A DNA stretch of 64,000 nucleotides from Dehalococcoidia bacterium. GTDB lineage: Bacteria; Chloroflexota; Dehalococcoidia; Dehalococcoidales; BS750m-G39. Location: contig JASFHK010000004.1 in the NCBI GenBank assembly GCA_050123275.1, forward strand, positions 25,577-89,576, given 5' to 3'. Positions 1 through 64,000 of this stretch are shown one piece after another. The translations under genes and the position numbers were made by a program. The notes beneath the pieces are model-generated. The model was given only the letters and a program-made list of their open reading frames with translations, was not told where the DNA came from and searched no databases. Numbering within the stretch: the stretch's first letter is position 1; every line of letters starts with the position of its first letter.

Positions 1-1
1 C

Positions 2-1708
2 GACGGGGTTATCCCCGACAACGAGGGGCGGGGCTACGTCTTACGGCGGCTGCTGCGCCGCGCCTCGCTTTTCGGCAGGCGATTGGGGCTGGACAAGCCT
101 TTCATCGACGAGATGACCGAAGTTACCATAAGCCTTATGGGGCACATTTACCCGGAATTGAAACAGCGCCGGAACTTTATCCAGCAGGTAGTCGAGAGCG
201 AGGAGACCCGCTTCGACGAGACGTTGAGCACGGGCCTGGAGTTGCTCGACGGCATCATGCGAAAAGCCGGCGGCAGGAAAGAGATAGCGGGGGCGGAAGC
301 CTTCAAGCTCTATGACACCTACGGCTTCCCGGTGGAGCTGACCCGGGAAATCGCCGCCGACAAGGGTTATTCCGTTGACATAAAAGGCTTCGAAAAGGAA
401 ATGGATAAGCAGCGGGAGAAGGCACGGGGAGCCCAGCTCTTGGACGAGGAGACCGCCGCCCATCCCAAGCTGGATATCGACGCCGAGGTCGAGTTTGTCG
501 GCTACAGCACCCTGAACGGTAAATCGCGCATCATCGGTCTTTCCGTTGACGATAAGCCGGTGAAGACGATAGAAAAAGGCAAGAAAGCGGTGGTCGTGCT
601 GAACTCGACGCCTTTCTACGGGGAGATGGGGGGGCAGGTCGGCGACACGGGCGAGATACGAAGCGCTTCCGGCAAGTTTGCCGTCACCCACACCATGCAC
701 GTGCCGCCCAACGCTATCGCCCACCAGGGTAAGGTCGTCGAGGGTAGCCTTAGCGCCGGCGACGAGGTGGAGGCAGTCGTGGACGTAGAGCGGCGACTGG
801 ACATCGCCCGCAACCACACCGCCACCCACCTTTTGCAGCTGGCTTTGCGCCAGGTTGTGGGCGAGCACGTTCACCAACGCGGCTCGCTGGTGGCGCCCGA
901 CCATCTGCGCTTCGACTTCTCTCACCTGAAAGCCCTCACGGAAAAGCAGATAGCCGAGGTCAGCGCCATCGTCAACGACAAAATCCGCCAGAACCTGCCC
1001 GTCTATGACGAGGAGCTGGCCTATAGAGAAGCCATCGCGGCGGGGGCCATCGCCCTCTTCGACGAGAAATACGGCGACGTGGTGCGGGTGCTCAAAATCG
1101 GCAAGCCGATGGTGAGCGCTGAGCTTTGCGGTGGCACCCACGTCAACGCCACCGGCGAAATCGGCTATTTCCACATTAGAAGCGAGAGCAGCATCGGCTC
1201 CGGTTTAAGACGTATTGAGGCGGTGACGGGGAGGGGGGCGGAAGAGTATATCGACAGGCGCTTGGCCGAACTGCATAAAGCCGCCCAGGACCTCGAGGCC
1301 GAGCTGGAAGGCGAGCGCAAGAAGGCGCTGGCCGTTGAAAGAGATCTGGCCCGCAAGAGCGCCGAATCGCTGGTCGCCCAGGCCGAAACGGTCAAGGGCG
1401 TCACCGTGCTGGCGGCCAAAGTGCCCGCGGCAAAAATGGAGATTCTGCGCGAGATGAGCGACATTATCCGCGACAAGCTGAAGAGCGCCATCGTCGTGCT
1501 GGGCACCGTTTATGGCGATAAGCCCGCTTTCCTGGCGGCGGTAACGCCCGACCTGGTTGACAAGGGCTACGACGCGGGTAAGATAATAAAACAGGTGGCC
1601 GGGGTGGCGGGGGGCAGCGGCGGGGGCAAGCCCAGCTTGGCCCAGGCGGGCGGTAAGGACAGTAAAAAGCTGGACGAAGCCCTCAGAACAGTTAAGAGCC
1701 TGGTATAA
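2..1708 (+). CDS. alaS: Alanine--tRNA ligase, C-terminal ~570 aa (5' end lies outside the window)
   Basis: Frame is open from nt 2 (DGVIPDNEGRGYVLRRLLRRA). Editing-domain motifs NHTATHLL and AELCGGTHV are present, as is the C-terminal GGGKPSLAQAGG tail. Confidence 0.93.
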   Translation, partial: DGVIPDNEGRGYVLRRLLRRASLFGRRLGLDKPFIDEMTEVTISLMGHIYPELKQRRNFIQQVVESEETRFDETLSTGLELLDGIMRKAGGRKEIAGAEAFKLYDTYGFPVELTREIAADKGYSVDIKGFEKEMDKQREKARGAQLLDEETAAHPKLDIDAEVEFVGYSTLNGKSRIIGLSVDDKPVKTIEKGKKAVVVLNSTPFYGEMGGQVGDTGEIRSASGKFAVTHTMHVPPNAIAHQGKVVEGSLSAGDEVEAVVDVERRLDIARNHTATHLLQLALRQVVGEHVHQRGSLVAPDHLRFDFSHLKALTEKQIAEVSAIVNDKIRQNLPVYDEELAYREAIAAGAIALFDEKYGDVVRVLKIGKPMVSAELCGGTHVNATGEIGYFHIRSESSIGSGLRRIEAVTGRGAEEYIDRRLAELHKAAQDLEAELEGERKKALAVERDLARKSAESLVAQAETVKGVTVLAAKVPAAKMEILREMSDIIRDKLKSAIVVLGTVYGDKPAFLAAVTPDLVDKGYDAGKIIKQVAGVAGGSGGGKPSLAQAGGKDSKKLDEALRTVKSLV

Positions 1709-2118
1709 TGCGCAGTCTGGGACTCGATGTTGGAGAGGCGAGGATTGGGGTGGCTCTCAGCGACCCCGATGGCGTGCTGGCGAGTCCCTTTTCCGTTGTC
1801 GAGCGTAAGGAAGACAGCCTGGCGATAAAGGCCATCGTCGATATTATCGGCCAGAAAGAGGTCGGACGCGTCGTCGTCGGCCTGCCCCGCTCGCTGGACG
1901 GGCGGCTGGGCTGGCAGGTGAGCCGGGTCAAGGAGTTCGTCCAGCGCCTCTGCCGCTTTACCAGGGCCCCTATAGTCTATCGGGACGAGCGCCTGACCAC
2001 GGTCATGGCGCAACGCTTGAGGCGGACGTCGGGGGGGAAACGGAAGCGGGGCAAGGTCAGCGACGACGCCCAGGCCGCCGCACTTATACTGCAGAACTAT
2101 CTTGATGAAGGGCAATAG
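1708..2118 (+). CDS. ruvX: Putative pre-16S rRNA nuclease / Holliday junction resolvase-like YqgF
   Basis: 136 aa. The N-terminus LGLDVGEARIGVALSD is typical of YqgF/RuvX. TAATG overlap with the alaS stop. Confidence 0.85.
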   Translation: MRSLGLDVGEARIGVALSDPDGVLASPFSVVERKEDSLAIKAIVDIIGQKEVGRVVVGLPRSLDGRLGWQVSRVKEFVQRLCRFTRAPIVYRDERLTTVMAQRLRRTSGGKRKRGKVSDDAQAAALILQNYLDEGQ

Positions 2119-2147
2119 CCCCTTTACCGGAACTGGATTACGGCTTT

Positions 2148-3926
2148 ATGGATAGCGAGACTCCACATCATAGACCCAGAGCGCTCAATTTATTAGACAA
2201 GGTACGCACCAACGAGGTGGTTATGGGGCTGACCTTGTCCATCCTCGTCGGCGCCGTGGCCGGGCTGGGGGCGGTAGGCTTCCGCTGGCTGGTCGCCGAG
2301 GTGCAAACCCTCTTCTTCTCCAACGGCGCCGAATACCTGGGCTTCATGGGGCCTTACTACATCATCATTATACCCGCTGCCGGCGGGCTTATCGTGGGGC
2401 TGCTCACCCGCTACCTTGCCCGCGAGGCCAAGGGTCACGGCGTTCCCGAGGTGATGGAGGCGGTGGTGCTGCGGGGAGGGCGCATCCGCCCCCGGGTGAG
2501 CCTGGTCAAGGCGCTGGCTTCCTCGGTCTGTATCGGCAGCGGCGGCTCGGTGGGCAGGGAGGGTCCCATCGTCCAGATAGGCTCTTCCTTCGGCTCGACC
2601 ATCGGCCAGTGGCTGGGGCTTTCCGACGACTGGGTGAGGACCTTGCTCGCCTGCGGCGCCGCGGGCGGTATCTCGGCCACCTTCAACACTCCCATCGGCG
2701 GTGTCTTCTTCGCCATGGAGGTTATCCTGGGGGGGCGCTTCCTCACCCGCAAGTTCGGCTACGTGGTCATCAGCTCGGTGGTCGCCGAGTTCGTGGCTTA
2801 TATCTTCCTGGGCAGCCAGCCTTCCTTCGATATCATCCCTTACGAGATGGTCAGCTACTGGGAGGCTATTTCCTACGCCATTCTGGGCATCGCCGCCGCC
2901 CTGGCGGCTACGCTCTTTATCCGCGTGCTCTATAAGATGGAGGATATTTTCGACGCCTGGCACTTCCCCGAGTTCCTCAAGCCGGCCCTCGGGGGACTGG
3001 GCATCGGGATTATCGGGCTTTACTCCTACGACCTCTTCGGCGTCGGCTACGGCGACGTTTTCTGGATGAGCACGAAGGGTGTCGACCAGGCGTTGCTCGG
3101 CGAAATCGCCCTTTCCTCGCTGGCGATACTTATGGTGCTCAAGATTCTGGCTACCTCGCTGACGCTGGGCAGCGGCGGCAGCGGCGGTATCTTCGCCCCG
3201 TCGCTTTTTATCGGAGCCATGCTGGGCGGCGCTCTGGGCACGGTGGCGGCTATGCTTTTCCCCGGCTATATCGCTCCTTCGGGGGCTTACGCCCTGGTGG
3301 GCATGGCGGCGGTTTTCGCCGGCTCCACCCGCGCCTCTTTCACGGCTATCATTATGCTCTTCGAGATGACGCGTAACTACTCTATCATCCTGCCTTTGAT
3401 GATTGCCGTCGTTATCAGCACCGTCATCTCCCGCGCCCTTAACCGCGAGACCATCTACACGCGCAAGCTGGTGCGGCGGGGGGTTGACCTGCGCCGGATG
3501 AATAAGGCCAGCCCATTGAAGGAGATTACCGTCGAGCAGGCGATGACCTGGGACTTCCCCACCGTGCCGCCGACGATGCTGGTGCGCGACCTGGTGGCCA
3601 AGTTGCACCGCACCGGCCACCACGGTTTCCCCGTGGTCAACGAGAAGGACGAGCTGGTGGGGGTGGTGACCATCACCGATGTCGAAGCGGCGATGACCAA
3701 GGGCGAAACGTCGGAGCTGACGGTCAAGGATATCGCCTCCAAGTCGTTGATGGTGGCTTATAAAGACGAGTATATCCACGACGTTTTCGTTAAGCTGGGC
3801 AGCCTCGACGTGGGGCGGATTCCGGTGGTTGACCGCAAGAACCCCAAGCGTTTGTTGGGCGTGCTGCGCCGCCACGACGTGCTTTCCGCTTATTCCAAGA
3901 GCCTGACGAGCAAGCCTAGTAAATAA
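2148..3926 (+). CDS. ClC-family voltage-gated chloride channel/antiporter with C-terminal CBS pair
   Basis: Selectivity-filter-like motifs GSGGSVGREGP and GGIFAPSLFIGA, many TM segments, and a C-terminal CBS-like region (GFPVVNEKDELVGVVT, RIPVVDRKNPKRLLGVL). Confidence 0.9.
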   Translation: MDSETPHHRPRALNLLDKVRTNEVVMGLTLSILVGAVAGLGAVGFRWLVAEVQTLFFSNGAEYLGFMGPYYIIIIPAAGGLIVGLLTRYLAREAKGHGVPEVMEAVVLRGGRIRPRVSLVKALASSVCIGSGGSVGREGPIVQIGSSFGSTIGQWLGLSDDWVRTLLACGAAGGISATFNTPIGGVFFAMEVILGGRFLTRKFGYVVISSVVAEFVAYIFLGSQPSFDIIPYEMVSYWEAISYAILGIAAALAATLFIRVLYKMEDIFDAWHFPEFLKPALGGLGIGIIGLYSYDLFGVGYGDVFWMSTKGVDQALLGEIALSSLAILMVLKILATSLTLGSGGSGGIFAPSLFIGAMLGGALGTVAAMLFPGYIAPSGAYALVGMAAVFAGSTRASFTAIIMLFEMTRNYSIILPLMIAVVISTVISRALNRETIYTRKLVRRGVDLRRMNKASPLKEITVEQAMTWDFPTVPPTMLVRDLVAKLHRTGHHGFPVVNEKDELVGVVTITDVEAAMTKGETSELTVKDIASKSLMVAYKDEYIHDVFVKLGSLDVGRIPVVDRKNPKRLLGVLRRHDVLSAYSKSLTSKPSK

Positions 3927-3957
3927 GTGCTATCATTTTGGGAAGAGCGAGTTAAAA

Positions 3958-6251
<2,294 letters not shown>

Positions 6252-6257
6252 TTCTGT

Positions 6258-6491
6258 CTAAGCTCCTTCACCCACCGGGTCGACCCTGACCCCTTTGGAA
6301 ATAGCCCAGGCGACACCGGCCTCAATATCCTTGTCGGTGCCCTCGAGCTCAATCTCGATCCAGCCCTTGCTCTCGGTAGCGTCGGCGCGGTGGATATTGG
6401 TGGTAAGGTTGAACTGCTGGCCGAGTGTGTAAACAATCGGCTCGGAGCTTATTTCCGGGTGATAGGTGAGCATTACCCGCCGTTTAGCCAT
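6258..6491 (-). CDS. Stand-alone NIL (MetN-C-like, ferredoxin-fold) domain protein
   Basis: 77 aa. The pattern RRVMLTYHPEISSEPIVYTLGQQFNLTTNIHRADATESKGWIEIELEG matches the NIL-domain pattern also seen in the N-terminal half of the 8475-8885 protein. Confidence 0.7.
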   Translation of the reverse strand: MAKRRVMLTYHPEISSEPIVYTLGQQFNLTTNIHRADATESKGWIEIELEGTDKDIEAGVAWAISKGVRVDPVGEGA

Positions 6492-6537
6492 TTTTACCCC
6501 CTTTGCTCGGTTTTTAGCTACGCTTTATCTTCCTTGC

Positions 6538-7188
6538 CTAGCCGCAGGCGTTGCTGCAGCTGCAAACGATGACATTGAGTCCGTCGGTGGCTTCGCCGCC
6601 GCGGCCGTCGCTGACAATAACGATGACGGCGTAGGTGCCGTACTCACCGGGCGCCGTCCAGGTGACCTCGGCGCCGCTGCCGCTGATGCTGCCCCGGTCC
6701 GTAGTCCAGGTGTAAATCAGCTCGTCGTTGTCGGGGTCGCTGGCGACGACGGTGATGATGCCGTTTTTAGCCGGTTTTACCCGCGGGCAGTTCGTGGTGA
6801 TAGATTCGATGACCGGCGGGTTGTTGGGAGCGAGCACGCTTACGGTCACCGAGTCGTTGACGATGTCGTCGCCGTCGCTGACCTGGACGCTGATGGTGTA
6901 TGTCCCCAGCGTGGTGGGGGCCGTCCAGGTGACATGGTATCCCGAGCCGGAGAGAGTGCCTCCGTCCGCCGACCAGGTGTAAATCAGCTCGTCCTCATCG
7001 GGGTCGACGGCGGTGCACCTGATGTCGGCGGTGGCTCCCGGATTCATCTCGCCCTCGGCGTCAATTTCCAGGTTGGATATAGACGGCAGTTCGTTGACCG
7101 TGCAACCGCCGCCGATGAGCAGGGCGGATATGGTCAGCAGGATTATAGCAGCCAGCCAGTAAGACCGGCGCGAAAGTGACTTTATCAT
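6538..7188 (-). CDS. Membrane-anchored/lipoprotein-like protein with two tandem PKD/Ig-like repeats and a C-terminal CSCSNACG tail
   Basis: N-terminal hydrophobic segment ending LIGGGC. Two about 85-aa repeats (DPDEDELIYTWSADGGTLSGSGYHVTWTAP..VSDG / DPDNDELIYTWTTDRGSISGSGAEVTWTAP..VSDG). Its start abuts the upstream stop (TAAATG). Confidence 0.65.
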   Translation of the reverse strand: MIKSLSRRSYWLAAIILLTISALLIGGGCTVNELPSISNLEIDAEGEMNPGATADIRCTAVDPDEDELIYTWSADGGTLSGSGYHVTWTAPTTLGTYTISVQVSDGDDIVNDSVTVSVLAPNNPPVIESITTNCPRVKPAKNGIITVVASDPDNDELIYTWTTDRGSISGSGAEVTWTAPGEYGTYAVIVIVSDGRGGEATDGLNVIVCSCSNACG

Positions 7189-7710
7189 TTAGTCTCTACT
7201 CCTTTCCGTTTTCTTAAACCACGATTGAAAGCGCAGGAATGGGGCGGGGAAATAGAAAATTATGAGCACGGCGAAGAAGAGGAGCACGATGTCCATGCCC
7301 AGAGCCTGTATCGGAGTCGTGTTGCCGAAGACACTTTCAAAAATCCCCCAGCAGCCGCAACTGCCGAAGCTCTCGCCGTGGGCTATCGCCCAGATGTTGC
7401 TGGTCATGAAACCGGCAAGGAGCGGTATGGTGACGATGGCGGCGATGCGGGGGTAGATGCTCAGGACAAGGGCCAGGCCCAGCACCACTTCGAGCCAGGG
7501 GAGAATATTATTGATGAAAAAGGCGACGGTGGGCCAGATGGGCCCGAAAATGACGTCGAAAAACTCGGTCTGGCCGGGGAAGGTGCCCAGATCGGATAGG
7601 CCCGGCAGCTTGCCGATGCCTGCCACCAGCATCATCAGCCCCAGCAACACGCAGGGAACGACGATGATGACTATCCATTTCCATCTGGGTGCCAGGTCAG
7701 GTTTTTTCAT
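7189..7710 (-). CDS. MauE/DoxX-like integral membrane protein
   Basis: 173 aa, 4-5 TM segments, with the CGC motif (GSCGCWGIF) characteristic of MauE-type proteins. Its ATG overlaps the upstream TGA (ATGA). Confidence 0.6.
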   Translation of the reverse strand: MKKPDLAPRWKWIVIIVVPCVLLGLMMLVAGIGKLPGLSDLGTFPGQTEFFDVIFGPIWPTVAFFINNILPWLEVVLGLALVLSIYPRIAAIVTIPLLAGFMTSNIWAIAHGESFGSCGCWGIFESVFGNTTPIQALGMDIVLLFFAVLIIFYFPAPFLRFQSWFKKTERSRD

Positions 7711-8471
7711 TGGGCTCCTCTAGACGTCAGCGCTTTTTCCTGGTTCGGGTCCGAAAGGGGGCGGATGTTAACTTTGCCCCACAGCCCCATTTTATCACCT
7801 TTAATGACGATAATGCCATTCAATCCCTTAATGCCGGTGGCGCGCTGGATGGCGCGGGGTATGTCGTCTTCATCTTTAACGACATTGCCGATAGCGGTGG
7901 CGGCGGCGTCGGCCAGGGCGGTTGATTTGGAGAGGGCGATAACGGCGTCCGCCTGCCCCAGGCTCAGCGAATGCCCCACCGTTCCCGATGAAGTGCAAAC
8001 GCCCAGGGGCGTGTCGGCGGCCTTGATTTCCAGGCCGACCTTGCCCGTTAGGGGCGACTTTCCGGCGTAGATGCCGATGATGCGCTCCGTTGTGCTCCTG
8101 ATAAAGATGTCGCCGCCGTTTTCCACGATGACCTCGGGCGACTCTTCCAGAAGCTCCTTGCCCACGAACTCGGCGATGGCGCCCGCTACCGCCGCCATGG
8201 GGCCCACGCCCGTCTTTTCGGCGGCCTCCGCCATCTCGGTGATGAGGCGCGGGGCGTCGCCGACGTTCAGCGGGTCCAGCGAGCTGAAAAATTTCGGGTG
8301 GCGCTCGATATACTGCTCCAGCTGCCCCCGGTATTTGGTTACCAGCTTCTGGGCTTTTCGCTTCAGGTCGCTGCGGGCGCGGATGTAGAGGTCGGTCTCC
8401 TTAACGACGACGTTGAAGGCGACCAGCCCCTTGTCCGTTACCCAGTGGCGGTAGTCTCTCGGCTGATACAT
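7707..8471 (-). CDS. UPF0280 / COG2122 ApbE-like protein (homocysteine-biosynthesis associated)
   Basis: 254 aa. N-terminus YRHWV..GLVAFNVVVKETDLYIRA and the GGDIF motif. Lies immediately downstream of the NIL-ferredoxin and COG1900 genes, the known trio. Confidence 0.72.
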   Translation of the reverse strand: MYQPRDYRHWVTDKGLVAFNVVVKETDLYIRARSDLKRKAQKLVTKYRGQLEQYIERHPKFFSSLDPLNVGDAPRLITEMAEAAEKTGVGPMAAVAGAIAEFVGKELLEESPEVIVENGGDIFIRSTTERIIGIYAGKSPLTGKVGLEIKAADTPLGVCTSSGTVGHSLSLGQADAVIALSKSTALADAAATAIGNVVKDEDDIPRAIQRATGIKGLNGIIVIKGDKMGLWGKVNIRPLSDPNQEKALTSRGAQ

Positions 8472-8474
8472 AGG

Positions 8475-8885
8475 TTAGAAGTGCACCTCCATCGCCCGTG
8501 GGGGACAGGCCTTGATGCAAAGCCCGCAGGCCACGCATTTGTCGTTGTGGAAAGTCACCCGCCGCGTGGCGGGGTCGAGTTCGAAGGCGCCGGAGGGGCA
8601 GATGGTGACGCAGGCGCCGCAGTGGGTGCATCTCTCCTCGTTGCGCACCACGTCCTGGCTCAACGACTGGATTTTAACGCCGGTCTCGGTCAGGTAGCGG
8701 ACGCCCCTATCGTATTCGTTCTGGTCGCCGCTCAGTTCCAGCACCATCAGCCCTTCTTCCTCGGGGGTGACCAGCGCTTTCAGTATGTTAAATTCCAGGT
8801 CGTATTCCTTGGCCAGACGGCAGACGATGGCGCGGTCGACGACCCTTTTGGGAAAGTGCAGTACTATTCTCTTGGCAACAGCCAT
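8475..8885 (-). CDS. NIL domain + 2x[4Fe-4S] ferredoxin fusion (homocysteine-biosynthesis NIL-Fd)
   Basis: N-terminal NIL pattern (IVLHFPKRVVDRAIVCRLAKEYDLEFNILKA). C-terminal CTHCGACVTICP and CVACGLCIKACP. Confidence 0.85.
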   Translation of the reverse strand: MAVAKRIVLHFPKRVVDRAIVCRLAKEYDLEFNILKALVTPEEEGLMVLELSGDQNEYDRGVRYLTETGVKIQSLSQDVVRNEERCTHCGACVTICPSGAFELDPATRRVTFHNDKCVACGLCIKACPPRAMEVHF

Positions 8886-8903
8886 TTTATTCTCCTCGTA
8901 CGG

Positions 8904-10109
8904 CTAGGTGACCGGCCGCTCTTTGAGCGGCTTGACCTTTATTCCCGCCTCCACGCCCGGCAGCGGCGCCACCGGCCGGGTGAGCAGGAACTGGCCGTCC
9001 TTTATCCATTTTTTGAGCGTCTGGGCGATTTCCAGCGCCCGCGGGTAGCTGGATAGGGAGGCGGTGGGTATCTCCTTGCCCTTGAGCTTCACATTGCCGC
9101 TCCTCAAGTCGGCGTAGCTGACCTCGCCCAGCGTTTCCGCTTTCAGGTTGGGATAGGCTTTGGCGTAATCGGTAACCTGGGCGAATATCTCGGCGTCGGT
9201 GACGGTGGTGTAGCCCAGGATTTCCTCGTCGAGGATGGGTATGGGCACGCCGACGCCCACCGTTAGCGTGCAGCCGTAGCCGAGCATGCTGGTGCCCACC
9301 AGCCAGCGGGCGTTCATCTGCTTGAGGTCGCCGATAACCGCCAGCGCGCCGGCGCCTTCGCGGGGCACGCCCTTGTCGGTGCGCGGGACGTTGGGGTTAT
9401 GCTGGGTGCCGTGCCAGGCGACGAAGCCGACGCCGCCTCCCAGAAAGATGCGGCTGCCGATACCGATGGTCTTGTAGTAGGGGTCGTTGAGCAAAGGCGA
9501 CAGCTGCCCGGCGGTGGCGTAGTTGATGTTGCCCAGGTTGGCCCGCAGCACGCCCATGTAGGTATAGATGGTCTTTTCCGAGGCGTTGGCGGCGACGTTA
9601 TAGTTCTGGTAGGAGTTCCGGATGTTGAAGAGGACGGCGTCGTTGAGGTCCTTGATGTTAATCCAGGTCTCCAGCTTCTTACGCGGGTAGCAATCGGTGC
9701 CGTAGGCGGTGGCTTCCAGCCTCACATCTTTGCCCGCCGCCAGCTCTTCGATGACGTGCCCGCCGCCGTAGTTGAACTCGCCGGGGTATATCTTGTTGCG
9801 GGGGTCGTCGTCGGGCAGGGCGTTGGCACCGATGAACAGGTCGACCGCGGCCAGTCCCGTGTAGGCGGGGACGTCGTTGAGATAGGCCTTGCCGCCGCCC
9901 AGCTTTATCTTGGGCTTGGAGTGGCCGATATTAAAATAGGCGCCCGAGGAACACATCGGGCCGAAGGTGCCCGTGGTGACGACGTCTATCTCTTCCGCCG
10001 CCTTTTTGGTGCCCTTGGCGCGGGCGATATCGATTATCTCCTCGGCGGTGACCACCACCGCCTTGCCCTTTTTTATTTTTTCGTTTATCTCTTCAATGGT
10101 CTTAGCCAT
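8904..10109 (-). CDS. COG1900/DUF39 homocysteine biosynthesis protein
   Basis: 401 aa. VVVTAEEIIDI..DVVTTGTFGPMCSSGAYFN and YGGGHVIEEL are typical of COG1900. No CBS pair is attached. Confidence 0.85.
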   Translation of the reverse strand: MAKTIEEINEKIKKGKAVVVTAEEIIDIARAKGTKKAAEEIDVVTTGTFGPMCSSGAYFNIGHSKPKIKLGGGKAYLNDVPAYTGLAAVDLFIGANALPDDDPRNKIYPGEFNYGGGHVIEELAAGKDVRLEATAYGTDCYPRKKLETWINIKDLNDAVLFNIRNSYQNYNVAANASEKTIYTYMGVLRANLGNINYATAGQLSPLLNDPYYKTIGIGSRIFLGGGVGFVAWHGTQHNPNVPRTDKGVPREGAGALAVIGDLKQMNARWLVGTSMLGYGCTLTVGVGVPIPILDEEILGYTTVTDAEIFAQVTDYAKAYPNLKAETLGEVSYADLRSGNVKLKGKEIPTASLSSYPRALEIAQTLKKWIKDGQFLLTRPVAPLPGVEAGIKVKPLKERPVT

Positions 10110-10170
10110 ATTTTACCTCACTAGATATTAAGCTTTGCGCTTTGAGCTGTCAAACTGCGGCCTGGCGTGT

Positions 10171-10204
10171 AAAAGAAAAGCCCAAGAATCTATCGTTCTT
10201 GGGC
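10171..10204 (-). terminator. Intrinsic terminator inside the 5' leader of the COG1900 operon
   Basis: Minus strand reads GCCCAAGAA-cgataga-TTCTTGGGC followed by TTTTCTTTT. It lies about 60 nt upstream of the ATG at 10109. Confidence 0.6.
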
Positions 10205-10330
10205 TTGGTGGCTTCCTTCGGTTTGGGGTTCAGCTGGGCATCGTCCCCGAACCGGCGGCACGCCAAGCCCAGGGCATCATCATGCGGAAGGCCCCTGTGT
10301 TAAAGCTAAACGTTCGTTTCCGGTTCGGCA
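10205..10330 (-). promoter_or_regulatory. Structured leader (candidate riboswitch/attenuator, class not recognised)
   Basis: On the minus strand, closing helix CCGAACCGG (10328-10320) pairs with CCGGTTCGG (10255-10247). GGGCTTGG (10270-10263) can pair with CCAAGCCC (10208-10201), which overlaps the 5' arm of the terminator. Confidence 0.45.
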
Positions 10331-10441
10331 CTTGTTTTACTCCTCAATTAAGAGTAGGGGGATTGTATAGTATTTAAGGATGGTTGTCAATAGGCGTTAT
10401 TTTTGTTCCCCGCCACCGTGATAGCGTGGCGCGGCTCGTTT

Positions 10442-10690
10442 CTAAAATATGTAAACATAGTGAGGATGACTGCCGCCGCCGGTTTCGCCCTTCATTCCCT
10501 TGTCAACGAAGTACTCCTCGATATGTCTGGCCGATGATTCCGACCCGGCATCGCAATAGTGCCAGTAGGACGGGTTATGGTGTTGCTTTTTACATTGCGA
10601 GGGGTCTATGGTGATACCTATCGTCCAGTAAGTATAAGAAGTTCCCACGATATTCTCTATCTCGGAGATGATTTGTGTTTCGCTTGGCAT
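10442..10690 (-). CDS. Small hypothetical protein (82 aa) in an AT-richer islet
   Basis: Clean ORF in locally lower-GC DNA. The motif string YWTIGIT.DP....H ... YFVDKGMKGETGGG ... YVYIF resembles a recurrent small-protein family whose name I cannot assign. Confidence 0.4.
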   Translation of the reverse strand: MPSETQIISEIENIVGTSYTYWTIGITIDPSQCKKQHHNPSYWHYCDAGSESSARHIEEYFVDKGMKGETGGGSHPHYVYIF

Positions 10691-10819
10691 AATCGTCCTC
10701 CCTCATTTGTTAAAGAACTATGTTTACCTTTAAGGTCGGCACGTTACCGTTCACCATCATTTTACCACCTAAAACCGTAATCGGCCAGACCCCCTCGGGT
10801 GTTTTTCCTCTACCTTATG

Positions 10820-10848
10820 TTGAAGCTGGTACCTCTATAGGCTATAAT
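10820..10848 (+). promoter_or_regulatory. Sigma-70-type promoter for aspS-tig
   Basis: TTGAAG (10820-10825), 17-nt spacer, TATAAT (10843-10848), about 29 nt upstream of the aspS TTG start. Confidence 0.5.
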
Positions 10849-10876
10849 CAGCTATAGTGTTTTCGAGGAGAGTATT

Positions 10877-12673
10877 TTGCTCAAAAATCGTGACTGCGGC
10901 GAGCTGACCAAAAAGGATATCGGTAGTGAAGTGAAGCTGGCGGGCTGGGTTGACCGCCGCCGCGACCACGGGAGCTTAATCTTCATCGACCTGCGCGACA
11001 GAAGCGGCATCGTCCAGGTGGTCTTTAATCCCTCTACCTCCAAAGACGCCCACAAGACGGCCAACGGCGTGCGCAGCGAGTATGTCCTTCAAATCAGCGG
11101 CAAGGTGGCCGCGCGGCAAAAAGGGACGGAGAACCCCAGGCTGGCCACCGGCGAAATCGAGGTCGTTGCCGGGGGTATTCAAATTCTTAACCCCTCCAAG
11201 GTGCCGCCCTTCTACATCAACGAGGACGTTGAGGTTGACGAAAACCTGCGCCTGAAATACCGCTATCTCGACCTGCGGCGGGAAGGGATGCGCAAGAACC
11301 TGGAGATGCGCCATAAGACGGTCAAGTTCATCCGCGATTTCCTCGACGCCAAAGGCTTCCTCGAAATCGAGACGCCGATTATGACCAAGAGCACCCCGGA
11401 GGGGGCGCGCGACTACCTGGTGCCCAGCCGCGTCCACCCCGGCAAGTTCTACGCTTTGCCCCAGTCGCCGCAGCAGATGAAACAGCTTTTGATGGTGGCG
11501 GGGGTGGAAAACTATTTCCAGATTGCCAAGTGCTTCCGCGACGAGGACACCCGCGCCGACCGCCAGCCCGAGTTCACCCAGCTCGATATCGAGATGAGCT
11601 TTATCGACGAGGACGATATCCTCCGCCTCATGGAGGAGCTTTTCATCGCCCTGGTCAAGGACGTCAGGCCCGATGTCAATGTCCCCCAGCCTTTTCCCCA
11701 CCTCAGCTACGCCGAGGCTATGGAAAACTACGGGACGGACAAGCCCGATATCCGCTTCGACATGAAGTTCAAGGACCTGACCGATATTTTCGCCAAGACC
11801 GAGTTCGCCATCTTCCGCAAGGCTATCGACGGCGGGGGCATGGTGAAGGGGATTTGCGCCCCCGGCTGTGCCGAATACAGCCGCAAGCAGCTCGACGAGC
11901 TGAACAAGTTCGTCGTCAGTCTGGGCGGCGGCGGGGTGGTCACCATGGCTTTGGGCGGCAGCGGCGGCGACCTGGAAGATTTGAGCTCGGACGAGGTCAA
12001 GTCGGTGGTCACCAAGTTCTTGAGCATGGAACAAATCAAGGAGATTGCCCGCCTTTTCGGCGCCAAGTGCGGCGACCTGCTGCTCATCGTGGGCGGTACG
12101 CCCAAAGTAGTCAATAACGTTTTGAGCGAGCTGCGGCTGGAAATGGGTCGGCGCCTGGAGCTGGCCGACCCCGATACCTTCAGCTTTGCCTTCGTGCGGC
12201 ACTTCCCGCTGCTTCGCTGGGACGAGGAAACCAAGCGCTGGGAGGCGGAGCACCACCCCTTTACCGCTCCCTGGGAAGAGGACGCCGCCTTGCTCGACAG
12301 CGCCCCGGAGAAGGTGCGGGGCAAGCACTACGACGTCGTCTGCAACGGCTACGAAATCGGCGGCGGCAGCATCAGGATTCACCAGAGCCAGCTGCAACGC
12401 CAGATATTCCGCCTGGCCGGCTACAAGGATGAAGAGATTGACGAACGCTTCGGGCACATGCTCGAGGCTTTTCAATACGGCGCGCCGCCCCACGGCGGCA
12501 TCGCCATCGGGCTCGACCGTATCGTTATGCTACTGGCCGGAGCCGAGACCATACGCGAGGTTATCGCCTTCCCCAAGAACCAGGCGGCGGTTGACCTGGC
12601 CTTCGACGCCCCTTCGTCGGTAAGCCCGCAACAGCTTAAAGAACTGCATTTACGTTTGAGAGAGGAAAAATGA
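10877..12673 (+). CDS. aspS: Aspartate--tRNA ligase (bacterial type)
   Basis: 598 aa. OB-fold N-terminus (VKLAGWVDRRRDHGSLIFIDLRDRSG) and class II motifs FRDEDTRADRQPEFTQLD and GGGSIRIH..GLDR. Confidence 0.95.
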   Translation: MLKNRDCGELTKKDIGSEVKLAGWVDRRRDHGSLIFIDLRDRSGIVQVVFNPSTSKDAHKTANGVRSEYVLQISGKVAARQKGTENPRLATGEIEVVAGGIQILNPSKVPPFYINEDVEVDENLRLKYRYLDLRREGMRKNLEMRHKTVKFIRDFLDAKGFLEIETPIMTKSTPEGARDYLVPSRVHPGKFYALPQSPQQMKQLLMVAGVENYFQIAKCFRDEDTRADRQPEFTQLDIEMSFIDEDDILRLMEELFIALVKDVRPDVNVPQPFPHLSYAEAMENYGTDKPDIRFDMKFKDLTDIFAKTEFAIFRKAIDGGGMVKGICAPGCAEYSRKQLDELNKFVVSLGGGGVVTMALGGSGGDLEDLSSDEVKSVVTKFLSMEQIKEIARLFGAKCGDLLLIVGGTPKVVNNVLSELRLEMGRRLELADPDTFSFAFVRHFPLLRWDEETKRWEAEHHPFTAPWEEDAALLDSAPEKVRGKHYDVVCNGYEIGGGSIRIHQSQLQRQIFRLAGYKDEEIDERFGHMLEAFQYGAPPHGGIAIGLDRIVMLLAGAETIREVIAFPKNQAAVDLAFDAPSSVSPQQLKELHLRLREEK

Positions 12674-14031
12674 AAGTAACTAGAGAGAAAGAAGAGAACC
12701 GACAGGTAGTGCTGACCATCGAGATGGAATCCGCCGAGATGGAAAAAGCGCTCGACGATTCCTTGAAGCGGCTGGCGCAAAGGGCCGAAGTTCCCGGCTT
12801 CCGTAAGGGCAAGGCGCCGCGGGAGGTGCTGGAGCGCCATATCGGCAAGGACAAGCTCATCGAGGACGCCCTGAACAACCTGTTGCCCCAGGCCTACGAG
12901 GACGCGCTCAAGGAGCAGGAGCTGGAGCCGATTGCCAGCCCCGGCATCGAGATTACCCAGACCGAGCCGGCGGTGATATTCAAGGCGACGGTGCCTTTGA
13001 AGCCCGTGGTCGAGGTGGGCGATTACCAGTCCATCCGCCTGGCCCAGGAAGAGCCAGCCCCCATCGACGACGACCTGAATAGCATGATCGAGCAGCTGCG
13101 CCGCCAGCACGGCACCTGGGAGCCGGCGGAGCGCCCCGCCGAATTCGACGACCTGGTGACGATGGACGTCGACAGCCAGGTGGAGGGCAAGCCCTTCATC
13201 AAGCAGGAAGGGGCGCAGTACCAGCTCGACAAAAACCAGAGCGCTCCCGCCCCCGGTTTCCCCGCCCAGCTGGTGGGGATGAAGGTGGGTGATGAAAAAG
13301 AGTTTACGCTGCCGCTGCCCGAGGACTACACGCAGGAGGAGCTGGCGGGCAAGGAAGCTACTTTTAAGATAAAGCTTACCGAGATAAAGCAGATGAAACT
13401 GCCCGAGCTCGACGATGAGTTCGCCGCTACCGTTAACCCCGAGTTCAAAACCTTCGACGAGCTAAAAGACAGAATCGCCAAGAATCTTACCCTTATGGCT
13501 GAGGACAGGGTCAAGCGCGATTTCGAGGACAAGGCGGTCGATGCCGCCGTCGATATCAGTAAGGTGGAGTTCCCGCCGGTGCTGGTGGAGATGGAGATTG
13601 ACCGCACCCTGGAGCAGCAGGCAAGGCAGCTGCAGGCCAACAACATGGCTATGGACGACTATTTGAGCCGCATCGGCAAGAGCGGTGAGGAACTGCGCGA
13701 GGAATTGCGCCCCGCCGCCGCCAAGCGGCTTAACCGCTCGCTGGTGCTGGAGAAGATTACCGAGGCGGAGAAAATCGAGGTCAGCGAGGCCGATGTCAAC
13801 GCCGAGGTGGAAAGAATGGTCGCGGGGGCCGGCGAGCAGGCGGAAGAGTTCCGCAAGCAGCTGGAGAACCCGCAGGTACGCAGCTCCCTGGAACCGATGC
13901 TGGCTGTCCGCAAGACGGTGCAACGGCTGGTGGAAATAGCCGGCCGGCCCAAGAGCGCCGCCAAGACCACAGCCAAGAAAACGGCCCCTAAGAAGAGCGG
14001 AGGCTCGAAGAAGAGTGCCGCCAAAGACTAA
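12670..14031 (+). CDS. tig: Trigger factor with Lys-rich C-terminal tail
   Basis: N-terminal ribosome-binding signature GFRKGKAP and overall TF layout. The tail KSAAKTTAKKTAPKKSGGSKKSAAKD is an extra basic extension. Confidence 0.93.
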   Translation: MKVTREKEENRQVVLTIEMESAEMEKALDDSLKRLAQRAEVPGFRKGKAPREVLERHIGKDKLIEDALNNLLPQAYEDALKEQELEPIASPGIEITQTEPAVIFKATVPLKPVVEVGDYQSIRLAQEEPAPIDDDLNSMIEQLRRQHGTWEPAERPAEFDDLVTMDVDSQVEGKPFIKQEGAQYQLDKNQSAPAPGFPAQLVGMKVGDEKEFTLPLPEDYTQEELAGKEATFKIKLTEIKQMKLPELDDEFAATVNPEFKTFDELKDRIAKNLTLMAEDRVKRDFEDKAVDAAVDISKVEFPPVLVEMEIDRTLEQQARQLQANNMAMDDYLSRIGKSGEELREELRPAAAKRLNRSLVLEKITEAEKIEVSEADVNAEVERMVAGAGEQAEEFRKQLENPQVRSSLEPMLAVRKTVQRLVEIAGRPKSAAKTTAKKTAPKKSGGSKKSAAKD

Positions 14032-16054
14032 TACCGTGCTGTTCAAGGGCATTTGCCGCCTCTGCCAGAGCGCCTGCGGGCTTGACGTCCACGTCGAGGA
14101 CGGCAAGCTGGTCAAAATCGGTCCCATGAAGGAGCACCCCGTCCACCGCCTGTGCGTCAAGTCGGCGGCTATCGCCGAATGGATATACTCCCCCAAGCGC
14201 ATCACCACGCCCCTGAAAAGGGTGGACGGCGAGTGGCAGGAGACCAGCTGGAGCGACGCCCTGGGCATCATCGCCAAGAAGCTGGACGGGATTAAAGCCG
14301 AGTACGGAGCCAGGTCGCTGGTGGTTCACCTGGGCGAGCCACTGGTAGGCACCGAAGTGCCGCGCCTGGCCGTCCGTTTTTGCAGTCTCTTCGGGACGCC
14401 CAACTATACCTCGGGGGCTTCCCTCTGCTTCGTCGCCAAGGGTATCGGGCACGGCCTGACCGTCAACCGCCGCATATTTCCCCTTTCCCCCAGCTATAAA
14501 GATACCAAATGCGTCGTCGTCTGGGGGCGCAACCCCGAGGAATCCAAGATAGGCGAGGAAGCTCAGGTGCTGGCCGCCCAAAAGCGGGGGGCCAGGCTCA
14601 TCGTGGTCGACCCCAGAACGACCCGTCTGGCCAAGAAGGCCGACCTTCACCTAAAAATCAAGCCGGGCACCGACGGTGCCCTGGCTTTGGCCCTGATGCA
14701 GGTCATCATCGGCGAGGAGCTTTACGACCAGGATTTCGTGGAGAAGTGGACGCTGGGCTTCGACAAGCTCAGAGAGCACGTCAGGAGTTGCAGCCCGGAA
14801 ACGGTGGCGGGGGTCACCGGCGTTCCCCCGGATAAGATAAGGGAGTTCGCCCGCACCTACGCCACCACCAAGCCGGCCACCATCACCCAGGGCGTTTCCC
14901 TGGACCACTGTATCAACGGCGTGCAGAACAGCCGCGCCGTGGCCGTGCTCATCGCTATCACCGGTAACCTGGACGTCAGCGGGGGCAACACCTACCAGTA
15001 CCCGCTGCCCCAGACCAGCCTGCGGGTGAGGGGGAAGGTGAAGGTCGAGGAGGCTATCGGCGCCGGATACCCCATCTTCACCAAGTTCGTCAGTGAGACC
15101 ACGGCCATGCCCGTGCCCGACGCTATACTATCCGGCGAGCCCTATCCCATCAAGGCGCTCATCGTCCAGGGCTGCAACCCGGTGCTGACCTGGCCCGACA
15201 GCGACAAGACAATCGCGGCGCTGGAAAAGCTGGATTTGCTGGTCGTCTCCGACCTCTTTATGAACGAGACCGCCGAGATGGCCGATATTTTCCTGCCCGC
15301 CGCCGCCTTTCTGGAGAAGAAGACCGTCATCGACTACGCCACCAAGGGCATACCGCTTTTCATGATGGGGCAGAAGGCAATCGAGCCGCCGCCCGGCTGC
15401 CGGGAGGACTGGTGGGTATGGGCCGAGCTGGGACGCAAGATGGGTTACGGCGATTTCTTCCCCTGGCGGGACACCGAGGAAATCCTGCCCTATCTGCTTA
15501 AGCCCACCGGTATCACTTTGGAACAGCTGGAGCGGAACCCCGGCGGCGTTATCTACGGGGACACCCGCCAGCGCAAATACGAGGAAGCGGGCTTCGAAAC
15601 GCCCTCGGGGAGGGCGGAGCTTTTCTCACCGACGTTGGCTGCCTACGGCTACGACCCGCTGCCCACTTTTACCCCGCCGGCGCGGGTGCCCGATAAGGAA
15701 TATCCGCTTAACCTGCTCACGGGCAACCGCACGGTGGCCTTTACCCACTCCCAGTACCACGACATCGAAAAGCTGAGGAAGCTGGTGCCGGAGCCGCTGG
15801 CCGAGATTCACCCCGAGACGGCTAAAGAGGCGGGCATTGCCGACGGCGACATGATGACCGTGGAATCGGCCAACGGCAGCGTCGACCTCAAGGCCAAAAT
15901 CACCTCCGATATCCTGCCCGGCGTGGTCAGCTTGCAGCACGGCTGGGCGGAAGCCAACGTCAACCTGCTCACCGGCTTTCAGCCCTACGACCCCATATCG
16001 GGCTATCCCGCCCTCAAGACGGTGCCCTGCCGGGTGAGAAAAATCACGGAATAG
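14015..16054 (+). CDS. Cytoplasmic molybdopterin (DMSO-reductase family) oxidoreductase, substrate unknown
   Basis: N-terminal [4Fe-4S] motif CRLCQSACG..x27..C and no Tat signal. MGD-binding-domain pattern, candidate Mo ligand in GASLCFVAKG, and a C-terminal beta-barrel (TGNRT..HSQ). An alternative in-frame GTG start lies at 14036. Confidence 0.82.
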   Translation: MPPKTNTVLFKGICRLCQSACGLDVHVEDGKLVKIGPMKEHPVHRLCVKSAAIAEWIYSPKRITTPLKRVDGEWQETSWSDALGIIAKKLDGIKAEYGARSLVVHLGEPLVGTEVPRLAVRFCSLFGTPNYTSGASLCFVAKGIGHGLTVNRRIFPLSPSYKDTKCVVVWGRNPEESKIGEEAQVLAAQKRGARLIVVDPRTTRLAKKADLHLKIKPGTDGALALALMQVIIGEELYDQDFVEKWTLGFDKLREHVRSCSPETVAGVTGVPPDKIREFARTYATTKPATITQGVSLDHCINGVQNSRAVAVLIAITGNLDVSGGNTYQYPLPQTSLRVRGKVKVEEAIGAGYPIFTKFVSETTAMPVPDAILSGEPYPIKALIVQGCNPVLTWPDSDKTIAALEKLDLLVVSDLFMNETAEMADIFLPAAAFLEKKTVIDYATKGIPLFMMGQKAIEPPPGCREDWWVWAELGRKMGYGDFFPWRDTEEILPYLLKPTGITLEQLERNPGGVIYGDTRQRKYEEAGFETPSGRAELFSPTLAAYGYDPLPTFTPPARVPDKEYPLNLLTGNRTVAFTHSQYHDIEKLRKLVPEPLAEIHPETAKEAGIADGDMMTVESANGSVDLKAKITSDILPGVVSLQHGWAEANVNLLTGFQPYDPISGYPALKTVPCRVRKITE

Positions 16055-16101
16055 GTTATAATTACTAAAGCTATACATAAAACTAGCGGGAGGGTAAACT
16101 C

Positions 16102-16704
16102 ATGAACGACCAACCGAAGAATGTCATTCCCATGGTAATCGAAAGCGGCACCAGGGGTGAACGCGCCTTTGATATATACTCGCTTCTGTTACGGGAGCGT
16201 ATCGTTATGATGGGCATGCCCATCAACGACCAGGTGGCCAACGTCATCATCGCCCAGCTTCTCTATCTGGAACGGGAAGACCCCGATAAAGACATCAGCC
16301 TCTACATCCACTGTCCCGGGGGCATTATCTCTTCGGGGCTGGCTATCTACGACACCATGCAGCTCATCAAGCCCGATGTCTCCACCATCTGCGTGGGGCT
16401 GGCGGCCAGCATGGGCACGCTGTTGCTCTGCGCCGGCGCCAAGGGCAAGCGCTACGCTCTGCCCAACTCGACGATACACATGCACCAGGCGATAGGCGGC
16501 GCCCAGGGTCAGGCTTCCGACATCGTCATCGCCGCCAGGGAAATCGCGCGGCAGCAGGACCTGATTAAGGATATCATCGTCAAGCACACGGGGCAGCCGC
16601 TGGAGAAGGTGACCCACGATACCGACCGCGACTTCTACCTCAACCCGCAGCAGGCGGTAGAGTACGGTATCGTTGACGAAATCCTGGCCAAGCCGGCCAA
16701 GTAG
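16102..16704 (+). CDS. clpP: ATP-dependent Clp protease proteolytic subunit
   Basis: Catalytic-triad context [11 protein letters not shown] (Ser), IHMHQ (His) and [19 protein letters not shown] (Asp). Confidence 0.95.
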
Positions 16705-16705
16705 G

Positions 16706-17656
16706 CTATTTGCCGAAGCGCCGGGTCATTTCCGCCGCCGTGGGCAAGCCCTGCCGCGCGCCGGTATGGCTCAGGCAAAGCCGGGCGGCGAAGTCGCCCA
16801 TACGCCCGCACTCTTTCAGGTCCTTGCCTTTTAGCACCCCGTAGAGAAAAGCGGCGGTAAAAGCGTCGCCGGTGCCGGTGGCGTCCACTTCGGCTACAGG
16901 CTGCTGGTCGATGGGTTCGATTATGTGCTCGTCGTCGACGTCCCTGACGTAGGCGACGGCGGTAGTATCGCCGATCTTGCGCCCCTTGCCCAGCGTCACC
17001 ACCACGACGCGGCAGCCGGCCTTAAGGCACCTTTCGGCTCCCTTTTTCACATCGCCGCCGCCGGTCATTATCTTGAGCTCGTTAAAGTTGACGAAGAGGA
17101 AGTGGGTGCGGCTCAAGAATGGCGTCAGGTTATCGATCCCTTTGGCGGCGTAGATATTGCCGGGGGTGAAGCTGACCTTGACCGAGTCTTTGAGCCTGAT
17201 GACCAACCCCATCGAAAGCTGGAACTGGCTGCCCTCGACGAAAGAAGAGAAGTGGACGATTTGCGCCCGGTTCATGTAATCACAGTCAATGTCGGCCGGT
17301 TCCAGATTATTGTTAGCGCCGGGTAGTACGTATAACGAGCGCTGGCCTCCCCGGTCGCTGAGGCAGAGCACCTCGCCCGTCTTGGCTTTGGGCTTGACCA
17401 AGACGTGGCTGGTATCTACCCCCGCCTTCTCGAAGTCATTGAGCACGGCTTTACCCGCGTCGTCGTCGCCGACGGCACCGCAGAACCCGGCGCTTATTCC
17501 CAGCTTGCCCAGGCCGTAGATGGTGTTCGCCGCCGAGCCGCCGGGAAACGATTTGGCCCAGTCCACCGCCGCCTCGCCGTCGCTGATGATGCGGTCTATT
17601 TTGTAGATATGGTCGATATTGAGCGCGCCGATGCCGATGATTTGAATAGAATCCAT
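16706..17656 (-). CDS. PfkB-family carbohydrate/nucleoside kinase
   Basis: GGSAANT and DATGTGDAF motifs. The likely start is MDSIQIIGIGALNID at 17656; the ORF track extends to 17725, which would overlap the upstream gene. Confidence 0.85.
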   Translation of the reverse strand: MDSIQIIGIGALNIDHIYKIDRIISDGEAAVDWAKSFPGGSAANTIYGLGKLGISAGFCGAVGDDDAGKAVLNDFEKAGVDTSHVLVKPKAKTGEVLCLSDRGGQRSLYVLPGANNNLEPADIDCDYMNRAQIVHFSSFVEGSQFQLSMGLVIRLKDSVKVSFTPGNIYAAKGIDNLTPFLSRTHFLFVNFNELKIMTGGGDVKKGAERCLKAGCRVVVVTLGKGRKIGDTTAVAYVRDVDDEHIIEPIDQQPVAEVDATGTGDAFTAAFLYGVLKGKDLKECGRMGDFAARLCLSHTGARQGLPTAAEMTRRFGK

Positions 17657-17660
17657 AGCC

Positions 17661-18653
17661 TTACCCCAGTTTTCCAGCTTCCTCCCTGACCAGCTTGCGC
17701 AGGCGCTTGTGGAGGGCGATAACATCCTCGATGTCCTTTCGCCCCGCCAGCCAGTGGAAGTTGTTATTATCTCCTTCGGTGCCGTATTTTTCTTTGTATT
17801 TTACCACCCTTTCCACCCAGGGGCGCCCGTCCTTCTGCCATGCCTCCAGAGCTTCCTTGAGGTCGAAGATGGAGGTGGAAGCCAGGCTCATGGTAGCGTA
17901 GGGCAGGGCGTACTGGTTGGCGTTGAAGGCAATGGCCAGCCCCCCCGCCTCTTCCACCGCCTGGAACATCCTGAAGTCGGTGATGCTGTCGCCGACGACC
18001 ACCCACTTGTCCGGCGGCTGGTCGTTCTTCTCGGCGAACTTGTTCAGGGCCGCTACCTTGCGCCGGCCGCCGACGGGTTTTACCTCTCTGATGGCGGCGC
18101 CGAGGTCGGTTTCGGGCAGCTTTTCCCAGAAAAATTTGTCCAGCGTGGCCTTGATGCGCTTATCGTCGTCGACGGGGCGCATGGTCAGTATGTCCTTTTC
18201 CGCCTGTTCCATGAGCCGTTTTTCGTCGTTGGTCAGGTTGGCGCGGAAGTTATCTAAAGGGAAGGTGGTGCAGGCGACGTGGTGGGAGTAGAAGTCCAGC
18301 TTGCGGGTGATGTGCTGGGCGTACTGCTCGTAGGTGGTGGTGATGCAAAATATCTTCCAGCTGCTGGCCTGGAGCCAGGAGATGAGCTTGGCGGCGCCTC
18401 CGGTTAGGCTGGCCCGGGCGGCCAGGGTGGAGATATCGTCCTCGGTGATGTTATGCAGGATTAAAAAGGGGACGATGAGGGCCAAAGTGTCTCCGGGCTC
18501 GTAGTCGGGTCTTTCTTCCAGGGTGAGCAGGTCGTCGTAGCGGCTGATGACCTCGAAGATTTTATCGCCGTCGGGGAAAAGCTTCATCAGGTCGTAGGCG
18601 TTGTCCTGCGGGGAGAGGGGCCCTTCAAGGTCGAAGGCGATGAATCTAGCCAT
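17661..18653 (-). CDS. HAD-fold protein of unknown specificity
   Basis: 330 aa. Motif I variant FIAFDLEGPL (DxE instead of DxD) and motif IV VVVGDSITD. I recall 'energy-converting hydrogenase A subunit R'-type database labels for similar proteins, but this is unverified. Confidence 0.55.
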   Translation of the reverse strand: MARFIAFDLEGPLSPQDNAYDLMKLFPDGDKIFEVISRYDDLLTLEERPDYEPGDTLALIVPFLILHNITEDDISTLAARASLTGGAAKLISWLQASSWKIFCITTTYEQYAQHITRKLDFYSHHVACTTFPLDNFRANLTNDEKRLMEQAEKDILTMRPVDDDKRIKATLDKFFWEKLPETDLGAAIREVKPVGGRRKVAALNKFAEKNDQPPDKWVVVGDSITDFRMFQAVEEAGGLAIAFNANQYALPYATMSLASTSIFDLKEALEAWQKDGRPWVERVVKYKEKYGTEGDNNNFHWLAGRKDIEDVIALHKRLRKLVREEAGKLG

Positions 18654-18680
18654 TAGTTATCTCATCTCCTGCATTATTTT

Positions 18681-18780
18681 TTCCAAACCGCCCCACTCTG
18701 TCAGCGTACGTATTATTATCCCAACCCGGCCCGCCCTAATGAGTAAACTCCTTAACCTGCGGGCACGTTACCCCACCCCG
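18681..18780 (+). repeat. Dispersed intergenic repeat R1, copy A
   Basis: ccccactctgtcagcgtacg..cccaacccggcccgccctaatgagtaaactccttaacctgcgggc..ccccacccc aligns with copies at 19611, 22991, 39248 and 51548, and inverted at 51725. Confidence 0.85.
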
Positions 18781-18781
18781 T

Positions 18782-19591
18782 CTAAGGAGTGTCTTTTAAC
18801 AGTTTATCAATCTCTTCGCTAAGATTATACCCGTTAATCGGCTTGCCGTCAGCATCGACGATCTTCTTATTATCTATTCTCACCTTGCCCCGGCTGAAAG
18901 CCTTGAGGGTGGCGATGATAAGGGGGAACTCGCGGGCCAGCCCGTGCCGGCGGATGGCCTTGAAGAGGTTGTTGTTCTCGCCCTGTTCTTGCTTGATTGC
19001 GGCGAGGTCTTTGCCCTCGATTTCCCGCCAGTAGGGGTCGAAGCCCCGGCCACGAATGGAAAAAGTGCAATAGGTCACCGAGGGGCCCTCGTCCAGCTCC
19101 GGCGTCACCAGGTGCATCTTGACCCCGGTTGACTCGGCCCGTGTCTCGATAAGCTGCCAGATAACCTCCTGCCAGGTGCCGCCGGGGCCGCCGGGGGCGG
19201 CGGGGTGGAGGTTAATCAAATCGTGCCGGCGGCACATCTCGGGGCTGATGATGAGCATATAGCCGGCCATGACGCACAAATCGGCGTCGTAGCCTTTAAG
19301 GCGCTGCATCACCTCGCTGTCGTATTCGGCGCGCCACCGGGGGGAGAGGCGGGGGTGCTCCGATTTGAAGCCCTTTGAGGAAAAGGTGATGAGGGGCAGC
19401 CCGTAGCTTTCCACCAGCTCGATGAACAGGTCGCTGTCTTCGGCCTCACCACGCCGGCGGTTGCAGAAGACGAAGGCTATCTCCGCCTCGATTTCACCCA
19501 GCGCGATGCCCCGCTGCGCCACGGTGAGCAGGTCCCGGGCGGCTTTGTCGCGGCCAGTGGAAAACCAGCCCAGTTTATAGTTGTTTTTCAA
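18782..19591 (-). CDS. Formyltransferase-domain protein (PurN-like, atypical 269 aa)
   Basis: LINLHPAAPGGPGG (the PurN HP motif region) and VTPELDEGP (catalytic Asp region), plus an extra about 70-aa C-terminal domain. Confidence 0.7.
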   Translation of the reverse strand: MKNNYKLGWFSTGRDKAARDLLTVAQRGIALGEIEAEIAFVFCNRRRGEAEDSDLFIELVESYGLPLITFSSKGFKSEHPRLSPRWRAEYDSEVMQRLKGYDADLCVMAGYMLIISPEMCRRHDLINLHPAAPGGPGGTWQEVIWQLIETRAESTGVKMHLVTPELDEGPSVTYCTFSIRGRGFDPYWREIEGKDLAAIKQEQGENNNLFKAIRRHGLAREFPLIIATLKAFSRGKVRIDNKKIVDADGKPINGYNLSEEIDKLLKDTP

Positions 19592-19610
19592 TCCTTACTC
19601 CCAGGTTATT

Positions 19611-19705
19611 TTCCCACCCCTCTCTGTCAGCCAACGTCATTTCTGACCCACCCAGCCCGCCCTAATGAGTAAACACCTTAACCTGCGGGCTCGTTGCCCC
19701 GCCCC
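19611..19705 (+). repeat. Dispersed intergenic repeat R1, copy B
   Basis: ttcccacccctctctgtcagccaacgtcatttctgacccacccagcccgccctaatgagtaaacaccttaacctgcgggctcgttgccccgcccc. Confidence 0.85.
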
Positions 19706-19762
19706 ATGTTATTCCCGCCCCGTATTTTCTACGGGGTAAACTCCGGCGGGAATCCAGTTTCA

Positions 19763-20416
19763 TTATTGTCCGCTCATTTTGCTCTTAATCCTGGCCCAGA
19801 GGCTGGCGAAATGAATGAAGGGATTGGTACGGCTCCCGGAAATTTTACCTTGTTTAAGGGATTCGAGGAAGTCATCTTTGCCCTCGAAGTCGGGCATTTC
19901 GATATAGGCGTTGCCGATTTCACGTGGGCTGTGGGCGTCGCTGCCGGCGCTGCGCACCAGCCCGTGCTCGGCGGCGAAGGCCTCGGCTTTTCTGGAGTCC
20001 CTTTTCAGGACGGCGCGGGAGTTGAACACCTCCATGATATCAATCTGGTCGACGATTTTGTCGATGACATCGCTTTTCAACGCCGAGTGGCGGAAGCTGT
20101 CGAAGGGGTGGGGGATACAGACCAGCCCGTTCTGCGCCCTGATGCGGGCGAGGGTCTCCTCAACGGAAAGCCCGCTGGGTATGGTTTCTTCGAGGAACAT
20201 GCCCATAATCTCGCCGTAGGTGGTTAAGACCTCCTCGGCCACGATTACCTTGAAGGGCGCCATCTCCTTGAGCTTCAGAGCCCCCTCGGCGGTGCCGTGG
20301 TCGCAGAGGGCGATGCAGTTCACGCCTATTTCCTGGCAGCGCTCGATTATTCTTTCCAGCGGCGTGTCGCAATCTATTGAGTACTGGCTGTGCAGGTGAA
20401 GGTCGGCTTTAAGCAA
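19763..20416 (-). CDS. PHP-domain metal-dependent phosphoesterase
   Basis: N-terminal ADLHLHSQYS, CDHGT, and C-terminal AGSDAHS, the typical PHP His/Asp ligand set. Confidence 0.8.
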   Translation of the reverse strand: MLKADLHLHSQYSIDCDTPLERIIERCQEIGVNCIALCDHGTAEGALKLKEMAPFKVIVAEEVLTTYGEIMGMFLEETIPSGLSVEETLARIRAQNGLVCIPHPFDSFRHSALKSDVIDKIVDQIDIMEVFNSRAVLKRDSRKAEAFAAEHGLVRSAGSDAHSPREIGNAYIEMPDFEGKDDFLESLKQGKISGSRTNPFIHFASLWARIKSKMSGQ

Positions 20417-20422
20417 TTTCGT

Positions 20423-20983
20423 TTAACTAACCCTTTCCAGGTATTGTCCGGTGCGGGTGTCGACCTTGATGATATCGCCGTTGTTGATGAAGAGGGGCAC
20501 CTGGATGGTGATGCCCGTTTCCAGCTTGGCCGGCTTGTTGCCGGCGGTGGCGGTGTCGCCCTTGAAGCCGGGGCCCGTCTCCGTCACCTCCAGCTCGACG
20601 GTGATGGGCATCTCCACGCCGATGAGCTGGCCCTGGTAGCTGGTTATCTCCACCGAGTTGTTCTCCTTGAGGTAATCGAGGGCGTCGCCCAGCTGCTCGG
20701 AGGATATCGGTATCTGCTCGAAGGTCTTCTCGTCCATAAAGTAATAGGCGTCACCGTCGTTATAGAGATACTGCATGGCACGCGAGTCCAGCCGCGCCTG
20801 CTTGAACTTTTCGCTGGCCTGGAAGGTGCGCTCGATGGTGTGGCCGCCGCGGATATCACGCAGCTTCATTTTGATGATGGCGCCGCCGCGCCCTATCTTA
20901 ATGTGCTGGTAGGATATTACCTGGTAAAGCTTGTCCTCCAGCTCGAGGGTAATGCCTCTTTTCAGTTCGCCTGCGTCAATCAT
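20423..20983 (-). CDS. efp: Elongation factor P (Arg at the beta3-beta4 loop tip)
   Basis: 186 aa, aligns over its full length to EF-P. The loop reads HIKIGRGGAIIKMKL where E. coli has FVKPGKGQAFARVKL. Confidence 0.95.
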   Translation of the reverse strand: MIDAGELKRGITLELEDKLYQVISYQHIKIGRGGAIIKMKLRDIRGGHTIERTFQASEKFKQARLDSRAMQYLYNDGDAYYFMDEKTFEQIPISSEQLGDALDYLKENNSVEITSYQGQLIGVEMPITVELEVTETGPGFKGDTATAGNKPAKLETGITIQVPLFINNGDIIKVDTRTGQYLERVS

Positions 20984-21001
20984 GTTTCAACTCCAAAGTT
21001 T

Positions 21002-22069
21002 CTAGTAGTCCGCCTGTGAGATTTCTTTCGGTTTGCCCCCCGCCATTACCGCCATATCCTCGATTCTGACGCCTCCCCACCCCTCGATATAAATGCCGGG
21101 CTCGATGGTGAGGACCATGCTCTCGGCCAGTATATCCTTCGAGCCAGGGCCCAGGCGGGGTAGCTCGTGGGGGGCCAGTCCCACCCCGTGTCCCAGGCCG
21201 TGCCCGAAATTATCTCCGTAGCCGCCTTCTTCGATGACGGTGCGGGCAATACGGTCGGAGTCGCCGCCGTTCATGCCCTCTCTGGTTATCGCCATCGCCG
21301 CGTTGTGGGCGCCGAGGACGGTATCGTACACTTTTTTAAAGGTCTCGTCGGGAGTCCCCAGGCAAAAGGTGCGGCTCAAATCGCTGCCGTAGCCGTCCAC
21401 CCTGGCGCCGATGTCAATCACCACTGGCTCGGATTCCTTAATCACCCGCTCCGAGGGTTGGGCGTGGGGCAGGGCGGCGTTGGGCCCCGACCCGACGATA
21501 ACCTCGAAGGGTAGCGCCTGGCTGCCCGCCTCCCGCATGAATTTCTCAATCTCCCAGGCGGCTTCCAGCTCCGTCATGCCGGCGCATAGCTTCTTCCTGA
21601 TATGGTTCATGGCGGCGTCGGCAATCTCGGCGGCGCGGGTCATCAGCTCGATTTCCCCGGGTTCCTTGAGCGCCCGCAGCCCCTCCACGATGCCGTTGAC
21701 GGGGACGAGCTTGAGCCCGGATTTGCCTCTATTTAGTATATCACATAAGCGCTGGTATTGAGCAAAGGCGGTATGCTCCGTCTCGAAGCCAAGCCGCTTA
21801 ATGCCCAACTCGCTGATAACTTCGGGTAGCCAGCGGCTCGTATCGCCGCCGATGGTGACCAGTTTGTAGTCGGGGGCCTGGTTCCGGGCCTGGACGGTGT
21901 AGCGGGAATCGGTGGCGATAATGCACTCCTTAGCCGTAATGAACAGAAAGCCCGCCGAGCCGCTAAAGCCGGAGAGGTAGCGGCGGTTTTCCGGCTGGGA
22001 GACGAAAATGCCTTCGATATCGTTCTTGCCCAGCTCGCCGATTAGCTTTGCTATTCTATCCTTTATCAT
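21002..22069 (-). CDS. M24-family Xaa-Pro aminopeptidase/dipeptidase
   Basis: Creatinase-like N-terminal domain. Metal-ligand contexts VIDIGARVDGYGSDLSRT, HGLGHGVGL, EPGIY and RIED. Confidence 0.88.
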   Translation of the reverse strand: MIKDRIAKLIGELGKNDIEGIFVSQPENRRYLSGFSGSAGFLFITAKECIIATDSRYTVQARNQAPDYKLVTIGGDTSRWLPEVISELGIKRLGFETEHTAFAQYQRLCDILNRGKSGLKLVPVNGIVEGLRALKEPGEIELMTRAAEIADAAMNHIRKKLCAGMTELEAAWEIEKFMREAGSQALPFEVIVGSGPNAALPHAQPSERVIKESEPVVIDIGARVDGYGSDLSRTFCLGTPDETFKKVYDTVLGAHNAAMAITREGMNGGDSDRIARTVIEEGGYGDNFGHGLGHGVGLAPHELPRLGPGSKDILAESMVLTIEPGIYIEGWGGVRIEDMAVMAGGKPKEISQADY

Positions 22070-22967
22070 CGGCCTTCTCTTTAGCCAGCGGGTGCGCCGC
22101 CAGATAGACTTTCCTGGCCTGCTTCTTGGTGACGTGGGTGTAAATCTGGGTGGAGGAGAGCCGCGCGTGCCCCAAAAGCTCCTGGACGACGCGCAGGTCG
22201 GCGCCGCCGTCGAGCATGTGGGTGGCGAAGGTGTGGCGCAGCATGTGGGGGTGCACCCGTTTCTTCAGTCCCGCCTTGAGGGTATAATGCTCCAGCATCT
22301 TTTGCACGCTTCTTTCCGGGAAGCGCTGGCCGTAGCGGCTGAGGAAGATGGCGTTGCTCTTTTTCTTGCCGATGAGCTTGGGGCGGCCTTCTTCCAGGTA
22401 GCTGCGCAGCGCCAGCGCCGCCGGCTCGCCCATGAGCACCACCCTTTCCTTGGAGCCCTTGCCCCAGACGCGGATTTCGTTGGTATCCAGGTTGATTTGT
22501 CCCAGCTCCAGACTGGCCAGCTCACTGACCCTTAAGCCCGAGGCGTAGAGCAACTCCAAAAGGGCGCGGTCACGCAGGCCCTGGGGGGTGCTGGTGTCGG
22601 GGGTTTCGAGCAGCTTTTTGACCTCGTCCAGCGTCAGGAACGAGGGCAGGCGCTTGTCGAGCTTGGGTGAGGAGACGGACTTGATGGGGTTGGCTTCGAT
22701 AATCTTTTCACGCACTAAGTAGCGGTAAAAGGAGCGTATCGCCGAGAGCTTGCGGGCGATGCTGCCCTTGGCGATGCCTTTGCCGACCAGATGTCCCAGG
22801 TAGTCGCGCAAAACCTTTCTATCCACCTTGTCGAGGGTGGGTACCTTTTTCTCCTTGAGGAAGTAGAAGAAGTCGAGGAGGTCGGCGGTGTAGTTGCGCA
22901 CGGTGTAGGCGGAGGCGTTTTTTTCGGCCTCGAGGTGGTTGATGTATCTGTTAAAGATTTCCTGCAT
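22056..22967 (-). CDS. Tyrosine recombinase XerC/XerD
   Basis: SAM-like N-terminal domain and the catalytic residues ASGLRVSEL, HMLRHTFATHML and LGHARLSSTQIYTH. Confidence 0.9.
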   Translation of the reverse strand: MQEIFNRYINHLEAEKNASAYTVRNYTADLLDFFYFLKEKKVPTLDKVDRKVLRDYLGHLVGKGIAKGSIARKLSAIRSFYRYLVREKIIEANPIKSVSSPKLDKRLPSFLTLDEVKKLLETPDTSTPQGLRDRALLELLYASGLRVSELASLELGQINLDTNEIRVWGKGSKERVVLMGEPAALALRSYLEEGRPKLIGKKKSNAIFLSRYGQRFPERSVQKMLEHYTLKAGLKKRVHPHMLRHTFATHMLDGGADLRVVQELLGHARLSSTQIYTHVTKKQARKVYLAAHPLAKEKADDKG

Positions 22968-22990
22968 GGTTTAGGCTCTTAATATTCTTT

Positions 22991-23090
22991 TTCCCTCCAC
23001 CCGGCCCCACTCTGTCAGCCAACGTGTTTTCTTCCCACCCAATACCCGCCCTACAGAGGTGTTACCTCTATAGATTTCTCTCTCCACCCC
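22991..23090 (+). repeat. Dispersed intergenic repeat R1, copy C (subfamily 2)
   Basis: Shares ccccactctgtcagccaacgtgttttcttcccaccca..cccgccct with the other copies. The 3' module is tacAGAGGTgttACCTCTata, as at 51570-51592. Confidence 0.85.
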
Positions 23091-23091
23091 A

Positions 23092-25335
23092 CTAATTCGC
23101 TTTCTTCTTCGCCCTCGTCGTTGTCTTCTTCTTAACGGTCTTTTTTGCCGTAGTCGTTTTCTTGGCCGTAGTCTTCCGGGTCGTGCGTTTGGCCTTCGGC
23201 TTCGGTGTGGCTTTGGTCTCCACTATTTCAGCTTCGCCTTCGCCGCCGCCGATTTTGCCCTTGAAGGCGCACTTGGTGCACTTGGCCAGCTTGCCGCGAT
23301 AAACGGTGAGCAGCCCGCCGCACTGGGGGCAGGGTTGGGGGATGGGCTTGAGGTTAACGGCGAAGGTGCATTCGGGGTAGTTGCTGCAGCCGTAGAAGGT
23401 GCGCTTTTTCTTGCTTTTCTTCTGCACGATGTCGCCGCCGCACTCGGGGCACTTGACGCCGACCTTGACCTGGAAGGACTTGGTGAATTTGCACTCGGGG
23501 TAGCCGCTACAGGCGAGGAACTTGCCGAAGCGCCCGAATTTGACCACCATAGGCCGCCCGCACTTGGGGCAGACCTCGTCGGTGCTTTCCTCCACCGTCA
23601 CCTTTTCCATCTTCTCGGCGGCGCTGGTCAGGCTCTTCTCGAAGGGAGAGTAAAACTCCGCGATAACGGCCACCCAGTTCTTGTCCTCGTTAGCCACCTT
23701 GTCCAGCTCGTCCTCCATGTAGGCGGTGAAGTTGATGTCGAGGATGCCGGGGAAGTGCTTGGCGAGCAGGTCGTTGACGACAAAGCCGAGCTCGGTGGGC
23801 TTAAAGCGCCCCTCGTCCTTGGTGACGTATTCTCTATCCTGAATGGTGGAAAGAATCGGGGCGTAGGTGCTGGGCCGCCCGATGCCCCACTGCTCCAGCA
23901 TTTTAATCAGCGTCGCCTCGGTGAAGCGCGGCGGCGGCTTGGTGAAGTGCTGCTCTGGGAAAAGCTCGATCAGTTTCAGCTTGTCGCCCTTGGCCAGCGC
24001 GGGCAGCTTGGTGCTTGCCTCGTCCTCGGCTTCATCCTTGCTCTCGGTGTACAAGGCCATGAAGCCGGGGAAGGTGTTTACCGAGCTGGTCGCCCGCAGC
24101 AGATAGGTGTTGTCGGAAAGCGTGTGACGGGCCTGGATATCGACCGTGGTGTTATCGAAAGTGGCCGCCGCCATCTGGCTGGCAACCATCCTCTTCCAGA
24201 TGAGCTGGTAGAGCTTGAACTGGGCGTTGCTCAAATAGGGCTTGATTTTTTCCGGCTCGCGGTGGATGCGGGTGGGGCGGATGGCTTCGTGCGCCTCCTG
24301 CGCCCCCTTGACGGCGCGGGTGAAGGCGCGGGCTTTGGCGGGCAGGTAGTTTTCGCCGTACTTGGCGGAGATGAACTCCCGCGTTTCGGCGACGGCCGAG
24401 CGCGCCACGCGCGTCGAGTCGGTACGCATGTAGGTGATAAGACCCACCGTACCCTCTTTGCCGATGGGCAGACCTTCGTAAAGCTCCTGGGCGACGCTCA
24501 TCGTCATCTTGGCCGAGAAGTGCAGCTTGCGCCAGGCTTCCTGTTGCATGGTGCTGGTGATGAAGGGTGGGGCGGGCTGGCGGGTGGCTTTCTTGGTGCC
24601 TACCTTGAAGACCTTGTAGCCGGCCTTTTCCAGTTGCTCCTGCAGCCTGGTGGCCTCCTCCTCGTTTTTAATCTCCAGCTTGGTGCCGTCGGCGAGCCCG
24701 ATGAGCATTGCCCGGAAGGTCTTTTTACCAGCCGCCTTGGCCAGCTCGGCCTCGATAGACCAGTATTCCTCGGGGACGAATTTCTCGATTTCGCGCTCGC
24801 GGTCGACGACGATTTTTACCGCCACCGACTGCACCCGGCCCGCCGATAAACCCCGCCTCACCTTCTGCCAGAGCAAGGGGCTGATTTTGTAGCCGACCAG
24901 CCGGTCCAAAATGCGCCGCGCCTGCTGGGCGTTGACCAGCTGCATGTTGATGTCGTGCGGTTGCTCGAAGGCGCGCTGGATGGCTTCCTTGGTGATTTCG
25001 TGGAAGACGACGCGGCGGTAGGGAATCTTATTGCTCTTGGTCACCTCCTGCAGATGCCAGGAGATAGCCTCCCCCTCGCGGTCGGGGTCGGTGGCCAGGT
25101 AAACGGCGGAAGCCGTCTTGGCCGCTTTTTTGAGCTCGTTGACCACCTTGGTCTTGGCGCGGGGGATGACGTATTTGGGGGCAAAGTCCGCCTCGGGGTC
25201 CACCCCCAGCTGGCTCTTGGGCAGGTCGCGGACGTGCCCCATGGATGCCTTGAGGCTGTAGCTGCTGCCCAGCAGCTTGCTCAGTGTTCGCGCCTTGGCC
25301 GGCGACTCAACAATAACCAGTTTCTTACTTGACAT
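23092..25335 (-). CDS. topA: DNA topoisomerase I with three C-terminal Zn ribbons and a Lys/Thr-rich tail
   Basis: TOPRIM LVIVESPAKA and the active-site region ITYMRTDS. CPKCG../CPECG../CPQCG.. ribbons, then the tail KAKRTTRKTTAKKTTTAKKTVKKKTTTRAKKKAN. Confidence 0.95.
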   Translation of the reverse strand: MSSKKLVIVESPAKARTLSKLLGSSYSLKASMGHVRDLPKSQLGVDPEADFAPKYVIPRAKTKVVNELKKAAKTASAVYLATDPDREGEAISWHLQEVTKSNKIPYRRVVFHEITKEAIQRAFEQPHDINMQLVNAQQARRILDRLVGYKISPLLWQKVRRGLSAGRVQSVAVKIVVDREREIEKFVPEEYWSIEAELAKAAGKKTFRAMLIGLADGTKLEIKNEEEATRLQEQLEKAGYKVFKVGTKKATRQPAPPFITSTMQQEAWRKLHFSAKMTMSVAQELYEGLPIGKEGTVGLITYMRTDSTRVARSAVAETREFISAKYGENYLPAKARAFTRAVKGAQEAHEAIRPTRIHREPEKIKPYLSNAQFKLYQLIWKRMVASQMAAATFDNTTVDIQARHTLSDNTYLLRATSSVNTFPGFMALYTESKDEAEDEASTKLPALAKGDKLKLIELFPEQHFTKPPPRFTEATLIKMLEQWGIGRPSTYAPILSTIQDREYVTKDEGRFKPTELGFVVNDLLAKHFPGILDINFTAYMEDELDKVANEDKNWVAVIAEFYSPFEKSLTSAAEKMEKVTVEESTDEVCPKCGRPMVVKFGRFGKFLACSGYPECKFTKSFQVKVGVKCPECGGDIVQKKSKKKRTFYGCSNYPECTFAVNLKPIPQPCPQCGGLLTVYRGKLAKCTKCAFKGKIGGGEGEAEIVETKATPKPKAKRTTRKTTAKKTTTAKKTVKKKTTTRAKKKAN

Positions 25336-25338
25336 AAA

Positions 25339-26460
25339 TCAATCTACCTTTACTTTATAGACCTCTCTCACTTCCCGCGAGAGGATATAGTTCATCGTGC
25401 CCACCTGCCGCACCATCCCTTTCAGTTCCATCATCGCCAGCGTGCTGCTCACGGTGGCGATGGGCAGGCCGCTGCCGCGGCAGACCTCGTCGATGTGGGC
25501 CGGCTCGGCGCTCAACTGCTTGAGCAGCAATGTCTCGGTGTCGGAGGCGGGGATAGTCTCCTTGAGCTCCATCTGGTGCGCCACCGCCCTTAAATTAAGC
25601 TCTTCCAAAATGTCGGTGTAATCGCGCACCAGCTTGGCGCCGTCCTGGATGAGGCGGTTGGTCTCGCGGCTGCTCAGGGAAAAGATACTGCCCGGCACGG
25701 CGAAGACCTCCCGGTTTTGCTCCATAGCCCTTTCCGCCGTAATCAGGGCGCCGCTGCCCTCGCCGGCCTCGACCACCAGTACTCCCAGGCTCAAGCCGCT
25801 CATAATCCGGTTGCGCAGTGGGAAGTTCTCCCGCCTCGGCTCGGCGCCTAGGGGAAACTCGCTGATAAGCGCCCCGTTTTCGGCGACGCTCTGCGCCAGC
25901 GAGGCGTTCTCGGCGGGGTAGATAACGTCCAGACCGCAGCCGAAGACGGCAATCGTTCTTCCGCCCGCGTCCAAGGCGCTGCGGTGGGCGATGGAATCAA
26001 TGCCCCGGGCCAGGCCGCTGACGATGGTGATTTTATTGCGCGCCAGGTCGGCGACAATCTCCTCGGTGGTCTGGCGGCCGTAGACGGTGGTCTTGCGGGT
26101 GCCCACCACCGCCAGGCACCATTCGTCCTGGGGGAGCAGGGAACCCTTGACATAAAGTATGGGCGGATAGTCGTAAATCTCCTTGAGGCGGGTGGGGTAG
26201 CCCTCGTCGTTAAAGGTGAAGGCGGTTACCCCGTGGCGTTCCAACTTTTCCATCTCGGCGTCGAGAGAGATTTTGGGGCGCCAGTCGGCGACGGTCCTGG
26301 CCGAGCCTTTGTCCAAGCCGGCGCTAACGAGTTCGGCGGGGTCGGCACGCCAGGCGGCTGCCATGGTCTCGAAGTGATTGGCCAGGCGGGAAAGCTTGAC
26401 CCGTCCGATGCGGGGGATGAGGCTGAAGCCGACCCAGTATTTGAGGTCTTTGTCGTCCAT
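25339..26460 (-). CDS. dprA: DNA-processing protein DprA (Smf)
   Basis: Rossmann-like core VVGTRKTTVYG..IVSGLARGIDS.AH and a C-terminal winged-helix. The likely start is MDDKDLKYW at 26460. Confidence 0.9.
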   Translation of the reverse strand: MDDKDLKYWVGFSLIPRIGRVKLSRLANHFETMAAAWRADPAELVSAGLDKGSARTVADWRPKISLDAEMEKLERHGVTAFTFNDEGYPTRLKEIYDYPPILYVKGSLLPQDEWCLAVVGTRKTTVYGRQTTEEIVADLARNKITIVSGLARGIDSIAHRSALDAGGRTIAVFGCGLDVIYPAENASLAQSVAENGALISEFPLGAEPRRENFPLRNRIMSGLSLGVLVVEAGEGSGALITAERAMEQNREVFAVPGSIFSLSSRETNRLIQDGAKLVRDYTDILEELNLRAVAHQMELKETIPASDTETLLLKQLSAEPAHIDEVCRGSGLPIATVSSTLAMMELKGMVRQVGTMNYILSREVREVYKVKVD

Positions 26461-26499
26461 TTTCAAGGCAATTCTAACACAGGGGTAAAGCAGTGGCAA

Positions 26500-26529
26500 T
26501 TGAGCCTTTTGGTCGTTTTGGACTATAAT
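26500..26529 (+). promoter_or_regulatory. Sigma-70-type promoter candidate
   Basis: TTGAGC (26500-26505), 18-nt spacer, TATAAT (26524-26529), upstream of the 26561 ATG. RBS ggagg at about 26542. Confidence 0.4.
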
Positions 26530-26560
26530 CAGTTATGGAATGGAGGATTGATAAAGAGAA

Positions 26561-29272
26561 ATGATTCCCGAAGAAGAGAGAAACTACCCCGCCCACTATG
26601 AGACCGAAGTTGTTCTGAAAGACGGCTCCAGGATTTTGCTCCGTCCCATAAAGACCGACGACACCGAGCGCTGGCTGGCTTTTATCCAGCAGCTCAGCGA
26701 CCGTACCAAATACCTGCGTTTCCACCACGTGCCCGAGGCGATGAATATCGACGACGCCATCCGTTATTGCACGGTGGACTATGTCGATACCTTCGCCTTC
26801 GTCGCCGAGGTTATCCGGGAACGGCAGAAGGACATCGTCGCCATCGGGCGCTACTACCGCCTGCCCGATAAGCAATCGGCCGAGGTGGCCTTCGTTATCG
26901 ACGATATCTATCAGGGCAAGGGCATCGGCACCAAGCTCATGGAATGGCTGGCTAACGTCGCCCGCGAGAACGACATCACTACCTTCAAGGCCGGGGTTCT
27001 GGCCGAGAACGACCAGATGATGGAAGTCTTTTTGGACTACGGCTTTCACATTACCAGCGACCTTAGCGAAGGCGAATACTACATAAGCTTCCCTATCGCC
27101 CGCACCAAGCGGGTGGCCAGGAAAGAGGAGGAGCGAGAGCTGATATCGACTATGGCCTCGCTGCGCTCCGTGCTGGCCCCGCGCTCGGTGGCGGTGATCG
27201 GCGCTTCCCGTAACGAAGGCACGCTGGGGAAGCTCGTTCTCCAGTCGCTGTTAAAAGGGCGCTTTTCGGGCGTGGTCTATCCGGTTAACCCCAACACCGA
27301 CGTCATCATGTCCATCAAGACCTATCCTTCCGTGCTCGACATACCCGGGCCCGTCGATTTGGCCGTTATCCTGGTGCCGGCGCCGCTGGTGGCCAGGGTA
27401 ACCGACGAGTGCGGGCGCAAGGGAGTGCGCGCCGTCATCGTTATCTCCGACGGCTTCAAGGAGAGGGGCGAGGAAGGGGCGGCCCGGGAAAGGGAGCTGC
27501 GCGATATCGCCCTGGGGCACGGCATGAGAGTGGTGGGCCCCAACTGCATGGGGGTGATTAACACCGACCCCGCCGTCAATATGAACGCCACCTTCTCGCG
27601 CATCTATCCGCCGCAGGGGAACGTCGCCTTCCTTTCCCAGAGCGGCGCCATGGGGCTGGTCATCCTGGAGTATGCCGGCAACGTCAACATGGGCATCTCC
27701 ACCTTCGTCAGCGTCGGCAACCGCGTCGATATCTCGGCCAACGATCTTTTGCAATACTGGGGGCAGGACCCGGCGACCAAGGTCATCCTGCTTTACCTGG
27801 AATCTTTCGGCAGCCCGCGCCGCTTCAGCCGCCTGGCCCGCAAGGTGTCGGCCACCAAGCCGATACTGGCTGTCAAGAGCGGCAGCACGCCCGCCGGTTC
27901 CAGGGCGGCGATGTCCCACACCGGGGCGCTGGCTACCCCCGAGATAGTCTCCGACGCCCTCTTCCGCGAGGCGGGAATCATCCGGGTGCACTCGGTATCC
28001 GAGCTTTTCGACGTGGCCACCCTGCTCTCTAACCAGCCGGCGCCCAAGGGCAGGAGGCTGGCCATCGTCACCAGCGGCGGCGGGCCGGGCATAATCGCCG
28101 CCGACTCTTGCCTGCAGCACGGGCTGGAGTTGCCCGATCTTTCTAAAGAAACGGTAGAGACGTTAAAGCCGCTGGTCAGGCCGGGTATACCCCTGCATAA
28201 CCCCATCGACCTGACGGCGGGCGCCGACTCCCAGGATTTCGAAAACGTGCTCAAGGTGCTGGCCCAGGACAAGGGCTTCGACGCTGTGTTGACCATATTT
28301 ATCCCGCCCACCATAGTCGAGCCGGAGGCTACCGAGAACGCCATAAGGCAGGTGATTCCGACCTATCACCGCCACCGCAAGACGCTGGTGTCCTGTTTCA
28401 TGGGGCAGCGGGGCGTGCGGGGTAAGCTGGGCGTCAGGGGGCGCTTCGTGCCCTCCTACCGTTTCCCCGACGATGCCATCTCGGCGCTGGCCAAGGCGGT
28501 CGAGTACGAGGAATTGAGGCGGAAGCCGAAGGGTAAAGTGCCCGCTTTCAAGGGGATTAAGCGGGAGCGGGCGCATCAGTTGGTGGAGAAAGTGCTCACG
28601 GGCAGCACCACCCGCCCATTGTGGCTCTCGCCGGAGCAGATAACGGAACTGCTCGGCTGCTACGGCATACGCACCACCCAAACCCTGACGGCGGCTGGCG
28701 CCGATGAAGCCGCGGAGATGGCGGCCAAGCTGGGCTTCCCGGTGGTGGTCAAGCTCAACTCGCCGACGATATCGCACAAGACCGATGTCGGCGGGGTTAT
28801 CCTGGACCTGAAATCTAAAGCCGACGTCAAAAAGGCTTTCCATACTATCGAGGAGAGCCTGGAAAAGATAGGCCGCCGTAAGGAAATGACCGGGGTCACC
28901 GTCCAGCCCATGATAGGCAGCGGTGTGGAGGCCCTCATCGGTATCACCCAGGACCCGAACTTCGGGCCTTTGATAATGTTCGGGCTGGGCGGGATATACG
29001 CCGAGCTGTTCAAGGACGTGGCTCTCAAGTTGCACCCGCTTACCGACGTGGACGCCAGGGAGCTGGTCGGCTCGATTAAGACGGCCAAGGTGCTTCAGGG
29101 TTACCGCGGCGCGCCCTCCAGCGACACCAAGGCTCTGGAGGAGCTTTTGCTCAGGGTTTCGGCCATGGTCGAGGATATACCCCAGATTGCCGAGCTCGAC
29201 CTGAACCCGGTCAAGGTGATGCCGCAGGGCGAGGGCTACTGGGTGGTGGACGCCCGCGTTACCGTCAAATAG
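26561..29272 (+). CDS. GNAT acetyltransferase fused N-terminally to an ADP-forming acyl-CoA synthetase-like protein (CoA-binding + ATP-grasp)
   Basis: The first about 170 aa are GNAT (QGKGIGTKLMEWL). These are followed by CoA-binding SVAVIGASRN, the SCS-like region with SHTGA, and a C-terminal ATP-grasp (FPVVVKLNSPTISHKTDVGGV). Confidence 0.85.
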   Translation: MIPEEERNYPAHYETEVVLKDGSRILLRPIKTDDTERWLAFIQQLSDRTKYLRFHHVPEAMNIDDAIRYCTVDYVDTFAFVAEVIRERQKDIVAIGRYYRLPDKQSAEVAFVIDDIYQGKGIGTKLMEWLANVARENDITTFKAGVLAENDQMMEVFLDYGFHITSDLSEGEYYISFPIARTKRVARKEEERELISTMASLRSVLAPRSVAVIGASRNEGTLGKLVLQSLLKGRFSGVVYPVNPNTDVIMSIKTYPSVLDIPGPVDLAVILVPAPLVARVTDECGRKGVRAVIVISDGFKERGEEGAARERELRDIALGHGMRVVGPNCMGVINTDPAVNMNATFSRIYPPQGNVAFLSQSGAMGLVILEYAGNVNMGISTFVSVGNRVDISANDLLQYWGQDPATKVILLYLESFGSPRRFSRLARKVSATKPILAVKSGSTPAGSRAAMSHTGALATPEIVSDALFREAGIIRVHSVSELFDVATLLSNQPAPKGRRLAIVTSGGGPGIIAADSCLQHGLELPDLSKETVETLKPLVRPGIPLHNPIDLTAGADSQDFENVLKVLAQDKGFDAVLTIFIPPTIVEPEATENAIRQVIPTYHRHRKTLVSCFMGQRGVRGKLGVRGRFVPSYRFPDDAISALAKAVEYEELRRKPKGKVPAFKGIKRERAHQLVEKVLTGSTTRPLWLSPEQITELLGCYGIRTTQTLTAAGADEAAEMAAKLGFPVVVKLNSPTISHKTDVGGVILDLKSKADVKKAFHTIEESLEKIGRRKEMTGVTVQPMIGSGVEALIGITQDPNFGPLIMFGLGGIYAELFKDVALKLHPLTDVDARELVGSIKTAKVLQGYRGAPSSDTKALEELLLRVSAMVEDIPQIAELDLNPVKVMPQGEGYWVVDARVTVK

Positions 29273-29288
29273 ATTTCGGACGGGCGCG

Positions 29289-30455
29289 TCAGTCGCGGTT
29301 TCTCAACAGGAAGAAGGTGCAAACCAGCGCTGTCCCCGCCATCACCGCCCCGGCCACGGTGAAGCTGGTGGCGAAGCCATATTTATCGGCAATGAAGCCC
29401 AGCACCGGCGCGCTTAAGCCGATGCCGCCCCGGCTGGCGAAATAGTAAACGCCCAGTATCGTGGAGCGGTAGCGCGCGGGGGCGCGGCTGATAATTTGCA
29501 GCTCGGTGACGGGCATGGAGAGATACATGCACATGCCGAGCAGGAGCAGCACCAGCCAGATGCTCCAGCCCAGAGAGGCGAACTGGAGCAGGTAGATGGC
29601 CGGGCCGGCGATGAGGCCGGCCGTGATGATAACCGGCTTGGTGCCCAGCCTGTCGGAGAGATAGCCGCCGGCGGGGCCCGCCCAGAGCCCGGCGAAGTGG
29701 AAAAGCGAGAAGAGAAAAGCGCCGGTGTCGGCGCTGGCGTTGAGGTTGTCCACGGCGTAGAGCGCGATGTAATAGGTCACCCCCATGAGCAGCATCTGGA
29801 GAGCCACCCCCAGACCGATGTAGGGTATCAGGCTGCGCACGCTGCTGTGGGCTTCGCTTTCCTCGGGTTCGGAGTTGTTGGCTACCAGCGGGGCTTTGGG
29901 AGCGTAGCCGCGCCGGGTGAGGACGACAAAGAGCACGATACCGATAATGAAGACGGGTATGGCCATGCTGACCACCGTCCAGCGCCAGCTGAGCGTCTGG
30001 AAGAGGGCGGCGGCGATGAGCGGAGTCAGGAAAAAGCTGGCCGTGCCGCCTATCTGGTGCAAACCCAGGGCGCTGCCCCGGTCTCTTTTGTCCACCAGCG
30101 TCGAGACCAGTGGGGAGGCGGCGGGGTGATAGCCCCCGCCCATTATGCCCAGCATGACCATAAAGACAACCATCAGGATATAGCCGGGGGCAAGGCCGGC
30201 CAGTATGGAGAATAGCGCCGCCCCGGAGATGCCCATCAGAATCATGAGGCGGGGGCCGAGGCGGTCGGAGAGCCAGCCCGAGGGCAGGTGGCTGACGCCG
30301 TAGCTGATGTTGTAGGCGGACATTATCCAGCCGACCTGATTATAGTCGAGGGAAAATTCGTCGCGGATGAAGGGGGTGAGGGGTTGGAAAATGGCCGCCG
30401 TAAAGTGGTGGCTGAAATGGGCCAGCATGAAAAGGGGCAAAAGCCCCGAAATCAT
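29289..30455 (-). CDS. MFS transporter
   Basis: 388 aa, about 12 TM segments, with an MFS loop motif SDRLGPR repeated as SDRLGTK in the second half. Confidence 0.8.
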   Translation of the reverse strand: MISGLLPLFMLAHFSHHFTAAIFQPLTPFIRDEFSLDYNQVGWIMSAYNISYGVSHLPSGWLSDRLGPRLMILMGISGAALFSILAGLAPGYILMVVFMVMLGIMGGGYHPAASPLVSTLVDKRDRGSALGLHQIGGTASFFLTPLIAAALFQTLSWRWTVVSMAIPVFIIGIVLFVVLTRRGYAPKAPLVANNSEPEESEAHSSVRSLIPYIGLGVALQMLLMGVTYYIALYAVDNLNASADTGAFLFSLFHFAGLWAGPAGGYLSDRLGTKPVIITAGLIAGPAIYLLQFASLGWSIWLVLLLLGMCMYLSMPVTELQIISRAPARYRSTILGVYYFASRGGIGLSAPVLGFIADKYGFATSFTVAGAVMAGTALVCTFFLLRNRD

Positions 30456-30517
30456 GGAGAGGAATCTCGGCTTCTTGATGACAGTTTCTTTCTCCGCTTA
30501 TTCGGTCTAGATGAGTA

Positions 30518-30607
<90 letters not shown>

Positions 30608-30618
30608 GTTATAGTTTA

Positions 30619-30709
30619 TGGCGGAGAGGGTGGGATTCGAACCCACGCTCCGGAATAACCGGAGACCGCTTTTCGAGAGCGGCACCATAAACCACTCGGA
30701 CACCTCTCC
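30619..30709 (-). tRNA. tRNA-Ser (anticodon CGA), CCA encoded
   Basis: Hand-folded: same acceptor and T arms as the neighbour, anticodon arm CCGCT-CTCGAAA-AGCGG, long variable arm TCTCCGGTTATTCCGGAGC. Confidence 0.9.
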
Positions 30710-30722
30710 ATATAGCTTTCCG

Positions 30723-30750
30723 ATTATACCAAAAGTTGTGGCTGGGGCAA
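30723..30750 (-). promoter_or_regulatory. Promoter candidate for the tRNA-Ser pair
   Basis: Minus strand reads TTGCCC, 16-nt spacer, (TGg)TATAAT with an extended -10. The -10 lies about 13 nt upstream of the tRNA 5' end. Confidence 0.45.
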
Positions 30751-30822
30751 AGTCGTTGGTGCATTGTTGGAGGGGGGATTACTTATGAAGGCACGTTTTG
30801 TGCATTTAAACTAAGAACTTCT

Positions 30823-31251
30823 TTAGGTGTGCCTATGTTGAAATTTATACACCTGGGATTTTATACGGTTCACAACATCGTCAAGATTTTTGGCTATCTG
30901 AACGTCGGTGAACCTCATTACAGTGTATCCCATGTCTTCTAGCAAATGGGTGTTCCTCTTGTCCCTATCGACATTCTTTTGGATTTTTTGTTGCCAGTAG
31001 GGAGGCATTTTCAGTAACCGCTCAAGGGACAGCTTTTTGCCATGCCAGAAGGCACCATCTATAAAAACTATAACTTTTGCTCGTGTGAAGACAATATCAG
31101 GCCGTCCGGGAAGCGGCTTAAAGTCTTTGCGGTATCGTAGTCCATCGGCCCAGAGTTTCTTTCGAAGGGCAATTTCAGGGGCAGTGTCCTTGCTTTTTAT
31201 TCTGGACATTACCCAACTACGTTTTTCTGGTGGGTATGTGTCCTGAGTCAT
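30823..31251 (-). CDS. vsr: Very-short-patch repair endonuclease
   Basis: RSWVMSRIKSKDTAPE, LPGRPDIVF and FIDGAFWHG align with the E. coli Vsr motifs. Confidence 0.9.
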   Translation of the reverse strand: MTQDTYPPEKRSWVMSRIKSKDTAPEIALRKKLWADGLRYRKDFKPLPGRPDIVFTRAKVIVFIDGAFWHGKKLSLERLLKMPPYWQQKIQKNVDRDKRNTHLLEDMGYTVMRFTDVQIAKNLDDVVNRIKSQVYKFQHRHT

Positions 31252-31253
31252 AG

Positions 31254-32183
31254 CTAGCTAAGTTTTATCTGCAGCATTCCGTAGTCAGTTTCGCATTCTT
31301 CGACTATTTTGTTATATTTCCGAATTAGTTCAACAACAGTAGTGTCGCGCTTATCAGGTAAAAATCTACTTATTTCATAGATATTCATGGCAATAAATTG
31401 TTCAATGTCAAAAAAGTCCACTCTGCCTTCTATACCGAGCGGTTTTGCTAAGCTTTGTCCTGAAACAACGCCTACCGCCGATGTAACTATTATCGGCTTC
31501 AGATGGGAATTCAAATTGTCAGCGCACTTTCTTAGCAGCATTTCAGTTGGAGTAGCGGTCACATGAATAACTACGTCGCCAATAATGAAGTCTCCGGCTC
31601 GTGCATTGGCTTCATCTTTAACTGAAAAGCCACACGACTGTATTTGGTTATCCGGTAGAGCCAAAGTTAGCTTAGCGCCAACAAGATGCTGCATTAAAGC
31701 GCCTTGGAACATGGTTCCTTGGTTTTCGCGTTGTCTAGCCTCAGCTTGGTTGAGCAAGTCGCGAACAACGTAGGCAATCGATTTTGATGGGTCAGCACGG
31801 AACTTGAACGGCCTGCCAGCAAAAAACTCCTTTACGCGGTCTACCCACCAGCTTTCAACGAAAGGCAGATCTATAACTGAAATTTCGTTCTGCTGGTTAA
31901 GGAATTTAACATATTTCTCCATCAAAGCGAGACTGCCGCGACTAGTGCGACCGCCTTCTGCCGCTAATATTTGGGTTACTCCATGCTCATTAAGTATTTT
32001 TTGCACGGAGCTTCTACCGAGACCTTTGACTTGGCCTTGCCCTTCGGTTTTCATAGTTCTTGAATCTAGCGGGAGTCCTTTGTCTCTGGCCTCGCGAGTT
32101 ACGACAAGTACTACGGACAGATCACCTTTGCCGCTAACGTATTGCTTCTTGAATTTTTGTAAAGACTCTTGGATTGTCGGCAT
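31254..32183 (-). CDS. Putative type II restriction endonuclease (cognate of the adjacent Dcm methyltransferase)
   Basis: 309-aa low-GC ORF between dcm and vsr. Its start overlaps the dcm 3' end by 50 nt. I recognise no nuclease motif with certainty, so the call rests on position. Confidence 0.5.
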   Translation of the reverse strand: MPTIQESLQKFKKQYVSGKGDLSVVLVVTREARDKGLPLDSRTMKTEGQGQVKGLGRSSVQKILNEHGVTQILAAEGGRTSRGSLALMEKYVKFLNQQNEISVIDLPFVESWWVDRVKEFFAGRPFKFRADPSKSIAYVVRDLLNQAEARQRENQGTMFQGALMQHLVGAKLTLALPDNQIQSCGFSVKDEANARAGDFIIGDVVIHVTATPTEMLLRKCADNLNSHLKPIIVTSAVGVVSGQSLAKPLGIEGRVDFFDIEQFIAMNIYEISRFLPDKRDTTVVELIRKYNKIVEECETDYGMLQIKLS

Positions 32184-33255
32184 GCGCCCTCCTTGCTAAG
32201 GGTAGCAGTAGGTGTTCTGTTAAAAATCGGGTGACGGGTAGGGCTACGGCGTCACCCATCGCATTGTAGCCGCTATTATAGTCACCGGGGATAGAATATG
32301 AATCGGGCAATCCCATTAATCTCGCTGCTTCCCGTACTGTTAATAAGCGTGTTTTTAATTCGCCATTAACTGAAATGACTATGAACTCGCGGCTACTTCC
32401 ACCATTAGCTGTCCTTAGGCAACCTGAAATATCGTCAGTGCGTATCTCAAGCACTTGTTTTTTCCCCCTGATGCGCTTGTATCCGGGGAATACCCGTAAC
32501 CCTTGCGTAAGAGCCTGCTTTAGCTTTGCCATGTGCTTAGGTGGTATCAATGCCAAGAGTTTCTTTGTTTGCTCACTTGTGTGAAGTGGAGCGTCGTATT
32601 CAATAACGTCGGATAGCTTTAGCGTTCGGGGTGGCGGCGTTTGCAGGCTCCACCAGATAACTTCTGTAAGACCATCTACCGCTCGTCTCAAAGCCTCAGG
32701 GTGTAGCCAATTTGGGGCGTCATCTGTTAAGCCATCCAAATTCACATCAGTTCTGACGCCTAAAACGAATATCCGTTTGCGTGATTGGGGGAGCCACCTT
32801 AGGGCGTCAAGCTGTAAAGGTCCTACTTGGTAATTACGTCCGGTCAATGCTTGGTGCAGAGTGCGGTAGTTATTGCCTCTGCTAGTTGAGGTTAGCCCTG
32901 AAACATTTTCTACCACAACTATCGGGGGGCGAGTAGGCATTTCATCCATTATCTTAAGCCAAGTCCATACCAAGCCGCTTCTATTCCCGTTTATACCTTG
33001 CTGCTTACCCGCTAGCGACAAATCCTGACATGGAAAACTAGCCCAGGAAACGTCTGCCTGCGGAAGGTTCTGCCCCGAGAAGTTCTGTAATGGCCCGAGG
33101 TAGAAAGAATATGGGTCTTGATTAGCCAAGTAAACTTCAGCTTTCTTTGGTGAGATGTCGTTAGCCCAAGCTGTATGGAAATAAGGTTTTACCCCTTCTG
33201 TAACTAGGCCGCTTCCTGCAAAAAAGTCTAGGAATTCATAAAGCTCAGGCGACAT
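32134..33255 (-). CDS. dcm: DNA (cytosine-5)-methyltransferase
   Basis: Motifs I FAGSG, IV SFPCQDLS, VI ENV, VIII QSRKR, IX REAARLMGLPDSY and X GDAV occur in canonical order. Confidence 0.92.
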   Translation of the reverse strand: MSPELYEFLDFFAGSGLVTEGVKPYFHTAWANDISPKKAEVYLANQDPYSFYLGPLQNFSGQNLPQADVSWASFPCQDLSLAGKQQGINGNRSGLVWTWLKIMDEMPTRPPIVVVENVSGLTSTSRGNNYRTLHQALTGRNYQVGPLQLDALRWLPQSRKRIFVLGVRTDVNLDGLTDDAPNWLHPEALRRAVDGLTEVIWWSLQTPPPRTLKLSDVIEYDAPLHTSEQTKKLLALIPPKHMAKLKQALTQGLRVFPGYKRIRGKKQVLEIRTDDISGCLRTANGGSSREFIVISVNGELKTRLLTVREAARLMGLPDSYSIPGDYNSGYNAMGDAVALPVTRFLTEHLLLPLARRAHADNPRVFTKIQEAIR

Positions 33256-33471
33256 AGGCTCTCACTCTCCGATGGTGTCCGTGTAATTATATCATATAAG
33301 TATTGGGGAAGGGTGCTAAACAAGAAAAACGGAAGTAATATTTTGCTAACCTTTTGCTAACGTATGAAAACAGACGGGGGTAATACGGCATCGTATTTAC
33401 GCAAAGTCACCACTATATTGACACTGAACGGAGCAAGTGATAACTTTGTTTGAGTCTGAAAGTAGGCTGAT

Positions 33472-34920
33472 ATGTTCAGTGTTGTGATGAAAAAGCTGGC
33501 CTTACTAGCGGTTATCGTGGTGCTGCTACAGCTCACTGCGGCCATTCCGGCGCGGGCCCAGTCCGAAGACGAGGTTAGGGTCAAGCAGCTCAACTTCGTC
33601 TTCCTGCACGGGGCGGGGGGCAACCCCTGTTCCATGCAGCTTCTCTCCGACACCATCCTGGAGAATATAGAGCCTTACATCGCCGCCTACGAAGCCGCCA
33701 ACCCCGGCATCGATATTCAGGTTGACGTCATGAACCGCTGTTACCCCAACGATGTCGACATGAGGACCTGGGCCAACAACATCGCCGACAGCGTCGGGCG
33801 CCACTTTTCCGGTAAGCGGAACATCATACTGGTCGGGCACAGCGCCGGCGGCAAGGCCGCCCTCTATGCCGTGGCTAACAACGTCAGCGGCATCACGGAT
33901 AAGGTGGCTATGGTGGTGACCATCAACAGCCCGATTAAAGCCATGGGGGGCTATTACGCTACCGGCGGCACTTCCGTGGCTGATTTCTGCCGCGTCCGCT
34001 GGCTGGCCGGGGACGCGGGCATCTGCGACTCGGTGGCCAACTACGACAGCTCCGATGACGGCGCCTGGGTGGCGCAGAACAAGCACTGGCTGGCTTTCAT
34101 CTCGGGTGAATCGGCTCCCTCCAGCGCCCAGTTCGGTTTCGGCGGCGTTGACGGCTGGCCCCGGGATATGGACGACGGCATCGTGCCCATGTCGGCGCAG
34201 TATTCCGACGCCGCCGACGTGGTCTATTACGGGGAGCATGGGCACGGCGATTTTGAGGTGTCGGAGGCAATCTCAGAGAATCTCGCGGAACAGATACTGA
34301 CCTATATTTTCGGCGGGACTATCTATTGCTCGCATTTCGTCCGCGAGGGCGCTTTCGAGCACAAGGCCAACTGGTTTTTGGGCACGGATTACTGGGACGA
34401 GGTCAAGGGCGGCGTTCTGGTCGACAGCGGGCGCCTGGAAAACGCCAATGGTTCCTTTTTCTTCTGGGAAGATTGGAAAGAGGTGGTGGGGGATTGCCCC
34501 GAAGGGAGCCTGCGCAGTAACTTCACCGTCGAGGCGGTGGACCCCTTTCTTTTCTTTACCAGCGTCGTCGAGTCGAGGTGGTTCCAGGCCGACGACCCCG
34601 ACGATTGCCGCCTCTACATACACAGCCGCTCCGCGCCCCGTAATACCGTTAAGGTGGACTGGAAGATTTACCGCCAGGGGACGTTGCCCGATGGGCTCGA
34701 GCGCGACCATTATGAGGTCGAGATAATCACAGGCACGCCGTTGACCAGCATACCCTACGTTTCCTGGCTTAACGACGACCCCAGCGACGTGAGAATACGC
34801 GTGGTTTCCGAAGCGGAGAGCCCTTTCCGCTGGTTCGAGGCGGAGTGGCGGCTCTATGCCAAGCAACCCAGGGAAAGGCAGATTATCGAAGAGCTTATGC
34901 TCGACCCGCTGGCGTCCTAG
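33472..34920 (+). CDS. Secreted alpha/beta-hydrolase (lipase/esterase-like) with an about 200-aa C-terminal domain of unknown function
   Basis: Signal peptide MKKLALLAVIVVLLQLTAAIPARAQS, oxyanion region FVFLHGAGG, and nucleophile elbow GHSAGG. Confidence 0.7.
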   Translation: MFSVVMKKLALLAVIVVLLQLTAAIPARAQSEDEVRVKQLNFVFLHGAGGNPCSMQLLSDTILENIEPYIAAYEAANPGIDIQVDVMNRCYPNDVDMRTWANNIADSVGRHFSGKRNIILVGHSAGGKAALYAVANNVSGITDKVAMVVTINSPIKAMGGYYATGGTSVADFCRVRWLAGDAGICDSVANYDSSDDGAWVAQNKHWLAFISGESAPSSAQFGFGGVDGWPRDMDDGIVPMSAQYSDAADVVYYGEHGHGDFEVSEAISENLAEQILTYIFGGTIYCSHFVREGAFEHKANWFLGTDYWDEVKGGVLVDSGRLENANGSFFFWEDWKEVVGDCPEGSLRSNFTVEAVDPFLFFTSVVESRWFQADDPDDCRLYIHSRSAPRNTVKVDWKIYRQGTLPDGLERDHYEVEIITGTPLTSIPYVSWLNDDPSDVRIRVVSEAESPFRWFEAEWRLYAKQPRERQIIEELMLDPLAS

Positions 34921-36026
34921 AGCTTGAGCTTGGTTCGAATCTGGGCCAGCCGGGTCAGGCTTTCCCGCGATATGACGCCGACCACTTTATTGTCCTCGAC
35001 CACAGGCACGTGATCGATTCCCTGTTCGTCCATGACCCCGAGCACGCTGGCGGCCGATTGCTGGGGGTGGACGGTTTTAAGCCGGCTGGCCGGTGTCATG
35101 ATTTTATCGATATGGGCGCCGCGGTGCTTCTTGGCTACCCGTTTGGCGTCGTCCACGGTAACCACCCCTTTTAGCTCCTCTTCGTCGGCGATGAGGCAAT
35201 AGCTCTGCCCCGTAGCCAGTATGTAATCGTGGATTAGCTGGCTGACGGTGGTCTGGGAGCTAATAAGAGCGCTCTCCCGTGACATTATATCCTGGGCCTT
35301 GACCGGTTCCAGCGCCTTGCGCAAAATGGCGCGGCGGCGGCTCTGGGCGGAGGCGGATTGCAATACCCACCCCGTGCCCACTATGGCCAGGCCGTTGAAC
35401 CATTGCTGTTCGCGGATGAGGAGCAGGATACCGGCGGCGATGAGCAGCCAGCCGAGAATCCAGCCCAGAACGCTGGTGATGAGGATGGAGCCGTCGTGGT
35501 CGCCGCTGATTTTCCACAGGAACGCCCGCAGCAGCCTGCCCCCGTCCAGGGGAAAGCCGGGGATGATGTGGAAGAGAAAGAGCATGAAGAAGATATAGGA
35601 CAGCCACTGGATGATGACGTAGGCCACCGTGCTGCCGGCGCTGAAGAGGATGGCGTGGATGCCGTAGAAAATGCCGCAGAAGAGGAGAGTGGTGAGCAGG
35701 CCGGTGGCGGCAATGAGTAACTCGATGACGGGGCGGGTGGCTTCTTTGGTTATCTCGGCGCCGCCGCCGAAGACGAACAGGGTGATGCGCTTTACGGGCA
35801 CGCCCCGGTTGATAACGATGAAGCTGATAATAAAGGAGCGCAGGCTGATGGCTAACAGAAAAGCCAGGCTGGTGACTATGCCCAGCGCCACCCTTTGCCA
35901 CAGGGGATGGGCCTCGGGGAACTGTGTCACCATGATGGCGGTTATCAGGCCGAAAGCCAGTATCCAGGTATAGTGCAGGCTTATCTTGACCCCGAAAATA
36001 CGGCTTAGTCTGGGTAGTGCTGCCAT
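34917..36026 (-). CDS. M50 (site-2 protease) family homologue with CBS pair, lacking the HExxH zinc site
   Basis: M50B topology with FGGGAEI and the second motif HIIPGFPLDGG retained. The position of HExxH reads LLAISLRSF. C-terminal CBS pair present. Confidence 0.72.
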   Translation of the reverse strand: MAALPRLSRIFGVKISLHYTWILAFGLITAIMVTQFPEAHPLWQRVALGIVTSLAFLLAISLRSFIISFIVINRGVPVKRITLFVFGGGAEITKEATRPVIELLIAATGLLTTLLFCGIFYGIHAILFSAGSTVAYVIIQWLSYIFFMLFLFHIIPGFPLDGGRLLRAFLWKISGDHDGSILITSVLGWILGWLLIAAGILLLIREQQWFNGLAIVGTGWVLQSASAQSRRRAILRKALEPVKAQDIMSRESALISSQTTVSQLIHDYILATGQSYCLIADEEELKGVVTVDDAKRVAKKHRGAHIDKIMTPASRLKTVHPQQSAASVLGVMDEQGIDHVPVVEDNKVVGVISRESLTRLAQIRTKLKL

Positions 36027-36086
36027 CTTGCCTCCAGACTAAATATACCTCATTAGACGGTTTATGACCACCTTTTTAGCGGGTTT

Positions 36087-36890
36087 TCAGCGCTCTATCT
36101 GCACCAGCCGGTAGCGCAGCTTGCCCACCGGCGCCGTTATCTCCACGGTGTCGCCCTGCGCCCGGCCCACGACGGCTTTGCCGATGGGCGACTGGCTGGA
36201 AATCTTGCCGCTGGCGGGGTCGACCTCGCGTGGGCTGACTATGGTGTAGCGCAGCTCCTCGCCGGAGGCGTCGTCGCAGAGGACGATGCTGTTGCCCACG
36301 CTGACCTTGGGGGCGGCTTTTCGGTTCTCGTCGATGATGGTCGCCGTCTTGAGGATGGCTTCCAGCTCCATGAGACGACCCTCTATATAGCTTTTTTCTT
36401 CCCGGGCGGCGTCGAGGGGAGCGTTTTCGCGGAAGTCCTTGTCCGCCGCCGCTCGCCTTATCTCCTCGGTGGCCTTGGTGCGCCGCACTTTAAGCTCGGC
36501 GATTTCGGCTTTGAGCTTGTCGTAGCCTTCCCTGGTCAGTGAGCTCGGCGGTGGCAGGTTGCGCTTGGTGGATTTAGGCAGGTTGCTCTTCGCTTTCTTG
36601 GGCTTGAGCTGGGCGGCCAGGCTGGCCTTGTTCCAGCCCTGCTTACGGGCGTAGGCCAGGAAGGCGCGCACCGTCTCGATATTGGCCAGGTAGCTGGTGT
36701 GCAGCGACGATAGCTGGGCGGCGTAGTCGGCCACCTCGCGGGGGATAAGGTCGGCGAAGGGGCGCTCGGCGCCGTACCAGCGCACGAACTGGTAGACCGG
36801 TTGCTGGCAGGTTTCGCCTTCCTTGGGGGGGAGAGTGGCCAAAAAGATGGTGGCGGCTTCGCCCAGGCTCGGATTCTGTTTCGTTGTCAT
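36087..36890 (-). CDS. greA: GreA-family transcript cleavage factor with an about 115-aa N-terminal extension
   Basis: The C-terminal about 150 aa form a complete GreA (LTREGYDKLKAE..RENAPLDAAREE..coiled coil, then SIVL..YTIVSPREVDP..GKISSQSPIGKAVVG). The ATG at 36890 has a GGGGAG RBS; the ORF track uses a TTG at 36902. Confidence 0.8.
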   Translation of the reverse strand: MTTKQNPSLGEAATIFLATLPPKEGETCQQPVYQFVRWYGAERPFADLIPREVADYAAQLSSLHTSYLANIETVRAFLAYARKQGWNKASLAAQLKPKKAKSNLPKSTKRNLPPPSSLTREGYDKLKAEIAELKVRRTKATEEIRRAAADKDFRENAPLDAAREEKSYIEGRLMELEAILKTATIIDENRKAAPKVSVGNSIVLCDDASGEELRYTIVSPREVDPASGKISSQSPIGKAVVGRAQGDTVEITAPVGKLRYRLVQIER

Positions 36891-36920
36891 TTCGCTCCCC
36901 AATCTATACTAATTCGGGCG

Positions 36921-37721
36921 TTATTTGCCCGCTTTCTGCACTATTTTAAGGGCGGCCTCGGCGGCCCTTCTCCCCGAAAAGAGCATGCCCCCGAAGGTGG
37001 GGCCCATGCGCGGCAGGCCGAAGACGCTGGCCACCGCCATGCCGGCCACAATCAGGCCGGGATAGACCTCGCCGGTGCGCTCGACGACGGCGTCCTCCGA
37101 TTTCTCGATCCAGAGGGCGCCTTCACCCTTTACCTCAATCATTTTGCGTTTCACCAGCTTCTGGATGACGTCGGCTTCGTGGCCGGTGGCGTCGATGACC
37201 ACCTTGGTCTCCAGCGGCACCGGGTCGAGGGCGGCCGCCTCCCTGGGGAGATGGTTGATGGGGTTCCAGTTGATCACTACCCCGGCAATCTTCTTGTCCT
37301 CCCTGACCACGATATCCTCGACGTAGGTCAGGCTGAAAATCTTGGCGCCGGCGGCGCAGGCGGCGGCGATGAGGCTGGCGCAGGCGTGGGGGGCGTCGGC
37401 GACGTATAAGCCTTCGCCCGCCGGCGAGTAGGGCACCCCCAGCTCGTCGAGGAACTCCTGGGCGGGCGCTCTCAAAGTAAACTTATTCATGAAGTAGCCG
37501 CCGACCCAGAAGCCGCCGCCCAGGTAGTTGTTGCGCTCGATGATGACCACCTTCAGCCCGGCTTTAGCCAGGTCGCGGGCGGCGATAAGACCGGCGGGGC
37601 CGGCGCCGACGATGATGACGTCGCTTTCGACGTATTCTTCAAATTGCTTGAGGAAGCTGGAAACGATAGCCCGGGTCACTTCCTTTTCACCTACGGGGTG
37701 GAATAAAGGCATATTAAACAC
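36921..37721 (-). CDS. thi4: Thiazole synthase Thi4 (archaeal/eukaryotic-type)
   Basis: DVIIVGAGPAGL, ERNNYLGGG and VVIDATGHEADV. Lies 12 nt downstream of thiC. Confidence 0.9.
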   Translation of the reverse strand: MFNMPLFHPVGEKEVTRAIVSSFLKQFEEYVESDVIIVGAGPAGLIAARDLAKAGLKVVIIERNNYLGGGFWVGGYFMNKFTLRAPAQEFLDELGVPYSPAGEGLYVADAPHACASLIAAACAAGAKIFSLTYVEDIVVREDKKIAGVVINWNPINHLPREAAALDPVPLETKVVIDATGHEADVIQKLVKRKMIEVKGEGALWIEKSEDAVVERTGEVYPGLIVAGMAVASVFGLPRMGPTFGGMLFSGRRAAEAALKIVQKAGK

Positions 37722-37733
37722 TCCTCTCTATAG

Positions 37734-39029
37734 CTAGCACTTGCCGGCGGGGACTTTCAGGTATCTGGCCACCAGCTCCATGGCGCAGAACTGCCCGCAC
37801 ATGCTGCAGGCCGAGCCGGTGGAGCTGTGCTTGCCGTGTACCTGGCGCGCCAGCGCCGGGTCTAAAGACAGCCGCGCCTGCTCTTCCCAGTCGAGCTGCT
37901 TGCGGGCGACGGCCATCTGCTTGTCGCGCTCGGCGGCGCCCTTGACGCCCTTGACGATGTCGGCGGCGTGGGCGGCGATACGCGAGGCGATGACGCCTTG
38001 CCTGACGTCTTCGGGGTCGGGCAGGGACAGGTGCTCGGCGGGGGTAACGTAGCAAAGGAAATCGGCACCGGCGGAAGCGGCGATAGCCCCGCCGATAGCC
38101 CCGGTGATGTGGTCGTAGCCGGCGGCGATATCGGTGACCAGCGGCCCCAGAACGTAGAAGGGCGCGCCCTTGCATACGGCCTTTTCCAGCTTGACGTTGG
38201 CTTCAATCTGGTTCAGGGGTAGATGCCCGGGGCCTTCGACCATCGCCTGCACTCCGGCCTGGCGCGCTCGCTCGACCAACTCGCCGATAGCCAGCAGCTC
38301 CTCGATTTGCGCCTGGTCGGTGGCGTCGGCGAGGCAGCCGGGGCGCATGCCGTCGCCCAGACTCAGGGTAACGTCATATTCTTTAGCTATTTCCAGCAGG
38401 CGGTCGTAGTTTTCGTAGAGGGGGTTTTCGGCGTCGTTGTGCAGCATCCAGCCGATAAGAAAGGCGCCACCCCGCGAGACAACGTCGGCCACCCGGCCTT
38501 GCTTTCTCAACTTGTCCACGGCGGCGTGGGTGACGCCGCAGTGCACGGTGACAAAGTCCACGCCGTCGGCGGCGTGCTCCTCGATAGCGTTAAAAAGCTC
38601 CTCCGCCGTCATCTTGACGATGGCGCCGTGCCTGTTTATGGCCTCGATACCGGCCTGATAGACGGGGACGGTGCCGATGGGTAAAGTGCTGGCGGCAATA
38701 ATGGCCCGCCTTATGGCCGGGATGTCGCCGCCCGTGGAAAGGTCCATGACGGCGTCGGCGCCGCTTTCGGCGGCGACCCTGAGCTTTTCCAGCTCGGTGT
38801 CGGCGTTGCCGAAGTCTGACGAAGTGCCGATGTTGGCGTTGACCTTGGTGGTCAGCCCCCGGCCGATGCCGCCGGGGACGAGATTTTTATGATTAACGTT
38901 AGCCGGAATGACGATGACGCCTTCGGCTACGCCCTGGCGGATAACTTCCGCCGCTACTCCTTCCCGCTCCGCCACCAGTTTCATCTGCGGGGAGATTTTG
39001 CCGGCTTTGGCCAGTTCCAGTTGTGTCAT
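37734..39029 (-). CDS. thiC: Phosphomethylpyrimidine synthase
   Basis: 431 aa, full-length ThiC pattern including the C-terminal Fe-S motif [10 protein letters not shown]. Confidence 0.95.
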
Positions 39030-39044
39030 GGCTGCCTCCCGAAA

Positions 39045-39088
39045 ACAAAAAAACCAAGGGCTTTAATAACTTGGAACAAACCCCTGGT
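39045..39088 (-). terminator. Expression-platform terminator of the TPP riboswitch
   Basis: Minus strand: ACCAGGGG (39088-39081), 20-nt loop, CCCTTGGT (39060-39053), then TTTTTTTG. One G-U pair in the stem. Confidence 0.65.
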
Positions 39089-39102
39089 TTCTATCATTTT
39101 TT

Positions 39103-39185
39103 GCTTCCCTCCGCTCGTATTACCGAGATCAGGTTCCAAGGGTTGGCGCCCCAGCGCCTCTCAGCCTTTTATAGCACCCCTAGCG
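39103..39185 (-). promoter_or_regulatory. TPP (THI-box) riboswitch
   Basis: Minus strand reads GGGGTGC..GCTGAGA..ACCCTTgGAACCTGATCtcgGTAATACgagCGGAGGGAA, matching the THI-box core element for element. Located upstream of thiC-thi4. Confidence 0.92.
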
Positions 39186-39247
39186 GAATTATTTAATTAA
39201 TCTCTGCATGAAAACTATAGCATAAAGGGAGGGTGCAAGGCAAAAAA

Positions 39248-39430
39248 TTCTCCCCGGCTCCCCCCACTCTGTTGTGCGCACGTCATTTCTGTCCCAACCC
39301 AGCCCGCCCTGATGAGTAAACTCCTTAACCTGGGGGATTGCTTCGCTTGGCTCGCAATGACAGGGGGGCATCATGGGGTGTTTGAGAGGGGCGTAGCCCC
39401 TCTGCCTCAAAGGGTGGAGGGTGGGAATGG
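39248..39430 (+). repeat. Composite repeat: R1 copy D + R2 (gattgcttcg..gctcgcaatgaca) + R3 (GC hairpin)
   Basis: R1 spans 39248-39336, R2 39337-39362, and R3 ggtgtttgAGAGGGGCgtaGCCCCTCTgcctcaaaggg 39377-39414. The G-rich right end gggtggagggtgggaa mirrors the C-rich left ends of R1 copies. Confidence 0.8.
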
Positions 39431-39471
39431 ATAAAAACAGGGGGTGGGGTTTTTAATGGTATAATCCAGAT

Positions 39472-40188
39472 ATGGATAAGCTAGAGGCCGGGGCTAAAAA
39501 GCTGGGCGTCAAATTGACTAATGCTCAAGTCAAGCAGTTCGAGGTCTATTACAGCGAGCTGGTGGGCTGGAACGAGCAAATAAACCTGACGGCCATCACA
39601 GACTACGAAGACGTGCAACTGAAGCACTTCCTCGATTCGCTTAGCGTGACGCTGGTCTGCAAATTATCCAGAGGCCAGAGCGTCATTGATGTCGGCACGG
39701 GGGCGGGCATTCCCGGCCTGCCGCTCAAGATTGTCTTCCCCGGCATCAAGCTGACCCTGCTGGAAGCCACCGCCAAGAAGGTTTCCTTCCTGCACCACAT
39801 CGTGCGGCAGCTGGGGCTGGAAGATGTCGAAATCATCGTGGGACGGGCGGAAGAGGTCGCCCGCGTGCCCCAGTATAGAGAGAAGTTCGACCTGGTTATC
39901 TCGCGGGGGGTGGCGGCGCTGCCCACGCTGGTGGAGCTGACGCTGCCTTTCTGCGCCGTCGGCGGCGTCTTTATCGCCCCCAAGAAGGGTAGCCTTGACG
40001 AAGAGCTCAAAAGCGCCGGGGGTGCTATGGCGCTTTTAGGCGGCAGGCTGCGCGAGATAAAGGAAATCGGGCTGGAAGGGCTCGCCGACGAGCGCTACCT
40101 GGTCGTCATCGACAAGGCGGCGCCCACGCCCGAAAAATATCCCCGCCGCCCCGGTATGCCTGGGAAGAGGCCATTGGGAGCGAACTAG
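39472..40188 (+). CDS. rsmG: 16S rRNA (guanine527-N7)-methyltransferase
   Basis: 238 aa. NLTAITDYEDVQLKHFLDS and the SAM motif VIDVGTGAGIPGLPLKI. Confidence 0.9.
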   Translation: MDKLEAGAKKLGVKLTNAQVKQFEVYYSELVGWNEQINLTAITDYEDVQLKHFLDSLSVTLVCKLSRGQSVIDVGTGAGIPGLPLKIVFPGIKLTLLEATAKKVSFLHHIVRQLGLEDVEIIVGRAEEVARVPQYREKFDLVISRGVAALPTLVELTLPFCAVGGVFIAPKKGSLDEELKSAGGAMALLGGRLREIKEIGLEGLADERYLVVIDKAAPTPEKYPRRPGMPGKRPLGAN

Positions 40189-40189
40189 A

Positions 40190-40641
40190 ATGAGAATAAG
40201 GCTTTTGGGTGGTATCCTGGTATTGCTTCGCTTTTCTCGTTTGTCGGCTGCGATGGTTCCAAAGCGGATAACGGCTTAACGACGACTGACGGTGACACAG
40301 GGCAGCCGATAGTTGTCAAGGATGTTTATATCACCCATATCTGTTTCGATGGTCAAGTACCTACTTCGGAGGCGGATGAGTACGTAGAGATAACCAACGT
40401 CGGCGACGAGCCGCAGAATATAACCGGCTGCGTACTTATAGATATTGACGAGGGCTACCCACGTTTCGTTTTTCCCTACCGTATCCTGGAACCAGGTGAG
40501 AGCGTGCGTGTCTATACGAACGAGGAACATCCAGGGTGCTTTAGTTTTGGGCGCGGTCAGCCCATATGGAACAACGAAGACCCCGATACCGCTGTGCTTT
40601 ATGATAGTTATGGGAACGAGTTGTCTCGGATGAGCTATTAG
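40190..40641 (+). pseudogene. Lamin-tail-domain (LTD) lipoprotein gene interrupted by a frameshift near 40215-40230
   Basis: The ATG at 40190 gives MRIRLLGGILVLL.. and stops at about 40277. The adjacent frame (codons starting at 40222) reads IASLFSFVGCDGSKADN...EADEYVEITNVGDEPQNITGCVLID...WNNEDPDTAVLYDSYGNEL to the TAG at 40639-40641 and has no start codon of its own. The lipobox FVGC and the LTD signature lie in the second frame. Confidence 0.6.
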
Positions 40642-40682
40642 TTTAATTTGCCAACAATTTTAAACAATAGTAAAATACGGCT

Positions 40683-41597
40683 ATGAAGACGAATAGCGGA
40701 AATCAGGATAAGAGTAAACAGACGGGAACCTGGAAGGTAAAGACGGGCCTGGCCCAGATGCTCAAGGGCGGGGTGATAATGGACGTGGTTACTCCTGAGC
40801 ACGCCCAGATTGCTCAGGAAGCGGGCGCCTGCGCCGTGATGGCGCTGGAGAGAGTGCCCGCCGACATTCGCGCCGCCGGAGGGGTGGCCCGCATGGCCGA
40901 TCCCACCGTCATCGAGAACATCATGAAAGCGGTCTCGATACCGGTAATGGCCAAGTGCCGCATCGGGCATTTCGTCGAGGCTCAGGCGCTGGAGGCGCTG
41001 GGCGTCGACTTTATCGACGAATCCGAGGTGCTGACTCCCGCCGACGAGAGCCACCACGTCTGGAAGCACGATTTCACCGTCCCCTTTGTCTGCGGCTGCC
41101 GTAATTTAGGTGAAGCCTTGCGCCGAATCGGGGAGGGGGCGGCCATGATTCGCACCAAGGGCGAGGCCGGCAGCGGCAATATCGTCGAGGCGGTCAGGCA
41201 CATGAGAGCGGTTATGGACGGTATACGCCGTCTGAAGAGTCTGTCGCAGGAAGAGCTGATGGCGGCGGCTAAAGAGCTGGAAGCTCCCTTCGAGCTGGTG
41301 GCCGAGGTACACAAGACGGGCAGGCTGCCCGTGGTCAACTTCGCCGCCGGCGGCGTGGCCACTCCCGCCGACGCCGCTCTGATGATGCACCTCGGCGCCG
41401 AGGGCGTTTTCGTCGGCTCGGGCATATTCAAGTCCAGCGACCCCGCCGTCAGAGCCAAGGCAATCGTCGAAGCCACCACCCACTACCAGGACCCCAAGAT
41501 TATCGCCGAGGTATCCAAGAATCTGGGCGAGGCCATGCCCGGATTGGATATAAAGCAGATTCCCGCCGAGGAGTTGCTGGCGCAACGAGGATGGTAA
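40683..41597 (+). CDS. pdxS: Pyridoxal 5'-phosphate synthase lyase subunit
   Basis: [26 protein letters not shown] and [14 protein letters not shown]. Confidence 0.95.
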
Positions 41598-41601
41598 GAA
41601 T

Positions 41602-42180
41602 ATGAAAATTGGCGTCCTTGCTTCGCAGGGAGCCTTTATTGAGCATATCGCTGCATTGCGCCGACTGAAGGTAGAGGCTTTGCCCGTCCGCCTGGCTTCG
41701 CAACTAGAGGGCCTGGACGGGCTTGTTATTCCCGGCGGGGAGAGTACCACCATCAGCAAGCTCATGGTCGGCTCCCACCTCACCGAAGAGATAACCAGGC
41801 TGGCGCGTAACGGCTTCCCCATCTTCGGCACCTGCGCCGGCATGATTGTCCTTTCCACCAGGGACTCGGACAGAGATGTCGAGCCGCTGGGGCTGATGGA
41901 CGTTATCGTCAAGCGCAACGCCTTCGGGCGGCAGGTGGACAGCTTCGAGACCGAGCTGGAGATACCGGCGCTGGGCAAAAAGCCCTTTCATGCCGTCTTT
42001 ATTCGCGCCCCGCTTATCGAAAAAACGAACGGCAACGTCGAGGTACTGGCGCGCCTGGCCGACGGTACCGTTGTCGCCGCCCGTCAGGGCAATATGCTCG
42101 TGGCCGCCTTTCACCCCGAGCTGACCGACGACCTGAGATTCCACCGCTATTTCCTGGAGATTGTAGCCGGACGCAACTAA
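41602..42180 (+). CDS. pdxT: Pyridoxal 5'-phosphate synthase glutaminase subunit
   Basis: IGVLASQGAF.EH, catalytic GTCAGMI, and FHPELT. Confidence 0.93.
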   Translation: MKIGVLASQGAFIEHIAALRRLKVEALPVRLASQLEGLDGLVIPGGESTTISKLMVGSHLTEEITRLARNGFPIFGTCAGMIVLSTRDSDRDVEPLGLMDVIVKRNAFGRQVDSFETELEIPALGKKPFHAVFIRAPLIEKTNGNVEVLARLADGTVVAARQGNMLVAAFHPELTDDLRFHRYFLEIVAGRN

Positions 42181-42197
42181 CTCTTTAAGGAGGCACC

Positions 42198-43706
<1,509 letters not shown>

Positions 43707-43736
43707 ACCAACTCTATATATATAAAAAAGAGGAGG

Positions 43737-43967
43737 TTGGTCATGGTTGCAAGGGCGAAAAATAAGTATGGTGTGAGGATATATCCTCCCTTTCCAGATT
43801 CAGACACAATTATAATTCTACAGACTATAAAGAGACCAGGTAGCCCGCGCTACGTCATTAATGCACGAAAGGACAGTTTGAACGAGACGCATATGAGCAT
43901 AGACGATGCGGCGGGTATCGCCGAGGTGGTACAGCGATACCTTAGAGGAGAATTGAAGCAGAGGTAA
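43737..43967 (+). CDS. Small hypothetical protein (76 aa) in an AT-rich islet
   Basis: An ORF with an AGGAGG RBS in locally low-GC DNA between two conserved genes. No recognisable motifs. Confidence 0.35.
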   Translation: MVMVARAKNKYGVRIYPPFPDSDTIIILQTIKRPGSPRYVINARKDSLNETHMSIDDAAGIAEVVQRYLRGELKQR

Positions 43968-44002
43968 TTTTAAGTCAAATATGGGATAGGGTTAATATAA
44001 TC

Positions 44003-44620
44003 ATGTCAATCTTTATAACTTTCGAGGGTGGGGAGGGGGGCGGCAAGAGCGTCCAGGCTAAGGCGCTTTACCGCAAGCTGTTAAAAATGTCTATTCCGGC
44101 GTTGCTAACCCATGAGCCGGGGGGCACCGCTTTCGGGCGGCGTATCGGTCGCTGGCTGAAGTGGGCGCAAAACGCCGATATTTCGCCGCTTACCGAGCTA
44201 ATGCTCTTCAACGCCGCCCGTGCCCAGTCGGTGGCCGAGGTTATCAAACCGGCTTTGTCCCAGGGCAAGGTGGTCATCAGCGACCGTTATGACGATTCCA
44301 CCACCGTCTATCAGGGCTACGGGCGCAAGCTCGACTTGCCCATGGTAAAGTCGGTCAACAAGGCGGCGACACAGGGGTTGAAGCCGGACCTGACCGTGCT
44401 GCTGGACGCCTCCGTCGAGGAGTGCTTCGCCCGCAAGGGCGACTGTAAGCTGGACCGTTTCGAGCAGGAAGCCATTGCCTTTCACAACCAGGTGCGCGAA
44501 GGCTACCTGAAACTGGCTGCGGAAGACCCCGAGCGCTGGCTGGTGATTGACGCCAGCCAGTCTAAAACCAAAATAGGCGGCATTATCTGGCAGCGGGTAA
44601 GCCGGCTGCTCAAAGTTTAA
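44003..44620 (+). CDS. tmk: Thymidylate kinase
   Basis: P-loop FITFEGGEGGGKS, the DRY motif (SDRYDDS), and the lid region. Confidence 0.9.
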   Translation: MSIFITFEGGEGGGKSVQAKALYRKLLKMSIPALLTHEPGGTAFGRRIGRWLKWAQNADISPLTELMLFNAARAQSVAEVIKPALSQGKVVISDRYDDSTTVYQGYGRKLDLPMVKSVNKAATQGLKPDLTVLLDASVEECFARKGDCKLDRFEQEAIAFHNQVREGYLKLAAEDPERWLVIDASQSKTKIGGIIWQRVSRLLKV

Positions 44621-44674
44621 AAACGCAATAGCGTCCCGGTAAACATTTTCTTTTGAGATTTCAGGAGGTAGTTT

Positions 44675-45481
44675 TTGGCCAAGATAGAAACGGAGACGGG
44701 GTATTCCCAGAACGGCCTGCCCTACGTGCGCCTGGGTAGCAGCTCGCGCAAGCTGGTTATCTTCGGCGGGCTTGATTTCGAGCACAAACCGCCCTCCGGG
44801 TTCAACCTCTACCTGTGGAAGTCCAAACTAAAGAACCTTACCCGCGACTTCACCGTTTACCTGGTGAGCCGCAAGCCGAATATGCCCCAGGACTATACGC
44901 TGCGCGATATGTCCAACGACTACGCCGTGATGATAAAGGACGAGATAGGCGCTCCCGTTGACGTCATGGGGCTGTCCACGGGCGGGGTTATCGCCCAGTA
45001 CTTCGCCGTTGACCACCCCCACCTTATCCGCCGTCTGGTGCTGGGCATGACCGGCTACCGCCTCACCGAGAAAGGCGCCGAGCTACAGCGGCGCACGGGC
45101 GAGCTGGCGCGCCAGCGCAAGTGGCGGGCGGCTTTCGCCGCCATGATGCAAGGCGTTTACCCCAGCGGCTTCAAGAGAATTATTTTCCAGTGCTTCGTCT
45201 GGCTTTTCGGCGGTGCCGGCGCGCCCAAAGACCCCTCGGACGGGCTGATTGAAATCGAGTGCGAGGATAAGCACGATTTCTGGAGAAGACTGCCCGATAT
45301 CAGCGTGCCCACGCTGGTTATCGGCGGCGGCAACGACTATTTTTATCCCATCGCCGAGACGGCGGAGAGGATACCCAACGCCCGGCTCGTCCTCTACGAA
45401 GGCTACGGGCACGACGTTATTTTCAGCAAGGGGCGCCAGTTCGACGAAGAAATCTGGGCTTTTCTGACCGAGGGAGGCTAA
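44675..45481 (+). CDS. Alpha/beta-hydrolase fold protein
   Basis: Nucleophile elbow GLSTGG and a C-terminal GYGHD His region. TTG start. Confidence 0.7.
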   Translation: MAKIETETGYSQNGLPYVRLGSSSRKLVIFGGLDFEHKPPSGFNLYLWKSKLKNLTRDFTVYLVSRKPNMPQDYTLRDMSNDYAVMIKDEIGAPVDVMGLSTGGVIAQYFAVDHPHLIRRLVLGMTGYRLTEKGAELQRRTGELARQRKWRAAFAAMMQGVYPSGFKRIIFQCFVWLFGGAGAPKDPSDGLIEIECEDKHDFWRRLPDISVPTLVIGGGNDYFYPIAETAERIPNARLVLYEGYGHDVIFSKGRQFDEEIWAFLTEGG

Positions 45482-45487
45482 AAGAAA

Positions 45488-46525
45488 ATGTCAGCGGAGC
45501 GGGTTGCCGTGGCGATGAGCGGAGGAGTGGACTCCTCGGTGGCGGCGGCTTTGCTCAAAGCCTCCGGCTACGAGGTCAGCGGCATTCACATGAAGCTGGG
45601 TGCCGACGCTACTTTCAACGACACGGCGGCTCTGGAGCGCACCTGTCAGCAACTGGGCATACCGCTTTACCAGGTCGATTTGGCCAGAGAGTTCCGGCAG
45701 ATGGTTATCGACTATTTCTGCCGTGAATACGGGCGGGGACGGACGCCCAATCCCTGCGTCGCCTGCAACCAATATCTAAAGTTCGACATCCTGCTGGAGA
45801 GGGCATTGGAAACGGGGGCGGACTACTTCGCCACCGGTCATTACGCCCGTGTCGAGGCGGGTCCCGAAGGCTATAAACTCAAAAAGGCGTTCGACGCCGG
45901 CAAAGACCAGAGCTATTTCCTCTATACGCTGGGGCAGGAGCAGCTCAAACACCTGCTGCTGCCGCTGGGTGAGTTGACCAAGGAACGGGTGAGGACGATA
46001 GCCAGCGAAATGGAGCTTCCCGCCGTGCAGCGCGATAGCCAGGACGTTTGCTTTATCCCCGGCAACGATTATCGTGCCTTTATCGCCGCCAACGTACCCC
46101 TCAGGGTAGGGGAAATAGTTGACATAAACAGTAAAGTTTTGGGAAAACACCGCGGTTTGGCCCTCTACACGGTGGGTCAAAGGCAGGGTCTGGGGCTGAC
46201 CTCGGCGGAGCCGCTTTACGTGCTCAAAATAGACGCCGCCAGCAATAAAATCACGGTGGGGAGTCGAGAGCAGGCTTTACATAATGTGCTGCTTGCCCGC
46301 AGTTTGAGCTGGGTTTCGGGCCGTTCTCCCGATGAGCCGATGGAGATAACGGCCAAGATTCGCTACCAGGCCCCCGAGGCCGCCGCCGAGCTTTATCCCG
46401 ACAGCGATAGCGCCGAAGTCCGCTTCAGCGAGCCGCAGTCGGCGATAGCGCCGGGGCAGTCAATCGTCTTTTACCGGGGCGAAGACGTCCTGGGCGGAGG
46501 GATAATAGATGCCGTCCTTTATTGA
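45488..46525 (+). CDS. mnmA: tRNA-specific 2-thiouridylase
   Basis: PP-loop VAMSGGVDSSVAA, catalytic Cys context NPCVACN, and ATGHYAR. Confidence 0.93.
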   Translation: MSAERVAVAMSGGVDSSVAAALLKASGYEVSGIHMKLGADATFNDTAALERTCQQLGIPLYQVDLAREFRQMVIDYFCREYGRGRTPNPCVACNQYLKFDILLERALETGADYFATGHYARVEAGPEGYKLKKAFDAGKDQSYFLYTLGQEQLKHLLLPLGELTKERVRTIASEMELPAVQRDSQDVCFIPGNDYRAFIAANVPLRVGEIVDINSKVLGKHRGLALYTVGQRQGLGLTSAEPLYVLKIDAASNKITVGSREQALHNVLLARSLSWVSGRSPDEPMEITAKIRYQAPEAAAELYPDSDSAEVRFSEPQSAIAPGQSIVFYRGEDVLGGGIIDAVLY

Positions 46526-47234
46526 AGAGGAACGACTGGTGGCCGAAGGCTACCGTCTCATCGCCGGCGTGGACGAGGTGGGGCGGGGGGCGCTGGCGGG
46601 CCCCGTGGTTGCCGCCGCCGTCATCCTGCCCGAGGCTCTGGATGCCTCCGATATGGAAGGGGTGGCCGACAGCAAGCAGCTGTCTCCCGCCGAGCGCGAG
46701 CGTCTCTTTATCCACATCCATAAGATTGCTCTTTCCGTAGGGGTGGGAGCGGTGCCGCACCACGTCATCGACGAGTGGGGCATCATCCGGGCCACCCGGC
46801 TGGCCATGAAACAGGCCGTCGAGCAGCTTTCCCCATCTCCCCAGTCGCTGCTCATCGACTATATGCAGCTCCCCGAGGTCAACCTCTACCAGCGGGGCAT
46901 CGCCCACGGCGACGACCTCTGTTTTTCCATCGCCTGCGCCTCGATTATCGCCAAGGTGACGCGGGACCGGCTTATGGTAGAATTCGACGGGGAATACCCC
47001 GGCTACGGGATGGCCCGGCACAAGGGCTACGGCACCCGCCAGCATATTGCCTGCCTGGCCGAGCTCGGCGTTTGCCCCATCCACCGCCGCAGCTTCCGCC
47101 CGGTGAGGGAGATGGTGCAGGGATTATTCAGGGAGTCGAATATTATACAGGAGGATACGGATGGACAAGAAGGAGATACTGGAGTTTTTGAACGCCAACC
47201 CCGTCTGTTACCTGGCTACGGTGGAGGGGAATAA
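46509..47234 (+). CDS. rnhB: Ribonuclease HII
   Basis: IAGVDEVGRGALAGPVVAAAV, DSKQLS and HRRSF. The about 25-aa tail overlaps the next gene by 74 nt. Confidence 0.9.
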   Translation: MPSFIEEERLVAEGYRLIAGVDEVGRGALAGPVVAAAVILPEALDASDMEGVADSKQLSPAERERLFIHIHKIALSVGVGAVPHHVIDEWGIIRATRLAMKQAVEQLSPSPQSLLIDYMQLPEVNLYQRGIAHGDDLCFSIACASIIAKVTRDRLMVEFDGEYPGYGMARHKGYGTRQHIACLAELGVCPIHRRSFRPVREMVQGLFRESNIIQEDTDGQEGDTGVFERQPRLLPGYGGGE

Positions 47235-47577
47235 GCCGCACGTGCGCGCCATCGGCATGTTTAGGGCCGACGAGGAAGGTATTATCATCCAGACCAACGA
47301 CTACAAGGATATGTACCGGCAGATAGAGGCAAACCCCAACACGGAGCTTTGTTTTTTCAACGCCAGGGACGGCGTCCAGATAAGGGTAAGCGGCGTTCTC
47401 GAGCCGTTTGACGATATAAAGCTGAAGGAAGAGATTATCGCCGAACGGACTTTCCTCAAGCCCTTCGTGGAGAAAGACGGCTACGGGGCGATAGTCGTTT
47501 ATCGCCTGAGCCGGGGCCAGGCTTACGTCTGGGGCTTCGGCACCCAGCAGGAACCCAAGAAATACGTTCAGCTTTAG
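47161..47577 (+). CDS. Pyridoxamine 5'-phosphate oxidase-like FMN-binding protein
   Basis: 138 aa. N-terminus ILEFLNANPVCYLATVEGNKPHVRAIGM is typical of the PNPOx-like split-barrel family. RBS caggagg. Confidence 0.72.
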   Translation: MDKKEILEFLNANPVCYLATVEGNKPHVRAIGMFRADEEGIIIQTNDYKDMYRQIEANPNTELCFFNARDGVQIRVSGVLEPFDDIKLKEEIIAERTFLKPFVEKDGYGAIVVYRLSRGQAYVWGFGTQQEPKKYVQL

Positions 47578-47578
47578 G

Positions 47579-47614
47579 GGAGATGGCTTCGTTACTTCGC
47601 TCCTCGCGATGACA
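47579..47614 (+). repeat. Repeat R2, diverged copy
   Basis: gagatggcttcgttacttcgctcctcgcgatgaca aligns with gagattgcttcgttgcgctcgcaatgaca at 51786-51813 and with gattgcttcgcttggctcgcaatgaca at 39337-39362. Confidence 0.6.
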
Positions 47615-47626
47615 ATATGATCGGGG

Positions 47627-47998
47627 GTGGCTATGAAGCGCCGGGACACGGGCATCCTGGGCGAAAAGCTGGCTAAAGATTACCTCAAGCGGCGGGGCTA
47701 CCGCATCCGTCAGACCAACTACCGTTGCCCCGAAGGCGAGATAGACATCGTCGCCGAGCGCAAAGACTGCCTGGTTTTCGTCGAGGTCAAGACGAGGCGG
47801 AGCCTAGAGTTCGGCAGCCCGGAGGAGTCGGTTACCGCCGGTAAGCGGGAGAAATTGAGGGCCGCCGCCGCCCGTTACCTACAGGCCTGTGACGGCCTGC
47901 CCCGGCTGTGGCGCATCGACGTTGTTGCCATAGAGCTCGGCCCCGATAACAAGCCCTCGCGCATCGAGCTTATCGAAAACGCCGTGGGCGAGGACTGA
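47627..47998 (+). CDS. yraN: YraN-family (UPF0102) endonuclease-like protein
   Basis: GE.AA..L...GY and GEIDIVAERKDCLVFVEVKTR form a PD-(D/E)XK core. Confidence 0.85.
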   Translation: MAMKRRDTGILGEKLAKDYLKRRGYRIRQTNYRCPEGEIDIVAERKDCLVFVEVKTRRSLEFGSPEESVTAGKREKLRAAAARYLQACDGLPRLWRIDVVAIELGPDNKPSRIELIENAVGED

Positions 47999-48048
47999 AC
48001 GCTTTTATCTTTAATTTGCCTGTGCTAGAATCTGCCTGAAGGATTACC

Positions 48049-49095
48049 ATGTCGAAACGGATAGAGCGCATTATAGACGCCAACCTCAACCGCGCCGGCG
48101 AGGGGCTACATTTTCTTGAGGAAGTAGCGCGGCTGGTGCTCGACGACGCGGCGCTGACGCAAAACCTGAAGACCATCCGCCACGAAATCCTGCGCGGCGA
48201 CTGGGGCTTCAACCGTCGGCTGGTACAGTCGCGGGACGCCGCCAGCGATGTCGGCTTCGATATCGAGCTCGAAAACGAGCCCCGGGAGCTGCCCGTGGCG
48301 GTGGTGGCTAACTCCCGCCGCGTCCAGGAAGCGTTGAGAATACTGGAAGAGATGGCCAAGCTGCCCGAAACCGCGCCCGAAATGGAGGCCGTCAAGTTCA
48401 AGAAGGCCCGCTTCGCCCTCTACGCCATCGAGCAGGAGTTGCTGGGCCGGTTGACGCGCCTGGACAAGCTGAACGGGCTGACGGGGCTTTACGCCATACT
48501 GGATATTCAGGCGCTGGGCAAGCGTAAATACTTAAAAGTCGCCCAGGAGATGATTAAGGGCGGCGCCAGCACCATCCAGCTGCGCGACAAGTTTACCCCC
48601 CGGGCGGAGCTGCTTAACATAGCTCTAGAACTACGCAAGCTCTGTGTCGAAAAGGGCGTTCTCTTCATCGTCAACGACTACCTGGACATCGCCCTGGCGT
48701 CTAACGCCGACGGGCTGCACCTGGGGCAGGAGGATTTGCCCCTGTCCATAGCCCGCAAACTGCTGCCCGCGGACATGATACTGGGCGGCTCGGTGAACAC
48801 CGTGGAGCAGGCTAAAGCCGCCGAGGCCGCCGGCGCCGACTATATCGCCGTGGGCGCCATGTACCCGACGCCTTCCAAAGAGAAACCCAATGTGGTGGGG
48901 GTGGAGAGGCTGCGAAAGGTGCGGGGGACGGTGAGCGTGCTCCTGGTGGCTATCGGGGGTATAGATGAGGAAAACGCTGGTGAGGTGGCGGCTAACGGCG
49001 CCGACGCCGTGGCAGTAATCGGCGCTTTGATGAATGCCGAAGACATCGCCGAGGCCGCCCGTAATCTAATAAAAAGCTTTGAGGCAGGCAAATGA
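48049..49095 (+). CDS. thiE: Thiamine-phosphate synthase with an about 130-aa N-terminal extension
   Basis: The C-terminal about 210 aa are ThiE (GLYAILD, IQLRDK, VNDYLDIA, DGLHLGQEDL, IAVGAMYPT, VAIGGI). The N-terminal domain IIDANLNRAGEGLHFLEE is of unknown role. Confidence 0.85.
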   Translation: MSKRIERIIDANLNRAGEGLHFLEEVARLVLDDAALTQNLKTIRHEILRGDWGFNRRLVQSRDAASDVGFDIELENEPRELPVAVVANSRRVQEALRILEEMAKLPETAPEMEAVKFKKARFALYAIEQELLGRLTRLDKLNGLTGLYAILDIQALGKRKYLKVAQEMIKGGASTIQLRDKFTPRAELLNIALELRKLCVEKGVLFIVNDYLDIALASNADGLHLGQEDLPLSIARKLLPADMILGGSVNTVEQAKAAEAAGADYIAVGAMYPTPSKEKPNVVGVERLRKVRGTVSVLLVAIGGIDEENAGEVAANGADAVAVIGALMNAEDIAEAARNLIKSFEAGK

Positions 49096-49745
49096 ACGGG
49101 CTAACCGATAATCTGGAACCCATCGCCGACAAAATCAGGGAGGAGCTGACGGCCAAGGACGCCGCCCGCGAAAAGATATTGCCCCGCTGCCGCGACGCCA
49201 TCAGGCATTGCAGCCGGGCCATCCGCGCCGTCCACCGCCAGGAGTTCGACAAAGCCCGTGAGCTGCTCAACGGGGCGCGCGGTCTTCTCAGTGAGGCCGA
49301 AGTCGCTTCCACCGACCACAGCGAGCTGGGCTATACCGGCTTCGCCCGCGACGCCCAGAAAGAGTTCGCCGAGGGCAGCATTACGCTGGCGCTGGTGACG
49401 GGGAAGCCGATGCCGACGCCCGAAGAGCTGGGCGTGGAAGCCGTCTCTTACCTGAAGGGGATGGGAGAGGCCGTCGGCGAATTACGGCGTTACCTGCTCG
49501 ACAGCATGAGGCACGGCGACCTTTCCAAGGGGGAGGGGTTGCTCACGGCCATGGATGACATCTACAACACGCTGGTGACCATGGACTTCCCCGACGCCAT
49601 CACCGGGGGCCTGCGCCATACCACCGACATGGTACGCGGCGTGCTGGAGAGGACGCGCAGCGACCTGACGCTGGCTATAGGGCAGCAGGGGGTGGCGGAC
49701 AAGCTGGACAGGCTCTTCCAGAAAAAAGAAGGGAGAGACGGCTAG
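49092..49745 (+). CDS. Translin-family-like protein (tentative)
   Basis: 217-aa all-helical protein. The pattern RE.IL..CRDAIR.C..AIRAVHR.EF..A ... GEAVGELRRY recalls translin/TRAX. Assigned from memory of the family pattern only. Confidence 0.5.
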   Translation: MNGLTDNLEPIADKIREELTAKDAAREKILPRCRDAIRHCSRAIRAVHRQEFDKARELLNGARGLLSEAEVASTDHSELGYTGFARDAQKEFAEGSITLALVTGKPMPTPEELGVEAVSYLKGMGEAVGELRRYLLDSMRHGDLSKGEGLLTAMDDIYNTLVTMDFPDAITGGLRHTTDMVRGVLERTRSDLTLAIGQQGVADKLDRLFQKKEGRDG

Positions 49746-49775
49746 ACCATCTCTCCCCGTTTTAGCCTTTTTATA
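49721..49775. terminator. Bidirectional intrinsic terminator between convergent genes
   Basis: GGGAGAGA (49731-49738), 11-nt loop, TCTCTCCC (49750-49757). On the plus strand it is followed by cgTTTTagccTTTTT. On the minus strand it is followed by TTCTTTTTTC. Confidence 0.6.
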
Positions 49776-49778
49776 CAG

Positions 49779-50393
49779 CTATTTCAGGTTCGGTTTGTCT
49801 TTCTTAACGAAGTGAACCGAAGCGTAGCGGCAGAGCCGTTCTTTGCCCGGCAGCTGCTTGAGCCGGTTGACCTCGTCCTCGCCGATGACGGATATGGTGC
49901 CGAAGCGGTCCTGTACGTCCTGAGCGAAGGCGCAGTGGTCGCATTCGTAGTTGCGGTCGCAGAGACGGTAGGAAACGGCGCCCAGCTCCAGCCAGACGTG
50001 TTTCTTGGCCTCTTCCTGCTCGGCTTCGCTCAATGCCAGGGCGATTGACTTCTCCAGGTCTTCGACGCGGAAGGGTTTTATCAGATAGTCGAGCAACCCC
50101 AGCCTTTGGGCCTTGTCCCGGGTTTCCTTGGAGGGGTAGGCGGTAATGATGACCCCTTTTGCCTTGGGGTCGTGCTCCCTGGCGTGCTCGAAGACCTGCA
50201 GGCCGTCTATTCCCGGCAGCTTGAGGTCGAGAACGATGGCCCCGAAGGCCTCTTTTTCGATTCTCTTCAGCGCCTCCTCGCCGCTGGCGACGACATCTAC
50301 GTCGTAGCCGTCTTCGACCAGCCAGTCCCGCACGCTTTCCCTGACCACAGCCTCATCTTCGACGATAAGGATTTTCCTCTTTTGAGCGGCCAT
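49779..50393 (-). CDS. Response-regulator receiver + uncharacterised Cys module (C-x5-C-x2-C-x33-C)
   Basis: Receiver KILIVEDE..VLDLKLPGIDG..ITAY. The C-terminal 70 aa are HVWLELGAVSYRLCDRNYECDHCAFAQD...LPGKERLCRY. Confidence 0.8.
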   Translation of the reverse strand: MAAQKRKILIVEDEAVVRESVRDWLVEDGYDVDVVASGEEALKRIEKEAFGAIVLDLKLPGIDGLQVFEHAREHDPKAKGVIITAYPSKETRDKAQRLGLLDYLIKPFRVEDLEKSIALALSEAEQEEAKKHVWLELGAVSYRLCDRNYECDHCAFAQDVQDRFGTISVIGEDEVNRLKQLPGKERLCRYASVHFVKKDKPNLK

Positions 50394-50404
50394 TTTTCCC
50401 TCCT

Positions 50405-50448
50405 AAAAACAAGGGGTATGCTTATGCCTGATGTATAGCATACCCCTT
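50405..50448 (-). terminator. Intrinsic terminator between the two receiver genes
   Basis: 12-bp stem AAGGGGTATGCT/AGCATACCCCTT (50411-50422 / 50437-50448) with a 14-nt loop. On the minus strand it is followed by GTTTTTA, then the RBS AGGAGGG of the next gene. Confidence 0.6.
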
Positions 50449-50469
50449 GACTGCTGTCAATAACTTTTT

Positions 50470-51480
50470 TCACCGTTTGGCTTTAGCCATTTTTTCCTTT
50501 TTGCGTAGCGCCTCGCGCCGCGCCTGGAGCTTGGCCAGTTTTTGCTGGGTGTAGTCTTCCATGAGCTGGCCGAACTCGCAGCTGGCGCAGGTAAAGAGGT
50601 TGGAGCAGACGCGGTGGGAGACATCGCCCTTGAGGGTGTAGCGGCAAAGGCGCTGGCTGCCCGGTAGCTCCTTGAATTTCTCGGCGATTTCGTCCATCTG
50701 GGGGACGTTACCGCTGGCCATCAGCTCCTGCATCTCCTGGTCGAAGGCGCAGCTCAGGCAATCGTAGTCGCGCGTACAGAGACGGTAGGGAACCAGCCCC
50801 ATCTTCATCCAGAGGCACTGCCTGGGCTTTATCGGGGTAGCGGCTGTATCGGGTTTGACCTCGGGCTCGGCCATGGCTACCTTGGCTTTTCTTATCCAGA
50901 CCCTGGCTTCTATGTTGCCCGGGGCGACGACCAGAATAGCCTGCAGCTCTCTCAGCGCCTCGGCGTAGCGGCCGGCTTCGAAGTGAGCCTTGCCCTTCTT
51001 GAGGTAGACCGGAATCTCTTCCGGGGCGATGGTTACCGGCTCGATAACCTCTTTCTCCTCGATTACGGGCGGCTCGACCTTGGCTTCTGGCGGCTTTTGC
51101 TTGGGCTCAATCTTGACCTGGACGGGGCCCAGCGTCTTGCGGAGCAGCGATTCCATCTCGTCGAGCTTAAAGGGCTTGGACAGGTAGTCGATGGCGCCCA
51201 CCTTCATCGCCTCTACGGCCGTATCCACCGAAGGGTAGGCGGTGATGATGATGCCGTTTATCTTCGGGTTCTTCTGCCTGGCTTCCCGGAGCACCTCGAG
51301 CCCGTTCTTGCCGGGCAGTTTCATGTCGAGGATGAGCAGGCTGAACTCGCGCTCTTTCATCGACTTGAGCGCCGCTTCGCCGTGCTCGGCGGTCTCGACC
51401 AGGTAGCCTTCATCGTGGAGCCAGTCGCGCAGGGATTCCCTCATGATGGTTTCGTCTTCTACAATCAGTATCGGTTCCAT
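50470..51480 (-). CDS. Response-regulator receiver + TPR-like linker + extended Cys module (two C-x5-C-x2-C motifs)
   Basis: Receiver ILIVEDE..ILDMKLPGKNG..ITAY and a helical AEALRELQAIL segment. The C-terminus is CLWMKMGLVPYRLCTRDYDCLSCAFDQE...LPGSQRLCRY...VCSNLFTCASC. The likely start is MEPILIV at 51480; the ORF track extends to 51555. Confidence 0.8.
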   Translation of the reverse strand: MEPILIVEDETIMRESLRDWLHDEGYLVETAEHGEAALKSMKEREFSLLILDMKLPGKNGLEVLREARQKNPKINGIIITAYPSVDTAVEAMKVGAIDYLSKPFKLDEMESLLRKTLGPVQVKIEPKQKPPEAKVEPPVIEEKEVIEPVTIAPEEIPVYLKKGKAHFEAGRYAEALRELQAILVVAPGNIEARVWIRKAKVAMAEPEVKPDTAATPIKPRQCLWMKMGLVPYRLCTRDYDCLSCAFDQEMQELMASGNVPQMDEIAEKFKELPGSQRLCRYTLKGDVSHRVCSNLFTCASCEFGQLMEDYTQQKLAKLQARREALRKKEKMAKAKR

Positions 51481-51544
51481 TTTGTTGCCTCCTTGGCTTT
51501 GTTGTCTACCCTCTATACATGCAATTTTCTTGCCAAAGGAGGTT

Positions 51545-51850
51545 TTGCTTCCCACCCAATACCCACCCTACAGAGGTGTTACCTCTATATACTTCTCTTG
51601 TCGCCGCCCCACCCTGATTTTATCTATTCTCGCCTGTCACCCTTTAAGGTAAAGAGGGGCTCTGCCCCTCTTAAACACCACGTGTGAATTGGGGGATTCG
51701 AAGAGGGGACATATAAGGGGTTCCACCCTTATAGGGAGGGTTTTGGGTGGGAAAGAAAAACGTGCGCTGACAGGGTTATGGCTTTGAGATTGCTTCGTTG
51801 CGCTCGCAATGACAGTACGCGTGAAGCGCGCTCGCAATGACTGTGAAGTA
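51545..51850. repeat. Mosaic of repeats R1 (forward + inverted), R3 (inverted) and R2 (x2), filling a whole intergenic region
   Basis: R1 forward lies at 51548-51615 and R3 inverted at 51640-51679. R1 inverted lies at 51725-51785 (ggtgggaaagaaaaacgtgcgctgacagg). R2 lies at 51786-51813, with a partial second unit at 51818-51843. cttcccacccaatacccaccc (51548) is near-perfectly inverted at 51736-51762. Confidence 0.8.
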
Positions 51851-51863
51851 AAAAGGGAGCAGA

Positions 51864-53246
51864 CTAGCGCTTGCTGTCTACTTTCTTTACGCTTTTCGAG
51901 TTCCTGGCGTTAAGCCCGTAGGCCTTGGCTTTGTTGTAGAGCGTCATCCGCGAGATACCGAGCACTTTAGCCGCCTCGGTATAGTTGCCGCCGGTCTCGG
52001 CGAGCACTTCCTCGATGTGGCTTCTCTCCATCTCCTTGAGGTTCCGCGTCTTGGAGACGGCGTGATAGGGCTCTACGTTATTGGGGGAGATGTCGGTGAC
52101 ATCTATCTGGGTGCCCTTGGCCAGTATCACCGCCCTTTCCACCGCGTTTTCCAGCTCCCTTACGTTGCCGGGCCACTCGTATCTCATCATAAAAGCGTTG
52201 GCCTCGGAGGAAAAGCTGTTGATTTCCTTGCTGTTCTCGGTGGCGAACTTTTTGAGGAAGTACTGTGCCAGCAGGGGAATGTCCTCTTTTCTTTCCCGGA
52301 GCGAGGGTATTTCGATATTGACCACGTTCAAGCGGTAGTAGAGGTCCTCACGGAACTTGCCTTCGGCGATAGCCTTTTTCATGTCGCGGTTGGTCGCCGA
52401 GATGACCCTGACGTCCACCTTGATAAGCTCGTTGCCGCCGACGCGGGCGAACTCCTTTTCCTCAAGGACGCGGAGGAGGTGCACCTGGATATTGGAGCTC
52501 ATCTCGCCGATTTCGTCGAGGAAAAGGGTGCCGCGGTTGGCCGCCTCGAATTTGCCCTGCTTGCGGGCGTAGGCCCCGGTGAAGGCGCCTTTCTCGTGGC
52601 CGAAAAGCTCACTTTCGAGCAGGCTTTCGGGCAGAGCGGCGCAGCTCACGGCGATGAAAGGCTTGTCGGAGCGCAGGCTCTGGGCGTGAATGGCCTGGGC
52701 CACCAGTTCCTTGCCCGTGCCGGTCTCGCCGGTGATGAGCACGGTGGCGTTGCTCTTGCTGACCACCTTGATAATCTCGATTACCTGCTGCATGCGGGTG
52801 CTCTTGGCGATGATGTTTTCGAAGCGGAATCGCTTTTCCAGCTTCTGGTGCAGGGCGATGTTCTCTTCGATAAGCCCCTGGCGCTCGACAAGCTTTTCGA
52901 TGAGCAGCTCGGCTCTCTCCGGGCAGAAGGGCTTTTCTATGTAATCGTAGGCGCCTTCCCTCATGGCGGAGATGGCGGTGGGGATACTGCCGTAGGCGGT
53001 GATGATGATGACCGAGATGTCGGGGTCTATTTTCTTGACGGCTTTCATCAGGGCGATGCCGTCCATGCCCGGCATGACCAAATCGGTGATAACGATGCCG
53101 GGTTTCTCCATGCGTATAATTTTAAGCGCGGCTTCGCCGCTTTCGGCGGTGAGCACGTCGTGCCCCACGTCTTTCAGCCAGTCGCGGAGAGAGTCGCGGA
53201 CGATAGCTTCGTCGTCAATTACCAGAATCTTTACTTTTTTCTTCAT
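51864..53246 (-). CDS. Sigma-54-dependent two-component response regulator (NtrC family)
   Basis: Receiver (VITDLVMPGMDG), AAA+ domain with GETGTGKE, the sigma-54 contact loop EKGAFTGA and FLDEIGE, and a C-terminal Fis-type HTH AAKVLGISRMTLYNK. Confidence 0.92.
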   Translation of the reverse strand: MKKKVKILVIDDEAIVRDSLRDWLKDVGHDVLTAESGEAALKIIRMEKPGIVITDLVMPGMDGIALMKAVKKIDPDISVIIITAYGSIPTAISAMREGAYDYIEKPFCPERAELLIEKLVERQGLIEENIALHQKLEKRFRFENIIAKSTRMQQVIEIIKVVSKSNATVLITGETGTGKELVAQAIHAQSLRSDKPFIAVSCAALPESLLESELFGHEKGAFTGAYARKQGKFEAANRGTLFLDEIGEMSSNIQVHLLRVLEEKEFARVGGNELIKVDVRVISATNRDMKKAIAEGKFREDLYYRLNVVNIEIPSLRERKEDIPLLAQYFLKKFATENSKEINSFSSEANAFMMRYEWPGNVRELENAVERAVILAKGTQIDVTDISPNNVEPYHAVSKTRNLKEMERSHIEEVLAETGGNYTEAAKVLGISRMTLYNKAKAYGLNARNSKSVKKVDSKR

Positions 53247-55179
53247 GGCGCAGTGGTAGCGAGATGGTGAAAGTGCTACCCTTTCCTTCCTTGCTTTGCA
53301 CTTCGATTTTGCCCTGGTGGCGCTGGATGATGCCGTAGGCCACTGCCAGCCCCAGGCCTACCCCTTTACCCTTGCCCTTGGTGGTGAAAAAGGGGGTAAA
53401 AAGCTTGAGCTTGTCTTCCTCGGAGATGCCGTGCCCCGTGTCCTGTACCTCTATGTGGAGGTAGCTGCTGTCCGCCGAGGTGCGCACCGTGAGCACGCCG
53501 CCGTCGGGCATGGCCTGGATGGCGTTCATCACCAGGTTGGTGCATACCTGCTGGAGCTGGTCGAAGTCGGCCATGACGTTGGGCAGTTTGGGGTCGAGTC
53601 CCTTGGTTACCTCTATCCTTTGCAGCTCGGCGGAGTGGCCGGCCATGTCGAGGACGCGCTCGACCACCTCGTTGGCGTTTATCTCCCTGAGGCTGGGCTT
53701 TGACTGGCGGGCGAAGTCGAGCAGATTGCGAATCAGCTTGGTGCTGCGGGTAAGCTCGGTTTCCATTTTATTGAGATAGTCGGCGGCGGTATCCTTGGCG
53801 ATGCCGTCGCCGGCCAGTTTCTTGGCTAAAAGCTGGGTGTAGACCAGGACGCCCGCCAGCGGGTTGTTAACCTCGTGGGCGATGGAAGCCGCCATCTGCC
53901 CCAGTGAGGTCAACTTTTCCGCCTGGATTAGGTCCTGCTGGGTGTCCTTGAGGCGGCTGAGCACGTAGGGCCAGCACATGTCGGCCTCGGCCAGGTTCTG
54001 GCAGACGGCTGTCGCCAGCTCGCGGCAGGTCTCGTAGCCGCAGGCGCCGCAGTTTATCTGGTCGTTGGGGTCGGCTTTGCCCAGCTGCTTGAGCACGGCG
54101 TTGATATCCTGCTCGCTGGGGGTGGGCAGGCCGACGCTGCGGGTGGTGAAACGGCGGCTCAGGTCAATATCGGCGTATTCCTTGAGGTCTTTCTCGGCCT
54201 GGGCGGGGTCGGCCTGGCTCCGGGCGTAATCGATGAGGCGCTCCTTGCGCCGGAAGCCGCTCAAGTCGTTATCGATAACGGGCCCGTCGATACAGCCGTG
54301 GCAGAAGTGCAGGTTAATGAGACGGGTATCGATGTCGCCCTTGGCGAACTCGCGCAGTATCTTGGTCACGTATTCCTTACCGTGGGCGTTTATGGTCTCG
54401 TTTTTAATGATGTCGTCGGGCAGTTGCGCCGCCCGGAAAAGCCCCTTGGAGAGGGGGAAGAGCCGCCCCAGGTCGGATTTGGGACCGGAAAAGGCCTCTT
54501 CCTCTTCTTTTTCGGGGACGATTTTTTTGGCGGCGAACATCTCTTTAAGTTCGGCGAAGGTGAGCACGGCGTCGATAACGCCGGATACCTTTTCATCCTT
54601 GCTTTCCGCCTTCTTGGCCACGCAGGGGCCGATGAAGACCACCTTGGCCTTGGGGTTGTATTTCCATTTTATCAATCTACCCATGGCTATCATCGGCGAA
54701 ACGATGGGGGCCAGGTTGCCGATGAGCTGAGGGTAATACTTTTCGATGTAGGTCACCGCCGCCGGGCAGTTGGTGGAGAGTACGGGCTTGCCGGTGTACT
54801 TGGTAAAGAAGCGCGTGTATTCGCGGGCGATAAGCTCGGCGCCGAAAGCGTCTTCCATGACCTCGCTGAAGCCCAGCTTCTTGATGCCGGCCACCAGCTG
54901 GCCGGCCTTGCAACCGAGCAGGGCGGCGGGGAAGGATGAGGAAAGAACGGCGATAACGTTATCGGGGTTATCGGACAGCAGCTGCCAGGTGACGCCGATG
55001 TCGCTTTCCACCTGTTTCGCCTTGGGCACGCAGACCCGCAGGCACTTGCCGCAGACGATACAGCGTTCCTTAATTACCTGAGCCAGGCCGTCTTCGACCT
55101 TTATCGCCTTGCAGGGGCAGCCGCGGATACAGGCGTAACAGCGCTTGCATTTTTCCTTGTCGGTATAGACGATGCTCAT
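53215..55179 (-). CDS. Histidine kinase with ferredoxin + [FeFe]-hydrogenase-like + Fe-S-cluster sensor region
   Basis: N-terminal CKRCYACIRGCP / CIVCGKCLRVC. Hydrogenase-large-subunit-like motifs STNCPAAV, IGPCVAKKAE and HFCHGCIDGP, followed by CGACGYETCRELATAVC. HisKA SIAHEVNNPL and HATPase motifs N (LVMNAIQAM), G1 (DTGHGI) and G2 (GVGLGLAV). Confidence 0.85.
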   Translation of the reverse strand: MSIVYTDKEKCKRCYACIRGCPCKAIKVEDGLAQVIKERCIVCGKCLRVCVPKAKQVESDIGVTWQLLSDNPDNVIAVLSSSFPAALLGCKAGQLVAGIKKLGFSEVMEDAFGAELIAREYTRFFTKYTGKPVLSTNCPAAVTYIEKYYPQLIGNLAPIVSPMIAMGRLIKWKYNPKAKVVFIGPCVAKKAESKDEKVSGVIDAVLTFAELKEMFAAKKIVPEKEEEEAFSGPKSDLGRLFPLSKGLFRAAQLPDDIIKNETINAHGKEYVTKILREFAKGDIDTRLINLHFCHGCIDGPVIDNDLSGFRRKERLIDYARSQADPAQAEKDLKEYADIDLSRRFTTRSVGLPTPSEQDINAVLKQLGKADPNDQINCGACGYETCRELATAVCQNLAEADMCWPYVLSRLKDTQQDLIQAEKLTSLGQMAASIAHEVNNPLAGVLVYTQLLAKKLAGDGIAKDTAADYLNKMETELTRSTKLIRNLLDFARQSKPSLREINANEVVERVLDMAGHSAELQRIEVTKGLDPKLPNVMADFDQLQQVCTNLVMNAIQAMPDGGVLTVRTSADSSYLHIEVQDTGHGISEEDKLKLFTPFFTTKGKGKGVGLGLAVAYGIIQRHQGKIEVQSKEGKGSTFTISLPLRHEEKSKDSGN

Positions 55180-55180
55180 T

Positions 55181-56281
55181 TCAGCTCCTTGCTCTCACCG
55201 CCGGCTTGGTCTTGCCGCGGGACGACGGAATTTTCAGCTCTTGCCTGAGGTGCGCCACCGAGCGCCGCGAAATGGAAACGCCGAATTTCTCCTGTAATCT
55301 TGCTCTTATTGCCTCGTCGGAGTCAAGCCCGCTTTCGCTGTCGAGGAGCTGCTTGAGCAGCTCTTTCTTGAAGCGGCGGGGGCGGGGGAAAAAGTCGCTC
55401 AAGGGGACCTCTTTGCCCTGGGGGGTTTCCAGGCTCTTGCCCCTGACAGCGCGGCTTATCGAGCTGGGCGCCAACCCTATCTTTTCGGCCAGCTCTTTCC
55501 GGGTGAAGGGCAGCAGGGCTTTGGCTTCGCCGGAATCGAGGTAGAGAGCCTGGCGCTCGATAACGCCCTGTATGATGCGGCTGACCGTGTCCTGGCGGGT
55601 GTTAATCAGCTCCAGCTGGGCCAGCAGCTTTTTGGCTTTTTTAAGTTCGCTGGAGCTTAGGGCGCCGTCCGCCTTGAGCCGCTCGAGTCTCTCGTAGTCA
55701 ATCTCGTATTTACCCCGCGCCAGCGCCGGCGAGAAATAGCCGATAACGAAGCCCTCACGCCGCTTTTCCAGCGAAGCCACCTTGGCATAACGCATTACGT
55801 CGGGGTTGAGGGTGGAGGGATGATAAAACTCGCTCTGGATGGAAAAATCGTTAATCAGCTCGTTTATCTCTTGCACCTCGTCCGGCTTCAGGCCGCACTC
55901 GGCGGCGATTCGCTCGGGAGCCATGCCCGTTTCGGGGAAGAGGAAATGGCGCTTGAAGTTCTCCAGCCCCATCTTCCTTATGTGCTCCACGATTTGCCGC
56001 TTGTTGAGCAGCAATGATTCTATATCCAGCGAGCCGCTGTCGGCGGCGATGTCTTCTTTAAGCTGGTAAAAGCGGGGGGAAATGTCGGTCCCGGGCAGAC
56101 GCTGGCGGCGGATGAGTTTCTCCTCGCCGTAGAGCTTCCGAAAGAGGGGAGAGCGCTCTATCTCGACGATGAGCCGACGGAACTCGTCCTCGGGCATCTC
56201 GAGTAGTGTAGCCTGCTCCATGCGTAGCACCTGGCTGAGACGCTGTTGCATCTCCATGGATTGCTGCTGTTTTGCCGCCAT
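55181..56281 (-). CDS. rpoN: Compact RNA polymerase sigma-54 homologue (366 aa)
   Basis: Region I-like MEMQQRLSQVLRMEQATLLEMPEDEFRRLIVEIERSPLF. C-terminal half collinear with sigma-54: TRQDTVSRIIQGVIERQALYL, HTH LLPFTRKELAEKIGLAPSSISRAVRGKSLETPQG..LSDFF, and RpoN-box-like ISRRSVAHLRQELKIPSS. Confidence 0.72.
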   Translation of the reverse strand: MAAKQQQSMEMQQRLSQVLRMEQATLLEMPEDEFRRLIVEIERSPLFRKLYGEEKLIRRQRLPGTDISPRFYQLKEDIAADSGSLDIESLLLNKRQIVEHIRKMGLENFKRHFLFPETGMAPERIAAECGLKPDEVQEINELINDFSIQSEFYHPSTLNPDVMRYAKVASLEKRREGFVIGYFSPALARGKYEIDYERLERLKADGALSSSELKKAKKLLAQLELINTRQDTVSRIIQGVIERQALYLDSGEAKALLPFTRKELAEKIGLAPSSISRAVRGKSLETPQGKEVPLSDFFPRPRRFKKELLKQLLDSESGLDSDEAIRARLQEKFGVSISRRSVAHLRQELKIPSSRGKTKPAVRARS

Positions 56282-56383
56282 TTTTCTGTAAAAAAATTTT
56301 ACTACGCACTTGAAAAATTGTCAAGAAAGTTAACAAAAGGCAAATGTAAAACATCTTGACCGTAAAATCGGCATGTGTTAAGA

Positions 56384-56399
56384 TGGCAGCAGTGTAGCT
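56384..56399 (+). promoter_or_regulatory. Candidate sigma-54 (-24/-12) promoter of hdrL-hdrC-hdrB
   Basis: TGGCAG-cagtg-TAGCT has GG and GC at the canonical 10-nt spacing of TGGCAC-N5-TTGCW. It lies about 53 nt upstream of the GTG at 56452. It overlaps a sigma-70-like TTGACC-17-TAAGAT (56356-56384). Confidence 0.4.
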
Positions 56400-56451
56400 G
56401 TGACCCCTTACCCCCCCTCTCTTGGACCAATTAAGGAGAATAGGAGGCAAC

Positions 56452-59400
56452 GTGGAACCTAAGATTGGCGTATACATCTGTCATTGTGGGACTAACATTG
56501 CCGGGACGGTGGATGTGGGGGCGGTTACCGAGTTCGCCCGTACCTTGCCCGCGGTAGCCATTGCCCGGGATTACACCTATATGTGTTCCGACCCGGGGCA
56601 GGACCTTATCCGCCAGGATATCAAAGAACTGGGGCTTAATCGCATCGTGGTGGCTTCCTGTTCGCCGCTGATGCACGAACGGACCTACCGTCGGGTATGC
56701 CAGGAATCGGGCCTTAACCCCTATCTCTTCGAAATGGCCAATATCCGCGAGCACGTTTCCTGGATAACCGAGGACAAGGCGGCGGCTACCGAGAAAGCCA
56801 AAGCCCTGGTCAGCGCCGCCGTCAGGCGCGTTTACTACCAGGAGCCGCTGGAAACCAGAGAGGTCCCGGTTAACCCCAACACGCTGGTGGTGGGGGGTGG
56901 TGTGGCCGGCATCCAGGCCGCCCTGGAGATTGCCGATTCCAAACACAAAGTATATCTGGTGGAGAAGGAGCCCAGCGTCGGCGGGCACATGATACAGCTG
57001 GACAAGACCTTCCCCACTCTGGACTGTTCCGCCTGTATTCTGACCCCCAAGATGAGCCTGGTCGGCGCCCATCCCTATATCGAGCTGATGTCCTACAGCG
57101 AGGTGACCGGTGTCGAGGGCTACGTGGGTAACTTCAAGGTTCAGATAAACAAGAAAGCCCGCTACGTTGATGTTGATAAATGCACCGGCTGCGGCGAGTG
57201 TTCCCAGGTCTGCCCGGTTACGGTGCCTAACGAGTTCGACCTGGGCTTGGGCAACCGCAAGGCGATTTATCGCCCCTTCCCCCAGGCGGTACCCAACGCC
57301 TTTACCATAGACAAGAAGGGCTATCCGCCCTGCCGCGTCGCCTGCCCGGCAGGGGTTAACGCCCAGGGCTACGTCGCCCTTATCTCGCAGGGCAAGTTCA
57401 AGGAAGCCCTCGAGGTATTGCGGCGGACGATGCCCTTTGCCGGCGTTTGCGGCCGCGTTTGCACCCACCCCTGCGAGAGGGACTGCGAGCGGGGCAAGGT
57501 GGACGAGCCGGTTTCCATCCGCGCGCTGAAGCGCTTCATGGCCGACTACGAGTTGAGTGTGGGGCGAGAAAAGGCGGCGCCGGTGGAGAGGACTAAAGAA
57601 GACAAGGTAGCCGTCATCGGCTCGGGCCCGGCCGGGCTTGCCTGCGCCTACGACTTAATCCGGGAGGGCTACCCGGTTACCGTTTTCGAGGCCGCGCCCA
57701 AGACGGGCGGGCTGCTCCGCTACGGCATCCCCGAATACCGTCTGCCTGATAAGGTGCTGGATAACGAGGTCGGCTACCTGGAGGAGATGGGCATCGAGAT
57801 AAAGACCGGCCACGCCGTGAGGAAGTTCGAGGAGCTCTTCAACCAGGGCTACCAGGCGATATTCATGGCGGCGGGGGCGGGGGTAAGCCAGAAGATGGGC
57901 ATCCCCGACGAGGACGCCGAAGGCGCCCTGCACGCCCTCGATTTCCTGAACAAGGTTAACTCCGGCAAGAAGGTCAGCCTCGGCGAGAAAGTGGCCGTTA
58001 TCGGCGGCGGTAACGCCGCCATAGACTCGGCGCGGGTCGCCAGGCGGCTGGGCGTCAAGGAAGTTTCCATCGTCTATCGCCGTTCGCGCGAGGAAATGCC
58101 CGCCGTCAGCGACGAGATTAACGAGGCCGAGCGGGAAGGCATCAAGTTGCACATACTGGCGGCGCCGGCCAAGGTCATCGCCGAGGATGGCAAGGTGACC
58201 GGCCTCCAGTGCATCAAGATGGAGCTGGGCGAGCCCGACGCCAGCCGGCGCCGGCGCCCGATACCGGTTGAAGGCTCCGAGTTCGAGATGGAGGTGGACA
58301 ACGTCATCTTCGCCGTGGGGCAGGGAGTGAACAAGGAAGCGCTGCCCGGCGAGCTGGAGTACACGGGGTGGGGTACCGTGGTCGTTGACCCCGCCACCCT
58401 CCAGACCAACATCGAGGGCGTTTTCGCCGGCGGGGACGTGGTTTCGGGCCCCTCCGACGTTATCGCCGCCGTCGCCGCGGGCAAGGAAGCCGCGATGTCC
58501 ATCGACCGTTTCCTGCGGGGAGTCGACCTCAAAGAGGGTCGCCCCGTTCCCATAACCAAAGCCACGGATATCCCCAAGGAGGACGTCCAGGCCAAGCTGC
58601 GGCAGGAGATGCCCACCCTGGACGTCAGCAAGCGGCAGGGCTTCGCCGAAGTCGAACTGGGCCTGGACGAGAAGACGGCCATGGAGGAGGCCAAGCGCTG
58701 CCTGAACTGCGGCGTTTGCTCGGAATGTATGGAGTGCCTCAAAGCCTGCCAGGTCGGGGCCATCAACCAGGATATGATCGAGGAGACCATCGAGGTCGAT
58801 GTGGGCAACATCATCGTCGCCACCGGCTACGATACCTTCGACCCCACCCCTCTCTACCAGTACGGCTACGGGCGGCTGGATAACGTCCTTACCTCGCTGG
58901 AGTTCGAGAGGATGATTAACGCCTCGGGCCCCACGTCGGGCGACGTGCTGCTCAAGGACGGCTCCCATCCCAAGACGGTGGGTATCATCCACTGCGTGGG
59001 CAGCCGCGACGAGAACTATCACGAGTACTGCTCGCAGGTCTGCTGCATGTACTCGATGAAACTAAGCCACCTGATAAGAGACCACGTGCCCGGCTCTCAG
59101 GTCTACGAGTTCTATATCGACCTGCGCTGCGTGGGTAAAGCTTTCGAGGAGTTTTACAACCGCGTCCTCGACGAGGGGACCATGTTCATCCGCGGGCGCC
59201 CCGGCGAGGTGACCGATATCGCCGAGACTCCCGAAGAAGAGGGCAAGCTCATCATCGTCGGCGAGGACACCCTGGTCGGACGCCAGCGCCGCGTGCCGGT
59301 GGACATGGTGGTGCTGAGCACGGCCTTGCAACCCCAGCCGGACGCCGATAAGGTCGCCCACCTCTTCTCCATCAGCCGCAGCGCCGACGGCTTCTTCCTG

Positions 59401-59793
59401 GAGAAGCATCCCAAGCTCGACCCTGTGGCCACCATGAGCGACGGTATTTTCGTCGTCGGCTGCTGCCAGTCGCCCAAGGATATTCCCAACAGCGTGGCAC
59501 AGGCGTCGGCGGCGGCGGCCAGGGCGCTGGCGATGATTAGCGCCGGCTCCATAGAAATCGAAGCGGCTACCTCCGAGGTTGACCCCGAGCTTTGCTCCGG
59601 CTGTAAGACTTGCTCCGATCTTTGCCCCTTCCACGCCATATCATTTGACGAAGAGAAGAAGATAAGTATAATAAATGAGACGCTATGCAAGGGCTGCGGC
59701 GTTTGCGTCGCCGCCTGCCCCAGCGGCGCCATCAAGGGCAAGCACTTTACCGCCGACGAGCTTTTGGCCGAGATAGAAGGGGCGCTGGTATAA
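56452..59793 (+). CDS. hdrL: HdrA-like flavoprotein with inserted GltD/NfnB-type NAD(P)H:FAD module (HdrL-type)
   Basis: N-terminus KIGVYICHCGTNIAG and FAD fold VVGGGVAGIQAAL. The insertion carries PFAGVCGRVCTHPCERDCERG, VIGSGPAGLACAYDL, VIGGGNAAIDSARVA and FAGGDVV. The HdrA signature CVGSRDENYHEYCSQVCC and four ferredoxin-type Cys motifs are present. GTG start behind AGGAGAATAGGAGG; the ORF track begins 30 nt earlier. Confidence 0.85.
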   Translation: MEPKIGVYICHCGTNIAGTVDVGAVTEFARTLPAVAIARDYTYMCSDPGQDLIRQDIKELGLNRIVVASCSPLMHERTYRRVCQESGLNPYLFEMANIREHVSWITEDKAAATEKAKALVSAAVRRVYYQEPLETREVPVNPNTLVVGGGVAGIQAALEIADSKHKVYLVEKEPSVGGHMIQLDKTFPTLDCSACILTPKMSLVGAHPYIELMSYSEVTGVEGYVGNFKVQINKKARYVDVDKCTGCGECSQVCPVTVPNEFDLGLGNRKAIYRPFPQAVPNAFTIDKKGYPPCRVACPAGVNAQGYVALISQGKFKEALEVLRRTMPFAGVCGRVCTHPCERDCERGKVDEPVSIRALKRFMADYELSVGREKAAPVERTKEDKVAVIGSGPAGLACAYDLIREGYPVTVFEAAPKTGGLLRYGIPEYRLPDKVLDNEVGYLEEMGIEIKTGHAVRKFEELFNQGYQAIFMAAGAGVSQKMGIPDEDAEGALHALDFLNKVNSGKKVSLGEKVAVIGGGNAAIDSARVARRLGVKEVSIVYRRSREEMPAVSDEINEAEREGIKLHILAAPAKVIAEDGKVTGLQCIKMELGEPDASRRRRPIPVEGSEFEMEVDNVIFAVGQGVNKEALPGELEYTGWGTVVVDPATLQTNIEGVFAGGDVVSGPSDVIAAVAAGKEAAMSIDRFLRGVDLKEGRPVPITKATDIPKEDVQAKLRQEMPTLDVSKRQGFAEVELGLDEKTAMEEAKRCLNCGVCSECMECLKACQVGAINQDMIEETIEVDVGNIIVATGYDTFDPTPLYQYGYGRLDNVLTSLEFERMINASGPTSGDVLLKDGSHPKTVGIIHCVGSRDENYHEYCSQVCCMYSMKLSHLIRDHVPGSQVYEFYIDLRCVGKAFEEFYNRVLDEGTMFIRGRPGEVTDIAETPEEEGKLIIVGEDTLVGRQRRVPVDMVVLSTALQPQPDADKVAHLFSISRSADGFFLEKHPKLDPVATMSDGIFVVGCCQSPKDIPNSVAQASAAAARALAMISAGSIEIEAATSEVDPELCSGCKTCSDLCPFHAISFDEEKKISIINETLCKGCGVCVAACPSGAIKGKHFTADELLAEIEGALV

Positions 59794-59830
59794 GCCGGCC
59801 CCGTTAACCTTAAATAAAGGAGGAGTCTAA

Positions 59831-60412
59831 ATGGCTGACACGGTGGTCAAAACTCCTCCCGCCGTAGTGACGGACTTTCTTAACGAGGTCTGCTCCATAC
59901 CCGGCGGCGAGGCGATTAATTCTTGTATTCAATGCGGGGTGTGTACCGGCTCCTGTCCCACCGCCAACCAGTGGGACTACCCGCCGCGGCGGGTCATCGC
60001 CATGGTGCGGGCCGGTTTGAGGGACGAGTTACTGTCGAGCAACTCGATGTGGTTCTGCGTTTCCTGCTACACCTGCACGGTGCGCTGCCCGCGGGATATC
60101 AAGCCCGCCGATATCATGCACGCTCTGGAGATTATCTCTCTCCGCAGCGGCAAGAGCACCCGCCGCAACCGCACGCCGATTATGTACCAGTGCTTCGTCG
60201 ATTCCGCCCGTAAATACGGCCGGGTCTACGAGATGGGAATGATGATTAATCTTTTCATGAAGACCAACCCCTTCTCCGCCCTCAAGCTGGCGCCGTTGGG
60301 GATGGGGCTGTTTTTCCACAAACGCATGCCCCTGAGCCCCGAACGAATCAAGGGCATGGACGGCCTCAAAGCCATCCTCAAGAAAGCCAGGGAACTGGGA
60401 GGTGCCGAATAA
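59831..60412 (+). CDS. hdrC: Heterodisulfide reductase subunit C-like (2x[4Fe-4S])
   Basis: CIQCGVCTGSCP and CVSCYTCTVRCP, 193 aa. Confidence 0.85.
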   Translation: MADTVVKTPPAVVTDFLNEVCSIPGGEAINSCIQCGVCTGSCPTANQWDYPPRRVIAMVRAGLRDELLSSNSMWFCVSCYTCTVRCPRDIKPADIMHALEIISLRSGKSTRRNRTPIMYQCFVDSARKYGRVYEMGMMINLFMKTNPFSALKLAPLGMGLFFHKRMPLSPERIKGMDGLKAILKKARELGGAE

Positions 60413-61278
60413 TGAAACACTACACATACTATCCCGGTTGTTCGGCGGAGGCAACGGCGTCGCCCCTGGGCATCTCGGTGCCCCCGGTGGCCAAGAAGCT
60501 GGAGATGGACCTTAACGAGCTTGAGGACTGGAACTGCTGTGGCTCGACGCCTTTCTGGTCGGTGGACAAGCTGGAGGCGGCGGCATTGGCCAGCCGCAAC
60601 CTGGCTCTGGCCGAAAAGCGGGGCTTCGACCTGGTGACGCCCTGCTCCAACTGCTTCGTCATCCTGCACGAGACCAATAACCACCTCAAGAGGCTGCCCG
60701 ATTTCAAGGACAAGGTGGACCAGGCGCTGGCGGCGGGCAAGATGAAATATAACGGCACCGTCAACGTGCGCCACCTCGCCGAGGTGCTCTACACCGATAT
60801 TACCCCCGAAGGCATCGCCGAAAAGGTAACCAAGCCCTTAAAGGGTCTCAAGGTGGGCGCTTACTACGGCTGCCAGCTGGTGCGCCCCGACGGCTTCGAC
60901 GACCCCGAATCCCCCCACTCGCTGGACGAGATAATCACCGCGCTGGGCGCCGAGGCCGTTGACTGGGAGATGAAGGCCCGCTGCTGCGGCAGCTCGCTGG
61001 TCATGCCCGAACAGGAAGTGGCGCTGGGGCTGGTCAACAAGCTGCTCCGCAACGCCACCGAGCACGGGGCCGAGTGCCTGATTACTCCCTGCCCATTGTG
61101 CCAGATTAACCTCGACGCCTATCAGAGCCTGGTTAACAGCCAGTTCAAAACGCGCTATAATATACCCGTACTTTTTGTTACCCAACTGATAGGGGTCGCG
61201 CTGGGTATTCCCGCCAACGAGCTGGCTTTATCGGGTAATATCGTCTCTCCGATGAAGGTGTTAGCCCCCTATCTCTAG
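60412..61278 (+). CDS. hdrB: Heterodisulfide reductase subunit B-like (two CCG domains)
   Basis: WNCCGST ... TPCSNCF and ARCCGSS ... TPCPLCQ. 1-nt overlap with the hdrC stop. Confidence 0.88.
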   Translation: MKHYTYYPGCSAEATASPLGISVPPVAKKLEMDLNELEDWNCCGSTPFWSVDKLEAAALASRNLALAEKRGFDLVTPCSNCFVILHETNNHLKRLPDFKDKVDQALAAGKMKYNGTVNVRHLAEVLYTDITPEGIAEKVTKPLKGLKVGAYYGCQLVRPDGFDDPESPHSLDEIITALGAEAVDWEMKARCCGSSLVMPEQEVALGLVNKLLRNATEHGAECLITPCPLCQINLDAYQSLVNSQFKTRYNIPVLFVTQLIGVALGIPANELALSGNIVSPMKVLAPYL

Positions 61279-61375
61279 ACTAGCGAGGGAAAAGAAAATA
61301 ACCGCCAAAAAGGGATTCTCCTTCCGCTGGGGCTATGTCGCCGTCCCGCTTATTGTCTTTCTGCTGCTGGCAGGC

Positions 61376-61801
61376 ATGACCGCTTTTTTCTATCACCTCA
61401 TGCCCGCCGAGGTCGCCGTCCACTTCAGCGACGGTACAGCCGACGCCTGGATCAGCCGCTCGATGATGCTGGTTTTAGCGTTGCTGCCCCAAGGGCTGCT
61501 GGTCCTGGTGGGGCTGGCGCTGGCCTGGATAATGTCGCTCATGGTCAGCCGCTCCTGGCCTGCCGAGGGGGCGAAGACCGACCCCAGGTCCATCGTCGCC
61601 CTCATGGGCAACATGGTGGCCCTGCCCCAGCTCGTCTTCGGCTTTGCAATGGCCGATATTTTTGTTTACAATGCATACCAGATTCATCTGCCGTCCGTAT
61701 GGATAATATCGCTGGTGGTGGTGGTGGCGGGGGCTATCGTTATCGGGGTGTTTTTCACCCGGGCGATAAGGCGGGAGCGCGCCGGACGGCGTAATCCTTA
61801 A
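61376..61801 (+). CDS. DUF1648-like membrane protein (the true start is probably upstream and non-canonical)
   Basis: The in-frame upstream sequence KKGFSFRWGYVAVPLIVFLLLAG (from about 61298) looks like the missing first TM helix. HLMPAEVAVHFSDGTADAW matches the DUF1648 pattern. There is no ATG/GTG/TTG between 61279 and 61376 in this frame. Confidence 0.55.
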   Translation: MTAFFYHLMPAEVAVHFSDGTADAWISRSMMLVLALLPQGLLVLVGLALAWIMSLMVSRSWPAEGAKTDPRSIVALMGNMVALPQLVFGFAMADIFVYNAYQIHLPSVWIISLVVVVAGAIVIGVFFTRAIRRERAGRRNP

Positions 61802-61813
61802 AGGAGCATTGTA

Positions 61814-63172
61814 GTGACCGAAGCCAGAGCCGTTGACATGGAAAAACTCGTTTCTCTTTGCCGCCGACGCGGCTTTATCTTCCCCAGCAGCGAAATCTAC
61901 GGGGGACTTTCCAGTTGCTGGGACTACGGGCCGCTGGGGGTGGAGCTGAAGCGCAACATAAAGCAGGCGTGGTGGCGGGCAGTGGTGCAACGGCGCGACG
62001 ACATGGTGGGGCTGGACGCCAGCATCCTGATGCACCCCCAGGTCTGGCAGGCGAGCGGTCACGTCGAGGGTTTTTCCGATCCTCTGGTGGAGTGCAAGCA
62101 ATGCCACAAGCGCTGGCGCAGCGACGACTTTGAGGGCGACAGGTGCCCCGACTGCGGCGGCGAGCTTACCGAGCCGCGCCTTTTCAACCTGATGTTCAAG
62201 ACCTTCATCGGCCCCGTCGAGGAAGAGGGCAACGTGGTCTATTTGCGTCCGGAGACGGCGCAGGGCATGTTCGTTAACTTCGAGAACATACTTAACACCA
62301 CCCGCAAGCGCCTGCCCTTCGGCATCGCCCAGATAGGCAAGTCCTTCCGCAACGAGGTCACCACGGGCAATTTTATCTTCCGCTCCCGCGAGTTCGAGCA
62401 GATGGAGATAGAGTACTTCGTCAGGCCGGGCGCGGATAAAGAGTGGTTCGACTACTGGGTAGAGGAGAGGCTCAACTGGTACGTGAGCCTGGGTATCAAG
62501 AAGGAGCACCTCAAGTTGCGCCAGCACGGCAAGGAAGAGCTGGCCCATTACGCCCGCGACTGTTACGACATCAACTATCTCTACCCGATGGGCTGGGCGG
62601 AGATGGAGGGCATCGCCAACCGCGGCGACTTCGACCTGGTGCAGCACGCCAAGTCCAGCGGCAAGAACCTGAACTATTACGACGAGGAAACCAAGGAGCA
62701 TATCGTTCCCTATATCATCGAGCCTTCGGCGGGCGTCGACCGCACCGCACTGGCCGTACTCTGCGACGCCTACGACGAGGACGTCGCCGACGGCGAGGCG
62801 CGCGTCCTGCTCCGCTTCCATCCCTCTATAGCCCCTCTCAAGGTGGCCGTGCTGCCTTTGAGCCGCAAGGAGACGCTGGCGCCCTTAGCCCGCGATGTCT
62901 ACGCCGAACTGCGCCAGTGCTGGATGACCGGCTACGACGAAGCCCAGTCAATCGGGCGCCGCTACCGCCGCCAGGACGAAATCGGCACGCCCTTCTGCGT
63001 CACCGCGGACTTCGAGTCGCTGGAGGACAAACAGGTCACCATCCGCGAGCGCGACAGCCTGCGGCAGATACGCGTCCCCATTGACACTCTCAAAGACACC
63101 CTGCAGGCCAAGCTGGACGGGGAAGACCTTTTCGTTTTGCCCGAAGGGGGCAAGATTTGGAAAGAGGGGTAG
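61814..63172 (+). CDS. glyQS: Glycine--tRNA ligase (alpha2 dimeric type)
   Basis: [30 protein letters not shown] and EPSAGVDR, with a C-terminal anticodon-binding domain. GTG start behind AAGGAG. Confidence 0.95.
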
Positions 63173-63178
63173 GGGACT

Positions 63179-63418
63179 ATGCCTCACATCATTATCAAAA
63201 TGTATCCCGGTAGAACCGTCGAGCAGAAAAACCGTCTGGCGGCGGCGATTACGAATTGCGTCACCAGCATCGCCCAGTGCGGCCAGGAAACGGTTTCGGT
63301 GGCCGTCGAGGAGATTGTCGCCGAGGACTGGGCGGAACAGGTCTACCGGCCCGATATCATCGAAAAAGAGGCGACGCTGGTCAAGAAACCGGGCTATAAG
63401 CTTTCGGACTGTAAATGA
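63179..63418 (+). CDS. 4-oxalocrotonate tautomerase-family protein
   Basis: Begins MPHIIIKMYPGRT, with the catalytic Pro1 after Met removal, followed by EQK..L beta-alpha-beta. 79 aa. Confidence 0.8.
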   Translation: MPHIIIKMYPGRTVEQKNRLAAAITNCVTSIAQCGQETVSVAVEEIVAEDWAEQVYRPDIIEKEATLVKKPGYKLSDCK

Positions 63419-63440
63419 GTGGGGATACAGGAGGTGGGGT

Positions 63441-64000
63441 TTGAAAATCATCCATTTCGCCGATTTGCATCTCGGCGTCGAGACCTACGGGCGCATCGAC
63501 CCGGCCACGGGGCTTTCCACGCGGCTGGGCGACTTCCTCAAGGCTTTAGACCGGCTGGTCGACTATGCCATCGAGAATAAGATAGACCTCGTTCTCTTCT
63601 GTGGCGACGCCTACAAGAGCCGCGAGCCGACCCAGACCCAGCAGCGCGAGTTCGCCCGGCGCATCAATCGCCTCTCCGAGAACGATATACCCATTTTTCT
63701 GCTCATCGGCAACCACGACCTGCCCAACGCCATCGGCAAAGCCACCACCACCGAGATTTTCGACACGCTGACGGTAAAAAACGTATACGTTTCCAACCGC
63801 CCCGAAGTCACCCGTCTCCATACCAAAAGCGGGGACATCCAAATCGTTTCCCTGCCCTGGCTGCGGCGCAGCGCCCTGTTGAGTAAGGATGATAGTAAGA
63901 ACCTGACCTTCGAGGAGCTGAACCAGAAGATGCAGGAGGCGATGACCGATGTCGTTAGCGCTAAAGCCGCCGAACTGGACCCGTCGTTGCCCGCCGTGCT
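63441..64000 (+). CDS. sbcD: SbcD/Mre11-family nuclease, N-terminal part (3' end outside the window)
   Basis: Calcineurin-like phosphoesterase motifs IHFADLHLG, CGDAY and GNHD. TTG start behind GGAGG. Open to the window end. Confidence 0.85.
   Translation, partial: MKIIHFADLHLGVETYGRIDPATGLSTRLGDFLKALDRLVDYAIENKIDLVLFCGDAYKSREPTQTQQREFARRINRLSENDIPIFLLIGNHDLPNAIGKATTTEIFDTLTVKNVYVSNRPEVTRLHTKSGDIQIVSLPWLRRSALLSKDDSKNLTFEELNQKMQEAMTDVVSAKAAELDPSLPAV

Follow-up and report, generated by a model that had tools for sequence, protein, structure and literature searches.

Among the described systems closest to the locus reported here are canonical RpoN and NtrB/NtrC-type systems, the best NCBIfam matches in the present case being AtoS/AtoC and ZraS/ZraR. 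In Rhodobacter sphaeroides, rpoN paralogues sit in the nif and fla clusters that they serve; they are full-length RpoN and occur alongside other copies. The HoxBC-HoxJ-HoxA system of Cupriavidus necator leads from a hydrogenase-like sensor, a separate [NiFe] regulatory hydrogenase (cf. HydDB class 2b), through a histidine kinase and a NtrC-type regulator to sigma-54-dependent redox enzymes. The nearest sensors are TmHydS (group C), TamHydS (group D) and HydDB class C1, "histidine kinase-linked (putative)" (PMC8163306, PMC5037454), and a C-terminal Cx2Cx4Cx16C cluster motif has been described for sensory [FeFe]-hydrogenases (PMC8163306). HdrL, known from Desulfobacterium autotrophicum, was defined in PMC2702500.

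Compared with these systems, the present locus is probably a two-tier redox- or H2-responsive regulatory cassette around a dedicated, unusually short sigma-54-type factor, a reading that, like all those given below, is based on sequence inference from uncultured genomes. Its eight genes and their domains were verified by ORF calls and by Pfam and NCBIfam searches in the window (the whole 64-kb stretch of Dehalococcoidia DNA that was analysed), and the profile matches of all eight proteins agree with the content given in the first-pass annotation. On the minus strand, the sigma gene adjoins a histidine kinase gene, its stop codon lying 1 nt before the kinase ATG; the 3' end of the kinase gene overlaps the activator gene by 32 nt, and two receiver proteins with a common Cys-rich C-terminus are encoded on the same strand, both as annotated earlier. 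A HdrA/GltD fusion, HdrC and HdrB are encoded divergently on the plus strand, 170 nt from the sigma gene, again in agreement. The sigma-kinase-activator operon has a sigma-70-type promoter, TTGACA-17-TAAAAT (56296–56324, minus strand; 11/12 consensus matches), which is invariant across six orthologous spacers. Directly ahead of the -24/-12 promoter described below stand terminator hairpins whose stems show compensatory changes, and the activator operon and the RR2cys operon are therefore regarded as separate transcription units; the RR2cys-RR1cys unit is closed by a terminator-like hairpin (13 bp stem and T-run; 49730–49758, minus strand).

The order sigma-kinase-activator is repeated in 35–36 of the 37 related Dehalococcoidia loci with enough flanking sequence, an activator gene following sigma in 36 and a kinase gene standing between them in 35. 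The in-between kinases are hydrogenase-like in 27 loci, and in 11 they are of a membrane type whose kinase core is the same, both types being present in three. The neighbourhood comparison proposed with the first-pass annotation thus bears out its view of a locus equipped with a sigma-54-type factor, a sensor kinase and an enhancer-binding protein of its own, the three forming one conserved unit. As in RpoN/NtrC systems, the window has a GAFTGA-containing AAA+ activator with REC and HTH_8 domains and a HisKA kinase gene just upstream, a TGGCA-N6-TTGCA promoter, and a sigma with RpoN box and -12 HTH. Unlike in those systems, the sigma gene is the first of an operon with its own kinase and the only visible activator, and the target promoter lies immediately behind the terminator of the sigma operon. 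A sigma-54 gene embedded in, and apparently dedicated to, one gene cluster with its activator recalls the R. sphaeroides paralogues, whereas the factor in the window comes from a divergent short lineage (Dehalococcoidia, Elusimicrobiota, Omnitrophota, Aerophobetes). The putative sensor-kinase-NtrC-sigma-54 logic is like that of HoxBC-HoxJ-HoxA and HydDB class 2b, but the H-domain is of [FeFe] type and fused into the kinase, and the predicted targets are receiver-Cys proteins and Hdr- or NuoEF-like modules.

The short sigma-54-like factor (366 aa; 55181–56281, minus strand) scores 77.6 bits with Pfam Sigma54_DBD (cutoff 22.8 bits). It is built of a possibly region-I-like N-terminus and an unassigned, helical middle of ~110 aa, followed by a beta-hairpin, a long helix, HTH and RpoN box. 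Detectable likeness to sigma-54 is confined to the C-terminal half (approximately residues 157–359). Sigma-54 chains were matched over residues 157–356 in a PDB profile search, residues 174–359 were aligned by hhalign to E. coli RpoN 281–475, with STISR/SSISR and ARRTVAKYR/SRRSVAHLR paired, and the best 24 Foldseek matches were all sigma-54. The DNA-reading parts are retained (HTH xSSVSRAI...TPxG...PLKxFF; RpoN box ISRRSVAxLR), and the DNA-binding region is that of the sigma-54 family, with a long helix, the HTH that reads -12 and the RpoN box that reads -24. Residues 1–62 give a weak, co-linear hhalign match to RpoN 1–61 (P=0.008, 24% identity), in which LLEMPEDEF..IEIERSPLF is paired with LLQLSTLEL..ALESNPLLE; Pfam gave no PF00309 match. 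Use of a GAFTGA activator and of GG-N10-GC promoters is suggested by co-occurrence, the activator gene being adjacent and a conserved TGGCA-N6-TTGCA element lying behind it.

The N-terminal ~170 aa matched neither AID nor CBD of Pfam in any of 65 diverse family members (E<=0.01), the core-binding domain PF04963 was not matched in the window sigma by Pfam even at E<=10, and hhalign detected no similarity of residues 60–175 to E. coli RpoN 1–300, which includes the core-binding region. For this reason, core binding and activator dependence of the short sigma are considered putative. The same observations, together with a whole-protein NCBIfam TIGR02395 score of 91.8 bits, far under the cutoff of 277, would suit a DNA-binding regulator that is no sigma, such as a repressor or anti-sigma-like competitor at -24/-12 elements that a canonical RpoN encoded elsewhere transcribes from. 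That the sigma-54 DBD can be reused follows from a paralogue in which it is fused to a GIY-YIG-like tail. Such a role is nevertheless unlikely given the company that the short-sigma genes keep, nearly always beside a GAFTGA/GSFTGA activator gene with a -24/-12 element right behind, in several phyla, and given the co-linearity, though weak, of the N-terminus with RpoN region I. The middle part is also predicted to be helical and of core-binding-domain size, at low confidence in a mediocre AlphaFold model (pLDDT 60). The search of ~700 kb of related loci turned up no canonical rpoN, and in an Elusimicrobiota genome the short sigma is encoded three genes downstream of an ABC-transporter ATPase, loosely like lptB-rpoN of E. 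coli, LptB being a putative identity for this ATPase.

The ~360-aa proteins form a large family (258 clusters at 50% identity), occurring also in Elusimicrobiota, Omnitrophota and Aerophobetes. Unlike RpoN, they lack a Pfam-detectable activator-interacting or core-binding domain; members show the sigma-54 DNA-binding domain only, and an activator gene usually adjoins. Among six distant contexts, the -24/-12 element stands just behind the activator gene in four (L047, L050, L052, and L053), and in L050 it precedes hdrCBA-mvhD. We tentatively raise the possibility, short of an even chance, that these proteins constitute a lineage of enhancer-dependent sigma factors that has gone unrecognised so far, with region I minimal, the core-binding part non-canonical and the genes organised in self-contained cassettes that are redox-wired in Dehalococcoidia. 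If so, sigma-(kinase)-activator-terminator-promoter cassettes would travel through several mostly uncultured phyla, and the short sigmas would have escaped domain-based sigma-54 surveys. The Dehalococcoidia cassette would be wired to a H2- or redox-sensing [FeFe]-hydrogenase-like kinase and to receivers fused to NuoE-, NuoG-, GltD-like or new Cys-rich modules, providing phosphorylation-gated control of flavin-based electron-bifurcating complexes.

The histidine kinase (654 aa; 53215–55179, minus strand) consists of a 2x[4Fe-4S] ferredoxin, a H-domain-like region, Cx2Cx4Cx16C, HisKA and HATPase_c, in this order. Pfam matches to Fer4, Fe_hyd_lg_C (167 bits), the PF04060 FeS module, HisKA and HATPase_c confirm the sensor half previously annotated as ferredoxin, [FeFe]-hydrogenase-like and Fe-S module. 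The H-cluster motifs (TNCP, GPCVAKKAE, and CHGC in the window) are conserved in 28 of 29 kinase orthologues, as is Cx2Cx4Cx16C (CGACGYETCRELATAVCQNLAEADMC in the window), and the two CxxCxxCxxxC motifs in 27 of 29. Alignment to solved hydrogenases shows the four H-cluster Cys positions retained; N stands in the place of C299 and G in that of M353. The sensor thus resembles putative sensory [FeFe]-hydrogenases (PMC8163306), having, like TmHydS and TamHydS, the N-terminal 2x[4Fe-4S], a H-domain with four Cys ligands and the C-terminal Cx2Cx4Cx16C; loss of the proton-transfer Cys299 is common to all three, and M353 to G is shared with TmHydS. Unlike in group C, no PAS domain was found in the kinase by Pfam, the FeS module being joined straight to HisKA/HATPase_c. 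The H-domain also differs from that of HydS: the stretch from its second to its third motif is shorter, and the third motif reads C-x2-C rather than C-x3-C. The score is under the TIGR04105 cutoff, and likeness to class C1 is at the level of motifs. No hydE, hydF or hydG was found among the window proteins scanned, which leave out several ORFs at ~36–47 kb.

The NtrC-class enhancer-binding protein (460 aa; 51864–53246, minus strand) contains REC (Response_reg, 102 bits), an AAA+ domain with GAFTGA (Sigma54_activat, 252 bits), AAA_lid_14 and HTH_8, as expected from its earlier description as a GAFTGA-containing NtrC-type activator. The top NCBIfam match is AtoC (504 bits, under the AtoC cutoff). 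It is the single activator in the window, and each related locus likewise has one; among 39 orthologues, GSFTGA is found in 28 and GAFTGA in 10. No activator binding site (UAS) was identified.

TTGGCAAGAAAATTGCA, the sole canonical -24/-12 match in the 64 kb, lies in the gap that separates the activator gene from the first Cys-rich receiver gene, with its GC at 51521–51522. This conserved sigma-54 promoter (TGGCAAGAAAATTGCA; 51520–51535, minus strand), ahead of the Cys-rich receiver genes and ~40 nt upstream of the RR2cys ATG, was overlooked by the first-pass annotation, and 36 of 37 loci have a -24/-12 promoter at this site behind ntrC. Over 698 kb, the pattern was matched 41 times vs 2.5 expected, and 33 of the matches are at the syntenic site. 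The cassette's sigma-54 promoter would accordingly drive the two Cys-rich receiver genes and not the neighbouring hdrL operon. Elsewhere, the same promoter type leads operons for HdrD–HdrL/HdrA–MvhD, for NuoE/NuoF-like proteins and for receivers fused to Fe-S/flavin subunits; RR2cys-hdrD-hdrL/hdrA-mvhD stands directly behind it in at least seven Dehalococcoidia loci, and hdrC-hdrB-hdrA-mvhD follows it in a relative with 36% identity. Since the sigma-54 promoter heads Hdr operons in other genomes, a link between cassette and Hdr exists at family level, and to this extent the earlier suggestion that the cassette gates a NAD(P)H-linked Hdr-like complex is supported; the part that placed the promoter before hdrL-hdrC-hdrB in the window is not.

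In the proposed mechanism, the conserved sigma-70-type TTGACA-17-TAAAAT would give rise to sigma, kinase and activator from one translationally coupled operon. The kinase, judging from domain homology, would sense H2 or cellular redox state via its [FeFe]-hydrogenase-like domain and Fe-S clusters and phosphorylate the NtrC-type activator, which would then remodel sigma-RNA polymerase at TTGGCAAGAAAATTGCA and turn on RR2cys-RR1cys. In other genomes, RR2cys and Hdr- or NuoEF-type modules would be turned on from the same promoter. The receiver proteins share the alpha1 motif RESLRDWL with the receiver domain of the activator and are probably phosphorylated by the same kinase; their Cys-rich (metal/Fe-S) domains probably serve to modulate flavin-based electron-transfer complexes, e.g., HdrL-HdrC-HdrB, or to plug into these. 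The window hdrLCB genes have their own conserved sigma-70-type promoter; what would tie them to the cassette is a conserved neighbourhood rather than a sigma-54 promoter.

RR2cys (50470–51480, minus strand; 336 aa from its true start, ATG 51480) comprises REC, TPR and two Cys-rich units with the signature YRxC-x5-C-x2-C-xF-xQ, LPGxQRLCRY. RR1cys (204 aa; 49779–50393, minus strand) has REC and one such unit, and is syntenic behind RR2cys in eight other loci. No Pfam family matched the Cys-rich part, for which no relatives are known, and the model of this part is poor (pLDDT 59), which makes the receiver step of the mechanism speculative. The Cys-rich receivers, as the apparent conserved direct product of the sigma-54 promoter, might be second-tier DNA-binding transcription factors acting on hdrLCB and other sigma-70 promoters in a transcriptional cascade, instead of controlling redox complexes post-translationally, and the long basic helix predicted to end RR2cys and the conserved blocks outside the promoter in hdrL spacers are compatible with this. 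Neither Pfam nor the model, however, revealed a recognisable DNA-binding fold in them, the same Cys unit serves as input domain of a histidine kinase, and at the same operon position paralogous REC domains form fusions with electron-transfer modules that resemble NuoE, NuoG and GltD, which argues for a redox or protein-partner role; a cascade is thus improbable.

HdrL (56452–59793, plus strand; likely start GTG 56452 behind GGAGG) is a HdrA with an inserted GltD/NfnB-like NAD(P)H:FAD module, scoring 855 bits with HdrA2 in two stretches and 557 bits, over the cutoff, with PRK12771, with Pfam matches too. It is followed by the HdrC-like 2x[4Fe-4S] subunit (59831–60412, plus strand) and the HdrB-like subunit with two CCG domains (60412–61278, plus strand), both matched by Pfam and NCBIfam. 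The HdrA flavoprotein with Fe-S and NAD(P)H insert, HdrC and HdrB together correspond to HdrABC/HdrL. A sigma-70-type promoter, TTGACC-17-(TG)TTAAGAT (56356–56384, plus strand), precedes the genes, and CTTGACC and ATGnTAAnAT are invariant across six orthologous hdrL spacers. TGGCAG-N5-TAGCT, which had been proposed as their sigma-54 promoter, is indeed present (56384–56399, plus strand) and was rejected as a chance match outside the system: it is unconserved, at chance level (two relaxed TGGCA-N6-TNGCW matches found vs 1.19 expected per window) and overlaps the conserved sigma-70-type promoter, so that hdrL coupling through it is unsupported. Transcription of hdrL-hdrC-hdrB from this motif under the adjacent activator, the divergent genes being a direct regulator-target pair, is very improbable in spite of its GG-N10-GC spacing, its place in the spacer beside the regulator operon (53 nt before the hdrL start), the scarcity of relaxed matches (two in the window, this one included) and the apparent direct sigma-54 control of Hdr operons in other family members, for its -12 element is off consensus (TAGCT vs TTGCW), L046, the closest relative (sigma 86% identical), has AG in place of its GG, and the motif is missing in five other orthologous spacers (L001, L002, L003, L006, and L014), the overlapping TTGACC-17-TGnTAAnAT being invariant.

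The window HdrL is like that of D. autotrophicum (PMC2702500) and like the flavin-based bifurcating Flx/Mvh-HdrABC complexes in the fusion of HdrA with a glutamate-synthase-type NAD(P)H module and in the position of its gene beside those of HdrC/HdrB-type CCG subunits. Unlike in methanogen Hdr, all equivalog scores are under the methanogen cutoffs, and the proteins are therefore named Hdr-like with no implied CoM-S-S-CoB reductase activity. The window copy further differs in having no MvhD gene beside it; a HdrD-HdrL-MvhD version occurs in other Dehalococcoidia.

The eight genes of the system are all borne out in the window by ORF listing and profile searches, and the first-pass annotation of the locus is largely correct. 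The first gene of the minus-strand sigma-kinase-activator operon (55181–56281) encodes a short sigma-54-like protein of 366 aa, which has Sigma54_DBD (77.6 bits) as its sole Pfam match and scores 92 bits against NCBIfam rpoN_sigma, far under the cutoff of 277. The gap to the following gene is 1 nt. This second gene (53215–55179, minus) encodes a 654-aa histidine kinase having Fer4, Fe_hyd_lg_C, a PF04060 FeS module, HisKA and HATPase_c, in agreement with the ferredoxin, [FeFe]-hydrogenase-like and Fe-S sensor half described for it. It overlaps by 32 nt, as had been noted, the gene (ntrC) of a 460-aa NtrC-class activator with REC, Sigma54_activat including GAFTGA, AAA_lid_14 and HTH_8 (51864–53246, minus). 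The two receiver proteins with Cys-rich output, also recognised earlier, are found on the same strand: RR2cys (REC-TPR-Cys-rich, with two Cys-rich units; 50470–51480), the real start of which is the ATG at 51480, preceded by AAGGAGG, and RR1cys (REC-Cys-rich, with one unit; 49779–50393). A strong hairpin terminator lies 3' of the pair. The divergent HdrA/GltD fusion, HdrC and HdrB match the earlier description in both genes and spacing: the HdrL gene (GTG start, 56452–59793, plus) is 170 nt from the short sigma gene on the opposite strand, and is followed by hdrC and hdrB. HdrL consists of HdrA into which a GltD-type NAD(P)H module is inserted, and fits the HdrL definition from Desulfobacterium autotrophicum (PMC2702500).

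A homologue search identified more than 600 relatives of the short sigma, all of 350–390 aa and 55–86% identical. For 44 species-level genomes, nearly all labelled Dehalococcoidia or Dehalococcoidales, the loci were fetched, and synteny was counted in the 37 that extend far enough downstream. The activator gene comes after the short sigma in 36/37 loci, with a kinase in between in 35/37. The kinase is hydrogenase-like in 27 loci and membrane-anchored, with a nearly identical kinase core, in 11; both types occur in 3. Neither the window nor ~700 kb of related loci yielded a second sigma-54 (rpoN) or activator gene, the exception being a 449-aa paralogue in the relative locus L004 (1053–2402, minus). 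Its gene is divergent from the short sigma gene, and the protein has Sigma54_DBD only (36 bits) and a C-terminal GIY-YIG-like segment. The sigma-54 contact loop of the activator orthologues (loci L001–L043) is GSFTGA in 28/39 and GAFTGA in 10/39, including the window protein.

The short sigma and activator are expected to act on a promoter of the −24/−12 type, TTGGCAAGAAAATTGCA. The sole canonical match in the 64 kb is TGGCAAGAAAATTGCA at 51520–51535 (minus), ~40 nt upstream of RR2cys, and a −24/−12 element is found behind the activator gene in 36/37 loci. The free positions of the search pattern are nearly invariant too: GG is followed by C and A, TTGC is preceded by AA, and T stands at −1 and 0. 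Strict matches in 698 kb (window and loci) number 41 vs 2.5 expected, and 33 of them are at the syntenic site behind the activator gene. In most loci a hairpin and T-run directly precede the element on its 5' side. Because the stems show compensatory changes and are followed by T-runs, these hairpins are read as terminators of the sigma-kinase-activator operon and not as activator binding sites; no other conserved dyad upstream of the promoter could be separated from coding conservation. The comparison thus points to the Cys-rich receiver operon as the real, predicted sigma-54 target.

The first-pass annotation had placed the sigma-54 promoter before hdrL, at TGGCAG-N5-TAGCT. The element is present (56384–56399), with a −12 part off consensus, and chance alone would give the relaxed pattern that covers it 1.19 times per window. 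GG-N10-GC is not conserved: in the closest relative, L046 (sigma 86% identical), the essential GG is AG, and nothing similar is seen in the five other genomes sharing the divergent arrangement. Invariant across six orthologous spacers are two sigma-70-type promoters, CTTGACC-17-ATGnTAAnAT directed at hdrL and TTGACA-17-TAAAAT directed at the sigma operon. On the spacer alignment and the chance estimate, 56384–56399 is rejected as a sigma-54 promoter of hdrL, and the window hdrLCB genes are tied to the cassette by conserved neighbourhood only, having a sigma-70-type promoter of their own.

The spacers display some further features. Four genomes (L001, L003, L006 and L014) share a conserved block, CCTTTTGATATAGTCTGCRCCG, ~40–70 nt before the start codon in the hdrL 5' leader; the window and L046 leaders lack it, and it could be an operator or leader element. 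In the window, the spacer between ntrC and RR2cys carries an apparently REP-type direct repeat of GTCATTGCGAGCGC (51790–51850, minus), and this brings the spacer to ~330 nt, vs 36–241 nt (~90 nt in most) at this position in other loci. By-eye comparison finds perhaps the same repeat within a spurious ORF (47143–47655). In L021 (14470–14620), ntrC is followed by a promoter relic, TTGGCAGAAGAATTAC, with the −12 destroyed, and then by a piece of the Cys-rich domain with a broken frame; the intact promoter and Cys-rich gene now stand ahead of the sigma gene, and the sigma gene could thereby be under its own promoter.

The operons behind the promoter are of several types: RR2cys-RR1cys (window and 8 other loci), RR2cys-HdrD-HdrL-MvhD, RR2cys-HdrD-HdrA-MvhD, RR2cys-NuoE-NuoF-(REC-NuoG-like), REC-NuoE-NuoF-(REC-NuoG-like), and REC-GltD-like proteins with two [4Fe-4S] motifs. 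At family level, then, the regulon is one of flavin/Fe-S electron-transfer modules and receiver-tagged redox proteins. The earlier idea of redox- or H2-gated Hdr-type control is supported at this level, but not for the window hdrLCB with its sigma-70-type promoter. The downstream receiver domains and the activator's own receiver have in common the alpha1 motif (E/D)DEAI(M/V)RESLRDWL. Since alpha1 has a role in kinase-regulator pairing, the shared motif suggests that one kinase may feed all receivers of the cassette.

Receiver fusions in the sigma-54-dependent operons include NuoG-N-terminal-like (Fer2_4 and Fer4_Nqo3), NuoE-like ([2Fe-2S] thioredoxin-like) and GltD/NfnB-like (Fer4_20, Pyr_redox_2 and two [4Fe-4S]) proteins. 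They are found in L016 (18119–19120), L020 (4513–5517) and L007 (15808–18003), with equivalents in L017, L019, L026, L029, L031 and L036, and no description of such receiver-NuoE/NuoG or GltD/NfnB-like fusions was met in the literature searched. The Cys-rich domain has no Pfam family, a homologue search gave unannotated short proteins only, many of them fragments, and its AlphaFold model is poor (pLDDT 59).

Sigma-54 is the sole relative of the short protein by PDB profile search, hhalign and Foldseek. Detectable homology covers residues ~157–359, including the beta-hairpin, long helix, HTH and RpoN box, and the DNA-reading residues match those of sigma-54, in keeping with the canonical promoter. 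In the N-terminal ~170 residues, Pfam finds neither AID nor CBD, whether in the window protein or in any of 65 diverse members. Residues 1–62 are weakly co-linear with RpoN region I (P=0.008), and residues 60–175 are predicted to be helical and have the size of a core-binding domain, without measurable similarity to it. The AlphaFold model (20-sequence alignment, pLDDT 60) is too uncertain in the N-terminal half for a core-binding fold to be called, and Foldseek on this model returns overall sigma-54 similarity only.

An exhaustive HMM search (E<1e-30) gave 258 clusters at 50% identity, nearly all of ~360 aa and matched over the full length. The named members belong to Omnitrophota, Elusimicrobiota and Aerophobetes, each with a hypothetical-protein annotation. 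In 5/6 distant contexts an NtrC-type activator gene is beside or near the short sigma gene, and in 4/6 the spacer immediately behind the activator gene carries TGGCA-N6-TTGC; in L050 this element is directly before hdrC-hdrB-hdrA-mvhD. In L052 (8542–12776) and L053 (9400–13125), B12-binding radical-SAM and ketoacyl-synthase genes come after the short-sigma/activator genes and a −24/−12 element, so the same cassette design serves quite different operons. That sigma, (kinase), activator, terminator, promoter and target recur in this layout is the strongest reason to take the short protein as probably a working, dedicated sigma-54-type factor. A recent sigma-54 survey (PMC12316311) accepts only proteins that pass strict thresholds for each of the three Pfam domains, and so would not pick up the family; an older one reports sigma-54 only in "some Chloroflexi" (PMC3162934). 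The literature searched holds nothing on sigma-54 in Dehalococcoidia or on short RpoN-like proteins.

In the kinase, alignment to solved [FeFe]-hydrogenases shows that the four H-cluster cysteines are kept (TNCP, GPCVAKKAE, CHGC), and that N takes the place of the proton-relay Cys299 and G that of M353, the latter reportedly also in TmHydS (PMC8163306). Its Cx2Cx4Cx16C motif is a trait of group C/D putative sensory hydrogenases (PMC8163306), and this motif and those of the H-cluster are conserved in 28/29 orthologues. HydDB has a putative class C1, "histidine kinase-linked" (PMC5037454); in the window kinase the FeS module is joined straight to the kinase, without a PAS domain. The [2Fe] subcluster is putative, and with it the sensed signal, which may be H2 or general redox state.

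Taken as predicted, the system would vary sigma-54/two-component control through a sigma that is unusually short and borne on the cassette, a kinase of hydrogenase-like type, and redox outputs tagged with receivers. If the short protein works as a sigma, it shows how small an enhancer-dependent sigma can be; lacking a recognisable core-binding domain, it would help to separate the essential parts of sigma-54, and would extend this type of regulation to lineages missed by three-Pfam-domain surveys (PMC12316311). Sigma, sensor, activator and target promoter within ~5 kb make an attractive orthogonal expression module. The Hdr-/NuoEF-type modules and receiver-fused redox subunits offer a testable entry to Dehalococcoidia energy metabolism, bearing on H2-/redox-responsive control of electron bifurcation in uncultured subsurface members.

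The source organism is a Dehalococcoidia MAG, and the genes surrounding the system are housekeeping genes and a small low-GC restriction-modification island; no other members of the system were found among the surrounding window proteins scanned. The island (30500–33300, GC 0.49–0.50 vs ~0.60) adjoins two tRNA genes (30521–30709) and carries genes for a DUF4928 protein and a C5 cytosine DNA methylase; it is probably a restriction-modification module that was acquired. Upstream of a 431-aa gene, at 39089–39191 (minus), lies a TPP riboswitch (Rfam RF00059, 74 bits).

Follow-up and report, generated by a model that had tools for sequence, protein, structure and literature searches.

The window, a 64,000-nucleotide stretch of a Dehalococcoidia contig (JASFHK010000004.1), carries on its minus strand two paralogous genes for receiver proteins with a common C-terminal Cys-rich module. 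This agrees with the original prediction: both open reading frames, the canonical receiver (REC) domains and the quoted motifs are present, and the adjoining sigma-54/Hdr locus is confirmed in the gene neighbourhood. The locus consists of the following features.

49730..49758, minus strand: predicted intrinsic terminator after the short gene, 13-bp stem and T-run
49779..50393, minus strand: short paralogue gene, REC and truncated module, 204 aa (open reading frame; Pfam REC 8-117; 13 orthologues with the same architecture)
49782..50006, minus strand: truncated module of the short paralogue, His132-x12-Cys145-x5-Cys151-x2-Cys154 … Cys188-x5-His194, stop (HMM match)
50410..50449, minus strand: conserved hairpin between the long and short genes, 13-bp stem, then GUUUUU (folding; conservation)
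50470..51480, minus strand: long paralogue gene, REC-linker-TPR-Cys8 module, 336 aa (open reading frame and Shine-Dalgarno sequence; Pfam REC 4-113, TPR_14 159-200)
50476..50577, minus strand: predicted long C-terminal basic helix (…QQKLAKLQARREALRKKEKMAKAK) of the long paralogue (AlphaFold2 helix 84-117 of the module, pLDDT 97-98)
50542..50652, minus strand: module repeat unit 2, Cys279, Cys292, Cys298, Cys301, then helix (alignments; HHalign; conservation)
50713..50823, minus strand: module repeat unit 1, Cys222, Cys235, Cys241, Cys244, then helix (alignments; HHalign)
50881..51006, minus strand: single TPR-like hairpin of the long paralogue (Pfam TPR_14, 26.0 bits, cut-off 23.5)
51142..51471, minus strand: receiver domain of the long paralogue, Asp52, Thr80, Lys102 (Pfam Response_reg, E 5.3e-30; aligned with the operon's other two receivers)
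51520..51535, minus strand: predicted sigma-54 promoter TGGCAAGAAAATTGCA, 40 nt before the ATG of the long gene (one mismatch to TGGCAC-N5-TTGCA)
51864..53246, minus strand: NtrC-type sigma-54 activator gene (REC-AAA+-HTH_8)
51875..51891, minus strand: candidate activator-binding half-site CGTAAAGAAAGTAGACA, overlapping the 3' end of ntrC (aligns with TGTAAAGAAAGTAGACA of loci L007 and L006)
53215..55179, minus strand: histidine kinase gene; ferredoxin-like, Fe-hydrogenase-like and "FeS" sensor region (syntenic in about 50 loci)
55181..56281, minus strand: compact sigma-54 gene, 366 aa (Pfam Sigma54_DBD only)
56452..61278, plus strand: divergent HdrL-like (HdrA/GltD-type fusion), HdrC-like and HdrB-like genes

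The long gene starts at an ATG preceded by an AAGGAGG Shine-Dalgarno sequence, from which its 336 residues are counted. The GTG at 51555, given as the start by the ORF lister, was set aside because it would run into the promoter. Both receivers score far above the Pfam PF00072 gathering cut-off of 30.2 bits (104.3 bits for the long protein; 91.9 bits, E 3.8e-26, for the short one). When aligned with the NtrC receiver, each has the acidic pocket and the phosphorylation residues in place (E8-D9, D52, T80 and K102 in the long protein; E12-D13, D56, T84 and K106 in the short). Identity between the two receivers is 50%; the C-terminal modules share 43% of their residues over 63 aa. The receiver of the NtrC-type activator is 43-46% identical to those of both module proteins, giving a range of 43-50% within the operon, and the three have a RESLRDWL helix in common. 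The TPR hairpin is also kept in TPR-module homologues that lack the receiver.

The Cys8 module, residues 219-336 of the long protein, is a tandem duplication of a unit of about 37 aa, C-x12-C-x5-C-x2-C followed by a helix. The two units match each other in HHalign at 99.2% (E 6.9e-20). As a tandem repeat of a four-Cys unit, the module gives the long protein eight cysteines, with W224 after the first and R280 after the fifth. It had originally been read as C-x5-C-x2-C-x32/33-C with a second motif added in the longer protein, which is a misparse: the cysteine of RLCRY is the first ligand position of unit 2 and not the fourth ligand of unit 1. The distance from C-x2-C to the RLCRY cysteine is x33 in the short and x34 in the long protein, not x32/33. 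A further conserved ligand position lies 12 residues before the first cysteine of that motif, Cys222 in the long and His132 in the short protein, and the true unit is therefore C/H-x12-C-x5-C-x2-C.

All eight cysteines are 95-100% conserved among 105 representatives that are at most 50% identical to each other; besides them only W, G, R and Q are conserved. As judged from this alignment, such retention in divergent sequences means that the conservation is far beyond chance. The family comprises 399 representative clusters at 50% identity (E<=1e-3), and its named source organisms all belong to anaerobic lineages (Dehalococcoidia, Desulfobacterales, Syntrophobacteria, Desulfatiglans). When the family profile was used to search a large database a second time, only the TPR-module subfamily came back, under uninformative names. 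"Module-only" matches of 82-112 aa were rejected as a separate architecture, since they are mostly truncated gene calls, on contigs of about 1 kb and with internal Met starts.

The short protein matches the Cys8 HMM over model positions 1-64 only and thus has no complete second unit. His132 replaces the first cysteine, and unit 2 is reduced to C188-x5-H194 before the stop. The protein had been described as stopping just after RLCRY; it ends 14 residues later and so keeps the conserved His194. Thirteen other genomes have kept this truncated form, and the short protein is, to judge from these, a conserved truncated variant and not the basic form of the module.

The module belongs to no named domain, as originally stated. 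Searches of Pfam, NCBIfam and PDB sequences gave no match to it, a PDB profile search returned only ZFAT (E 8.3), and Foldseek with the AlphaFold model found zero matches in 350,542 PDB chains. The model of the 118-aa module is confident (pLDDT 91.6) when built from a diverse 43-sequence alignment; a shallow 23-sequence alignment gave an unusable pLDDT of 59.5. The predicted structure places C-x2-C at the N-terminus of a helix and the first two ligands, 12 residues apart, on separate strands. DNA-binding outputs (Trans_reg_C, GerE, HTH_8, LytTR) were not matched at E<=1 by the whole proteins or at E<=10 by the isolated modules. The named zinc-finger and zinc-ribbon families of Pfam were not matched either, the best being zf-CHY (E 0.17-0.27; 12.8 bits, cut-off 31.3), and each unit has only one C-x2-C in place of the paired C-x2-C knuckles of zinc fingers. 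The module has no match to the Fer4 clan and does not contain the C-x2-C-x2-C-x3-C-P motif. It has no Pfam match to WhiB-like proteins, with C-xn-C-x2-C-x5-C, or to FNR-type proteins, with C-x2-C-x5-C…C, and its order of spacings is the reverse of theirs. Two outcomes had been named as fatal to the original prediction, a match to a known zinc-ribbon or DNA-binding family and cysteines that vary among homologues. No such match was found, and the cysteines are essentially invariant, so that neither objection holds.

The predicted promoter TGGCAAGAAAATTGCA has a -24 GG/-12 GC element with the correct spacing and is kept in orthologues. A predicted sigma-54 promoter precedes the orthologous module gene in 51 of 54 Dehalococcoidia loci and in 7/7 and 73/73 Desulfobacterota-type loci. 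Over all loci, 38 of the 46 strong sigma-54 sites are situated at this position, with about 0.01-0.04 sites per locus expected by chance. A second paralogous class, in which the TPR-module protein has no receiver, served as negative control (0/28). The activator gene lies directly upstream of the module gene in 41 of 42 loci, plus about 50 Dehalococcoidia loci, and the compact sigma-54 of the window has a Gln-rich, region-I-like N-terminus and an RpoN-box-like SRRSVAHLR. Candidate activator sites are also found upstream, as would be expected if the long gene depended on sigma-54 and the adjacent enhancer-binding protein. In many loci these form a full palindrome, TGTAAAGAAA-N19-TTTCTTTACA, ahead of the promoter; the window has the half-site only, parted from the promoter by an insertion of about 290 nt. 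GGGTGG/CCACCC repeats in the spacer between ntrC and the long gene are part of this insertion, which is absent from L006 and L007, and were rejected as activator sites because they are specific to the window. The original prediction missed this conserved promoter, which makes the long gene a likely target of the adjacent activator as well as a parallel output.

The same arrangement recurs in a second phylum. Desulfobacterota proteins of about 310 aa, named "glycine cleavage system protein H", have the same Cys8 module, N-terminal and 28-40% identical to that of the window. They share with the window the sigma-54 promoter, the upstream activator and the HdrL neighbourhood, but carry, instead of REC-TPR, a GcvH-like fold in which no lipoyl-lysine has a consistent position. 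Their kinase has PAS-GAF sensors where that of the window has a hydrogenase-like sensor. Among 97 representatives scanned, the GcvH-like domain (GCV_H) is fused to the module in 41 and receivers in 17; further partners are TPR and Fer2/Fer4, and one AtoS/ZraS-like histidine kinase has the module as its input. No HTH or other DNA-binding domain is fused to the module in this set. Lipoate-binding LbpA belongs to sHdr systems (PMC6067878); an analogy of the GcvH-like partner to LbpA is not supported, because the lipoyl-lysine is not consistently placed.

The favoured reading, to which a probability of about one half is given, is that Cys8 is a metal-cofactor signalling or interaction domain, not binding DNA, within a sigma-54/HdrL redox circuit. 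The module most likely holds two metal centres, to go by its ligand pattern. Fe-S clusters are somewhat favoured as their identity and structural Zn is the less probable choice, although all-Cys sites suit Zn as well as Fe-S. In the proposed mechanism, a conserved unit of strictly anaerobic lineages, usually beside HdrL/HdrBC/MvhD-type redox enzyme genes, would use a sensor kinase and an NtrC-type activator to drive the module gene through sigma-54. The kinase of the window, with its hydrogenase-like Fe-S sensor, probably phosphorylates the activator and the long and short receivers; specificity for all three is presumed from their similarity. Activated NtrC would then turn on the long gene. 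Its product, gated by phosphorylation and dependent on the metal centres, would serve as an effector or as a feedback element: it would either compete for phosphate or bind a partner, for example the activator, sigma-54 or the HdrL complex. The short protein would be a conserved one-site variant.

A bolder version of this reading, in which Cys8 is a new class of Fe-S redox sensor that reads the redox state of the flavin-based electron-bifurcating HdrL complex, or docks onto it, and feeds this information back onto the sigma-54/NtrC circuit, is improbable at present. It would mean that the receiver fusion of Dehalococcoidia integrates phosphorylation and redox state in one protein. The short paralogue, with its His-Cys3 site and Cys-x5-His remnant, would pair through a bridging metal, either with itself or with the long protein.

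Equally unlikely is a role of the module within HdrL-HdrBC-MvhD, whether as an Fe-S subunit for electron transfer, as an accessory subunit or as a maturation or adaptor factor, with the receiver making the association phosphorylation-dependent. HdrL is found near the module gene in about 25 Dehalococcoidia loci and in 26 of 33 Desulfobacterota-type loci. In L025, about 13 other Dehalococcoidia loci, L086, L093 and L094, the gene next upstream of HdrD-like, HdrL or FlpD genes on the same strand is that of the module, and the Fer2 and Fer4 fusions point in the same direction. However, HdrL follows downstream on the strand of the module gene in only 9 of 35 loci, being often divergent or absent. 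The module also serves as a kinase input and a receiver output, and the receiver-less class stands beside LuxR-type systems without a sigma-54 promoter and without Hdr; the module is therefore not tied exclusively to the sigma-54/HdrL circuit. It speaks against the favoured reading, too, that hdrL of the window, whose real start is the GTG at 56452, has no sigma-54 promoter and looks sigma-70-driven, so that the Hdr link there is one of adjacency only. A sigma-54 site candidate at 56487-56502 on the plus strand was rejected because it falls within the sequence for ICHCGTNIAG, the conserved HdrA-type N-terminus. In 15 loci, the stretch from the module gene to the Hdr genes downstream of it showed no second sigma-54 promoter. 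The first description of HdrL placed it between NADH and sulfite reduction (PMC2702500), and in S. fumaroxidans HdrABC/HdrL were detected only with sulfate available (PMC5947623). Neither paper mentions such a subunit, a sigma-54 system, or a GcvH-like or Cys-rich partner.

It is less likely still that the module is a novel double zinc-finger output binding DNA or RNA, which would make both proteins ordinary response-regulator transcription factors. Such factors classically consist of a receiver and, after it, a C-terminal output, and Cys4 units with C-x2-C at the start of a modelled helix would suit this role. So would the conserved Lys/Arg-rich C-terminal helix of the long protein; this helix is kept in the REC-TPR and TPR classes (L100, R103, R104, A106 and L107 at least 90% conserved) and could bind nucleic acid there. 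Yet the basic tail is absent from the GcvH-fused members and the short paralogue, the commonest fusion partner is GcvH-like, and the family is confined to anaerobes among its named sources. Neither Pfam zinc-finger, zinc-ribbon and DNA-binding families nor Foldseek against the PDB gave a match. The earlier suggestion of redox-linked rather than DNA-binding outputs thus gains circumstantial support from the proximity of HdrL-type genes in two phyla, from the GcvH-like, Fer2/Fer4, TPR and kinase fusions and from the missing DNA-binding partners among the 97 representatives; what it does not gain is a link to Hdr in the window beyond adjacency.

Least probable is that the receivers are mere phosphate sinks for the kinase and NtrC and the Cys-rich part a structural (Zn or disulfide) dimerisation domain without sensing or output: three closely related receivers, a short paralogue conserved despite losing half of the module, and a long gene predicted to be induced by the pathway it would drain, a typical negative-feedback design, fit this, but eight invariant cysteines kept over two phyla would be superfluous for a sink, and in Desulfobacterota the same domain is a conserved predicted sigma-54 target without any receiver.

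A metal-centre signalling domain, as favoured here, has partial counterparts among known systems. RssB-type adaptors and REC-TPR response regulators resemble the module proteins in their canonical receiver with phospho-acceptor Asp, Thr and Lys, in their cognate-kinase operon and in an output probably exerted through protein contacts. Unlike theirs, the module output, with eight invariant cysteines, falls into no family described so far, and the gene encoding it is itself the predicted sigma-54 target of the sister regulator. The [4Fe-4S] sensors FNR and WhiB-like proteins have C-x2-C-x5-C plus a distant Cys. Like the module unit, they are small and mostly helical with four cysteines, x2 and x5 spacings and one distant ligand, and occur in redox-responsive transcription circuits. 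The module, in contrast, has the order distant Cys, x5, x2, is duplicated in tandem and has no match to Pfam Whib or in structure. RumA and HmdB have C-x5-C-x2-C [4Fe-4S] motifs with a fourth ligand from a distance; three of their four ligands are spaced locally just as in the module, a likeness of spacing only, the folds and functions being unrelated. Treble-clef and zinc-ribbon Cys4 fingers would resemble the modelled unit in having four cysteines with C-x2-C at a helix N-terminus, but the module lacks the C-x2-C knuckle pair and any Pfam or Foldseek match to them.

PspA/PspF, NifL/NifA and HrpV/HrpS are feedback modulators encoded in sigma-54 units beside their activator. The long gene is similarly placed, directly under a predicted sigma-54 promoter with the activator gene adjacent, and its product shares the receiver type of the activator, which would allow feedback. 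There is no sequence relationship, and an anti-activator role by this analogy is purely hypothetical.

Sulfate reducers, syntrophs and Dehalococcoidia have HdrL-type complexes as abundant redox enzymes whose expression depends on conditions. The conserved kinase/activator/sigma-54 unit of two phyla, whose invariant predicted local target is the gene for an undescribed eight-Cys domain, thus gives a concrete handle on the regulation or sensing of the HdrL branch of energy metabolism. Cys8 is a large domain family for which no description was found in the literature searched, including the HdrL genome and proteome papers and the D. vulgaris sigma-54 regulome (PMC4641369), in which neither Hdr nor GcvH is mentioned. 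Its members are now mis-annotated, those of about 300 aa as "glycine cleavage system protein H" and others as "TPR repeat protein" or "hypothetical". The two-component repertoire gains a new output domain, in one case an input domain, which is a good candidate for a new redox-signalling module. At 118 aa it is a well-behaved subject for analysing bound metal and solving a structure.

The long and short genes were originally thought to be separated by a strong terminator. The hairpin between them is real (-23 kcal/mol, z -3.3), and in 6 related loci compensatory changes preserve its stem. Its function as a terminator is only partly supported, because the U-tract is not conserved in these loci. 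The hairpin overlaps a sigma-70-like promoter, TTGACA-N17-TATACA.

The original prediction placed genes of two paralogous receiver proteins next to each other in the window, and its coordinates match exactly:

50470-51480, minus strand: gene of the long protein (336 aa, counted from the ATG, with AAGGAGG before it)
49779-50393, minus strand: gene of the short protein (204 aa), adjoining the long gene

Each protein has a canonical receiver domain at its N-terminus (Pfam Response_reg, E 5.3e-30 in the long and 3.8e-26 in the short protein), in which the acidic pocket, the phospho-acceptor Asp, the Thr and the Lys are all in place. By these features both proteins qualify as bona fide response regulators. 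The receivers are 50% identical to each other; between the C-terminal parts, which form the Cys-rich module, identity is 43% over 63 residues. Residues 159-200 of the long protein form one TPR-like hairpin. These two copies of the module are the only ones in the window.

The module consists of two copies of the unit C-x-[W/Y]-M-x2-G-V-V-S-Y-[R/K]-x-C-x5-C-x2-C-x-F-D-Q, whose ligand pattern, C-x12-C-x5-C-x2-C, leads into a helix. When the profiles of the two units were compared, they aligned over 36 columns in register with 99.2% probability and an E value of 6.9e-20. The motifs originally quoted for both proteins are all present. However, the Cys of 'RLCRY', previously counted as the fourth Cys of the first motif after a spacer of 32/33 residues, opens unit 2 as its first ligand, and it comes after 33/34 residues. 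Similarly, VCSNLFTCASC does occur in the long protein but is not an addition: because the module is made of two unit copies, this stretch completes the unit that the 'RLCRY' Cys opens. Alignment with homologues revealed an extra conserved ligand 12 residues before the Cys noted as the first (long protein, Cys222; short protein, His132). The eight Cys of the long protein are thus residues 222, 235, 241, 244, 279, 292, 298 and 301. The short protein has His132, Cys145, Cys151 and Cys154, then only Cys188-x5-His194 before the stop, which is near RLCRY, as predicted, at a distance of 14 residues past the motif. Thirteen orthologues of this truncated form, 70-79% identical and from different metagenome-assembled genomes, stop at the identical point; the ending C-R-Y-x-S-x-H-F is kept in all 13 and the upstream His in 12. 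On this comparison, the truncation is no accident of the window's genome.

When 1.84 billion representative proteins were searched exhaustively with a profile, 399 clusters reached E<=1e-3 and 125 reached E<=1e-10, and nearly all full-length members have two units. The cysteines, on whose conservation the original prediction depended, are kept in homologues. Among 105 representatives that are <=50% identical to each other, Cys1 is conserved in 95% and Cys2 to Cys8 in 99-100%, with no Cys-to-His exchange; the only other conserved positions are one Trp, two Gly, two Arg and one Gln. When 97 representatives were scanned against Pfam, the module was accompanied by a C-terminal GCV_H domain in 41, a receiver in 17, TPR in five, Fer4 or Fer2 in a few, a glycosyltransferase in one and a histidine kinase in one. 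In this kinase (P0077, TPR-module-HisKA-HATPase_c) the module occupies the input position of an AtoS/ZraS-type enzyme. No pairing with a helix-turn-helix or other DNA-binding domain was found among the 97. The GcvH-like partner domain has no consistently placed lipoyl-lysine. Proteins with the GcvH fusion are plentiful in Desulfobacterales, Syntrophobacteria, Desulfatiglans and Desulfococcaceae and are named 'glycine cleavage system protein H' in public records; Dehalococcoidia members are annotated as 'hypothetical' or 'TPR repeat protein'. Among family members outside the window, P0087 has two complete modules in tandem, then a GcvH-like domain. The order in P0187 is module, Fer2, Fer4, one extra single unit and GcvH-like, and that in P0219 is Fer4, single unit and GcvH-like, so the ~37-aa unit can occur singly.

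The module is absent from all libraries searched and did not match DNA-binding outputs, zinc fingers or ribbons, Fer4, or WhiB/FNR-type motifs. This bears out the earlier failure to assign it to a named domain, and no match to a zinc-ribbon or DNA-binding family contradicts it. Its likeness to the FNR/WhiB sensors is limited to the use of x2 and x5 spacings and of a fourth Cys at a distance, and the order of the spacings is reversed. The module is a real, widespread domain family, of which no description was found in the literature searched. Its eight Cys would bind two metal centres. Fe-S is favoured over Zn, given that every named source lineage is anaerobic, that the sites consist of Cys alone, that Fer2/Fer4 fusions occur in some members, and that RumA and HmdB offer precedents for the x5/x2 spacing. 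Structural Zn must be taken seriously as the other option.

The receiver genes belong to an operon with the following elements:

55181-56281, minus strand: compact sigma-54 (366 aa), first in minus-strand order
53215-55179, minus strand: histidine kinase with a ferredoxin-like, Fe-hydrogenase-like and 'FeS' sensor
51864-53246, minus strand: NtrC-type activator (ntrC), between the kinase and the long gene
51891-51875, minus strand: palindrome half-site CGTAAAGAAAGTAGACA, one half only in the window
51535-51520, minus strand: near-consensus sigma-54 promoter TGGCAAGAAAATTGCA, 40 nt upstream of the long gene ATG
50410-50460, minus strand: conserved hairpin between the receiver genes and an overlapping sigma-70-type promoter

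The gene order is sigma-54, kinase, activator, long protein, short protein. HdrL-like, HdrC-like and HdrB-like genes are divergent, upstream of this operon, in agreement with the sigma-54/Hdr neighbourhood originally described. The sensor of the kinase comprises a ferredoxin-like dicluster, an Fe-only-hydrogenase large-subunit-like domain (76-300) and PF04060 'FeS', a content that marks it as a hydrogenase-like sensory kinase.

A scan of one genome per species yielded 115 relatives, nearly all from Dehalococcoidia/Dehalococcoidales. Among the best 80 loci, sigma-54, kinase and activator precede the REC-TPR-module gene in ~50, and HdrL-like genes are adjacent, divergent or downstream on the same strand, in ~25. 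One locus (L025) has the order REC-TPR-module, HdrD-like, HdrL, MvhD/FlpD, HdrD-like. The short paralogue is restricted to the ~14 closest loci, and its position inside the operon varies. A second paralogous class, TPR-module proteins without a receiver, is divergent from a LuxR-type regulator and a PAS kinase. The chromosome CP070842.1 (Dehalococcoidales bin10) has both classes (L068 and L084), the REC-TPR-module in a sigma-54 operon and the receiver-less protein beside a LuxR-type two-component system; they are therefore paralogues with separate regulation.

In 51 of 54 loci the orthologous gene has the same sigma-54 element in front of it, and of the 46 strong sites in 85 loci, 38 are at this position. 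The receiver-less class serves as a negative control, with such a promoter at 0 of 28 loci. In many loci (L026, L032, L038, L043, L046, L048, L050, L053, L062, L070) a palindrome, TGTAAAGAAA-N19-TTTCTTTACA, is situated 75-180 nt upstream of the sigma-54 promoter, the usual location of activator-binding sites, and is likely to bind the NtrC-type activator. The window and many of its closest relatives have a single half-site, then (A/G)TAGACA. In the window a ~290-nt repeat-rich insertion separates half-site and promoter; the closest syntenic loci, L006 and L007, are without it. The insertion, within the spacer between ntrC and the long gene (51536-51863), holds the direct repeat GCGCTCGCAATGACAGT twice (51800-51844), GGGTGG/CCACCC motifs and a 44-nt imperfect inverted repeat, and makes spurious ORFs (e.g. 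51637-51837). It resembles a small mobile or REP-like element.

The hairpin between the receiver genes had been described as a terminator. It overlaps a good sigma-70-type promoter (TTGACA 50460-50455, 17-nt spacer, TATACA 50437-50432), and TTGACA-like hexamers recur just upstream of it in L008 and L011, so its palindrome AAGGGTA…TACCCTT could instead be an operator or attenuator.

In five of seven distinct Desulfobacterota neighbourhoods, the genes of a PAS-GAF kinase and an NtrC-type activator stand immediately before the GcvH-fused gene. A selenocysteine-type HdrL (1,300-1,390 aa) is adjacent in five of the seven, with FlpD/MvhD genes alongside in three of those five; L086 also has an HdrC/B-like gene. 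Upstream sequence was sufficient in seven loci, and each of these has a sigma-54 promoter 50-75 nt ahead of the gene. A metagenome scan raised the sample to 80 loci:

Sigma-54 promoter 43-134 nt upstream: 73/73 testable loci (5 perfect, 39 with one mismatch)
Sigma-54 activator core upstream, same strand: 41/42 loci
HdrL-like gene in locus: 26/33 loci longer than 9 kb
HdrL-like gene downstream, same strand: 9/35 loci

By chance, promoter matches would be expected at ~0.007-0.04 per 140-nt window (GG and GC fixed, <=2-3 mismatches elsewhere). Kinase, activator, sigma-54 promoter and the gene of the Cys8 module therefore make up a unit that is conserved in Chloroflexota and Desulfobacterota. The unit is usually near HdrL; the fusion partner of the module and the sensor of the kinase differ between the phyla. 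This regulatory context is robust and previously unreported. Two papers on HdrL, which deal with the enzyme and with the conditions of its expression, make no mention of a Cys8-type partner or of sigma-54 control (PMC2702500, PMC5947623), and a study of the D. vulgaris sigma-54 regulon mentions neither Hdr nor GcvH (PMC4641369).

The system would represent two-component and sigma-54 signalling with a new, putative metal-type domain. The hydrogenase-like kinase would phosphorylate all three receivers of the operon, as their 43-50% identity and common RESLRDWL helix suggest. The phosphorylated activator would switch on the long gene, and the long protein would then act as a phosphorylation-gated, metal-dependent effector or feedback element, either draining phosphate or binding the activator, sigma-54 or the HdrL complex. 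PspA, NifL and HrpV are feedback modulators placed beside activators under sigma-54 promoters, as is the module gene, but have no homology to it. A sensory or interaction domain fits best with the roles of the module as kinase input (P0077), receiver output and free-standing sigma-54 target, and we give this composite reading, with the metal-dependent effector or feedback function, a probability of about 0.5. The same three roles suit an enzyme subunit less, and an accessory or electron-transfer subunit of HdrL is an unlikely reading of the module. They also suit a DNA binder less, and a novel zinc-finger nucleic-acid-binding output is somewhat more doubtful still. That the receivers are a pure phosphate sink and the module a structural domain is the least probable. 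The original observation is confirmed and extended, and its interpretation as a metal-binding, redox-linked output is partly supported.

The compact sigma-54 of the window matches Pfam in its DNA-binding domain only; the activator-interacting and core-binding models gave no match even at E<=1. Its N-terminus is Gln-rich and resembles region I, and its SRRSVAHLR stretch resembles an RpoN box. The protein is kept (51-64% identity) in ~50 Dehalococcoidia loci, and the promoters it would read are nonetheless canonical -24/-12 elements. The window HdrL is uninterrupted (1,113 aa from GTG 56452). In the Desulfobacterota loci L086, L091 and L093, HdrL beside the module gene is called as a ~60-aa fragment and a ~1,350-aa protein; such split calling typically points to a selenocysteine codon in frame. 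In Desulfobacterota loci L088, L091, L093 and L094, a ~180-aa Peptidase_M54 (archaemetzincin-like) gene regularly separates the activator gene from the sigma-54 promoter ahead of module-GcvH. Two further conserved ORFs of the window have no Pfam family. One (61475-62821, minus strand, 448 aa) adjoins the HdrB-like gene. The other (49092-49745, plus strand, 217 aa) is downstream of a ThiD2-ThiE fusion gene, shows synteny in L007 and L012, and has a weak Translin-like match (E 0.007).

Follow-up and report, generated by a model that had tools for sequence, protein, structure and literature searches.

Which signal is read by a histidine kinase whose input domain resembles an [FeFe]-hydrogenase? 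The question is raised by a gene in a 64-kb stretch of DNA from a Dehalococcoidia bacterium (contig JASFHK010000004.1), hereafter the window. Since 2016, [FeFe]-hydrogenases of group C have gone by the name of H2 sensors, chiefly on account of their PAS domains and nearby regulators. A fusion of such a sensor with a kinase offers a one-protein system for asking whether group C proteins sense H2, and the fused kinase could also reveal how the signal leaves the H-domain.

Architecture of the kinase and its cofactor pocket

The kinase gene starts with an ATG, served by an AAGGAG ribosome-binding site, one base past the stop codon of the gene for a short sigma-54 paralog (Table 1). Pfam assigned Fer4_10 to residues 4-50, Fe_hyd_lg_C to residues 76-300 (E=6.1e-49; 167 bits against a 22-bit cut-off), PF04060 FeS to residues 374-403, HisKA to residues 426-492, and HATPase_c to residues 538-644; no PAS domain was found by this search of the 654-aa protein. 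The best Foldseek matches of the AlphaFold (AF2) model (mean pLDDT 86.9) in the PDB were [FeFe]-hydrogenases (E ~1e-20, 420-450 aligned columns), and DdH, CpI, TkHydA, and CbA5H were among them. Judged by profile and predicted fold, the H-domain match appears far beyond chance. The preliminary description had proposed an [FeFe]-hydrogenase-like domain, to be checked by profile search, with two N-terminal ferredoxin Cys motifs and a direct HisKA/HATPase fusion lacking PAS. The Fe_hyd_lg_C match places the domain inside the Fe-hydrogenase fold, in agreement with the predicted similarity to CpI and DdH; both ferredoxin motifs are present, and the fusion agrees with Pfam and with a modelled helix from residue 403. 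The top hydrogenase model in NCBIfam, TIGR04105, scored 178 bits against a 450-bit cut-off. The input domain is best regarded as a non-catalytic relative of [FeFe]-hydrogenases.

Table 1. Features of the kinase locus, in window coordinates.
Feature	Position	Strand	Basis
Sensor histidine kinase, 654 aa	53215..55179	-	ORF, Pfam, PDB alignments, AF2 and Foldseek
Ferredoxin-like region, residues 11-50, two CxxCxxCxxxC motifs	55030..55149	-	Pfam Fer4_10
H-domain, residues 76-300	54280..54954	-	Pfam; alignment to TmHydA and Acetobacterium HydA1; conservation tables
C-terminal FeS motif, residues 374-403	53971..54060	-	Pfam PF04060; Cys conserved
Kinase core (DHp and CA)	53248..53970	-	AF2 secondary structure; invariant columns; ZraS, AtoS, FixL matches
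Short sigma-54 paralog, 366 aa, first operon gene	55181..56281	-	Pfam Sigma54_DBD E=1e-21
NtrC-type sigma-54 enhancer-binding response regulator (REC, AAA+, HTH_8)	51864..53246	-	Pfam and NCBIfam
Sigma-54-type promoter TGGCAAGAAAATTGCA (-24 GG, -12 GC)	51520..51535	-	~40 nt upstream of ATG at 51480
Receiver, TPR, and two Cys-rich motif copies	50470..51480	-	Pfam REC, TPR only
Receiver and one Cys-rich motif copy, 204 aa	49779..50393	-	Pfam REC only; syntenic in relatives
Divergent operon HdrA(GltD)BC	56452..61278	+	Pfam
Back-to-back sigma-70-like promoters between kinase operon and hdrA	56296..56384	.	Sequence

The ferredoxin motifs are C11-x2-C14-x2-C17-x3-C21 and C40-x2-C43-x2-C46-x3-C50; these Cys residues hardly vary, if at all, across 120 close homologs and 150 representatives. 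Behind the H-domain, the C-x2-C-x4-C-x7-C-x8-C module noted earlier is present (C377, C380, C385, C393, and C402). Its fourth Cys, C393, is clade-specific; hence, the conserved ligand set is Cx2Cx4Cx16C (C377/C380/C385/C402), to which the fourth Cys does not belong. The same C-terminal motif is described for group C/D HydS (PMC8163306), and the module appears to be this standard cluster motif with nothing extra. In the AF2 model, a single helix (residues 403-456) begins right after C402 and bears the phospho-acceptor H435. The HisKA-type boxes (H435, N552, D580xGxG, F597, and G608-L-G-L) are invariant, and the cytoplasmic domain of ZraS matches the core with E=6e-42. By sequence, the kinase is catalytically complete.

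Pocket positions are given in CpI numbering, from a residue-by-residue alignment to solved [FeFe]-hydrogenases. This alignment bears out the three altered H-domain signatures of the preliminary description. P1, STNCPAAV (135-142), aligns with TSCCPAWV, N137 standing for the proton-relay Cys and C138 for a cluster ligand; P2, GPCVAKKAE (184-192), aligns with MPCTAKKFE; and P3, NLHFCHGCIDG (289-299), aligns with ELMACPGGCVNG. None of the group A catalytic signatures (TSCCPxW, MPCxxKxxE, and ExMxCxxGCxxG) is intact, and the canonical proton pathway is missing (C299N, E279Y, S319A; E282 and R286 unaligned). The H-cluster Cys residues (C138, C186, C293, and C296) align with the ligands of CpI and TmHydA and are invariant in the clade, whose members are otherwise only 57-80% identical. 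K189, E192, S82, and S161-P162 are the equivalents of K358, E361, S232, and S323-P324, respectively; across 120 close homologs and 150 divergent representatives, these residues, G184, and the four Cys show little or no variation.

The variant pocket residues are N137 (C299), G184 (M353), H291 (M497), and N289 (E495). Gly at M353 is the most frequent state among sensory enzymes (~51%; PMC10055695). N137, H291, and H294 are clade-specific polar residues. Substitutions in the pocket introduce small, polar residues that co-vary (N137+H291+H294; N137+Y291+T163; T137+C291+E294), with H/Y/C/F at position 291 and N/T/H/S at position 137. Such a co-varying pocket looks like a maintained, tuned site, not a decayed one. 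The clade reveals which pocket residues are free to change while the scaffold stays: Asn occurs at C299, and His, Tyr, or Cys at M497. It also departs from the conserved pocket of the wider family at A230 (S), P231 (S/A), E495 (N), and the M497 position (L to H/Y/C); these changes probably count against H2 sensing.

Relatives and known sensory systems

Sensory hydrogenases of the HydS type are marked by an N-terminal [4Fe-4S] pair, a C-terminal Cx2Cx4Cx16C, lack of the canonical proton pathway, a non-Cys residue at C299, and Gly at M353 (PMC8163306, PMC10055695). The kinase has the H-domain fold, the four H-cluster Cys with the Lys358 equivalent, the flanking FeS motifs, an unconserved C299 relay and pathway, and a small residue at M353; the PAS domain that follows the C-terminal cluster in group C is missing. 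The early comparison with HydS holds, given these shared defining features, and the kinase can be classed, by its sequence, as a direct-fusion variant of the known group C (HydS-type) putative sensory hydrogenases. All 150 nearest representatives of 50%-identity clusters carry a bacterial-type group C module, with signalling outputs. Direct FeS-to-kinase fusion was found in 36 of the 137 such representatives whose C-terminus is extended by 60 aa or more. The direct fusion therefore does not seem rare, and variants of this kind are abundant in Dehalococcoidia metagenomes. One relative of the same architecture, P0125 (48% identity to the kinase), is encoded directly after hydG, hydE, and hydF, each above its NCBIfam cut-off.

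TmHydS of Thermotoga maritima (group C, M2f) shares with the kinase the N-terminal [4Fe-4S] pair, the four cluster Cys, the C-terminal Cx2Cx4Cx16C, Gly at M353, and the absence of the canonical proton pathway. Both also have a non-Cys residue at C299 (Ala in TmHydS, Asn in the kinase) and a replaced M497 (Ser and His, respectively); the kinase, unlike TmHydS, has Ser-Ser at A230/P231 and Asn at E495. TmHydS ends in a PAS domain without an output domain of its own, whereas the FeS motif of the kinase runs straight into DHp/CA. TamHydS of Thermoanaerobacter mathranii (group D, M2e) resembles the kinase in lacking PAS and in both terminal cluster motifs; however, it has no kinase fusion, and Ser/Thr at M353 is a conserved group D trait, in contrast to Gly in the kinase. 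Its gene has kinase-like and regulator genes as neighbours (PMC8163306). The C-terminal cluster of TamHydS gave no response to H2 (PMC13104023), which argues against H2 sensing by the kinase.

HydDB defines group C1 as 'histidine kinase-linked (putative)' [FeFe]-hydrogenases, predicted to pair an H2 sensor with a histidine kinase (PMC5037454). In the described examples, a separate gene next door encodes the kinase (PMC6163223, PMC8542988), whereas here both parts form one polypeptide; by its kinase linkage, the functional label of C1, the present protein is a candidate member. Kinase domains inside C1 proteins are reported from Hydrogenedentota, with hardly recognisable P1-P3 motifs, and H2 sensing by them was doubted by the authors (PMC11406978); by analogy, these doubts may count against an H2-sensing role here. 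In Ralstonia eutropha, the low-activity [NiFe] hydrogenase HoxBC (HydDB group 2b) serves as an H2 sensor that feeds the kinase HoxJ and the NtrC-type activator HoxA, which controls hydrogenase genes (PMC5665086, PMC5037454). The analogy with the present system is functional only, with an unrelated metallocentre and fold, and sensor and kinase are separate proteins joined via a PAS-like region, unlike the fused kinase.

The sigma-54 cassette and its neighbours

The 366-aa sigma-54 paralog keeps the DNA-binding domain with its HTH and RpoN box, and no core-binding domain was detected in it. It aligns with residues 144-339 of Aquifex RpoN and scores 92 bits against TIGR02395, under the 277-bit cut-off. 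The NtrC-type activator carries GAFTGA in its translation, and its start overlaps the kinase stop. The TGGCA-N6-TTGCA promoter is the sole match in the 64-kb window. Of 21 related loci that combine the paralog with a full-length activator, 19 have this promoter in the same place; none of nine loci without the paralog has it. It precedes the genes of two receiver proteins with the uncharacterised Cys-rich motif YRLC-x6-C-x2-C-x-F-x-Q; the C-terminal parts of both proteins gave no Pfam match. The true start of the larger one is likely the ATG at 51480, judged by its ribosome-binding site and start codon. In a sister clade (L123/L124), the regulon contains REC-NuoE-like, NuoF-like, and REC-2Fe2S/4Fe4S proteins. 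Kinase, paralog, activator, and promoter appear to form a compact, unusually self-contained regulatory cassette, and this circuit and the receiver-fused redox proteins merit study on their own.

The divergent operon encodes an HdrA of ~1113 aa into which a GltD-like NAD(P)H module is inserted, an HdrC-like protein (59831-60412), and an HdrB-like CCG protein (60412-61278, plus strand). An Hdr operon lies directly upstream of the cassette in 22 of the 42 related loci with enough upstream sequence, and in at least four loci (L082, L108, L116, and L117) the cassette comes right after mvhDGA and hycI or their remnants. The clade links a putative sensor with electron bifurcation of the Hdr/Mvh type, and it does so in Dehalococcoidia that are widespread and uncultured. 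The kinase operon has the promoter TTGACA-17-TAAAAT (56324-56296, minus strand) and hdrA has TTGACC-17-TAAGAT (56356-56384, plus strand); both hexamer pairs are kept in L081 and L088. With a sigma-70-like hdr promoter, any control of Hdr by the kinase circuit is hypothetical.

Candidate signals of the kinase

We consider the kinase to be a group C-type sensory module, fused directly to a histidine kinase, that most likely reports H2, with a probability of about 0.5. This reading is favoured because the architecture matches the published definition of sensory groups C and D, the pocket residues are conserved, G184 included, pocket substitutions are small, polar, and co-varying, and P0125, a relative of the same architecture, is linked to hydG/E/F. 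It is also favoured because the cassette adjoins HdrA(GltD)BC or, in at least four loci, mvh genes; because the kinase is complete, with helix 403-456 continuous from C402; and because the activator has GAFTGA and the conserved promoter co-occurs with the sigma-54 paralog. The domain architecture, the conservation of ligands and pocket, the intact kinase and activator, the conserved promoter, and the synteny are directly shown, whereas we infer the [2Fe] subcluster, H2 as the signal, and the direction of kinase control, as well as the phosphotransfer partners and the regulation of Hdr/Mvh. The H-domain would hold an H-cluster, and its pocket would be adapted to sensing and not to turnover, lacking the Cys299 proton relay and having Gly at M353 and polar Asn/His beside the amine bridgehead. 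Reaction with H2 would shift the H-domain and its relay clusters to another redox or structural state, and the C-terminal FeS domain would relay the change to the kinase. Autophosphorylation is proposed to change because the last Cys ligand, C402, caps the helix bearing His435. Phosphate would then move to the NtrC-type activator, which would act together with the sigma-54 paralog from the first gene of the operon to open the TGGCA-N6-TTGCA promoter driving the receiver/Cys-rich proteins; the kinase may phosphorylate these too. Physiologically, the circuit would act on the cell's machinery for H2 and low-potential electrons: on the neighbouring HdrA(GltD)BC and, among relatives, on the Mvh [NiFe]-hydrogenase.

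To our knowledge, H2-responsive signalling has not been demonstrated for any group C enzyme, which counts against H2 as the signal. The same is true of the maturase search: no hydE, hydF, or hydG was found in the 64-kb window or across 66 related loci totalling 713 kb. Flanks of ~10 kb, however, tell almost nothing about the remainder of a genome, and a close outgroup of the same architecture, P0125, clusters with hydGEF. The missing maturases would suit a redox or oxygen sensor in which the clade's scaffold has lost the [2Fe] subcluster, a reading that we hold to be tenable but somewhat doubtful. Nar1 and NARF, H-domain homologs that keep the cubane Cys without a [2Fe] subcluster, are the precedent. 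They are eukaryotic and lack the two-cluster ferredoxin domain, Cx2Cx4Cx16C, and a signalling output, all of which the kinase has; its architecture and its 150 nearest representatives set it apart from them. FeS-based sensor kinases such as NreB are known, which lends this reading a further precedent. The kinase would monitor how oxidised, or how intact, its four [4Fe-4S] clusters are, report ferredoxin/NAD(P)H redox poise or O2 exposure, and adjust Hdr-type bifurcating modules. The hydrogenases adjoining the cassette are of the [NiFe] type (Mvh) and not [FeFe], the residues at A230, P231, E495, and the M497 position are replaced, and redox sensing in general would be in keeping with a regulon built from FeS, flavin, and receiver-fused redox modules. 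Nevertheless, residues that serve the [2Fe] site only (the bridging-Cys context, the K358 and S232 equivalents, and the small residue at M353) are invariant, and small, polar substitutions would not obviously fill the pocket. The caution of the preliminary description, that an H-cluster and a bare cubane cannot be told apart from sequence, still holds; pocket conservation, the hydGEF-linked relative, and the neighbourhoods narrow the choice.

It is improbable that the remodelled pocket accommodates another cofactor or ligand, with N137, H291, and H294 holding a metal ion or modified cluster or binding CO or NO. The three clade-specific polar residues do surround the amine-bridgehead site of CpI (positions from PMC10055695), but the variation at 291 and 137 is unlike that of obligatory metal ligands. 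We know of no precedent for another cofactor there. A working hydrogenase that mainly produces or takes up H2 and is fused to a kinase by chance is very hard to credit. TmHydS and TamHydS do keep low H2 turnover (PMC10055695, PMC8163306), yet in the kinase the proton pathway is entirely gone, M353 and M497 are replaced, genes for partner subunits are absent nearby, and the protein forms part of a cascade with two-component and sigma-54 elements.

A more speculative and rather unlikely version holds that the module works without HydEFG, a bare or modified cubane in the Asn/His-relined pocket reporting ferredoxin or redox poise and not H2, and that the kinase acts on two levels. The transcriptional arm would consist of a dedicated, shortened sigma-54, together with an activator and a promoter of its own, and the post-translational arm of the phosphorylation of receivers fused to FeS/flavin subunits. 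Its targets would be the Cys-rich REC proteins and, in the sister clade, the REC-NuoE-like and REC-2Fe2S/4Fe4S proteins, by which electron-bifurcating Hdr, Mvh, and NuoEF-type complexes would be switched on or off.

A kinase-fused hydrogenase-like sensor

The kinase ORF is a real gene: AAGGAG serves as the ribosome-binding site, and a single base separates the ATG from the stop of the preceding gene. The domains assigned by Pfam are listed in the table; no PAS domain was detected in the protein by Pfam. In phmmer comparisons with PDB sequences, the N-terminal 260 residues aligned to TmHydA, T. kivui HydA1, Acetobacterium HydA1, DdH, and CpI. The three altered H-domain signatures (P1-P3) were found exactly as in the preliminary description: STNCPAAV aligned on TSCCPAWV, GPCVAKKAE on MPCTAKKFE, and NLHFCHGCIDG on ELMACPGGCVNG. 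In the same alignments the group A proton pathway is gone, with C299 replaced by N137, E279 by Y, and S319 by A, and with no counterpart of E282 and R286 (reference positions follow CpI; residues of the window protein follow its own numbering).

An AlphaFold2 model built from 45 homologs had a mean pLDDT of 86.9, with values of 88-98 across most of the sensor. A Foldseek search against the PDB ranked [FeFe]-hydrogenases first, at E about 1e-20 across 420-450 aligned columns, and the ZraS kinase core next; the domain lies inside the Fe-hydrogenase fold, as had been proposed. In the model, one helix (residues 403-456) begins right after the last cluster ligand, C402, and bears the phospho-acceptor His435. 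This helix and the Pfam domains bear out the claimed fusion to HisKA/HATPase without PAS. The module described earlier as C-x2-C-x4-C-x7-C-x8-C is present, but it is not an extra one: it consists of the standard Cx2Cx4Cx16C motif (C377, C380, C385, and C402) plus one added Cys, C393, specific to the Dehalococcoidia direct-fusion kinases closest to the window protein (hereafter, this clade). The preliminary observation was confirmed, and its interpretation is supported.

The putative sensory groups C and D are defined by two N-terminal [4Fe-4S] motifs, the C-terminal Cx2Cx4Cx16C motif, the absence of Cys299 and the other proton-pathway residues, and changed residues at M353 and M497 (PMC8163306, PMC10055695). 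In sensory enzymes, the M353 position is Gly in about 51% and the Cys299 position is Ala in about 43%, the rest being Pro, Ser or other (PMC10055695). The window protein has every listed group C/D feature. Group D conserves Ser or Thr at M353, whereas the window protein has Gly184, and this residue argues for group C at the sequence level. The placement was made from shared derived features. TmHydS-like proteins end in a PAS-only tail; in the window protein, in contrast, the FeS motif runs straight into the kinase helix. The protein represents a known, experimentally unproven class in a variant that lacks PAS and has the kinase fused directly.

Features of the window and of related loci (L) and residues of the kinase
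Feature	Location	Strand	Remarks
Tyrosine recombinase	22056-22967		
Low-GC island	30001-34000		GC 0.49-0.50 vs about 0.60 elsewhere
DUF4928 protein	31254-32183		in the low-GC island
C-5 cytosine DNA methylase	32134-33255		in the low-GC island
REC protein	49779-50393	-	one Cys-rich motif copy; next gene after REC-TPR
REC-TPR protein	50470-51480	-	two Cys-rich motif copies; first gene after the sigma-54 promoter
Promoter TGGCA-N6-TTGCA	51520-51535	-	sole occurrence in the window; beyond the terminator-like hairpin region
Intergenic region	51556-51863		activator gene to sigma-54 promoter
NtrC-type activator (operon gene 3)			REC, AAA+ with GAFTGA, HTH_8; start overlaps the kinase stop
Kinase (operon gene 2)	53215-55179	-	654 aa
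Kinase, Fer4_10 (dicluster ferredoxin)	residues 4-50		Pfam
Kinase, Fe_hyd_lg_C	residues 76-300		Pfam, E=6.1e-49
Kinase, PF04060 "FeS"	residues 374-403		Pfam
Kinase, HisKA	residues 426-492		Pfam
Kinase, HATPase_c	residues 538-644		Pfam
Sigma-54 paralog (operon gene 1)	55181-56281	-	366 aa; DNA-binding domain, HTH, RpoN box
TGGCAG-N5-TAGCT	56385-56400		rejected as hdrA promoter
HdrA	56452-59793	+	about 1113 aa; inserted GltD-like Fer4_20 + Pyr_redox_2 NAD(P)H module
L081, activator and REC-TPR genes	11931-14535		each in two or three pieces
L085, stand-alone Cys-rich motif	13526-13798		90 aa
L087, maturase and kinase cluster	4133-12046		GCA_020354555.1, CP070648.1
L123, three-gene set	4783-8647		sister subclade
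L124, three-gene set	13431-17275		sister subclade

Spread of the sensor module and conservation of its pocket

When residues 1-413, the sensor half, were used as query in a word-indexed search, more than 120 proteins of the same architecture were returned at 65-80% identity; those with a named source came from MAGs of Dehalococcoidia, Dehalococcoidales or Chloroflexota. A total of 66 distinct related loci were collected by scanning genomes and metagenomes. In a contig scan with the full-length protein, 76 of 80 loci held unrelated kinases because some of the peptide patterns stemmed from the kinase half, which left just L001-L003 and L055 as relevant. Cluster representatives, 1.84 billion in all, were searched exhaustively with HMMER; this yielded 797 proteins at E<1e-30, and the best 150 of these all covered the whole sensor module, C-terminal motif included.

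A C-terminal extension of at least 60 aa was present in 137 of these 150 representatives, which were sorted by what comes after the module. The kinase is directly fused in 36 of the 137, including the window protein, and follows a further region in 11 (PAS in the three checked). About 55 have a PAS-only tail of about 170 aa (TmHydS-like), 17 have a sigma-54 activator AAA+ domain, and GGDEF, GGDEF with HD-GYP, MCP, and HisKA_3 are represented by individual examples. From these counts, the sensor module is a widely reused input cassette, and the direct kinase fusion is a sizeable subfamily and no singleton. The output range exceeds the HydDB labels C1, C2, and C3. In the 150 representatives (P0121-P0270; for example P0123, P0143, P0150, P0171, P0175, and P0224), two Fer4 motifs, the H-domain, and the FeS motif were seen joined to a range of outputs: GGDEF alone or with HD-GYP, AAA+ of the sigma-54 activator type with PAS present or absent, an MCP signalling domain, a HisKA_3 kinase, and a hybrid kinase bearing two receivers.

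The HydDB entry reads "C1, histidine kinase-linked (putative)" (PMC5037454). In the C1 cases that have been described, a neighbouring gene encodes the kinase (PMC6163223, PMC8542988). A study of Hydrogenedentota found that C1 proteins contain HATPase_c and that some C3 proteins have a kinase domain (PMC11406978). A preprint gives the first report, without detail, of group C hydrogenases in Chloroflexi. No biochemical study of a kinase-fused member was found in the literature.

The [2Fe] pocket was compared between 120 close homologs and 150 divergent representatives. Invariant or nearly so in both sets are the four cluster Cys, K189 (K358), E192 (E361), S82 (S232), S161-P162 (S323-P324), and G184. 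The consensus of the wider family is APSFP, [ST][ST]xCP, GPCxAKKxE, and [ED]xLxCxGCxxGP, from which this clade differs at five pocket positions: A230 (Ala in the wider family, Ser in this clade), P231 (Pro; Ser or Ala), C299 (Ala, Ser, Pro or Thr; Asn, with Thr, His, and Ser as minor residues), E495 (Glu or Asp; Asn or Ser), and M497 (Leu; His, Tyr, Cys or Phe). The clade also has His or Glu between the two P3 Cys. Its pocket replacements are all small or polar and co-vary in blocks (N137+H291+H294; N137+Y291+T163; T137+C291+E294). In CpI, the residues equivalent to 137 and 291 lie on either side of the amine bridgehead (PMC10055695). We read the pocket, from these alignments, as a retuned and maintained site, a pattern that does not prove that the cofactor is present.

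The sigma-54 cassette and its neighbours

The kinase gene is the second of a minus-strand operon that starts with a sigma-54 paralog, which is also found upstream of the kinase in L081, L082, L083, L085, and other loci. The paralog aligns to residues 144-339 of Aquifex RpoN and scores under the TIGR02395 cut-off; no core-binding domain was detected in its 366 aa, and its N-terminal half matched no credible Pfam family at E up to 1. The TGGCA-N6-TTGCA promoter stands about 40 nt before the RBS and ATG of the REC-TPR gene (ATG at 51480). Among 21 related loci with both the paralog and a full-length activator, 19 have it at the same place, and none of nine loci without the paralog has it; in five of these nine, for example L088, the activator lacks AAA+ and is cut to REC plus HTH_8. 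This three-way co-occurrence indicates that paralog, activator, and promoter act together. Two copies of GTCATTGCGAGCGC and several GC-rich hairpins, AAGAGGGGCAGAGCCCCTCTT among them, lie in the intergenic region before the promoter; they are missing from the shorter spacers of relatives and may be repeat or terminator elements. The split genes of L081 reflect either assembly-error frameshifts or a circuit whose downstream branch is decaying.

Both REC proteins carry the Cys-rich motif YRxC-x6-C-x2-C-x-F-x-Q ... LPG-x2-RLCRY, which may be an FeS or Zn module and is encoded under the sigma-54 promoter; their Cys-rich C-termini matched no credible Pfam family at E up to 1. A stand-alone copy was seen in L085. 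In a sister subclade (L123, L124, L126, and L137; 60-64% identity), the same type of sigma-54 promoter drives three genes, whose products are a receiver joined to a NuoE/HydC-like [2Fe-2S] protein, a NuoF/HydB-like flavoprotein, and a second receiver joined to a 2Fe-2S/4Fe-4S module like the N-terminus of HydA or NuoG. Receivers on bifurcation-type subunits suggest control of enzyme complexes by phosphorylation.

In the window, the GltD-inserted HdrA is accompanied by HdrC and HdrB and is divergent from the cassette. Of the 42 loci whose upstream sequence is long enough, 22 have the hdr genes adjoining the cassette. Most close relatives keep this form of HdrA at 71-85% identity, and L002 at 58%. 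In L082, HdrA is followed by mvhD, mvhG, mvhA, and hycI; mvhD/G/A ([NiFe] group 3c type) and hycI, or contig-end remnants of them, immediately precede the cassette in at least four loci. We infer regulation of hdr by the kinase system from synteny only, because the promoters of hdrA and of the kinase operon are conserved and sigma-70-like. A candidate sigma-54 promoter for hdrA, TGGCAG-N5-TAGCT, is missing in L081 and L088, which keep sigma-70-like hexamers instead, and was taken as chance.

Maturases and the candidate H2 response

The reading with the best support, to which we give a probability of about 0.5, is that the window protein is of the group C kind and acts as a sensor kinase responding to H2. 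H2 would act at an H-cluster without a proton pathway, and the change of state would travel via the C-terminal FeS domain, which caps the DHp helix with its last ligand. Autophosphorylation would then be altered and would act through the activator and the private sigma-54 on the promoter of the receiver-fused redox proteins, with the Hdr/Mvh machinery as the putative functional target. Because the C-terminal cluster of TamHydS did not respond to H2 (PMC13104023), the coupling of sensor and kinase may, by analogy, be conformational and not rely on that cluster changing its redox state.

The main rival, a redox or O2 sensor that keeps only the cubane and has lost the [2Fe] site, is doubtful but deserves serious weight. 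Points in its favour are the [NiFe]-only hydrogenase neighbourhood, the regulon of redox modules, and the clade-specific pocket changes. The maturase survey counts for it as well: hydE, hydF, and hydG were absent from the 64-kb window, whose other genes are mostly housekeeping, and from the 66 related loci, which total 713 kb and cover little of each genome. No literature on HydEFG in Dehalococcoidia was found. Favouring the H2-responsive reading are the retained pocket residues and a direct-fusion homolog, P0125 (48% identity), encoded on a 4.9-Mb chromosome. Its gene follows those for HydG (341 bits, cut-off 312), HydE (348 bits, cut-off 255), and HydF (549 bits, cut-off 326), with an NfnAB/SudAB-like pair between the maturases and the kinase. 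Because this kinase clusters with hydG/E/F, at least part of the direct-fusion subfamily is genetically tied to H-cluster synthesis. In the L087 cluster the genes run in the order hydG, hydE, hydF, NfnAB/SudAB-like pair, hydrogenase-like kinase, REC protein, and REC-PAS kinase. Binding of a different ligand in the remodelled pocket is improbable, and a catalytic role for a protein with the group A proton pathway gone is most improbable.

The fusion would lend itself to a clean assay of a long-standing question: whether, and how, group C hydrogenases sense H2. The architecture is visible in databases and already mentioned in the literature; the direct-fusion variant is abundant in uncultured Dehalococcoidia, with a distinctive pocket and regulatory cassette.

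The hydG ORF of L087 spans model positions 182-468 only, which may point to truncation, splitting or miscalling of its 5' end. In the window itself, the low-GC stretch with the methylase and DUF4928 genes is probably an acquired restriction-modification-type island, and a tyrosine recombinase gene is also present.
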